IMG/VR virus record: IMGVR_UViG_3300043447_000028
Coordinates: 1 to 17,156 of that record
Strand: one strand, 5' to 3'
Origin: a virus
Taxonomy: Duplodnaviria > Heunggongvirae > Uroviricota > Caudoviricetes
DNA: 17,156 bases
In this document: piece by piece, positions 1-17,156 of the stretch
How the letters are laid out: the number at the start of each line of letters is the position of its first letter
How positions within the stretch are numbered: the first letter of the stretch is position 1
Program-made: the position numbers and the translations under genes
Notes under the pieces: model-generated
Databases searched by the model: none
What the model was told of the DNA's origin: nothing
What the model saw: only the letters and a program-made list of their open reading frames with translations

Positions 1-201
1 GCTTGCTTCGATATGATGTGGGTTATCATCGGATATATGAAATCACGTGGTTGGGATTGTGAAAATATCTGGGATGAGGGTGCAAAATCCAATTTATCCA
101 AGATTGACCCTGAAACTGGACTCGTTCTTCGTCGTGAAGACGGTAAAATCTTGAAACCAGAAGGCTGGAAACCACCAGATTTTACAAAATTCGTGAAATA
201 A
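1..201 (+). CDS. MazG-like/NTP-pyrophosphohydrolase family protein, C-terminal part (5' truncated by window edge)
   Basis: Frame is open from base 1 (ACFDMMWV...). The C-terminal 'RREDGKILKPEGWKPPD' is typical of phage all-alpha NTP-PPases. Confidence 0.7.
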   Translation, partial: ACFDMMWVIIGYMKSRGWDCENIWDEGAKSNLSKIDPETGLVLRREDGKILKPEGWKPPDFTKFVK

Positions 202-202
202 C

Positions 203-231
203 TTGTCTTTTTTGTGAAATTGAAGTAAAAT
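203..231 (+). promoter_or_regulatory. sigma70-type promoter (TTGTCT-17-TAAAAT); probable leaderless start at 238
   Basis: -35 at 203-208, 17-nt spacer, -10 at 226-231. The ATG lies 6 nt downstream and there is no SD. Confidence 0.6.
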
Positions 232-237
232 AACATT

Positions 238-741
238 ATGATTACACTTTATCTTGATATGGACGGTGTCCTTGCCGATTTTCACAAGGAATATGACAAA
301 TTTGACCCTGAACGTGAGGATCGTAAGAAGTTTCGATCCGCTGTTTTGGACCATCGCATCTTTGAGAAGCTGGATTTTATGCCAGACACACAAGAATTGC
401 TCAATCACGTGTCTAAATTGCAAGGCATCAACATTGAAATTCTTACATCAATGGGTACTCATGACCCATTTCAGGGTAATGAGGCTAAACACCAAAAACT
501 GAAATGGCTCAACGCTAAAAATATCCCTTACAAGGCAAATTTCGTTCGTAATAAAGAAGAAAAGGCACAGTACGCTACCCCAACTTCTATTCTTATTGAC
601 GATAGCATCGGTTGCATCACTCCATTTGATGCTGCTGGTGGTCACGGTATCCATCACCTGACTGCCAAAGAAACTATCAATAAATTGAATTCTGTTTTGA
701 AACAGATTCTCACATTACAATTAATGAATAAGCACGCATGA
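238..741 (+). CDS. HAD-superfamily 5'(3')-deoxyribonucleotidase (NT5C-like)
   Basis: Motif I 'LYLDMDGVLADF', 'ILTS' and motif IV 'ILIDD'. Confidence 0.85.
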   Translation: MITLYLDMDGVLADFHKEYDKFDPEREDRKKFRSAVLDHRIFEKLDFMPDTQELLNHVSKLQGINIEILTSMGTHDPFQGNEAKHQKLKWLNAKNIPYKANFVRNKEEKAQYATPTSILIDDSIGCITPFDAAGGHGIHHLTAKETINKLNSVLKQILTLQLMNKHA

Positions 742-1025
742 ACGATATTTTGATAAACACTTTTGGATGGATCAAGGATGATTATAAAAGCCACCCTGTT
801 CGATTTATTGTTGAGTTGCTTGCTTGGGCTATTAGCATTGGTTGCAGTGTCACAATGGCGACAACAGTCCCCAATCCTCCTCTACTTGTTCTATATCCTA
901 TCTGGATTAGTGGCTGTGCTCTTTATGCTTGGGCTGCTTATAGTAGGAAATCTTTTGGGATGTTGGCTAACTACATCTTGTTAACAACTATTGATACTGT
1001 CGGATTGTTGAGAATGGTATTATGA
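738..1025 (+). CDS. Small membrane protein, about 3 hydrophobic segments
   Basis: 95 aa, ATGA overlap with the upstream stop, hydrophobic stretches. Confidence 0.7.
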   Translation: MNDILINTFGWIKDDYKSHPVRFIVELLAWAISIGCSVTMATTVPNPPLLVLYPIWISGCALYAWAAYSRKSFGMLANYILLTTIDTVGLLRMVL

Positions 1026-1309
1026 TAACCTTAAATACTAAACAAATTTACATAACGCAACAACAACCGCAAACTCCACCAGCAATGCCTGTGCAGTTTG
1101 TTAAACCTTTATCATATCAATTTCGTGTTGCAGAACATTTAGACGATAATAATAATGTTGAACGTGTTGGGTTGCAAGTTGAAGTCTATGAACACGATGA
1201 ATATGGTTCGCCTACTATACGCACACCATGGGTAGATGTTCCACGTGTTAAACTGAAAAATGGTGTTATCTGGGTTGCACCAATGCCAGATCTCGGCACA
1301 ACCCCTTGA
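1022..1309 (+). CDS. Hypothetical protein
   Basis: 95 aa, ATGA-coupled to the upstream gene; Q/P-rich N-terminus. Confidence 0.6.
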   Translation: MITLNTKQIYITQQQPQTPPAMPVQFVKPLSYQFRVAEHLDDNNNVERVGLQVEVYEHDEYGSPTIRTPWVDVPRVKLKNGVIWVAPMPDLGTTP

Positions 1310-1334
1310 CTTTTATGCGAAGTTGTAGTATAAT
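1306..1334 (+). promoter_or_regulatory. sigma70-type promoter (TTGACT-17-TATAAT); probable leaderless start at 1341
   Basis: Near-consensus hexamers with a 17-nt spacer. The ATG lies 6 nt after the -10 and there is no SD. Confidence 0.8.
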
Positions 1335-1340
1335 TATATT

Positions 1341-1883
1341 ATGAACATCTTTTATCTACACAATGACCCTCGCATCTGCGCTCAACATCACGTTGATAAG
1401 CACTGCGTAAAAATGATTCTCGAATATGCTCAACTATTGTCTACTGCTCACCGTGTCCTTGATGGCACTGAGTCTATTGGTATGTCTGAATCTGGACGAA
1501 AGAAAAAGACCTGGACTTTACCAGACAGTCGCAACACTGTACTTTATTCTGCTACTCACATCAATCACCCTAGTGCTATTTGGGTCAGACAGTCCAAAGC
1601 AAACTACATCTGGCTCTGGAATCTATTTGAATGTCTGTGCACCGAGTACAGTTACCGTTACGGTAGAACCCACGCAACCGAAAGACTAGTGCAAGTTCTT
1701 TCTACTCCACCTAAGAACATCGGCTTTGGTCCATTCACTGAACCAACACCAGCTATGCCAGATGATTATAAAGTTGCTGGTGACTCTATTCAATCTTACA
1801 AAAATTACTATCTCGGTGACAAGAAACGAATGTTCTCTTGGAAAAACCGCCCTGCCCCATCATGGACTACGAATGCTAACTGA
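1341..1883 (+). CDS. Pyrimidine-dimer DNA glycosylase/endonuclease V-like protein
   Basis: N-terminal 'MNIFYLH.DP..CAQ.H.DKH.VKMILE.AQLLSTAH' and 'HINHPSAIW' match this widespread phage family. Confidence 0.7.
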   Translation: MNIFYLHNDPRICAQHHVDKHCVKMILEYAQLLSTAHRVLDGTESIGMSESGRKKKTWTLPDSRNTVLYSATHINHPSAIWVRQSKANYIWLWNLFECLCTEYSYRYGRTHATERLVQVLSTPPKNIGFGPFTEPTPAMPDDYKVAGDSIQSYKNYYLGDKKRMFSWKNRPAPSWTTNAN

Positions 1884-2436
1884 TTTTCTTGTAATTCCAA
1901 ATTTTTTCAAAGATCCGAAATCTGTATACGAATTAGCAATTAAGCAGACATATCATACGTATAAAGATGAAATTGATTTTGTTGAAGGTAACAGATCATT
2001 TCCAGGTCGTCGCACTTCTCCATTAGGTGAAGAGTTTAAGTCTTTGACTGATGAGTTTCTTATAGGTACATTAGTCAATGTTCGACAAGACGCTGATGTT
2101 GGAATTTCATATGGAGGGTTTCCATTGTTCCATTCACTATTCGATGGTGATGGTGGTGTTGGGAATTCTGGTCTTCATAGAGATAGTTCTGCTTGGGCTG
2201 CTATCGTTTATCTTAATGAAAATATTCTTAAAGACCCAAAAGAGTGTGGAACAATTCTTTATCGCAACGGAGAACGAATTGAAGTTCCTTATGTTTATAA
2301 CACTATGATTCTTTATCGTGGAGACTATCTGCATGGAGCAGCCAGTGGATTCGGTAGTACGATCGAAACATCTAGATTGTCTATGAATTTCTTTATCTCT
2401 GACATCAATATTTTTGTTAAAAGTCAATCTCTATAA
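1873..2436 (+). CDS. 2OG-Fe(II) oxygenase superfamily protein
   Basis: HxD 'GLHRDSS', distal His 'YLHGA' and 'RLSMNFF'. Start set at ATG 1873 (MLTDFLVIPNFF), which overlaps the upstream stop, instead of 1726. Confidence 0.8.
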   Translation: MLTDFLVIPNFFKDPKSVYELAIKQTYHTYKDEIDFVEGNRSFPGRRTSPLGEEFKSLTDEFLIGTLVNVRQDADVGISYGGFPLFHSLFDGDGGVGNSGLHRDSSAWAAIVYLNENILKDPKECGTILYRNGERIEVPYVYNTMILYRGDYLHGAASGFGSTIETSRLSMNFFISDINIFVKSQSL

Positions 2437-2438
2437 AG

Positions 2439-2445
2439 CTAAATA
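2439..2445 (+). promoter_or_regulatory. Possible T4-type late promoter (CTAAATA)
   Basis: TAAATA core in the short intergenic gap ahead of an AAGGAG RBS; the same heptamer occurs at 7236. Confidence 0.4.
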
Positions 2446-2462
2446 CAAGTAAGGAGAACATT

Positions 2463-2711
2463 ATGCCAACTTATGTATTTCGCAATAAAGAAACAGGCGA
2501 ACAATTTGAACAGATTATGCGTATGTCTGAACTTGATCCGTTCAGAGAAGCTAATCCACATTTGGAAACTGTTATCCAAGCAGTAGCGTTTGGTGATCCA
2601 ACCAAACTATCATCAACACGGAAATTCGATACTGGATTCAAGGAGGTGCTGCAACGAATCCATGAGAAAACACCTGGAAGTCAATTAGATAAATCATCAT
2701 CCCAGTTATAA
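2463..2711 (+). CDS. FmdB zinc-ribbon-like small protein (cysteines absent)
   Basis: 'MPTY.F.N..TGE.FE' resembles the FmdB-type N-terminus; AAGGAG RBS. Confidence 0.6.
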   Translation: MPTYVFRNKETGEQFEQIMRMSELDPFREANPHLETVIQAVAFGDPTKLSSTRKFDTGFKEVLQRIHEKTPGSQLDKSSSQL

Positions 2712-2719
2712 GGAAACAA

Positions 2720-3490
2720 ATGGCAACTCGTGCAGCAGCAAAGACAAGACCAATAGATAATGTGCAAGGTGAGCCTAAGACAAAAACAGTAAATAACCAT
2801 CTAAAATTAAGGATTGATGACTTAAAGACGTTTGAACCATTGACAGATAATCAGAAACTATTTTTTGATTCATACAAACGTGGTGATTATTTCGTGGCAC
2901 TTCATGGTGTCGCAGGGACAGGAAAAACCTTCTGTGCGCTTTACAAAGCGATTGAAGAAGTATTAGACAAATCAAATCCATTTGACAAGATTATCGTAGT
3001 TCGTTCTGCGGTGCAATCTCGTGAAATTGGACATCTTCCAGGCGATGTGAATGAGAAGATGGAAATTTATGAACAACCATATCGTCAGATATGCGAAACC
3101 TTGTTTGGTCGCAAAGACGCATGGGATAGATTAGAAGAACAAGGACATATCAGTTTTATTTCTACATCATTTATTCGTGGTATGTCATTTGATGATGCTA
3201 TCATCATTGTTGATGAAATGCAAAACTTGACTTATGAAGAGATTGATACCGTTATGACTCGTGTCGGTTATCGCTCTAAGATTATGTGGTGTGGTGACTA
3301 TCGCCAGACAGACTTGAATAAACGTAAAAGTGATGTTACAGGAATTCTCAAATTCTTTGACATCGCACAACACATGAGTGCTTTTACTCGTATCGAGTTT
3401 ACTGTTGACGACATCGTTCGATCTTCCTTAGTGAAGGACTATATTTTGGCTAAACTTAAATATGAGGACTACTATGAGAAGAAACAATGA
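2720..3490 (+). CDS. phoH: PhoH family ATPase
   Basis: Walker A 'GVAGTGKT', 'GHLPGD..EK', 'RGMSFDDAIIIVDEMQN', 'TRVG' and 'GDYRQTDL'. Confidence 0.95.
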   Translation: MATRAAAKTRPIDNVQGEPKTKTVNNHLKLRIDDLKTFEPLTDNQKLFFDSYKRGDYFVALHGVAGTGKTFCALYKAIEEVLDKSNPFDKIIVVRSAVQSREIGHLPGDVNEKMEIYEQPYRQICETLFGRKDAWDRLEEQGHISFISTSFIRGMSFDDAIIIVDEMQNLTYEEIDTVMTRVGYRSKIMWCGDYRQTDLNKRKSDVTGILKFFDIAQHMSAFTRIEFTVDDIVRSSLVKDYILAKLKYEDYYEKKQ

Positions 3491-4107
3491 TAACTGCAGA
3501 ACAATTCAAGCATTTATTCCCTCGTGCTCAAGATCCAGAATCTTGGGCAGCTTCGATGAACGAAGTATTTCCAACATATGACATCAATACACCAGAACGT
3601 GTTGCTGCTTTCTTAGCGCAATGTGGGCATGAGTCTGGTGGTTGGACTGTTTTTGAAGAGAACCTAAACTATTCTGCACAAGGATTGAATAGCATCTTCA
3701 GAAAGTATTTCCCTACAATCGAAGAAGCCACACCATATGCTCGCAAACCAGAAATGATTGCGAACAAAATCTATGCTAACCGCATGGGTAATGGTGGTCC
3801 AGAATCAGGAGACGGGTATCGTTTCCGTGGACGTGGTCCAATTCAGTTGACTGGTCGTGCGAACTATACGGCATTTGCCAAAGAGATGTTCGAAGACTGG
3901 GAGAACGTAGTAAACAACCCTGACTGGGTTACAGCGGATCGTGACTTTGCTTTGATGTCAGCTATTTGGTTCTGGAACAAGAACAAATTGAATGTTCAAG
4001 CAGACAGCGGTGACATCAAATTAATGACTAAGAAAATCAATGGTGGTTATATTGGTCTAGAAGATCGCATTAAACACTATAATGAGGCTATGCACTTACT
4101 TACATAA
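3487..4107 (+). CDS. Glycoside hydrolase family 19 endolysin
   Basis: 'AAFLAQCGHESGG', 'ENLNYSA', 'YRFRGRGPIQLTGRANY', 'SAIWFW' and 'TKKINGG'. Confidence 0.92.
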   Translation: MITAEQFKHLFPRAQDPESWAASMNEVFPTYDINTPERVAAFLAQCGHESGGWTVFEENLNYSAQGLNSIFRKYFPTIEEATPYARKPEMIANKIYANRMGNGGPESGDGYRFRGRGPIQLTGRANYTAFAKEMFEDWENVVNNPDWVTADRDFALMSAIWFWNKNKLNVQADSGDIKLMTKKINGGYIGLEDRIKHYNEAMHLLT

Positions 4108-4760
4108 TGAAAACATTTATACATCATGACTTTGCGAAACTTGTGCGTGACACAAGACCCGATGGACAAAGAACTTATCTAACCCCATCGGGTTTTTCGT
4201 ATCCAAGTGTGACAACAATTACTGGGCAAGCAACAGCAGAAGGTATTGCTAAGTGGCGTCAACGTGTCGGTGCAGAAGAAGCTAATAGAGTTTCTGCTAA
4301 AGCATCAGCACGTGGTACTCGGATTCACCAGTACTGTGAAGATTATCTGCGTGGAAACGTGTTCGAAGCTGATATGTTTGACTTGGAGATGTTCAATTCT
4401 ATCAAGTTTTTACTAGACGATATTGATAATATACATTGTCTTGAAACACCACTCTACTCTGACCACTTACAGGTTGCTGGAACAGTTGATTGTATCGCTG
4501 AATTTCAAGGTAAGCTAACTGTCATTGATTTTAAGACAGCAAGTAAACCAAAAGATCGAGAAGACATTTATCACTACTTTATGCAGTGCGCAGCTTATGC
4601 TGTTGCGTTTGAAGAACGCACTGGTATCCCTATTGGTCGTCTCGCTATTTTGATGGCAGTAGAGAATGATGATCCACGATGGTTTATAGAGAAGCGTGAT
4701 AACTGGATTGGTCCATTCCGTAAACTGAGATTAGATTATAAGAATAGAAAGGGTATTTAA
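4107..4760 (+). CDS. PD-(D/E)xK exonuclease (Cas4/RecB-like fold, common in T4-like phages)
   Basis: 'YPSVTTI', 'RGTRIH', 'AGTVDCIAE', 'IDFKTASKPK' and 'YFMQCAAYA'. Confidence 0.9.
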   Translation: MKTFIHHDFAKLVRDTRPDGQRTYLTPSGFSYPSVTTITGQATAEGIAKWRQRVGAEEANRVSAKASARGTRIHQYCEDYLRGNVFEADMFDLEMFNSIKFLLDDIDNIHCLETPLYSDHLQVAGTVDCIAEFQGKLTVIDFKTASKPKDREDIYHYFMQCAAYAVAFEERTGIPIGRLAILMAVENDDPRWFIEKRDNWIGPFRKLRLDYKNRKGI

Positions 4761-5305
4761 TGGATAGAACTATTGATAAAAACGGGAATGAGATTTTCCT
4801 AGAGAATTGGGAAGATATCAAATTTATACCGAAGGTTCTAACTAAACAGCAATGTGATGATCTAATTAAAGACGCTGATTTCGAGAACACTCCAAATAAT
4901 ATACCTAATTATGAACCAGATACTCTTATAGAAAGAAGAAAAATTGTACATCACGAATTAGTTAAATTACTGAGTGATAGATATTCATGGGATGTCACCC
5001 ATAGCCCTATTTTGTGGTATAAACCTGGTGTTTCCAATGAACCACATGCTGATAGTTTTGCTTATCTCGGTAGAGATGAGAACCAAGATAATATCGTTGA
5101 AAGAATTATGCCTTGGAAAAGAACTGCAGTTATATTTTTGAATGATGATTTTGATGCTGGTGAATTAGTTTTCCCTAAGTTTGGGGTAACTATAAAACCA
5201 AAAACTGGTAACATGGTGCTATCTTCTGGTGGGTATGAATTTTTACATTATACAGAAGCAGCTTCTAAAGATAGATATGTGTTAGTTGTTAGAATCAATA
5301 ATTGA
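4760..5305 (+). CDS. 2OG-Fe(II) oxygenase (prolyl-4-hydroxylase-like)
   Basis: 'PHADS', 'AVIFLNDDFDAGELVFP', distal His 'LHYT' and 'RYVLV'. Confidence 0.85.
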   Translation: MDRTIDKNGNEIFLENWEDIKFIPKVLTKQQCDDLIKDADFENTPNNIPNYEPDTLIERRKIVHHELVKLLSDRYSWDVTHSPILWYKPGVSNEPHADSFAYLGRDENQDNIVERIMPWKRTAVIFLNDDFDAGELVFPKFGVTIKPKTGNMVLSSGGYEFLHYTEAASKDRYVLVVRINN

Positions 5306-5330
5306 CACGCAACCTTTCATAATGTATAAT
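5302..5330 (+). promoter_or_regulatory. Consensus sigma70 promoter of the tmRNA gene (TTGACA-17-TATAAT)
   Basis: Exact consensus hexamers at 5302-5307 and 5325-5330; predicted TSS about 5337. Confidence 0.9.
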
Positions 5331-5336
5331 AGTGAT

Positions 5337-5650
5337 ATTGCTGTATGAAGCAAAGAGAAAAGTGTTCTGGACGGGAGTTCGATTCTCCCCACCTCCACCA
5401 AAAACATATTGAGCAAGACGTCGTACTCTTGTTAAGATTTGATGTTGTTAGCGCAGTTAAATTATTCAGTATGTTTTTGATGGGGGTGACTAGGTTTCGA
5501 CAGGGCAACAAGTAAACAAGTGGACAGCACGGTAGGCGATGACCGTAAATCAAGCAAACTAAGTAAATGCAAACGACTCTGTCTACGCATTAGCAGCCTA
5601 AACGCTGCTTAGGGTTTCGGTAGGTTTCCTCGTAACAGAATAACCTACCA
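5337..5650 (+). ncRNA. ssrA: Circularly permuted (two-piece) tmRNA: acceptor piece ~5337-5400, intervening segment 5401-5481, coding piece 5482-~5650; tag (A)ANDSVYALAA at 5569-5601
   Basis: T-arm GGGAG-TTCGATT-CTCCC and CACCTCC-A-CCA end come before GGGGGTG-ACTAGGTTTCGAC. The acceptor stem is 7 bp with G3:U70. H2 pairings CAGGGCA/TGTTCTG and ACAGC/GCTGT, a pk1-like ACGGT/ACCGT stem and a GCAGC/GCTGC hairpin at the tag end are present. Confidence 0.93.
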
Positions 5651-5659
5651 TCTTTATTA

Positions 5660-5688
5660 TGCCAGCCACATACTGTGCCAGCCATATA
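5660..5688 (+). repeat. 13-bp direct repeat TGCCAGCCA(C/T)ATA x2, 16-bp period
   Basis: Copies at 5660-5672 and 5676-5688; the second runs into TATAAT (5685-5690). Confidence 0.7.
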
Positions 5689-5721
5689 ATTTTAACTTAA
5701 TTAAAATTTTAGGAAAATAAA

Positions 5722-6288
5722 ATGAAATTGAAAATGTTAGTAGCTGCATTATTGGTAGCTGGTTCTTCTATCGCAAGCGCACAGTCTTCTATGACTGTAG
5801 GATATGCCGTACAAGACGACGTTAGCCCAGCCGTGCAAAAGCACGTTAATTCTTTGCGAGTTCAAACACGATTGTTCGGCAAAGTTGATGGTGACATTGG
5901 TATTTCTGCGACTACTGCAGACGTAGCAAACACTATCTCTAATCGTTATGAAGCAGGTTTGACATATAGCCAACCACTTAACTCTGTATTTACAGCATCT
6001 ATTCGTGGTGGGTTGGGTACCAAACAATCGTCTGGTAAACCAGATTATCCATACCATTCAGTAGAACCAGCAGTTTCTGTTAAGTTGCCGATTGATGGAT
6101 TATCAGCTAAAGTTGGTTATCGTTTCCGTAGTGGATTTGATTCTGTCGCAAAAGATACCAACGAAGCAACTCGTTTGCAACTGGCATATGCATTAACTAA
6201 GCAAGATCGAATTGCTGTTGGTTATGATATCCAACGTGGTGATGGTGCGAACAAAACTATCGCATTGAACTATACACGAGGTTTCTAA
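5722..6288 (+). CDS. Outer-membrane beta-barrel protein with signal peptide
   Basis: Sec signal (MKLK-hydrophobic-ASA), alternating beta-strand pattern, C-terminal 'LNYTRGF' BamA-type signature; AGGA RBS. Confidence 0.75.
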   Translation: MKLKMLVAALLVAGSSIASAQSSMTVGYAVQDDVSPAVQKHVNSLRVQTRLFGKVDGDIGISATTADVANTISNRYEAGLTYSQPLNSVFTASIRGGLGTKQSSGKPDYPYHSVEPAVSVKLPIDGLSAKVGYRFRSGFDSVAKDTNEATRLQLAYALTKQDRIAVGYDIQRGDGANKTIALNYTRGF

Positions 6289-6551
6289 TGAATGTTATTC
6301 CATTGAAGGATAGAGTTCTCGTTGCAGAGAACAAGCGTGAGAACACTACAGAATCTGGTATTGTCTTGCAAGGTGCAGGTTTCGATCAATCGAAAACAGG
6401 TACTGTTCTAGCCATTGGTCCAGATGTTACTGATGTTAAAGTTGGTGATGTGATTTATCTGGAATGGAATAAGGCAGCAGTTGTCAAGATTGGTGACGCA
6501 CAACGTGTGATGATCAAGCAAGAAAACATCGTTGCTGTATTAGAACAATGA
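6288..6551 (+). CDS. groES: GroES/Cpn10 co-chaperonin
   Basis: 'IPLKDRVLV', mobile loop 'TTESGIVL', 'GTVLAIGPD' and 'VKVGDVI'. Confidence 0.92.
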   Translation: MNVIPLKDRVLVAENKRENTTESGIVLQGAGFDQSKTGTVLAIGPDVTDVKVGDVIYLEWNKAAVVKIGDAQRVMIKQENIVAVLEQ

Positions 6552-7054
6552 ACATTGCTGTCCTCTGCAATGGTCCAAGCAGAGTAGTCTTTCGAGACTC
6601 TCTGGCTTATGACTATGTTATCGGTTGTAACATACCTTGGACTGTTGTAGATGCGACAGTAATTCTCGACCCAGAAGTCATCCACTACATGGGTAAGAAT
6701 CCTGAACTTATCAAGACTCCAGCTTATTTCTCTCGAAAGGCTTGGATGATTACAGATGAGATCAAAAAGAGAAAACTTTTTGAACCTTATCTGATTGAAC
6801 TCATTGACCCTAAATATCCTTATCACTCTGCTGGTCACGTAGCTGTAGAAGCTATGATTCGTAAGGGTGCGACTGGGATCGATATTTTTGGTTGTGATTC
6901 TTGGTTTGAATCTACGTTAGAAAGTCACACTCATCAGTTTGTTGATACATCAGATGAGACTAAGCGATGCATCGAAGCGTGGCGTACTAGATGGAATTCT
7001 ATCATCGAGAACAATCCCGAAGTAAAAATTAACTTCATCAAAGGAAATATATGA
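6548..7054 (+). CDS. Hypothetical protein with MptE/DUF115/sialyltransferase-like motifs
   Basis: 'IAVLCNGPS' at the N-terminus and 'SAGHVAVEAMIRKGATGIDIFGCD' resemble this Rossmann-like group; function uncertain. Confidence 0.5.
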   Translation: MNIAVLCNGPSRVVFRDSLAYDYVIGCNIPWTVVDATVILDPEVIHYMGKNPELIKTPAYFSRKAWMITDEIKKRKLFEPYLIELIDPKYPYHSAGHVAVEAMIRKGATGIDIFGCDSWFESTLESHTHQFVDTSDETKRCIEAWRTRWNSIIENNPEVKINFIKGNI

Positions 7055-7230
7055 AACACTTGTTAGTATTGATCGCTTTAGCATTCACTTCTGCTACATT
7101 CGCAGCTGATGCTCCAGCAGCTAAGAAAGACGAAACTAATTGTGTGACACGTGATAAGAAGGGTAACTGCCCTCCACCACCAAAGTCACCAAAGCCAACT
7201 CCAAAGAAGAAGGCTGAAGAGAAGAAATAA
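7051..7230 (+). CDS. Unlisted 59-aa secreted peptide MKHLLVLIALAFTSATFA|ADAPAAKKDETNCVTRDKKGNCPPPPKSPKPTPKKKAEEKK
   Basis: AAAGGA RBS, ATGA overlap with the upstream stop, signal-peptide pattern, TAA at 7228-7230; fills the gap left in the ORF track. Confidence 0.85.
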   Translation: MKHLLVLIALAFTSATFAADAPAAKKDETNCVTRDKKGNCPPPPKSPKPTPKKKAEEKK

Positions 7231-7235
7231 TCTTC

Positions 7236-7242
7236 CTAAATA
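7236..7242 (+). promoter_or_regulatory. Possible T4-type late promoter (CTAAATA, overlapping TATAAT)
   Basis: TAAATA core just after the upstream stop; no -35 at the expected spacing. Confidence 0.45.
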
Positions 7243-7247
7243 TAATA

Positions 7248-7280
7248 CCAGCCTGACAGTGCTGGACACACAAACTGTCA
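7248..7280 (+). promoter_or_regulatory. H-type RNA pseudoknot in the leader of the 92-aa gene
   Basis: S1 CCAGC(7248-52)/GCTGG(7261-65), L1 1 nt, S2 TGACAGT(7254-60)/ACTGTCA(7274-80), L3 ACACACAA; all 12 pairs are Watson-Crick. Confidence 0.7.
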
Positions 7281-7308
7281 ACTTTACACACAACACAGGA
7301 GAAGTAAA

Positions 7309-7587
7309 ATGTCTAATATGACACCGTTCGAGATTCGCCTTGAACTACTAAAAATGGCGAAAGATATGCTTGTTGAAGAATACTACGGTAAGAAAGAACA
7401 AGTATCACAAGATTGGCACGTTAAGGTAGAAAGTGCCAGACATAATGGATCTCCACCACCAGAGCATCCAGCAATGCCAATATATCCAACTGAAGCTGAT
7501 GTTGTCGCAAAGGCAACACAACTAAACGGCTTCGTGTCTCAAATCCCCAACACTACACAAGAAAAGACTAGCAAAAAGTCCACCTGA
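7309..7587 (+). CDS. Hypothetical phage protein (MTPFEIRLELLKMAKDML type)
   Basis: AGGAG RBS, 92 aa, bounded by its own putative promoter and terminator. Confidence 0.8.
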   Translation: MSNMTPFEIRLELLKMAKDMLVEEYYGKKEQVSQDWHVKVESARHNGSPPPEHPAMPIYPTEADVVAKATQLNGFVSQIPNTTQEKTSKKST

Positions 7588-7597
7588 TAAGGGATCG

Positions 7598-7628
7598 GTC
7601 AGAGGGTTCACACACCTTCTGACTTTTT
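7598..7628 (+). terminator. Rho-independent terminator
   Basis: GTCAGAGGGT-TCACAC-ACCTTCTGAC (10 bp, one G:U) followed by TTTTT. Confidence 0.75.
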
Positions 7629-7647
7629 AACCATAAAGGAGATAACT

Positions 7648-8208
7648 ATGCGTTTATACCGTATATACATTCCGCTTATATTATTGTTTATAAGTTTGGT
7701 TGTCTTAACAAAAACAACTTATACAGAGACTCTCAATCTTAGCGTTAAGATCTCTCAGCTGACAAAAGAGTCTCAACAACAAGTTCACTGTTTGGCAGAG
7801 AACATCTATCACGAAGCAGGTTTTGAACCAGTCGATGGTAAAGTTGCTGTGGCATTGGTTACGATGAATCGTCTTCAAGACCCTCGTTATCCAAAAGATA
7901 TTTGCTCTGTAGTGAAACAAAGAGTAAAATCAACTTGTCAGTTCTCTTGGTTCTGTGAACATGGTAAGTCAATCAAGAATCAGACAGTTTATGAAGATGC
8001 ATTAGAAGTTGCACTTCGAGTTTTCGCTAACTACGAAACTACACCAGACATCACCAAAGGTGCTCTGTTCTATCATGCCGATTATGTTAACCCTCGTTGG
8101 CGTGGTTTAGAAAAAACTACCGTAATTGGTAGACACATATTTTATAAAGAAAGCGAACGATACTATGATGCAAAAAATGAATCTCCAACTAAAGGAAGAA
8201 AGCTCTAG
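7648..8208 (+). CDS. SleB/Hydrolase_2 cell-wall hydrolase with N-terminal hydrophobic anchor or signal
   Basis: 'CLAENIYHEA', 'GKVAVALVTMNR', 'ICSVVKQ', 'CQFSW', 'ALFYHADYVNPRW' and 'IGRHIFY'. Confidence 0.9.
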   Translation: MRLYRIYIPLILLFISLVVLTKTTYTETLNLSVKISQLTKESQQQVHCLAENIYHEAGFEPVDGKVAVALVTMNRLQDPRYPKDICSVVKQRVKSTCQFSWFCEHGKSIKNQTVYEDALEVALRVFANYETTPDITKGALFYHADYVNPRWRGLEKTTVIGRHIFYKESERYYDAKNESPTKGRKL

Positions 8209-8722
8209 ACATGCATTCTACCTAATGATGGAAGAAATTTCACTCAGTACAGTTAAAGGTGCAGTTGAGTGGATTTTTGAAGCTAACTTTAGTGAAGAAC
8301 CACCAGAGTTGCTAAACTTGATTATTACATCTCCAGGTGGTGATTTGAACGCAGCATTTGCGTTGATTGATGTTATGCGTGGTTCATCTATTCCTGTGCG
8401 AACAATCGGTCTTGGACAGATTGCTTCTGCTGGTCTGATGATTTTCATTGCTGGTGATAAAGGTATGCGAATTCTTACTCCGAACACATCAATCCTAAGT
8501 CATCAATACTCGTGGGGTGCGTTTGGTAAAGAACATGAACTTTTTGCCACAGTAAAAGAATTCGATTTAACAACAAAGAAGATGACTCAACACTACAAAA
8601 AGTGTACTGGTCTCTCTGAAAAACAAATTCGTGATGTGCTCTTGCCACCACAGGATATTTGGCTGAGTCCATCCGAAGCTAAGAAGCTAGGAATCTGCGA
8701 CGATGTTAAAGAACTTTCTTAA
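8165..8722 (+). CDS. clpP: ClpP-family serine protease
   Basis: 'ITSPGGD', catalytic Ser in 'IASAG', His in 'LSHQ', Asp in 'QDIWLSPSEAKKLGICD'. The start is uncertain; ATG 8165 is preferred. Confidence 0.9.
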   Translation: MMQKMNLQLKEESSRHAFYLMMEEISLSTVKGAVEWIFEANFSEEPPELLNLIITSPGGDLNAAFALIDVMRGSSIPVRTIGLGQIASAGLMIFIAGDKGMRILTPNTSILSHQYSWGAFGKEHELFATVKEFDLTTKKMTQHYKKCTGLSEKQIRDVLLPPQDIWLSPSEAKKLGICDDVKELS

Positions 8723-8732
8723 GGAAATCACT

Positions 8733-8945
8733 ATGAACGAAAATGTTTGGACACTTTCACTATTGACTGCCGTATTGGCTATTGTTGGTGCTGTTGGTTT
8801 TTACAACTACACTTCGATGAAGTCTATGGAGCGTAACATTGAATCCGCTATTGCAAAGGGTATCGACCCTGTAGCAGTGCGATGTGCTTACGGTAACTCC
8901 CACGACAACATCTGTATCGCTTACGCTGTAACAGTCAAAAAGTAA
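8733..8945 (+). CDS. Small membrane-anchored hypothetical protein
   Basis: AAGGAA RBS before ATG 8733, one N-terminal TM segment, C-terminal Cys pair. Confidence 0.75.
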   Translation: MNENVWTLSLLTAVLAIVGAVGFYNYTSMKSMERNIESAIAKGIDPVAVRCAYGNSHDNICIAYAVTVKK

Positions 8946-8964
8946 TACTTTCGTTTCTAAACCT

Positions 8965-8993
8965 ATACCCCTCAGTTTTTGAGGGGTATTTTT
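8965..8993 (+). terminator. Rho-independent terminator
   Basis: ATACCCCTCA-GTTTT-TGAGGGGTAT perfect 10-bp stem followed by a T-run. Confidence 0.85.
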
Positions 8994-9001
8994 CCTTGTA
9001 G

Positions 9002-9014
9002 AATCAACAAGTTA
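9002..9014 (+). promoter_or_regulatory. IHF consensus site AATCAA-CAAG-TTA
   Basis: Exact match to WATCAANNNNTTR, with an upstream T-tract, about 20 bp before a -35. Confidence 0.55.
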
Positions 9015-9033
9015 CGGAGCCTCCAGAAAGTTG

Positions 9034-9062
9034 TTGCCTTAAATGCCGAAATGCGCAATAAT
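9034..9062 (+). promoter_or_regulatory. sigma70-type early promoter (TTGCCT-17-AATAAT)
   Basis: 17-nt spacer; lies in an intergenic region after a terminator and before an AAAGGA RBS. Confidence 0.65.
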
Positions 9063-9092
9063 TACTACAGTTGATTAGGAAAAGGATCTGAA

Positions 9093-9788
9093 ATGTCTCT
9101 ACTTACTGTTGGTAACCCAAAGTTGGCTAAAGGTGAAAAGAAGGGTTATTTGTCTTCTGTTCTCCACTTTGCTCCAGCCGATATTTCTGGTAAAGAAGTT
9201 TGCCCTAAGCGCACAGCTGGTTGTACAGCTGCTTGTTTGAACACTGCTGGTCGTGGTGGTATCTTCAAGAAGGGTGAGACCACTAATGTGATCCAACAAG
9301 CACGTATCCGCAAAACAAAATACTTCTTCGAGAATCGTCGTGACTTCTTGAACGAATTGACTGTCGAGATTGTCAAAACAATCGCTAAGGCTGAGAAGCT
9401 GGGTTTGATCCCTGTGTTTCGTTTGAACGGCACTTCTGACTTAGCATGGGAAAAGTACGAAGTTGCTGCTGGTAAGAACATTTTCCAGATGTTTCCTAAT
9501 GTGCAGTTCTATGACTACACTAAAGTTAACAATCGTAAAGTTGCACACATCCCTAACTACCACCTGACTTTCTCCAAAGCAGATGGCAACGACATGGATG
9601 TTCGTTTGGCTCTGTCCAATGGTATGAACGTGGCTGCAGTATTCCACGAAGTGCCAGAATCTTATCTTGGTCGTAAAGTTATCAATGGCGATGAAACAGA
9701 CTTGCGTTTCCTCGACCCAAAGGGTGTTATCGTTGGCTTGAAGGCTAAGGGTAAAGCTAAAAAAGACACTTCTGGTTTTGTTGTTTAA
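9093..9788 (+). CDS. Conserved phage protein with Cys cluster (GP88-like/radical-SAM-like fold, tentative)
   Basis: 'CPKRTAGCTAACL', 'FRLNGTSD', 'FYDYTK' and 'LRFLD...GLKAKG'. Confidence 0.55.
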   Translation: MSLLTVGNPKLAKGEKKGYLSSVLHFAPADISGKEVCPKRTAGCTAACLNTAGRGGIFKKGETTNVIQQARIRKTKYFFENRRDFLNELTVEIVKTIAKAEKLGLIPVFRLNGTSDLAWEKYEVAAGKNIFQMFPNVQFYDYTKVNNRKVAHIPNYHLTFSKADGNDMDVRLALSNGMNVAAVFHEVPESYLGRKVINGDETDLRFLDPKGVIVGLKAKGKAKKDTSGFVV

Positions 9789-9799
9789 GGAGATATATT

Positions 9800-10264
9800 A
9801 TGGGTTTAGATATGTACTTGTCGGCTAAGAAATATTTGTCTAAGTATTTTGACGCTGAAGATACTGGTAAGATTAATGCTATCAACGATATCTTTGGTAT
9901 CGTGGGTGAAGAAGATGGTGACTATGGTGCTCAGGAAGTGACTTTCCGCATCGCCTACTGGCGCAAAGCCAATGCAATCCATCAGTGGTTTGTTGATAAT
10001 TGTCAGGACGGCATTGATGAGTGTCAAGAAACCTTTCTGCCTCGTGAGAAACTTCAGGAACTGATGGAACTCTGCGAAACGATTATCGCTGATCCAAAGA
10101 AAGCAAGAGAGAATTTGCCAACTACTTCTGGTTTCTTCTTCGGTTCAACTGAGTACGATGATTACTATTTACAAGATGTTCAGTATACAGCTGATCGTCT
10201 GAAGAAGATTCTCAATGATGAGGCTCTTAATAAATGTCATTTTTATTATCAGTCGAGCTGGTGA
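9800..10264 (+). CDS. Conserved hypothetical phage protein (MGLDMYL...YWRKANAIHQWF type)
   Basis: AAGGAG RBS; recognisable recurring phage motif, function unknown. Confidence 0.8.
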   Translation: MGLDMYLSAKKYLSKYFDAEDTGKINAINDIFGIVGEEDGDYGAQEVTFRIAYWRKANAIHQWFVDNCQDGIDECQETFLPREKLQELMELCETIIADPKKARENLPTTSGFFFGSTEYDDYYLQDVQYTADRLKKILNDEALNKCHFYYQSSW

Positions 10265-10821
10265 TGTTTCCTGTGAATATCAATGTCCCTTATGTGGAAA
10301 ATCTTGAGCAGCGTGGCTACGCCGATATGATCGAAAAGCTAGTTGCTGAAGAAGCCAAGAAGAATAGTCCATCTGAGTTTTATCAAGCTAGAAGTAAGCG
10401 CAGCATAGAGGATTTTTCTTATCATACATATTCAAAGTATGTTTGGTTTGATGTCAAGTCTTTTGATTCAGACTCTGACTTCTCTATGCCTAACTTAGTG
10501 TCTATTGATAGACTCCGTAAAGTTGTGACTAGCACGATGGAAGAGTTGATTTATATTTTCGTTGAGTATAAACTAGACCACACTAATCGTAAGGTTGACA
10601 TCAAGAAAATTGAATTTCGTCCAGTTTACTCGATCAATCCATCAGTGCTGGCTATTCAGAATCTTGGTAAGGGTGTGTTGCAGATTAAGAACATGCACAA
10701 TAGCGTAGACTTATACAATGGAACAAAACAAGAGTGGATGAAAGAAATTTCATCTATGGCTAGAGACTTTTACGCTAAACAAATAATCAAATTCACAAAA
10801 TTGCAGAGTACTTGGAAATGA
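10264..10821 (+). CDS. Hypothetical protein, possible PD-(D/E)xK restriction-endonuclease-like nuclease
   Basis: Start moved to ATG 10264 (TGATG overlap); 'SIED...WFDVKS' has D...D-x-K spacing. Confidence 0.4.
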   Translation: MFPVNINVPYVENLEQRGYADMIEKLVAEEAKKNSPSEFYQARSKRSIEDFSYHTYSKYVWFDVKSFDSDSDFSMPNLVSIDRLRKVVTSTMEELIYIFVEYKLDHTNRKVDIKKIEFRPVYSINPSVLAIQNLGKGVLQIKNMHNSVDLYNGTKQEWMKEISSMARDFYAKQIIKFTKLQSTWK

Positions 10822-11162
10822 TTTATCACACCACCCCACCGAAGTCTAAGAAACGCAAACCTAACGCTAAACAGCGTGAGTTGGATAAGTCTTGGGCTGA
10901 TCTTCTTAAGAAGTATGAACCAAAGAAGCCTCTAGCAGTTGCTAAGGATGCTGGTCTGTCATACTCACTTGGTGCGCCAGCTGGTCGGGAGACCCCTAGG
11001 ATACCGAGTCGTACAACCACTGGTGGTAATGCCACATGGCGTCCGAATCCTGTTTACACAGGCACTAAGATCAAAGGTATTGGTACGATGCATAAGTCTA
11101 ACGCTGTGCCAGTGTTTAGTGATGAAGAAGCACAAGACATTGCAAAAATGAGGAGAGGCTAA
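10818..11162 (+). CDS. Basic hypothetical phage protein
   Basis: ATGA overlap at 10818; Lys-rich N-terminus; C-terminal 'YTG..IKGIGTMHKSNAVPV'. Confidence 0.75.
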   Translation: MIYHTTPPKSKKRKPNAKQRELDKSWADLLKKYEPKKPLAVAKDAGLSYSLGAPAGRETPRIPSRTTTGGNATWRPNPVYTGTKIKGIGTMHKSNAVPVFSDEEAQDIAKMRRG

Positions 11163-11407
11163 TGGAACCGAAAAAACTTCTGAAGATTCGTCTGCGTGAA
11201 GATGGCACTTGGGAACATGTGTATGATGAAAATGTGTTCTATGAGTTGGATCCATTCTTAATGGCTGAACTTCACAAAAAGAAACCAAAGATGAGTCGTC
11301 GTGAACGAATCCAAAAGAGCGCAGAAGATTACATTGAAGAAGCACTGGAACTCTCTGATTACGAAGAGTCTAAGATCGTTCTCTCCCACATTATGAATCT
11401 GAAATAA
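11162..11407 (+). CDS. Hypothetical protein
   Basis: 81 aa; TAATG coupling to the upstream gene. Confidence 0.7.
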   Translation: MEPKKLLKIRLREDGTWEHVYDENVFYELDPFLMAELHKKKPKMSRRERIQKSAEDYIEEALELSDYEESKIVLSHIMNLK

Positions 11408-11410
11408 ACC

Positions 11411-11439
11411 TTGCCTTGCAACCAAAACTGGAGTATAAT
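11411..11439 (+). promoter_or_regulatory. sigma70-type promoter (TTGCCT-17-TATAAT); probable leaderless start at 11446
   Basis: 17-nt spacer; an in-frame ATG lies 6 nt after the -10. Confidence 0.75.
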
Positions 11440-11445
11440 ATGAAT

Positions 11446-11664
11446 ATGGACTTGATTACTAAATACAATAACCTGATTGCAGAACGCATGAAGATGGACA
11501 AATTCTTTACAATGTTTTTGGACAAGTATGAACGCAAGATGGATCCAGAACGCACAGATACGCCTATCTGGAAACTCTACAAACAAAAGCATAAAGAATA
11601 TGGACAACTTTGTCAAGAAATTAGAAACACTAACTACTACATACAACGACAAGCCAATGTTTAA
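11446..11664 (+). CDS. Hypothetical helical protein
   Basis: 72 aa from ATG 11446; earlier starts fall inside the promoter. Confidence 0.7.
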   Translation: MDLITKYNNLIAERMKMDKFFTMFLDKYERKMDPERTDTPIWKLYKQKHKEYGQLCQEIRNTNYYIQRQANV

Positions 11665-11872
11665 GACTGCGAACGAATTCTCACTGCATATCGAATCTAT
11701 CGTGAAGGATAAGCGTCTTAGTTATATGGACGCTGTCCTTGATTACTGTAAAGAAAACTATCTCGAACCTGCCGATGTTGCATCACTTATCAACAAGTCA
11801 TTGAAGGATAAGATTGAGATGGATTTTCGTGAATTGAATTATCTACCAAAACAGGCTAAGCTAGATGTCTAA
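11657..11872 (+). CDS. gp33: T4 gp33-like late transcription coactivator
   Basis: 'FSLHIESIV....SYMDAVLDYC......DVASLINKSLKDKIE....LNYL'; position before gp59; start reset to ATG 11657. Confidence 0.88.
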   Translation: MFKTANEFSLHIESIVKDKRLSYMDAVLDYCKENYLEPADVASLINKSLKDKIEMDFRELNYLPKQAKLDV

Positions 11873-12050
11873 ACTTATATTCTTTATACCATCTATTGTG
11901 TTGATTGCAATGATGGTGTTAGTTATAACATTGGCAAGACACGCAGACGAAAGAACGATTAGAATCGACTGTACCATTGCAGAGATATCACCCGATATCC
12001 CAGTGGAAGCCAAAGAACTTTGTAGGAAACATCGAAGTGGACGGATTTAA
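11865..12050 (+). CDS. Small membrane protein with Cys pair
   Basis: N-terminal TM helix; 'IDC..AEISPDIP...KELCR'. Confidence 0.65.
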   Translation: MSKLIFFIPSIVLIAMMVLVITLARHADERTIRIDCTIAEISPDIPVEAKELCRKHRSGRI

Positions 12051-12648
12051 GGCATATCGTTATTACCTAGCGATCAAATTACACTTCACGACTGAGAAAT
12101 TTAATGTCTTCGAAAATAGAGGAAATGTTAAAGGGACACGTGAAGCATTTAATGCTAGGAATGACAGATACATTTTTGAGAAACTTGCCACAAAGTTTGA
12201 GGCAGACAAAGACATTATTCAGTTCTTTGTAGCAAACTTTGCATATGGTAATGGTAATGCAATCTATGAAGGTAAGGAAGCCATCGATAACCTCACTGAG
12301 TGGAATAGACGCAAACAATCTATCACTCAAGTGTTTGTTAACGATCTCGCTAAACTATTGACATATGTAGAAGTCAATAAGTTACCGACCAGCGCAATCT
12401 TTAACTTTACTGATGATGAGTACCCAGTTGCGTTGAAATTATTCATCGGTGGTCAAATAAGTATTGAGACACTTAGAATTATCGATGATCGAACTCCAAT
12501 TATTGATCAGTGGTCTTTGAATACTGCTGTTCAGAATATATGGAGTAACGAATTGTTGAGAGTTAAAAAGTTGACAGGATTTGTGAAATACGATAAGATT
12601 AAACTGAAAATGATTTTTACACACTTCATGGAAGAAATTGCAGAGTAA
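12037..12648 (+). CDS. gp59: T4 gp59-like helicase loader
   Basis: 'GFKAYRYYLAIKLHFT', 'RNDRYIFEKLA', 'FFVANF' and 'ISIETL'; GTG start at 12037 with AGGA RBS; lies between gp33 and gp32. Confidence 0.88.
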   Translation: MDGFKAYRYYLAIKLHFTTEKFNVFENRGNVKGTREAFNARNDRYIFEKLATKFEADKDIIQFFVANFAYGNGNAIYEGKEAIDNLTEWNRRKQSITQVFVNDLAKLLTYVEVNKLPTSAIFNFTDDEYPVALKLFIGGQISIETLRIIDDRTPIIDQWSLNTAVQNIWSNELLRVKKLTGFVKYDKIKLKMIFTHFMEEIAE

Positions 12649-12652
12649 TACG

Positions 12653-12868
12653 ATGGGCAAGACTTACAATCAATCGAAGCGATTCGATGACGAATTTGGT
12701 GGGCGTTCAGGGAAACCTGCCAAACATAGCAACGGTAAAAAAACTGGTGGTATGAGAACGCTAAATAGTTATGTTGAAGAAGATTATGACATCAACGCCG
12801 ATGATTTCGACGATGAGTTTGAACTTGATGATGAAATTTCAATACAACATAATACTAATACAAAGTAA
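12653..12868 (+). CDS. Small protein with basic N-terminus and acidic C-terminus
   Basis: 'MGKTYNQSKRF...DDFDDEFELDDE'; sits between gp59 and gp32. Confidence 0.65.
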   Translation: MGKTYNQSKRFDDEFGGRSGKPAKHSNGKKTGGMRTLNSYVEEDYDINADDFDDEFELDDEISIQHNTNTK

Positions 12869-12886
12869 ATACTAAGGAAAATACTA
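12841..12886 (+). repeat. Five AATAC(A/T)A units in the gp32 leader
   Basis: Copies at 12841, 12851, 12857, 12868 and 12880, around the AAGGA RBS. Confidence 0.65.
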
Positions 12887-12888
12887 AA

Positions 12889-13800
12889 ATGGATATTCAA
12901 AAACTACGTGCTATGCGCAACTCTGATTTCGGTGCAATCTCTAACGCATTCGAAAAAGTAGCAAACCCTCAAACTGAAACCAAGTCATACAACGACGATC
13001 GCTTCTGGCGTCTCGAAGGTGACAAAGCTGGCAATGGTACTGCCACTTTGCGTTTCCTCCCACGTGTTGAAGGCGATGAACTCCCATGGGTTCGTATCTT
13101 CTCTCATGGTTTCCAAGGTCCAACTGGTAAATGGTACATCGAAAATTCTCTGACCACTCTTGGTGAGAATGACCCTGTCGGTGAACTCAACACGCAGCTA
13201 TGGAACTCTGGTTCTGAAGCCAACAAAGAAATTGCACGTAAGCAAAAGCGTAAGCTGAGTTTCACTGCTAACGTCTTGGTTGTGTCTGATCCAAAACACC
13301 CAGAGAACGAAGGCAAGGTATTCTTGTTCAAGTTCGGTAAGAAAATCTTCGACAAGATTATGGACAAAGCACGTCCTACATTCGAGGATGAGAAGCCAGT
13401 GAACGTGTTTGATTTGTGGGAAGGTGCTAACTTCAAGCTGCGCATGCGTAAGAAGGATGGATATGCAAACTATGACGAATCTGCGTTCATGGAGCCTTCA
13501 GCCGTTTCTGACGACGAAGACACTCTGTTGAAGATTGTTAATAGCCAGCACAAGCTGTCTGAATTCACTGATCGTAAGAACTTCAAGTCTTATGATGAGT
13601 TGAAGAAGAAGCTGAATGAAGTTTTGTCTGGTGATTCTTTTGCACCTAAGAGTGCAGCTGAAATTGCTGACGAACCACGTTCTGCGCCAGCACCTGCTTT
13701 CACTGCGAAAGCTGCACCACAACCTAAGTCTGTTGCCTCTAACCAAGACGACGATGAAGATGTGATGTCTTATTTCCAGAAGATTGCCAACGACGAGTAA
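12889..13800 (+). CDS. gp32: T4 gp32-like single-stranded DNA-binding protein
   Basis: 'DDRFW....DKAGNG.A..RFLP', 'HGFQGPTGKWYIENSLTTLG..DPV', 'PENEGKVFLFKFGKKIFDKI' and an acidic tail. Confidence 0.97.
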   Translation: MDIQKLRAMRNSDFGAISNAFEKVANPQTETKSYNDDRFWRLEGDKAGNGTATLRFLPRVEGDELPWVRIFSHGFQGPTGKWYIENSLTTLGENDPVGELNTQLWNSGSEANKEIARKQKRKLSFTANVLVVSDPKHPENEGKVFLFKFGKKIFDKIMDKARPTFEDEKPVNVFDLWEGANFKLRMRKKDGYANYDESAFMEPSAVSDDEDTLLKIVNSQHKLSEFTDRKNFKSYDELKKKLNEVLSGDSFAPKSAAEIADEPRSAPAPAFTAKAAPQPKSVASNQDDDEDVMSYFQKIANDE

Positions 13801-13819
13801 TCACTTCTGAGAAATGATT

Positions 13820-13845
13820 AAAGGGAGCCTTGCGCTCCCTTTTTT
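13820..13845. terminator. Bidirectional Rho-independent terminator between convergent blocks
   Basis: AAA-GGGAGC-CTTGC-GCTCCC-TTTTTT. Confidence 0.85.
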
Positions 13846-13846
13846 A

Positions 13847-15475
13847 TTATGCGTATCGTGCTCGACTATCAACATATCTTGTAGCTGACGAATCTTGGTT
13901 ACGAATCGGAGCACGGATATTTTGATTTTGAGTAGTGTTGTTGTTGACAGGTGCATTAACAACAGTAGTGCCACCAGCTTGTTGAGTAGGAACAGCAGCT
14001 GCAGCATTGTCAGCAGATTTTTGATCAACTGTAGAAGCAGAAGTAGGTTTAGGTGCTTCTGGTGTTTTAGAACTACCACCTTCACTCTTAAATGGATAGA
14101 ATGGACCAATAGCCACTTCTTTACCGATAACAGGAATCTTGAATTTGATTTCTGGGATACCGATACTTTGAACAAGAGATAAGAAGCTATCTTTAAGAGA
14201 TGTAGCAAAGTCTACGAATGGTTTAACTACATGGTCATTAACCCACCCTGCCATATCACCGATAACTTCTTTGATGGCTTCTTTATCGAATAGACCGAAT
14301 GTCAAGAAGTCCACGATACCAGCAAGTCCAGCGATAAGTGCTTTACCGATGTCACCAGTTTCCATAAACTCATCGAATCCATCCATAATACCTTCGAATA
14401 GAGCACCAACTATCATACCGATGGCGAATACTTTACCAAGAGCCTTCAGAATGTTCTTAGGGTTAAACAGAGCCTTCAAACCTTTCATAAAACCATCACC
14501 AAGAAGACTTGTGATCCAGTCTAATAGACCATCAAACATTCCACCCTTCTTCTCTTCTGGTTTAACTTTTTCAGCATTACCCTTTCCACCAGCACGAGTA
14601 TTTTCTTCAATTTTATTAAGAAGTTCAGACATCTGCTCTTGAGTTCTAGCAGATTCCATTTGAGCTTCTTCGTTTTGAGTGCCTTCTGCTGCAGTCTGTG
14701 TTGGCGTCTTAGCAGCTGCTGGGTTTAGAGACATAACTGGAGTTGGACTGAATACATTGGTTGCCACATCAGTAGCACCATAAGCATCAGTTAACATATT
14801 CTTTTTCTCTAACAGAGCCTTACCTGCTTGCGTGTTAGACATCTGCTCATCATTTAGACCAGTCTTCTTCTTAAACTTTTCAATCTCAGCATCGTGTGCC
14901 TTGATGTCTTTAGATGCTTTGTATGCACGTTCAGCGTTTTCGTTACTATCATCACCACCAAGAGCACGTTGTTTTTCTCTAAACTTACTCTTTTCGATAG
15001 CTTTATTGAAGATACCACCGACGTTTAGAGCACCCATAACTGTGCGCCCTAACCCACCACCGAGACCTCCACCTAGCTTTTCCTTCAATCCTTCTTTCTT
15101 CTGCTTGAAAGATTCTTTCATTTGGCTAAACACGCTACCTTGTGTATCCATGAGTTTAGCCATCTCAGCGATATTTGCTGATTCGATACGCCACTCACGT
15201 TCATAGTCTTCTTGTTGTTTGGCTCTGCGCTTGGTAGTCTTCAGTTGATCTTCTAAAGTGGACAGAATTCTTTCTTGAAGATCTCCCCCACCACCAGAAG
15301 TCATCTGTCTGGTCTTTTCAGTATCCTTGGACAACTCTAGCAATTTCTTAATTGAAGAAAGTTCTCCGAGAGAAGCCTCTTGTGCAGCAAGTAACGCACT
15401 GAAACCCTCATTGGTAGAGGCAGTGTTTTGTCTAATACTTGAATTGACTGAACTGTTACTTGTTCTTTTTGGCAT
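13847..15475 (-). CDS. Probable tape-measure/baseplate-hub (gp29-like) protein
   Basis: 542 aa; helical coiled-coil N-terminus, Gly-rich amphipathic middle, low-complexity C-terminus; directly downstream of gp26/gp51-like genes. Confidence 0.6.
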   Translation of the reverse strand: MPKRTSNSSVNSSIRQNTASTNEGFSALLAAQEASLGELSSIKKLLELSKDTEKTRQMTSGGGGDLQERILSTLEDQLKTTKRRAKQQEDYEREWRIESANIAEMAKLMDTQGSVFSQMKESFKQKKEGLKEKLGGGLGGGLGRTVMGALNVGGIFNKAIEKSKFREKQRALGGDDSNENAERAYKASKDIKAHDAEIEKFKKKTGLNDEQMSNTQAGKALLEKKNMLTDAYGATDVATNVFSPTPVMSLNPAAAKTPTQTAAEGTQNEEAQMESARTQEQMSELLNKIEENTRAGGKGNAEKVKPEEKKGGMFDGLLDWITSLLGDGFMKGLKALFNPKNILKALGKVFAIGMIVGALFEGIMDGFDEFMETGDIGKALIAGLAGIVDFLTFGLFDKEAIKEVIGDMAGWVNDHVVKPFVDFATSLKDSFLSLVQSIGIPEIKFKIPVIGKEVAIGPFYPFKSEGGSSKTPEAPKPTSASTVDQKSADNAAAAVPTQQAGGTTVVNAPVNNNTTQNQNIRAPIRNQDSSATRYVDSRARYA

Positions 15476-15477
15476 CT

Positions 15478-15621
15478 TTATCTCTTCTTAGATTCTAATC
15501 GTTGTTTTTCTTCTTCTAGATACTGAATTAACATGTGCACATAAATTTCACGTTCAAACGGAATCATTGTTTCCAACTCTTCCAAAGAATACTTGTGGTA
15601 CTGCATCAGAGCGAAGTTCAT
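15478..15621 (-). CDS. gp51: gp51-like baseplate hub assembly protein (short ORF; possibly the C-terminal part of a frameshift fusion)
   Basis: 'NFALMQYHKYSLEELETMIPFEREIYV.ML.QYLEEE'. The first ATG is at 15621, but the frame stays open upstream through the end of gp26. Confidence 0.8.
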   Translation of the reverse strand: MNFALMQYHKYSLEELETMIPFEREIYVHMLIQYLEEEKQRLESKKR

Positions 15622-15659
15622 TTTATAGTAATTTACTAAACTCTCATGACACAGGTTTA

Positions 15660-16382
15660 TTAAAAAAAACTTTGCATGCCCTCCAGGGCTGCTGTGTGGT
15701 GTTTGCCACAAATAGGGCAATCATACTCAACCACTTTTCTAATCTTAGGCATAGTGGTAAAGAATGTTTGCAGATTCTTAAACTGCTCAGAAGTCAGATT
15801 ACCCAAAAACTGGAGAATGTCTTCTTTGCTCTGTTCTGCTGCGTAGTGTAGATCGTCACCTTGATAGATGATGTCAACACAGTCAGCGATAACATCGAAA
15901 ATAGCATCGATGTCTTCTGTATCTAATTGCTCTAGCTTAGCTAGAACTTTCATAGAAGGATATTTCATCACAACACCTACGTCATCGAACAATTCGATCT
16001 TGTTGGTATGTCCTTCTGGTTTCTCGACTTCTAACTTAGAGATATCGATAGAGATCTTTACCTTAGCCTTGTCGTTATCTTCACCATGATCCATATCACA
16101 TGGGAACAAAAGTTCAACAGTTTCACCGACAGACTTAGCACGAATCTGAGTAAAGATATACTCAATATCGAATATCGCTAATTTATCTACATCAATCTTA
16201 TCAGTTACGCATCCCTTAATAACACCCTTCAGAGTATCGACCATAACATTAAGGTCTTCTGATTGTTGGGCGATAAGAAGAGCCTTCTCTTCTTTCACTA
16301 GGAATGGTCTAAATTTTACATTCAATCCACTTGATGGCACTTTCAAACTATATGTCGGTGTTGCCATTACTGGTAAAGCCAT
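15660..16382 (-). CDS. gp26: gp26-like baseplate hub subunit/assembly protein
   Basis: 'VKFRPFLVKEEKALL', 'DIEYIF.QIRAKSVGE', 'MKYPS', 'FF.TMPK', 'CPICG' and 'LEGMQSFF'; AAGGAG RBS. Confidence 0.88.
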   Translation of the reverse strand: MALPVMATPTYSLKVPSSGLNVKFRPFLVKEEKALLIAQQSEDLNVMVDTLKGVIKGCVTDKIDVDKLAIFDIEYIFTQIRAKSVGETVELLFPCDMDHGEDNDKAKVKISIDISKLEVEKPEGHTNKIELFDDVGVVMKYPSMKVLAKLEQLDTEDIDAIFDVIADCVDIIYQGDDLHYAAEQSKEDILQFLGNLTSEQFKNLQTFFTTMPKIRKVVEYDCPICGKHHTAALEGMQSFF

Positions 16383-16384
16383 AA

Positions 16385-16801
16385 TTACTCTCCTTGCATT
16401 TTCTTGATCATTTTGTTTAATTCAGCAGTGCTACCCACGAAGATAGCATTGTTGGTCACTTTATCACCACCAGTCTTAGCTACACCCTTTGGTGCATCTA
16501 GCTTGGCTTTTTGCTGGTGAATGTCCATCAATTGTTGGTTCACATCAGCTAGTTGTTTCATTAAGTTGCCCACCACCTCGAAGGCACGTGGGTGTTCAGA
16601 TTGTTTTGCTACTTCTAACGCATGGGTCAAAGCAGCCTGTCCTGTAGTCAGCAACTCACGAAGATTGTTTCGAGTGACATCATAGTCGTTCTCGATTCTA
16701 TCATTAGACTCAGGAATTACTTCACCGTCTTTCGCAATCACTTCAGTCTTCGACATCGGAGCGACATCGAAGATCTCTGATAAAGAATCATCAAGTTTCA
16801 T
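16385..16801 (-). CDS. gp16: Terminase small subunit (T4 gp16-like)
   Basis: 'NDYD.TRNNL', 'SEHPRAFEV', 'LADVNQQLMD' and 'TNNAIFVGSTAEL'. Confidence 0.88.
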   Translation of the reverse strand: MKLDDSLSEIFDVAPMSKTEVIAKDGEVIPESNDRIENDYDVTRNNLRELLTTGQAALTHALEVAKQSEHPRAFEVVGNLMKQLADVNQQLMDIHQQKAKLDAPKGVAKTGGDKVTNNAIFVGSTAELNKMIKKMQGE

Positions 16802-16806
16802 ATTGT

Positions 16807-17156
16807 TTAATCGTTTCTAGTGTTTCTAGTTGGTGGGTCACTTGGATCAAGTCCGAGTGGCGCTGCTGCAACTGGAGTTGGGGTTGACATAACTGGTCTT
16901 GGGATTGGTGCTGGCGCAGATACGCTAGGTGCTGGAGAGATGCTTGGTGTTGTTGCTGCACCGCCATTGTTTGCTCCTGCGATCTTTTCTTGTGTACGAC
17001 CCATTGCTGCGATACCTAGAACAGCACCCATAGCTACGTGGAATAAACCTGCACCTTGTAGAGTTAGTGGTTGCCATTGTGTAATTGGTTGCTTGAGTAA
17101 AGTTTGAGCTAAACTCCAGAGAATAGGGAACACTATAAAGTCAGCTGTACAAGTAG
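16807..17156 (-). CDS. 3-TM holin (GTA_holin_3TM-like), 5' truncated by window edge
   Basis: Frame is open to the edge (..CTADFIVFPILW..). 'WQPLTLQGAGLFHVAMGAVLG...GRTQEK' followed by a Pro/Ala-rich tail. Confidence 0.7.
   Translation of the reverse strand, partial: TCTADFIVFPILWSLAQTLLKQPITQWQPLTLQGAGLFHVAMGAVLGIAAMGRTQEKIAGANNGGAATTPSISPAPSVSAPAPIPRPVMSTPTPVAAAPLGLDPSDPPTRNTRND

Follow-up and report, generated by a model that had tools for sequence, protein, structure and literature searches.

A circularly permuted two-piece tmRNA gene, assigned to the beta type, in uncultivated T4-like phages

A stretch of phage DNA that appears to encode a tmRNA raises the question of whether the gene is genuine, complete and the phage's own, and of what a phage could gain from carrying it. 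tmRNA is the RNA that rescues stalled ribosomes, and ALAA is its canonical degron. The sequence at issue occupies positions 5337 to 5650 of the window, by which is meant the whole stretch of 17,156 nucleotides analysed here, and an earlier note had read it as a phage-encoded, circularly permuted and minimal tmRNA in two pieces. The comparisons described below show the gene itself, the family to which it belongs, its conserved structure and the fixed place that it keeps in a phage lineage.

Both tools that the earlier note had suggested, ARAGORN and the Rfam covariance models, recover a permuted two-piece tmRNA gene at this place. ARAGORN calls one at 5308-5692 with the tag ANDSVYALAA, the same tag as had been read by eye. 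Two Rfam models match over their full length and above their gathering thresholds: RF04321 (tmRNA_permuted; 139.6 bits, E 6.5e-28, gathering 47) with model positions 1-213 of 213 on window positions 5339-5601, and RF01850 (beta_tmRNA; 121.1 bits, E 6.5e-37, gathering 84) with model positions 1-331 on 5288-5656. The beta subtype fits best, RF01850 being the match retained among the overlapping subtype models of the clan, and all 331 of its positions are matched with the exception of the last hairpin, a terminal, G+C-rich one of 9 bp. Given these two scores and the fold of the tmRNA precursor (z = -3.6 against shuffled sequences), the signal is far beyond chance. In the minimum free energy (MFE) structure the T arm and acceptor stem are formed, as are P2a, the intervening hairpin, P5 and the hairpins of pk1 and pk2. 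The gene is accordingly classed, by its fit to these models, as a member of the betaproteobacterial two-piece (beta) tmRNA type. Its parts, all on the + strand, are as follows.

5302-5330, +: predicted sigma70-type promoter, with TTGACA (5302-5307), a 17-nt spacer, TATAAT (5325-5330) and a predicted start near 5337
5337-5400, +: acceptor piece of about 64 nt, placed by the Rfam alignment, its 5' end inferred from the promoter
5339-5344 and 5363-5368, +: distal P2 strand and P2a strand of the acceptor piece, from the Rfam alignment
5373-5389, +: T arm of the acceptor piece, 5373-5377 pairing with 5385-5389 around the loop TTCGATT
5390-5400, +: acceptor 3' strand CACCTCC (5390-5396), discriminator A (5397) and encoded CCA (5398-5400), ending the acceptor piece
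5401-5481, +: intervening segment of 81 nt, a hairpin in the MFE fold, predicted to be removed on maturation
5401-5413 with 5465-5477, +: closing stem of the intervening hairpin, whose interior is variable
5478-5481, +: 4-nt leader TGAT preceding G1
5482-5488, +: acceptor 5' strand GGGGGTG, forming seven pairs with CACCTCC, among them G5484:T5394, the G3:U70 pair
5482-5650, +: coding piece of at least 169 nt (about 170), the RF01850 alignment reaching 5656; in order, acceptor 5' strand (5482-5488), P2a (5502-5507), distal P2 (5524-5529), pk1, tag, P5 and pk2
5529-5555, +: pk1, with P3 (5529-5533/5542-5546) and a tentative P4 between the loop 5536-5540 and 5549-5555
5569-5601, +: tag reading frame, with resume codon GCA (5569-5571), ANDSVYALAA, last codon GCC (5596-5598) and stop TAA (5599-5601)
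5592-5597 with 5604-5609, +: helix P5, holding the tag stop codon in its loop and present in the MFE fold
5611-5649, +: pk2, an H-type pseudoknot with S1 (5611-5614/5627-5630), S2 (5619-5625/5643-5649) and the conserved loop CGTAACAGAATA

Every position in the earlier reading was read again in the sequence and holds. The order is that of a permuted gene, the CCA end at 5400 lying upstream of G1 at 5482 and the 81-nt hairpin separating the two. The 7-bp acceptor stem and its G3:U70 alanine determinant can be read directly at 5390-5396/5482-5488, and the tag, from GCA at 5569 to the TAA ending at 5601, is identical by direct reading and in ARAGORN.

The structure can be judged against relatives. 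A single strict pattern describing the permuted architecture was run over IMG/VR, and at least 88 viral contigs proved to share it, several of them 160-170 kb long. For the structural comparison the two pieces of 69 unique relatives were aligned separately, and pairs were counted by custom scripts on MAFFT alignments. The tRNA-like domain has its 7-bp acceptor stem with G3:U70, its discriminator A, its CCA and a T-arm loop of the GTTCGAnTC type, and these features are invariant or compensatorily changed in the 69 relatives. Each pair of the T arm is formed in all 69, with compensatory changes present. Pairing between the pieces in the H2 region, which had been described as intact, is confirmed for both P2a (5502-5507/5368-5363; pairs in 65-69 of 69) and distal P2 (5339-5344/5529-5524; pairs in 45-66 of 69): these helices are formed in the window and covary among the relatives by GC/AU/CG exchanges. 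The middle helix that the Rfam model places between the pieces is absent from the window, none of its four pairs being formed. When the two pieces are folded together, the acceptor stem and P2a form between them, and the MFE fold exchanges distal P2 for a local hairpin (5338-5342/5349-5353). Covariation favours the inter-piece distal P2 over this hairpin as the probable pairing.

Upstream, the hexamers at 5302-5330 match the sigma70 consensus at 12 of 12 positions, as had been noted, and are the sole such match within 5100-5900; they would be expected to act as a promoter for the tmRNA gene. Of the 70 unique upstream sequences compared from relatives, 33 have TATAAT as their top-scoring -10 hexamer and 28 have the -10 hexamer 70-71 nt ahead of the CCA end. 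The intervening segment is also structured: a closing stem of at least nine contiguous pairs is found in 85% of 62 unique relatives, compared with 21% of chimeric controls, and its arms take 50 distinct sequences, a covariation that supports a hairpin maintained by selection on pairing. A coding role for this segment of the window was considered and rejected, since no ribosome-binding site was found within it and its sole ATG frame has just 12 codons. In three relatives the intervening segment has a Shine-Dalgarno sequence and a conserved hydrophobic frame of 22 codons (MKPYEIIVITLLTILIIVHVLF type); these frames differ synonymously from one another, and their TGA overlaps the leader ahead of G1.

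In the coding piece, the tag frame begins at an alanine resume codon without a start codon and ends in a hydrophobic degron. On its 5' side lies pk1, and 48 relatives of a single length class show at least 10 versions of its P3 stem. The second stem, P4, is tentative, because it would comprise merely 2-3 pairs and shows, by eye, three or four covarying states (GC/GC, AC/GT, AG/CT and ATG/CAT). Five of the six pairs of P5 are formed in 54-69 of the 69 relatives and the innermost in 21, so that the helix is retained in most of them, with little two-sided change. The pseudoknot pk2 is better marked by substitution: its S2 pairs in 60-64 of the 69 relatives with many two-sided, compensatory changes, and its S1 in 55-69. 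It is the counterpart of the GGG...CCUUGUUAC hairpin of the bacterial beta model.

These findings bear on the description of the RNA as minimal. The piece sizes given for it, about 64 and about 170 nt, are correct; they are normal for the beta-type family and not unusually small, the acceptor piece being equal in length to that of the bacterial beta model. The surmise that there is little room for pk2 to pk4 stands for pk3 and pk4, which are absent, some 70 nt remaining between pk2 and the next gene, but not for pk2, which is present and supported by covariation. The coding piece thus holds pk1, the P4 of which is tentative, and a full H-type pk2, the typical set of two-piece tmRNAs (PMC3985003), and the piece sizes match the bacterial model, so that the term minimal does not distinguish this gene and is better dropped. 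A search from 5650 to the next gene found no intrinsic terminator. A direct repeat, TGCCAGCCA, occurs twice at 5657-5688 (TATGCCAGCCACATACTGTGCCAGCCATATAAT) and ends in TATAAT about 35 nt ahead of the start of the next gene at 5722; the same motif lies 3' of the tmRNA in two relatives, and it may be a phage-specific promoter or operator.

The window comprises bases 1-17156 of an IMG/VR virus record of 81,156 bases, which CheckV estimates to be 49% complete. From its start to 13.8 kb it carries tightly packed genes on the strand of the tmRNA, and its G+C content is even (36-45%). Around the tmRNA the gene order is PhoH, GH19 lysin, PD-(D/E)XK nuclease, tmRNA, a 188-aa signal-peptide protein, GroES, a cell-wall hydrolase, a ClpP-like protein, GP88, gp59 and gp32; T4 baseplate and small-terminase genes come next, on the opposite strand. 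With T4-like phage genes on both sides and a virus record as its source, the tmRNA is rightly called phage-encoded. The gp32 protein is 51-52% identical to those of HTVC008M and Melnitz, its closest matches in a search of the GenBank phage collection, and the carrier appears from its genes to be an uncultivated T4-like myophage. Phage tmRNAs are commonly assumed to rely on the SmpB of the host. Neither a match to the SmpB family (PF01668) nor any tRNA gene was found in the 81-kb record, about half a genome, and because SmpB is missing from it the phage tmRNA, to judge from this half, must depend on host partners. The lack of an SmpB there concerns the autonomy of the system, not what kind of RNA the gene encodes.

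One neighbour deserves separate mention.

8126-8722, +: ClpP-like gene, 2.4 kb downstream of the tmRNA (PF00574, 100 bits)

The product is closest to cellular ClpP in NCBIfam and PDB comparisons, and motifs in the alignment coincide with the catalytic Ser/His/Asp positions of ClpP. Its frame begins at a TTG and overlaps the preceding gene by 83 nt, the ClpP match covers residues 56-195 only, and the NCBIfam score is 85.7 against a curated cut-off of 249. As its scores lie far under the NCBIfam curated cut-offs, it is best taken as a putative divergent ClpP with an uncertain true start.

The locus recurs well beyond this one record. ARAGORN finds a permuted tmRNA with an intact tag in 85 of 89 loci examined, 84 of these in related contigs. 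The tags take 25 different forms, almost all of the plan AND..[FY]ALAA and most commonly ANDAQFALAA; the middle residues are highly variable, with AND and ALAA constant. Two relatives are also of beta type. The PD-(D/E)XK nuclease lies upstream in 45 of the 63 loci with sufficient flank and PhoH in 32 of 42; downstream, the cell-wall hydrolase is found in 42 of 46 loci and a ClpP-like homologue, within 4.5 kb, in 34 of 46 informative ones. All four are on the strand of the tmRNA, whose position is fixed between the nuclease on one side and orf92, the cell-wall hydrolase and ClpP on the other. Since synteny and architecture recur in related contigs, the tmRNA gene is a constant component of a large, uncultured lineage of T4-like phages. 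The block corresponding to window positions 2720-9788 is conserved across dozens of contigs and reads PhoH, GH19 lysin, PD-(D/E)XK nuclease, tmRNA, a variable slot, orf92, cell-wall hydrolase, ClpP-like protein and GP88. The variable slot can hold the 188-aa signal-peptide protein, GroES or orf168, and in 13 loci GroES lies immediately 3' of the tmRNA.

In the INPHARED phage collection, a DNA search found nothing like the window gene beyond its tRNA-like part, to which the best matches, two Xanthomonas phages, were confined (11-21% of the query). Xanthomonas phage Rb1 (PQ569993.1, 16300-16605), a cultured phage with a 91-kb genome, has a permuted tmRNA that is absent from its GenBank annotation; the tag is ANDDNFRPALRLAA, RF04321 scores 103 bits, no subtype model passes its threshold, and a tRNA adjoins the gene.

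The beta-type two-piece lineage is reportedly associated with Sharkady and Williams in 2004. What is said of it here rests on Rfam, PMC11915505 and PMC3985003. A looser pattern gave a bacterial set of 111 stretches, mainly from Azonexus/Dechloromonas, Thauera, Azoarcus, Accumulibacter, Propionivibrio and Rhodocyclus, with a few from Herbaspirillum. The genes of the first-named groups and that of the window share the gene order, the acceptor stem, the T arm and P2; a putative pk1 with a loop of AGGCGAU type, P5 around the stop codon and a pk2 with a CCUYGUAAC loop; the tag plan ANDxxFA[LIV]AA; and an intervening hairpin with a promoter directly upstream of the gene. In the window the resume codon lies 87 nt from G1; the median for this distance is 85 in the phage and bacterial sets alike. 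The differences concern the carrier, a phage and not a bacterium; the terminal G+C-rich hairpin, which is present in the bacterial beta model and absent from the window gene; and the intervening hairpin, which measures 81 nt in the window and 57-85 nt in its phage relatives but 24-50 nt in the bacterial genes recovered, these ranges being set by the search patterns. In the Rhodocyclales type it has a stem of 9-11 bp and a small loop. A pattern with the bacterial spacer length found only 9 viral contigs, however, whereas the pattern with the longer spacer gave 88.

In a maximum-likelihood tree of 162 sequences, unrooted and sampled through these pattern sets, 86 bacterial rows of the Rhodocyclales type form one clade (support 97), and the gene of the window is one of 64 phage sequences that group separately, with weak support (SH-aLRT 74). 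All 71 phage rows lie outside the bacterial clade. Because the main phage group stands apart from the Rhodocyclales clade in this way, it is conceivable that the beta-type permuted gene could have passed from phages to bacteria and not the reverse. Five Herbaspirillum genomes have beta-type permuted tmRNAs on a very long branch, with AYGT or AFGT in place of ALAA at the end of the tag (ANEPQFVAYGT and similar).

Taken together, the window probably carries a functional beta-type ssrA gene of a T4-like phage. From the sequence we infer a course for its transcription, processing, charging, tagging and benefit. The host RNA polymerase would transcribe the gene early from the sigma70 promoter into a single precursor composed of the acceptor piece, the intervening hairpin and the coding piece. 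Host tRNA-processing enzymes would excise the hairpin, with RNase P cleaving before G5482 and endo- and exonucleases trimming the acceptor piece to the encoded CCA at 5400, and the two resulting RNAs would be held together by the 7-bp acceptor stem and helix P2. Through G3:U70 the RNA could be charged by the host alanyl-tRNA synthetase, and host SmpB and EF-Tu would then bring it to ribosomes stalled on broken mRNAs, where translation would restart at GCA 5569 and append ANDSVYALAA. The ALAA end would direct the tagged product to proteases of the ClpXP type. For the phage, the benefit would probably lie in extra ribosome rescue and amino-acid recycling during infection, as the transcription and mRNAs of the host are shut down, and the ClpP-like protein of the phage may participate.

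If that participation were specific, the tmRNA and the ClpP-like gene would together make up a tag-and-degrade pathway run by the phage, with SmpB, alanyl-tRNA synthetase and the ClpX unfoldase borrowed from the host, and such a pathway could convert the products of stalled host translation to amino acids while infection proceeds. The catalytic-site motifs of the ClpP-like protein and its closeness to cellular ClpP lend this extension plausibility, but it is unlikely, because linkage to ClpP within a single lineage amounts to inherited synteny and not to independent evidence. The phage RNA might instead be a competitor that captures host SmpB and stalled ribosomes, so blunting a response that depends on trans-translation or altering the fate of tagged proteins. 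No phage SmpB was found in the 81-kb record, so that of the host would have to be shared; the middle of the tag varies greatly among relatives in which AND and ALAA are fixed; and a tag-less tmRNA of mycobacteriophage DS6A has been reported to inhibit the host tmRNA (PMC11915505). However, the tag frame is complete, with a canonical ALAA degron in nearly all relatives, and pk1, P5 and pk2 show the conservation seen in functional bacterial tmRNAs, with no sign of a defect. With the tag and all helices intact, interference with the host system is not favoured and appears distinctly unlikely.

Two further explanations would deny the gene a role in the phage altogether. tmRNA genes are common integration sites and fragments of them occur in prophages (PMC9004378), which lends some plausibility to a chance pick-up of a host gene or to the remnant of an ssrA integration site. 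The gene of the window, however, is complete and has its own promoter; compensatory changes run through at least 69 distinct sequences at one position in a genome of lytic T4-like type; and the main phage group lies outside the sampled bacterial clade, which argues against a recent pick-up. A passenger is therefore very improbable. That the contig itself is bacterial or chimeric, and its tmRNA that of a bacterium, is barely credible: the RNA type is indeed known from Rhodocyclales and their relatives, but T4-like genes flank it on the same strand, base composition is even, and the same neighbours are found in dozens of independent viral contigs of up to 170 kb. Conservation, covariation and synteny are thus taken to exclude both a passenger or attachment-site remnant and contamination, and a working ssrA gene belonging to the phage is the reading retained.

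Whether such a phage gene had already been catalogued was a question that the earlier note had left aside. The kind is in print, and standard tools at default thresholds detect the window gene. Buchholz et al. (2022) described the two-piece tmRNA of phage Melnitz and found tmRNA in 402 of 18,146 phage genomes; of 133 unique phage forms 53 were in two pieces, all but three of them (50) from marine or aquatic phages (PMC9004378). Entries in their Table S1 include HTVC008M, the phiCbK-like Caulobacter phages, cyanophages S-CRM01 and S-SSM7 and Bordetella phage PHB04 (PMC9004378), and the tmRNA database from which RF04321 derives holds 79 phage sequences (PMC11915505). Because phage two-piece tmRNAs are documented in this way (PMC9004378), the gene of the window is a clean further example of them and no new class of element. 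The other catalogued cases are likewise ssrA genes carried by phages, mostly aquatic ones, and in many the gene is permuted.

The closest comparison is with HTVC008M and Melnitz, whose permuted tmRNA genes were reconfirmed, RF04321 matching both. Like the phage of the window, both are aquatic myophages of T4-like type and fall within the same broad group, and each has one permuted gene with an early-type promoter before it and no reported SmpB. Their tmRNAs are of the alpha type (RF01849, 83.8 and 106.7 bits), whereas that of the window is of beta type. In Melnitz a glutamine riboswitch lies directly 3' of the tmRNA, which itself is upstream of the late-transcription coactivator (PMC9004378), whereas the window gene has no riboswitch and stands between the nuclease and the block of outer-membrane protein, GroES and ClpP. 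Relatives of the pelagiphage/Melnitz group thus carry another tmRNA subtype at another genome position, and this combination suggests that aquatic myophages have acquired ssrA repeatedly. To the documented phage two-piece tmRNAs the present locus adds a well-supported case of beta type and an uncultured T4-like lineage of at least 88 contigs, and the conserved neighbourhood of GroES and ClpP-like genes offers a concrete hypothesis, open to test, for the presence of ssrA in phages.

What the first reader, a model, noticed from the sequence alone, without database searches (positions are those of the whole stretch)
7248..7308. Gene-32-type H-pseudoknot and ACACACAA repeats in front of an unknown gene
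A 5-bp S1, 1-nt L1, 7-bp S2 and 8-nt L3 are all perfectly paired. This nearly matches the established T2/T4 gene 32 autoregulatory pseudoknot geometry (5/1/7/7), yet it precedes the 92-aa gene at 7309 and not gp32. It starts right after a putative late promoter and is followed by an unstructured CA-rich run to the RBS. ACACACAA occurs at 7266 and 7286, and CACAC recurs in the terminator loop at about 7609. Inference: a self-contained unit with a translational operator or ligand sensor, possibly bound by the 92-aa protein or by gp32. A mimic of a type III antitoxin pseudoknot is a more speculative alternative.
Basis: partly seen in the sequence, partly recalled or inferred. Interest (0 to 1): 0.7.

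Follow-up and report, generated by a model that had tools for sequence, protein, structure and literature searches.

The report
Conserved pseudoknot leader on phage gene
The pseudoknot is real and kept by evolution: in uncultured T4-like aquatic phages, one small late gene of unknown function carries a leader made of a folded RNA knot at the predicted mRNA start, an ACA-rich single strand and a strong ribosome site; no such leader was found in Rfam or in the papers searched, and its mechanism is untested.

Summary
S1 is 7248-52/7261-65, L1 is 7253, S2 is 7254-60/7274-80 and L3 is 7266-73. An ACA-rich, G-free tract (7281-7297) runs to AGGAG and the ATG at 7309.

A single pseudoknot of this quality is not rare: about a dozen comparable ones occur in the window. 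Comparison makes it real. Among 129 distinct leaders of homologues of the 92-aa gene, 64 carry an H-type pseudoknot at the same place, with unrelated stem sequences and compensatory changes. 41 carry a simple 5' hairpin. All keep the ACA-rich tract.

By the T4-family rule, the CTAAATA late promoter puts the transcript start at the first pseudoknot base. Rfam has no match. The leader is specific to this gene. The phage's own gene 32 (12889-13800) has a different leader.

My best reading (about 0.45) is a 5'-end cap for mRNA stability plus an ACA-motif translation enhancer. A gene-32-style protein operator stays open at about 0.25. A riboswitch or a type III antitoxin mimic is unlikely.

The 92-aa protein is a helical hairpin with no known relatives. 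First-stage readers of this scan noted the same leader on other genomes.

The parts
7236..7242 (+). CTAAATA, T4-family late-promoter-like box
   Evidence: The same heptamer precedes structural-gene starts elsewhere in the 81-kb record. It is conserved in front of the homologous leaders. In phage Aeh1, CTAAATA begins at -12, and the T4 box TATAAATA spans -13 to -6 (PMC1524935). No sigma-70-like promoter is called here.
7248..7280 (+). H-type pseudoknot. S1 is 7248-52/7261-65, L1 is 7253, S2 is 7254-60/7274-80 and L3 is 7266-73. The predicted transcript start is at 7248, give or take a base.
   Evidence: Sequence read. Covariation in window-type relatives: 94.7% of cells paired and 3 pairs with compensatory change, against 16-52% paired in slid controls. 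RNAalifold finds S2 by itself. G-U pairs in S2 (4 of 8 sequences) fit the + strand only.
7281..7297 (+). ACA-rich, G-free single-stranded tract (ACTTTACACACAACACA)
   Evidence: Across 129 leaders the tract between the structure and the SD is A 46%, C 34%, T 19%, G 2%, with a median length of 18 nt. There are 5.2 ACA triplets per 30 nt, against 0.63 in the genome background. The tract is unique to this gene in the 81-kb record. In five relatives' records of about 165 kb (96-100% complete) its count equals the control count.
7297..7301 (+). Shine-Dalgarno AGGAG, 7 nt before the ATG
   Evidence: A G-rich block at -11 to -7 is conserved in 129 leaders. It is unpaired in the MFE fold.
7309..7587 (+). 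92-aa gene of unknown function, predicted as a helical hairpin
   Evidence: 1726 homologous clusters and 310 representatives at 50% identity. No Pfam, PHROG, PADLOC or PDB match. AlphaFold2 pLDDT 86.8, with helices 6-46 and 62-78 joined by a Pro-rich linker. The only structural look-alikes are uncharacterised proteins of uncultured phages.
7597..7628 (+). 11-bp hairpin (loop TCACAC) plus T-run: terminator or 3' stabiliser
   Evidence: RNAfold of the 75 nt after the stop codon. A stable hairpin at the same place occurs in nearly all homologous loci, with variable loops.

Best explanation
The 61-nt leader (7248-7308) is a conserved, gene-specific cis-acting module that sets high late expression of the 92-aa protein.

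Transcription from the CTAAATA late promoter is predicted to start at, or one base before, the first pseudoknot nucleotide. The mRNA would then begin with a compact H-type pseudoknot. I infer that this knot acts as a 5'-terminal cap against 5'-end-dependent decay (RNase E/RppH type), as 5'-terminal stem-loops do.

The following G-free tract carries 4 of the leader's 9 ACA triplets; three more lie in L3. It keeps the ribosome binding site single-stranded. I infer that it works as an ACA-motif translation enhancer or ribosome landing pad in front of a strong AGGAG.

A hairpin after the stop codon closes the unit.

Shown: the structure, its conservation and covariation, its position next to the promoter, the ACA enrichment and the gene specificity.

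Inferred: the transcript start, the stabilising role and the enhancer role.
For: 1. The pseudoknot is real. Of 129 distinct homologous leaders, 64 have a pseudoknot at this place, with 42 distinct stem-sequence types kept after excluding seven doubtful calls.

2. Covariation in the window type: 94.7% paired, 3 compensatory pairs.

3. Covariation in the GGGTTG type: 97.3% paired, 5 pairs and 33 cells compensatory, score 0.456 against 0.166 +/- 0.02 in shuffles, and 32-60% paired in slid controls.

4. What is conserved is a stable structure at the very 5' end, not one fold or sequence. 41 leaders have a plain hairpin instead. The tree needs 7 pseudoknot/hairpin changes as a minimum, and starred branches force at least 5 for either label. 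Identical proteins carry unrelated pseudoknots (L060/L062 and L055/L059).

5. The structures begin 0-11 nt after the TAAATA hexamer. The T4-family rule places +1 six nt after it (PMC1524935), which is 7248 here.

6. ACA triplets are about 8-fold enriched. ACA motifs upstream of an SD are experimentally shown translation enhancers: replacing four of them in dppA cut expression more than 100-fold (PMC3879156).

7. The SD and start codon are unpaired.

8. A 3' hairpin is nearly universal.

9. Precedent: T4 gene 32 mRNA, whose leader carries a pseudoknot about 67 nt upstream of the start codon near an RNase E processing site at -71, is the most stable T4 mRNA (PMC3014915).
Against: 1. Other late genes of the same genome, such as the sheath-like gene after the box at 57103, lack any such leader. 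A generic high-expression device would be expected on more than one gene. Gene specificity is more typical of specific regulation.

2. In the largest class (GGGTTG type) the knot starts 8-11 nt after the hexamer. That leaves 3-6 unpaired 5' nucleotides if the T4 rule holds, which is at the edge of what protects in E. coli.

3. The primary sequence ACACACAACACA is kept down to about 35% protein identity. That is more than lack of structure alone requires.

4. Pseudoknots dominate the crown group although a hairpin would suffice as a cap.

5. No transcript mapping, half-life or reporter data exist, and the host is unknown.
Confidence: 0.45

Rival explanations
1. Translational operator of the gene 32 type. 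A protein nucleates at the pseudoknot or on the ACA repeats and spreads over the unstructured tract to occlude the RBS, giving feedback or timed repression. The protein could be the 92-aa product itself, the phage's gp32 or another factor.
For: 1. The architecture matches the T4 operator: a pseudoknot of about 28 nt at the 5' end, followed by an unstructured repeat-bearing tract that includes the RBS (PMC535899; PMC3014915).

2. The geometry is 5 bp / 1 nt / 7 bp / 8 nt.

3. The leader is specific to one gene.

4. The ACACA sequence is conserved far beyond the stems.

5. In several classes ACACA is displayed twice: once in L3 or in the hairpin loop, and once in the tract.
Against: 1. Stem sequences are free to vary, and identical proteins pair with unrelated knots.

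2. The knot is replaceable by hairpins.

3. The 92-aa protein is near neutral by my residue count (11 Lys/Arg against 12 Asp/Glu). It has no recognisable RNA-binding fold or family.

4. The tract is 17 nt of C/A, or 28 nt to the ATG, against more than 40 nt of A/U with UUAAA repeats in T4.

5. The phage's own gene 32 lacks such a knot.

6. Nothing here tests binding.
Confidence: 0.25
2. Ligand-sensing pseudoknot riboswitch (preQ1-I, SAM-II or glutamine-II style) controlling the 92-aa gene.
For: It is a small H-type pseudoknot with an A-rich L3 in a 5' UTR, as in the pseudoknot riboswitch classes. A related cultured phage, Melnitz, carries a glutamine riboswitch just after its tmRNA.
Against: 1. 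No Rfam family reaches even E = 0.9 on the leader in the window. None reaches its gathering score in 20 diverse loci.

2. No invariant loop or junction nucleotides were seen across classes.

3. S2 is a stable 6-7 bp helix that needs no ligand.

4. The SD lies 17 nt downstream and is never part of the knot, so no expression platform is visible.

5. Several lineages replaced the knot with a plain hairpin.
Confidence: 0.04
3. RNA processing or maturation signal. The knot marks a cleavage or stop point that separates this mRNA from upstream read-through transcripts. It might descend from the tmRNA's own 3' pseudoknot and borrow its partners, such as ribosomal protein S1.
For: 1. The tmRNA gene lies 0.04-1.6 kb upstream in most relatives.

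2. The tmRNA ends in its own covarying pseudoknot.

3. In 10 of the 129 leaders the gene follows the tmRNA with no promoter between.

4. In some loci a second copy of the tmRNA knot follows the gene (59-64 bits).

5. The leaders of L017, L047 and L069 share TTCGGTGG...AGAAT...CCACCA with the tmRNA knot.
Against: 1. A covariance model of the tmRNA knot does not hit leader knots significantly: L189 scores 12.7 bits at E 1.3 and L017 scores 8.8 bits at E 9.2, and there are no other hits.

2. Most leaders have their own late promoter immediately in front of the knot.
Confidence: 0.06
4. Chance structure, or a mimic of a type III antitoxin (ToxI-like) pseudoknot.
For: Single-sequence pseudoknots of this score occur about a dozen times in the window.
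Against: Covariation and positional conservation across about 130 leaders. No tandem repeat array. No ToxN/AbiQ-like or any PADLOC family next to it.
Confidence: 0.02

Closest known systems
Translational operator of T4/T2/RB69 gene 32 (pseudoknot plus unstructured tract)
   Same: It lies in the 5' leader of a T4-family phage mRNA. It is an H-type pseudoknot with a 1-nt L1 crossing a 7-bp S2. The knot sits at the 5' edge of the leader, followed by an unstructured repeat-bearing tract that contains the RBS.
   Different: It precedes a 92-aa gene of unknown function, not the ssDNA-binding protein. The tract is C/A-rich (ACA repeats, 17 nt) instead of A/U-rich (UUAAA repeats, more than 40 nt). It follows a late promoter. 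There is no sequence similarity and no binding data. The phage's own gene 32 has no such knot.
ACA-motif or C/A-rich translation enhancers upstream of the SD (yifK, dppA; GcvB targets)
   Same: Several ACA triplets lie in a single-stranded stretch directly upstream of the SD. Position and spacing are flexible among relatives.
   Different: Those are enterobacterial chromosomal genes silenced by a G/U-rich sRNA. Here no G/U-rich partner exists in the 81-kb record, and the enhancer activity is untested.
5'-terminal stabilising stem-loops of bacterial mRNAs (ompA type; from my own knowledge)
   Same: A stable structure lies within a few nucleotides of the predicted 5' end. Its sequence is free but its position is fixed, and in relatives it is interchangeable with a plain hairpin.
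   Different: It is usually a hairpin, not a pseudoknot. Stabilisation is not shown here.
Small pseudoknot riboswitches (preQ1-I, SAM-II, glutamine-II)
   Same: Size, H-type fold, A-rich L3 and 5' UTR location.
   Different: No Rfam match, no conserved ligand-pocket bases, the SD is not sequestered, and S2 is long and stable by itself.
tmRNA pseudoknots
   Same: The phage's own two-piece tmRNA, 1.6 kb upstream, ends in an H-type knot of similar build. A few relatives' leader knots share short motifs with it.
   Different: A covariance model of the tmRNA knot gives no significant hit on leader knots.

Membership tests
T4-type gene 32 translational operator | Lies in the leader of gene 32 (ssDNA-binding protein) | tested here: not met
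   gp32 is at 12889-13800 (PF08804 at 4.2e-48; phrog_224). The knot precedes the 92-aa ORF at 7309.
T4-type gene 32 translational operator | H-type pseudoknot of about 28 nt at the 5' end of the operator | tested here: met
   A 33-nt knot with 5 bp / 1 nt / 7 bp / 8 nt, supported by covariation.
T4-type gene 32 translational operator | An adjacent unstructured A+U-rich tract of more than 40 nt with UUAAA/UAAA repeats that overlaps the RBS | tested here: not met
   The tract is unstructured but C/A-rich (A 46, C 34, T 19, G 2%) with ACA repeats. It is 17 nt long, or 28 nt to the ATG.
T4-type gene 32 translational operator | Bound and repressed by gp32 | not testable with these tools
   Needs binding and reporter assays.
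Pseudoknot riboswitches in Rfam (preQ1-I/II/III, SAM-II/V, glutamine-II, fluoride and others) | Match to the family covariance model at its gathering score | tested here: not met
   Window leader at E up to 10: only noise (Pseudomon-1 on the wrong strand, 16 bits against a gathering score of 50). In 20 diverse loci at gathering threshold only tmRNA and tRNA matched.
Pseudoknot riboswitches | An expression platform: the SD or a terminator is sequestered by the ligand-bound fold | tested here: not met
   The SD lies 17 nt 3' of S2 and is unpaired. The same layout holds in relatives.
Type III toxin-antitoxin antitoxin RNA (ToxI-like) | A tandem array of antitoxin repeats upstream of a ToxN/AbiQ-type endoribonuclease | tested here: not met
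   No tandem repeats in 6900-7800. No PADLOC family on the 92-aa protein or its neighbours.
5'-terminal mRNA stabiliser structures | A stable structure within a few nt of the transcript's 5' end | tested here: inconclusive
   The structure starts 0-11 nt after the TAAATA hexamer in 105 leaders. The predicted +1 is 7248 by the rule in PMC1524935. No experimental 5' end is known, and 3-6 unpaired nt are predicted in the largest class.
ACA-motif translation enhancer | ACA triplets in single-stranded RNA just upstream of the SD that raise translation | tested here: inconclusive
   The motif density criterion is met: 5.2 ACA per 30 nt against 0.63 in the background. Activity was not tested.
T4 gp33 late-transcription co-activator (considered for the 92-aa protein) | Match to the gp33 family and a position next to gp59 and gp32 | tested here: not met
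   gp33 is the ORF at 11528-11872 (phrog_254 at 6e-20), followed by gp59 and gp32. The 92-aa protein matches no PHROG.

The most novel reading that the evidence does not exclude
The leader is a second, independent phage example of pseudoknot-nucleated translational control. A so far unknown RNA-binding factor recognises the knot's shape together with the duplicated ACACA single strands. The best candidate is the 92-aa helical protein itself, acting autogenously. It would shut off its own mRNA once enough protein has accumulated late in infection. The 92-aa family, with more than 1700 clusters, would then be a new class of small phage RNA-binding regulators.
Probability: 0.2. Interest if true: 0.8.

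Novelty: new variant of a known kind. Interest (0 to 1): 0.6.

Why it matters
The gene 32 operator has been described as possibly the only viral pseudoknot used in translational autoregulation (PMC3014915).

Here a covariation-supported pseudoknot leader sits on a different, uncharacterised but very widespread gene of T4-like aquatic phages. The gene has 1726 protein clusters, and more than 587 IMG/VR contigs encode it. The closest cultured phages by gp32 are the SAR11 and OM43 myophages. The leader is absent from Rfam, and none of the full-text paper searches run here turned up a description of it.

It offers three things:
- a clean natural series of swapped knots and hairpins for testing what a 5'-terminal pseudoknot adds over a hairpin;
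- a natural test case for ACA-motif enhancers outside enterobacteria;
- a handle on a highly conserved late protein of unknown function that is regularly paired with a membrane-anchored cell-wall hydrolase.

Tried and rejected
1. Rfam, at gathering threshold over the whole window and at E up to 10 on the leader: only the tmRNA matched. The same held for 20 relatives.

2. The 92-aa protein as gp33. This was prompted by Melnitz, where the co-activator follows the tmRNA. Rejected: gp33 is at 11528-11872, and Melnitz has no homologue of the 92-aa protein.

3. Fold and sequence identification of the protein. Pfam, PHROGs, PADLOC, a PDB profile search, Foldseek against PDB, tblastn against GenBank phages and the ESM Atlas gave only uncharacterised phage proteins.

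4. Descent of the leader knot from the tmRNA 3' knot. The covariance model R1 finds tmRNA copies and duplicated copies. Leader knots score at most 12.7 bits with E 1.3 or worse. Not supported.

5. An antisense or G/U-rich partner for the ACA tract in the 81-kb record: none with 11 or more of 12 pairs.

6. A regulon of similar leaders: none in the 81-kb record. Counts equal the control in five records of about 165 kb that are 96-100% complete.

7. CACAC in the terminator loop as a conserved feature: seen only in the window's clade.

8. A sigma-70 promoter using the overlapping TATAAT at 7241-46: no -35 element, the site is not called by the scan, and TATAAT is not conserved in relatives while CTAAATA is.

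9. A pseudoknot in the phage's own gene 32 leader: the best score is 17, which is noise.

10. MAFFT could not align all knot classes in one register. Pair counts were therefore made on two geometry-homogeneous subsets. One row (L118) remains shifted by one column in S1 in A4 and is counted as unpaired there.

Full report
**What is there**

The window is the first 17 kb of an 81-kb IMG/VR virus record, estimated about half complete. By gp32 its closest cultured relatives are Pelagibacter phage HTVC008M and Methylophilales phage Melnitz, at 51-52% identity. The region is syntenic with Melnitz: PDDEXK nuclease, two-piece tmRNA, gp33, gp59, gp32.

Read directly, the leader of the ORF at 7309 has these parts:
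- CTAAATA at 7236-42
- S1 CCAGC 7248-52 with GCTGG 7261-65
- L1 C7253
- S2 TGACAGT 7254-60 with ACTGTCA 7274-80
- L3 ACACACAA 7266-73
- ACTTTACACACAACACA at 7281-97
- AGGAG at 7297-7301
- ATG at 7309

After the stop codon comes an 11-bp hairpin at 7597-7624, followed by a T-run.

**Is it more than chance?**

Nested folding sees nothing special, with a z-score of -0.06, as expected for a pseudoknot. With a simple pseudoknot scorer the leader scores 31. Scores of 30 or more occur in about 0.2% of dinucleotide shuffles of such leaders.

The same scorer finds 12 sites scoring 29 or more in the 17-kb window on both strands. One sequence alone therefore proves nothing.

**Comparative evidence**

The 92-aa protein has 1726 homologous clusters at 90% identity and 310 representatives at 50% identity. 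More than 587 IMG/VR stretches encode it. I collected leaders from 149 loci, 129 of them distinct.
- 64 have an H-type pseudoknot at the same place.
- 41 have a single 5' hairpin.
- 10 follow the 3' end of the tmRNA gene directly.
- The rest are unclear.

48% of distinct leaders score 26 or more, against 1.5% of shuffles.

The knots fall into classes with unrelated stems. Examples are CCAGC/TGACAGT, NGGG/TGNNNG, CATGG/TGATAGT, AGCGAC/TGGGTAT and CTGGC/GGTGG. They share one build: S1 of 4-7 bp, L1 of 0-2 nt, S2 of 5-7 bp that usually starts TG and ends CA, and an A-rich L3.

Pair counts on the window-type subset (8 sequences) gave 94.7% of cells paired. Three pairs show changes on both sides. 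Slid controls gave 16-52%.

Pair counts on the GGGTTG-type subset (19 sequences) gave 97.3% paired. Five pairs and 33 cells show compensatory change. One S2 pair shows all four Watson-Crick types. The covariation score is 0.456, against 0.166 +/- 0.02 in shuffles, and slid controls gave 32-60%.

RNAalifold independently predicts S2 in both sets. G-U pairs in S2 fit only the + strand.

**What else is conserved**

1. Position. The structure, whether knot or hairpin, begins 0-11 nt after the TAAATA hexamer. Some relatives carry an extra 5' hairpin in front of the knot, which pushes the knot itself further downstream. CTAAATA also precedes structural-gene starts elsewhere in this genome. In T4 the late box spans -13 to -6, and in Aeh1 CTAAATA begins at -12 (PMC1524935). 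That puts +1 at 7248, the first base of S1.

2. The tract between the structure and the SD. It is A 46, C 34, T 19 and G 2%, with a median length of 18 nt. It holds 5.2 ACA triplets per 30 nt, against 0.63 in the genome background. It persists down to about 35% protein identity.

3. A strong, unpaired SD.

4. A hairpin after the gene.

Stem sequence is not conserved. Identical proteins sit behind unrelated knots (L060/L062 and L055/L059). On a weakly resolved protein tree, pseudoknot and hairpin states need 7 changes as a minimum, and well-supported branches force at least 5 for either label.

The leader is specific to this gene. No other ACA-rich leader exists in the 81-kb record. In five records of about 165 kb that are 96-100% complete, the tract motif occurs no more often than its reversed control, apart from this leader.

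**Mechanism**

A structure of any sequence, fixed at the predicted 5' end, is the signature of a 5'-terminal protective cap. From my own knowledge, 5'-terminal stem-loops shield E. coli mRNAs from 5'-end-dependent RNase E attack when few nucleotides are left unpaired. Within the T4 family, gene 32 mRNA is the most stable T4 message. Its leader carries a pseudoknot about 67 nt upstream of the start codon, near an RNase E processing site at -71 (PMC3014915).

ACA triplets upstream of an SD are proven translation enhancers in Salmonella (PMC3879156).

My best-supported reading, at about 0.45, is a cap plus enhancer plus strong SD plus 3' hairpin cassette for high late expression.

The main rival, at about 0.25, is a gene-32-style operator. 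The layout is the same (PMC535899). Gene specificity and the conserved, often duplicated ACACA single strands suit a specific binder. Recognition would have to be of shape or of the ACA tract, not of the stems. The 92-aa protein itself is near neutral and shows no RNA-binding signature.

A riboswitch is unlikely. There is no Rfam match, no expression platform, no invariant pocket bases seen, and hairpin substitutions occur.

A type III antitoxin mimic is excluded as far as sequence can tell.

**The protein**

AlphaFold2 gives a confident helical hairpin with pLDDT 86.8: helix 6-46, a Pro-rich linker and helix 62-78. No solved structure resembles it. No family library names it. No GenBank phage encodes it at E 1e-3 or better. 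It is not gp33.

It is regularly followed by a membrane-anchored Hydrolase_2 cell-wall hydrolase, even in a distant relative with a hairpin-type leader. It usually lies 0.04-1.6 kb downstream of the phage tmRNA.

**Relation to the tmRNA knot**

The tmRNA ends in its own covarying pseudoknot. That knot is duplicated on both sides of the gene in one clade. A few leader knots share short motifs with it. A covariance model of the tmRNA knot does not match leader knots significantly, so common descent is not supported.

**Earlier notes of this scan**

First-stage readers described the same leader on other genomes (e1-5326963, e1-5735758). They also described the hairpin variant with a CA-rich loop (e1-5883745). 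These are unchecked notes. My loci show both forms.

**Verdict**

This is a genuine, covariation-supported RNA motif that I found neither in Rfam nor in the papers searched. It has a gene-32-like build but sits on another gene and carries a different single-stranded tract. Its mechanism is inferred, not shown.

Noticed in passing
window 5288-5656: The phage encodes a two-piece (permuted) tmRNA with the tag ANDSVYALAA. It ends in its own covarying H-type pseudoknot at about 5611-5650 (AGGG..GGTAGGTT..CCT..CGTAACAGAAT..AACCTACC). GroES-like (6288-6551) and ClpP-like (8126-8722) genes lie nearby.
   Followed up: partly
L147:1422-1464 and 1730-1772 (also L153-L156, L168): In one clade the 92-aa gene follows the tmRNA directly. 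A second near-identical copy of the tmRNA 3' pseudoknot (59-64 bits with model R1) follows the gene, so the gene is flanked by a duplication of the tmRNA end.
   Followed up: partly
window 12851-12888: The phage's own gene 32 (12889-13800) has no pseudoknot in its leader. It has three AATACTAA repeats at 12851, 12868 and 12880 in an A/U-rich stretch, reminiscent of the UUAAA repeats of the T4 operator. The gp33-gp59-(76 aa)-gp32 order is kept (11528-13800).
   Followed up: partly
window 7648-8208 and relatives (L019, L030, L060, L091, L143): The 92-aa gene is regularly followed by a Hydrolase_2 (SleB-type) cell-wall hydrolase with a hydrophobic N-terminus. The two are separated only by the hairpin and a strong SD. 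This is a conserved gene pair whose meaning is unknown.
   Followed up: partly
L135:1405-1470 and L218 (Melnitz):6803-6850: A shared unannotated element, AGGGTGATGCCTTAATACATCCGT plus a hairpin around CAACGGTTAG. It lies upstream of gp33 in Melnitz and upstream of the ACA tract of the 92-aa homologue in L135. It has no Rfam match.
   Followed up: partly
window 7051-7230: A 59-aa ORF with a signal-peptide-like N-terminus, two Cys residues and a Lys/Pro-rich tail (PPPPKSPKPTPKKKAEEKK) lies directly upstream of the late box. Similar Lys-rich ORF ends precede the leader in many relatives.
   Followed up: no
window 7588-7596 and relatives: A conserved box, GGGAT(C/T)GG, lies just after the stop codon and before the 3' hairpin, with TTAAC(T) after the hairpin. 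It is conserved across relatives although the hairpin stems vary.
   Followed up: no

What the first reader, a model, noticed from the sequence alone, without database searches (positions are those of the whole stretch)
15478..15670. Predicted -1 programmed frameshift fusing gp26-like and gp51-like upstream of the tape-measure-like gene
Seen in sequence: the minus strand reads ATG CAA AGT TTT TTT TAA, giving a U-UUU-UUU slippery heptamer (plus-strand A-run, 15663-15669) right before the gp26 stop. The -1 frame is open there and continues LINLCHESLVNYYK into the 47-aa gp51-like ORF, whose own ATG has no clear SD. The fusion would be 301 aa, against 240 aa unshifted. Established: long-tailed phages use a -1 frameshift in the tail-chaperone pair just upstream of the tape-measure gene (lambda G/GT). 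From memory, to be verified: T4 gp51 is one protein with a similar N-terminal 'FKPF' region and a C-terminal 'YSL...MIP.ER' region. Inference: this is a G/GT-like recoding system in T4-like phages hidden by split annotation.
Basis: partly seen in the sequence, partly recalled or inferred. Interest (0 to 1): 0.8.

Follow-up and report, generated by a model that had tools for sequence, protein, structure and literature searches.

The report
Frameshift in T4-like tail chaperone gene
An uncultivated T4-like phage very probably makes a short and a long version of its tail-assembly chaperone by letting ribosomes slip back one base on a run of U's, a signal conserved across many related phages; this kind of recoding was already published in 2022, so it is a clean example and not a discovery.

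Summary
On the minus strand the gp26-like ORF (240 aa) ends AGT TTT TTT TAA. The -1 frame is open across the U UUU UUU heptamer (15669..15663) and adds 61 aa, giving a 301-aa product.

It is not chance or a sequencing error. Of 93 related loci (19-97% protein identity), 91 keep an in-register T TTT TTN heptamer, held at synonymous positions. All have the gp51-like ORF in the -1 frame. Its conserved residues begin right after the heptamer, upstream of any conserved start codon.

An SD-like GAGG/GGAGG ends 10 nt upstream of the heptamer in 66 of 91 loci. The 0-frame stop follows within one codon in 90 of 91.

T4 gp51 aligns without gaps across the predicted junction, and T4 gp26 ends there. Eight lineages with a separate full-length gene 51 all lack the heptamer.

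The N-terminal domain of the model best matches the HK97 tail assembly chaperone. A tape-measure-like gene follows.

The kind is already published (Vladimirov, Gautam and Davidson 2022, Virology 566:9), though every public record I viewed still splits the genes. Interest is low to moderate.

The parts
15660..16382 (-). gp26-like gene, the short form of the chaperone (TAC-N), 240 aa, ending ...LEGMQSFF*
   Evidence: PF12322 T4_baseplate, E 3e-61. phrog_150, E 9e-68, profile positions 5-232 of 282. The AF2 model has pLDDT 88. Residues 1-90 best match HK97 TAC 2ob9, Z 7.6.
15680..15684 (-). SD-like GGAGG inside the Leu-Glu-Gly codons, ending 10 nt upstream of the heptamer. Candidate 5' stimulator of the dnaX type.
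   Evidence: GGAGG or GAGG ends 10 nt upstream of the heptamer in 66 of 91 loci. The Glu codon there is GAG in 66 of 76 loci, against 27% GAG elsewhere in the same genes. At cluster level the count is 18 GAG to 5 GAA, p = 5e-7. Function is inferred, not shown.
15663..15669 (-). Slippery heptamer U UUU UUU in X XXY YYZ register (Ser-Phe-Phe codons AGU UUU UUU)
   Evidence: Sequence. In-register T TTT TTN is present in 91 of 93 related loci. The preceding codon always ends in T (61% expected) and the first Phe codon is always TTT (70% expected). It is absent in 8 of 8 lineages with a separate full-length gene 51.
15660..15662 (-). 0-frame stop UAA directly after the heptamer (possible 'shifty stop' stimulator)
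   Evidence: The stop lies 0 codons (27 loci) or 1 codon (63 loci) after the heptamer, in 90 of 91 loci.
15478..15663 (-). -1 frame extension: 61 aa plus stop, LINLCHESLVNYYKMNFALMQYHKYSLEELETMIPFEREIY.... It is homologous to the C-terminal ~60 aa of T4 gp51. Joined to residues 1-240 it gives the 301-aa long form (TAC-NC).
   Evidence: phrog_634, E 1.7e-26, and phrog_150 profile positions 228-276. BLAST to T4 gp51 residues 207-249. Gap-free alignment across the junction. Residues L9, Y12, Y13, N16 and F17 are conserved from the slip point on.
15478..15621 (-). The 47-aa 'gp51-like' ORF as it would be called from its own ATG. Probably an annotation artefact of the split.
   Evidence: No SD-like sequence before this ATG. 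The first ATG sits at variable positions among relatives, and 82 of 88 loci lack an SD there.
13847..15475 (-). 542-aa tape-measure-like gene immediately downstream
   Evidence: No Pfam or PHROG hit. Weak BLAST match to the putative tape measure of HTVC008M, E 0.005. Language-model neighbours are 'tail length tape measure' clusters, including one with PF25671 T4_Tape_measure, score 0.95. Relatives have a comparable gene in the same position.

Best explanation
The locus encodes the tail assembly chaperone pair of a T4-like myovirus from one overlapping gene pair.

Most ribosomes translate the gp26-like ORF and stop at UAA, giving the 240-aa short form. A fraction slip back one base while the two tRNA-Phe sit on U UUU UUU. 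They then read UUA AUA AAC CUG... and add 61 residues, giving a 301-aa long form with the junction ...QSFF/LINL....

This long form is the equivalent of T4 gp51, and the short form is the equivalent of T4 gp26.

The likely stimulators are an internal Shine-Dalgarno-like GGAGG 10 nt upstream and the stop codon directly after the heptamer. No conserved 3' RNA structure exists in this phage's own clade.

By analogy with lambda G/GT, both forms would coat the tape-measure protein through the shared N-terminal chaperone domain, and the extension of the rarer long form would recruit a tail-tube or hub partner.

Shown here: the sequence signals, their conservation, the homology to T4 gp26 and gp51, and the chaperone-like fold.

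Inferred: that slippage occurs, its rate, the role of the SD-like element and the stop, and all binding partners.
For: 1. Anatomy of the site.

2. phrog_150 is one profile that the 0-frame ORF matches at positions 5-232 and the -1 ORF continues at 228-276. T4 gp51 matches it end to end (13-280) and T4 gp26 matches only 14-235.

3. T4 gp51 aligns gap-free across the predicted junction, and T4 gp26 ends there.

4. 91 of 93 loci from Kyanoviridae, pelagiphage, Schizotequatrovirus, Cinqassovirus, Pootjesviridae, Chakrabartyvirus and Menderavirus keep T TTT TTN in register. The synonymous positions are fixed. The null probability is about 2e-12 over 32 clusters.

5. Negative control: 0 of 8 lineages with a separate full-length gene 51 have the heptamer.

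6. There is no conserved start for the -1 ORF, and conserved residues lie upstream of most first ATGs. Aeromonas phage Ah1 has the -1 ORF but no annotated gene there.

7. The T-run is only 6 bases long in 59 of 91 loci, too short for efficient RNA-polymerase slippage, while the codon register is constant.

8. The SD-like GAGG is enriched at 10 nt upstream.

9. The N-terminal domain best matches HK97 TAC 2ob9 (Z 7.6), 3fgx (7.5) and YqbN 3klu (7.2), ahead of unrelated rows at 4.1 or below. Foldseek gives probability 0.89 for 2ob9_B.

10. The literature describes short and long TAC forms and polyT slippery sites in T4-like phages.
Against: There is no direct evidence that the long form is made, neither protein nor reporter data. 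No reads or RNA data could be examined.

The window's own clade has no conserved 3' stimulatory structure, so efficiency may be low.

The 8-T run in this phage is long enough that some RNA-polymerase slippage cannot be excluded.

In 22 of 88 relatives an ATG lies 1-3 codons after the heptamer, often as TAATG or TGATG. That arrangement would also allow coupled re-initiation, and it gives a -1 frame relation by itself.

Two Ackermannviridae-type loci keep the -1 ORF without a canonical heptamer.

The structural match has Z below 8, which the tool warns can reflect a common arrangement only.
Confidence: 0.82

Rival explanations
1. Transcriptional slippage. RNA polymerase stutters on the T/A run and adds one U to a fraction of the mRNAs, so standard translation of those mRNAs yields the same 301-aa fusion.
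For: The window has 8 consecutive T's, as do 25 of 91 relatives. One inserted U would put the ORFs in frame.
Against: 59 of 91 loci have only 6 T's and 7 have 7. What is conserved is the X XXY YYZ codon register, the T at the third position of the preceding codon, the SD-like element 10 nt upstream and the nearby stop. All of these are features of ribosomal slippage, not polymerase slippage. That efficient bacterial transcriptional slippage needs runs of about 9 or more is from my own knowledge, not tested here.
Confidence: 0.07
2. Two separate proteins. The small gp51-like ORF is translated on its own, from ATG 15621 or by termination-reinitiation after the gp26-like stop, and acts as a free ~5-7 kDa peptide. 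No fusion is made.
For: Public annotation treats the two as separate genes in every record viewed. Some distant lineages have an ATG overlapping the stop as TAATG or TGATG. A -1 frame relation is also what such overlaps produce.
Against: The window's ATG has no SD and lies 14 codons after the slip point, downstream of conserved residues. The first ATG varies from 1 to 32 codons after the slip, and 82 of 88 loci lack an SD. This reading does not explain the fixed synonymous positions of the heptamer, its loss where gene 51 is full length, or the gap-free match of T4 gp51 across the junction.
Confidence: 0.08
3. Artefact or decay. The T-run length is a homopolymer sequencing error in what is really one ORF, or the gene is a broken fusion.
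For: Homopolymers are error-prone. One extra T would fuse the frames.
Against: The same stop-containing arrangement is present in 93 of 93 independent loci, including cultured, finished genomes (HTVC008M has the identical AGT TTT TTT TAA). None of the 93 is fused in frame.
Confidence: 0.01

Closest known systems
T4 gp26 / gp51, described as the tail assembly chaperones of T4-like phages (Vladimirov, Gautam and Davidson 2022, Virology 566:9-15; known to me only through its title and citations in PMC10885494 and PMC12846349)
   Same: Same protein family (PF12322, phrog_150). The short form equals gp26. The long form equals gp51, that is, a gp26-like domain plus a ~60-aa C-terminal extension. The junction aligns gap-free.
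   Different: T4 and 7 other Straboviridae lineages encode the two forms as two separate, divergently transcribed genes without a slippery site. This phage has one gene plus a -1 ORF and needs recoding to make the long form.
Lambda G/GT and the conserved -1 frameshift of long-tailed phage tail assembly chaperones (Xu, Hendrix and Duda 2004, Mol Cell 16:11; cited)
   Same: Two overlapping ORFs, the second in the -1 frame. A canonical heptamer lies near the end of the first ORF. The pair sits directly upstream of the tape-measure-like gene. The N-terminal fold resembles a TAC.
   Different: No detectable sequence similarity. The short form is about twice as long (240 aa, with a second domain and a CxxC pair). 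In T4 genetics these proteins are tied to baseplate-hub assembly (own knowledge). In this window the upstream neighbour is a small-terminase-like gene, not the tube gene.
E. coli dnaX -1 frameshift (A AAA AAG with an internal SD-like stimulator about 10 nt upstream; own knowledge of Larsen et al. 1994)
   Same: An SD-like GGAGG ends 10 nt 5' of the heptamer, with synonymous-site preference for it.
   Different: dnaX also uses a strong 3' stem-loop, and its shifted frame stops at once, giving a shorter product. Here the shift gives a longer product, and the window's clade has no conserved 3' structure.
T7 gene 10A/10B -1 frameshift on a U-rich site (mentioned with T4-like TAC-N genes in PMC12846349)
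   Same: A poly-U slippery site near the end of the ORF extends a structural-module protein by a short C-terminal tail.
   Different: Different protein (capsid) and a different heptamer context.

Membership tests
T4_baseplate family (Pfam PF12322 / phrog_150; T4 gp26 and gp51) | Profile match above the curated cut-off over the whole domain | tested here: met
   207.3 bits against a cut-off of 24.5, residues 9-240. phrog_150 E 9e-68.
T4_baseplate family (Pfam PF12322 / phrog_150; T4 gp26 and gp51) | C-terminal extension homologous to the gp51 C-terminus, continuing the same profile | tested here: met
   The -1 ORF matches phrog_150 positions 228-276 and phrog_634. BLAST to T4 gp51 residues 207-249. 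Gap-free junction.
Frameshifted tail assembly chaperone pair (lambda G/GT type) | Second ORF overlaps the end of the first in the -1 frame and lacks its own conserved start | tested here: met
   93 of 93 loci are in the -1 frame. The first ATG is variable, and 82 of 88 loci have no SD.
Frameshifted tail assembly chaperone pair (lambda G/GT type) | Canonical X XXY YYZ heptamer in the 0-frame register, conserved among relatives | tested here: met
   U UUU UUU in the window. 91 of 93 loci carry it, with synonymous positions fixed. It is lost in 8 of 8 two-gene lineages.
Frameshifted tail assembly chaperone pair (lambda G/GT type) | Located immediately upstream of the tape-measure gene | tested here: inconclusive
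   A 542-aa gene follows 2 nt after the -1 ORF. Its tape-measure identity rests on position, composition, E 0.005 to the putative tape measure of HTVC008M and language-model neighbours including a PF25671 cluster. It has no Pfam or PHROG hit.
Frameshifted tail assembly chaperone pair (lambda G/GT type) | Tail-assembly-chaperone fold | tested here: inconclusive
   Residues 1-90 match HK97 TAC 2ob9 (Z 7.6, rmsd 4.0, 84 aligned), 3fgx (7.5) and YqbN 3klu (7.2). These stand above the next unrelated rows at 4.1 or below. However, Z is below the level of 8 that the tool calls safe. Foldseek gives probability 0.89 at E 0.66. A profile search of PDB sequences found nothing.
Frameshifted tail assembly chaperone pair (lambda G/GT type) | Two protein products in a fixed ratio, both needed for tail assembly and absent from virions | not testable with these tools
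   Needs proteomics, reporters or genetics.
dnaX-type stimulation by an internal SD | SD-like sequence about 10 nt 5' of the shift site that raises -1 slippage | tested here: inconclusive
   The sequence and spacing are present and preferred at a synonymous site. The effect on slippage was not tested.

The most novel reading that the evidence does not exclude
The set of stimulators may be undescribed. One component would be an internal SD-like GGAGG fixed 10 nt upstream plus a stop codon 0-1 codons after the heptamer, shared across families. The other would be lineage-specific 3' hairpins that appear in the cyanophage/pelagiphage clade in different registers but are absent in this phage's clade. 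If so, different T4-like lineages tune the short:long chaperone ratio by different means. A further possibility is that lineages with a TAATG or TGATG overlap make a third product, the free C-peptide. I could not read the 2022 paper, so I cannot tell how much of this it already covers.
Probability: 0.3. Interest if true: 0.45.

Novelty: new member of a known kind. Interest (0 to 1): 0.3.

Why it matters
The result corrects annotation. The '47-aa gp51-like' gene of this phage, and the small 'baseplate hub assembly catalyst' genes of cyanophages, pelagiphages, KVP40-like and Rhizobium phages, are most likely the -1 frame tail of the chaperone gene. A joined CDS should be annotated in their place.

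It also explains why some T4-like phages seemed to lack gp51. Sullivan et al. 2010 noted the ~80% shorter cyanophage gp51 and its absence in Aeh1.

Finally, it gives a clean natural experiment: the slippery site is kept wherever one gene must make both forms, and lost wherever a separate long-form gene exists. For specialists the principle is already in print, so the added value is the quantified conservation and the candidate stimulators.

Tried and rejected
- Near-identical DNA search in the phage collection found nothing.
- The Rfam scan of 15400-15800 gave only a chance miRNA hit at E 0.11.
- A 3' stimulatory structure in the window: an 83-nt fold gave z -1.95. The stem is not kept in relatives, RNAalifold gave -0.8 kcal/mol on 17 close relatives, and the synonymous-shuffle z for the window is -0.09.
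- A single common hairpin in the cyanophage clade: RNAalifold found none on 58 sequences, although many individual loci fold well.
- A profile search of PDB sequences found no relative. Foldseek against PDB gave no hit at E <= 0.001.
- BLAST of the 542-aa protein against T4 gp29 and the KVP40 neighbour gave nothing significant.
- A T4 late-promoter reading of TATAAA just before ATG 15621 was considered and rejected. It comes from the conserved Tyr-Tyr-Lys codons, does not match TATAAATA, and a transcript from it would start at or after the ATG.
- Vladimirov et al. 2022 is not held and could not be read. Literature searches for gp26/gp51 with frameshift or slippery found no other paper.
- A search for diverse T4-type gp26 loci in IMG/VR returned only near-identical ones, so the negative control used GenBank records.
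- No complex prediction was run, because no binding claim here goes beyond analogy.

Full report
**What is there.** The window comes from an uncultivated T4-like myovirus, an 81-kb IMG/VR fragment about 49% complete. It carries a gp32-like gene on the plus strand (PF08804). On the minus strand it carries, in order:
- a gp16-like small terminase gene (16801..16385; phrog_445);
- a 240-aa gp26-like gene (16382..15660; PF12322, 207 bits; phrog_150, E 9e-68);
- an 80-codon open -1 frame (15720..15478);
- a 542-aa gene (15475..13847).

The gp26-like ORF ends AGT TTT TTT TAA. The T-run has 8 bases (15669..15662). Its first seven bases are a U UUU UUU heptamer in X XXY YYZ register, and the stop follows directly. 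After a -1 slip the next codons are TTA ATA AAC CTG.... This gives SFF/LINLCHESLVNYYKMNF... and a 301-aa product.

**Homology of the two frames.** One PHROG profile (phrog_150, 282 positions) is matched by the 0-frame ORF at positions 5-232 and continued by the -1 ORF at 228-276. The -1 ORF also matches phrog_634, 'baseplate hub assembly catalyst'. T4 gp51 (249 aa) matches phrog_150 from 13 to 280, while T4 gp26 (208 aa) matches only 14-235. So T4 has a short and a long paralogue, encoded by two divergently transcribed genes. In a multiple alignment T4 gp51 runs gap-free across the predicted junction (...VFKLLVNPDEIFTFY... against ...FFLINLCHESLVNYY...), and T4 gp26 ends there (...EFFELL*).

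**Comparative test.** I collected 93 loci:
- the window itself;
- 80 IMG/VR contigs at 38-97% protein identity;
- 12 GenBank phages: S-PM2, HTVC008M, Syn1, pf16, Rhizobium RHph_I9, Vibrio K476, Aeromonas Ah1, KVP40, Stenotrophomonas Yut3, Det7, Agrobacterium Atu_ph04 and Pseudoalteromonas XG4.

In all 93 the gp51-like ORF lies in the -1 frame and is open across the end of the gp26-like ORF. In 91 an in-register T TTT TTN heptamer lies in the last codons: TTC in 57, TTT in 32, and G and A once each.

The heptamer is held at synonymous positions:
- The codon before it is AGT, TCT, AAT, GAT or CGT and always ends in T. T-ending codons for the same residues make up 61% elsewhere in these genes.
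- The first Phe codon is always TTT, against 70% elsewhere.
- Counting only clusters at 60% identity, 32 of 34 carry the heptamer. The null probability is about 2e-12.

The 0-frame stop follows 0 or 1 codon after the heptamer in 90 of 91 loci.

**Negative control.** In T4 and seven other Straboviridae lineages that have a separate full-length gene 51 (Mosigvirus, Jiaodavirus, Dhakavirus, Lazarusvirus, PSTCR6, Krischvirus, Biquartavirus), none has the heptamer at the corresponding place. Those gp26 genes use TTC TTT, TTT GTT, TTC CTT and so on, and run on for 3-4 more codons. The slippery site is therefore kept only where one gene must supply both forms.

**Against an independent start.** The -1 extension is 56-69 aa long. 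Its conserved columns (L9, Y12, Y13, N16, F17, then YSL..E.M.P.ER..Y) begin right after the slip point. The first in-frame ATG lies 1-3 codons after the slip in 22 loci, 14 in 16 loci (the window among them), 18-19 in 41 loci and 32 in 2 loci. In 82 of 88 loci it has no SD-like sequence. Aeromonas phage Ah1 has the heptamer and the conserved -1 ORF but no annotated gene there. This fits the report that gp51 seemed 'missing' in Aeh1 and is only ~20% as long in cyanophages (PMC3037559).

**Mechanism.** The T-run length is 6 in 59 loci, 7 in 7 loci and 8 in 25 loci. The constant features are the codon register and its context, not the run length. This favours ribosomal over RNA-polymerase slippage, although the window's 8-T run leaves some room for the latter.

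An SD-like GAGG or GGAGG ends exactly 10 nt upstream of the heptamer in 66 of 91 loci. The Glu codon that creates it is GAG in 66 of 76 loci, against 27% GAG elsewhere in the same genes. At cluster level the count is 18 to 5, p = 5e-7. In the window it lies at 15684..15680. This spacing matches what I recall for the dnaX stimulator (own knowledge). A stop codon next to a slippery run is also a known enhancer ('shifty stop', own knowledge).

A conserved 3' structure is absent in the window's clade:
- RNAalifold gives -0.8 kcal/mol.
- The synonymous-shuffle z is -0.09 for the window and -0.59 for its clade.

In the cyanophage/pelagiphage clade, by contrast, the 48 nt after the heptamer fold better than synonymous shuffles (mean z -1.63 against -0.26 for control segments, p = 1.4e-7). 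The hairpins start 5-9 nt downstream but sit in different registers, so no single consensus emerges.

**Function.** An AlphaFold model of the 240-aa protein is confident (pLDDT 88, pTM 0.82). Its first ~90 residues best match the HK97 tail assembly chaperone (2ob9, Z 7.6), 3fgx (Z 7.5) and B. subtilis YqbN (3klu, Z 7.2). The next unrelated rows score 4.1 or below. Lactococcal phage p2 ORF12 appears at Z 2.9. Foldseek also picks 2ob9_B with probability 0.89. The Z values are moderate, so I treat the fold as supportive, not conclusive.

The downstream 542-aa protein has no family hit. It does sit where relatives have a putative tape measure, is weakly similar to that of HTVC008M (E 0.005), and has tape-measure clusters as its language-model neighbours. 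The binding roles of the two forms are inferred from lambda G/GT only.

**What is known.** PRFect (PMC10885494) cites Vladimirov, Gautam and Davidson 2022 for T4-like phages that carry one short TAC gene and one long fused gene instead of frameshifting. PMC12846349 cites the same paper for polyT slippery sequences in TAC-N genes of T4-like phages. The KVP40 GenBank note already links the small ORF to the C-terminal 40 aa of T4 gp51. I could not read the 2022 paper. That its genes are 26 and 51 is my inference from the match. All annotated public records I viewed still list two separate genes and none has a joined CDS.

**Verdict.** This is a new member of a published kind. The quantified synonymous-site conservation, the two-gene negative control, the SD-like element and the clade-specific hairpins are useful additions whose novelty I cannot judge without the primary paper.

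Noticed in passing
L091 (Salmonella phage Det7) 3290-3470; L087 (Vibrio phage K476) 3205-3410: Two Ackermannviridae-type loci keep a gp51-like ORF (MPWHL motif) in the -1 frame but have no canonical heptamer, only ATT TTC and CTT TTT. K476 has TAATGATG at the junction. They may use single-tRNA slippage on U UUY or re-initiation.
   Followed up: partly
L089 (KVP40) ~3325-3335; L086, L090, L092, L093 at the gp26 stop: Distant lineages combine the T TTT TTY heptamer with an ATG overlapping the stop one codon later (TAATG or TGATG). A free C-terminal peptide might therefore be made in addition to the fusion.
   Followed up: partly
L088 (Aeromonas phage Ah1) 3205-3390: A conserved -1 ORF (...PFERAIY...) after the gp26 gene is not annotated at all in the RefSeq record. 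This probably explains reports that some Aeromonas T4-like phages lack gp51.
   Followed up: partly
L001 (S-PM2) 3221-3255 and many cyanophage loci (for example L041, L062, L084, L054): Strong hairpins of 9-14 bp start 5-9 nt after the heptamer. They are built from different sequences and registers in different sub-clades and are more stable than synonymous shuffles.
   Followed up: partly
window 16385-16801 (-) and 12889-13800 (+): The gene order differs from relatives. Here a gp16-like small terminase gene, not a tail-tube or gp54-like gene, lies directly upstream of the chaperone gene. A gp32-like gene converges on the tape-measure-like gene.
   Followed up: no
window, whole: Runs of 7 or more T/A are under-represented: 3 overlapping hits at 2 sites against 10.5 expected from shuffles. 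The second site is at 12737-12743.
   Followed up: no
window 16807-17154 (-): An ORF open at the window's end encodes a hydrophobic N-terminal part followed by an Ala/Pro/Ser/Thr-rich low-complexity tail. It was not examined.
   Followed up: no
L106 (Klebsiella phage KPV15) 380-1137: In this T4-type record the gene 51 position is annotated as two short 'baseplate protein' CDSs (324 and 363 nt) instead of one ~750-nt gene. This is possibly a frameshift or sequencing error in that record.
   Followed up: no
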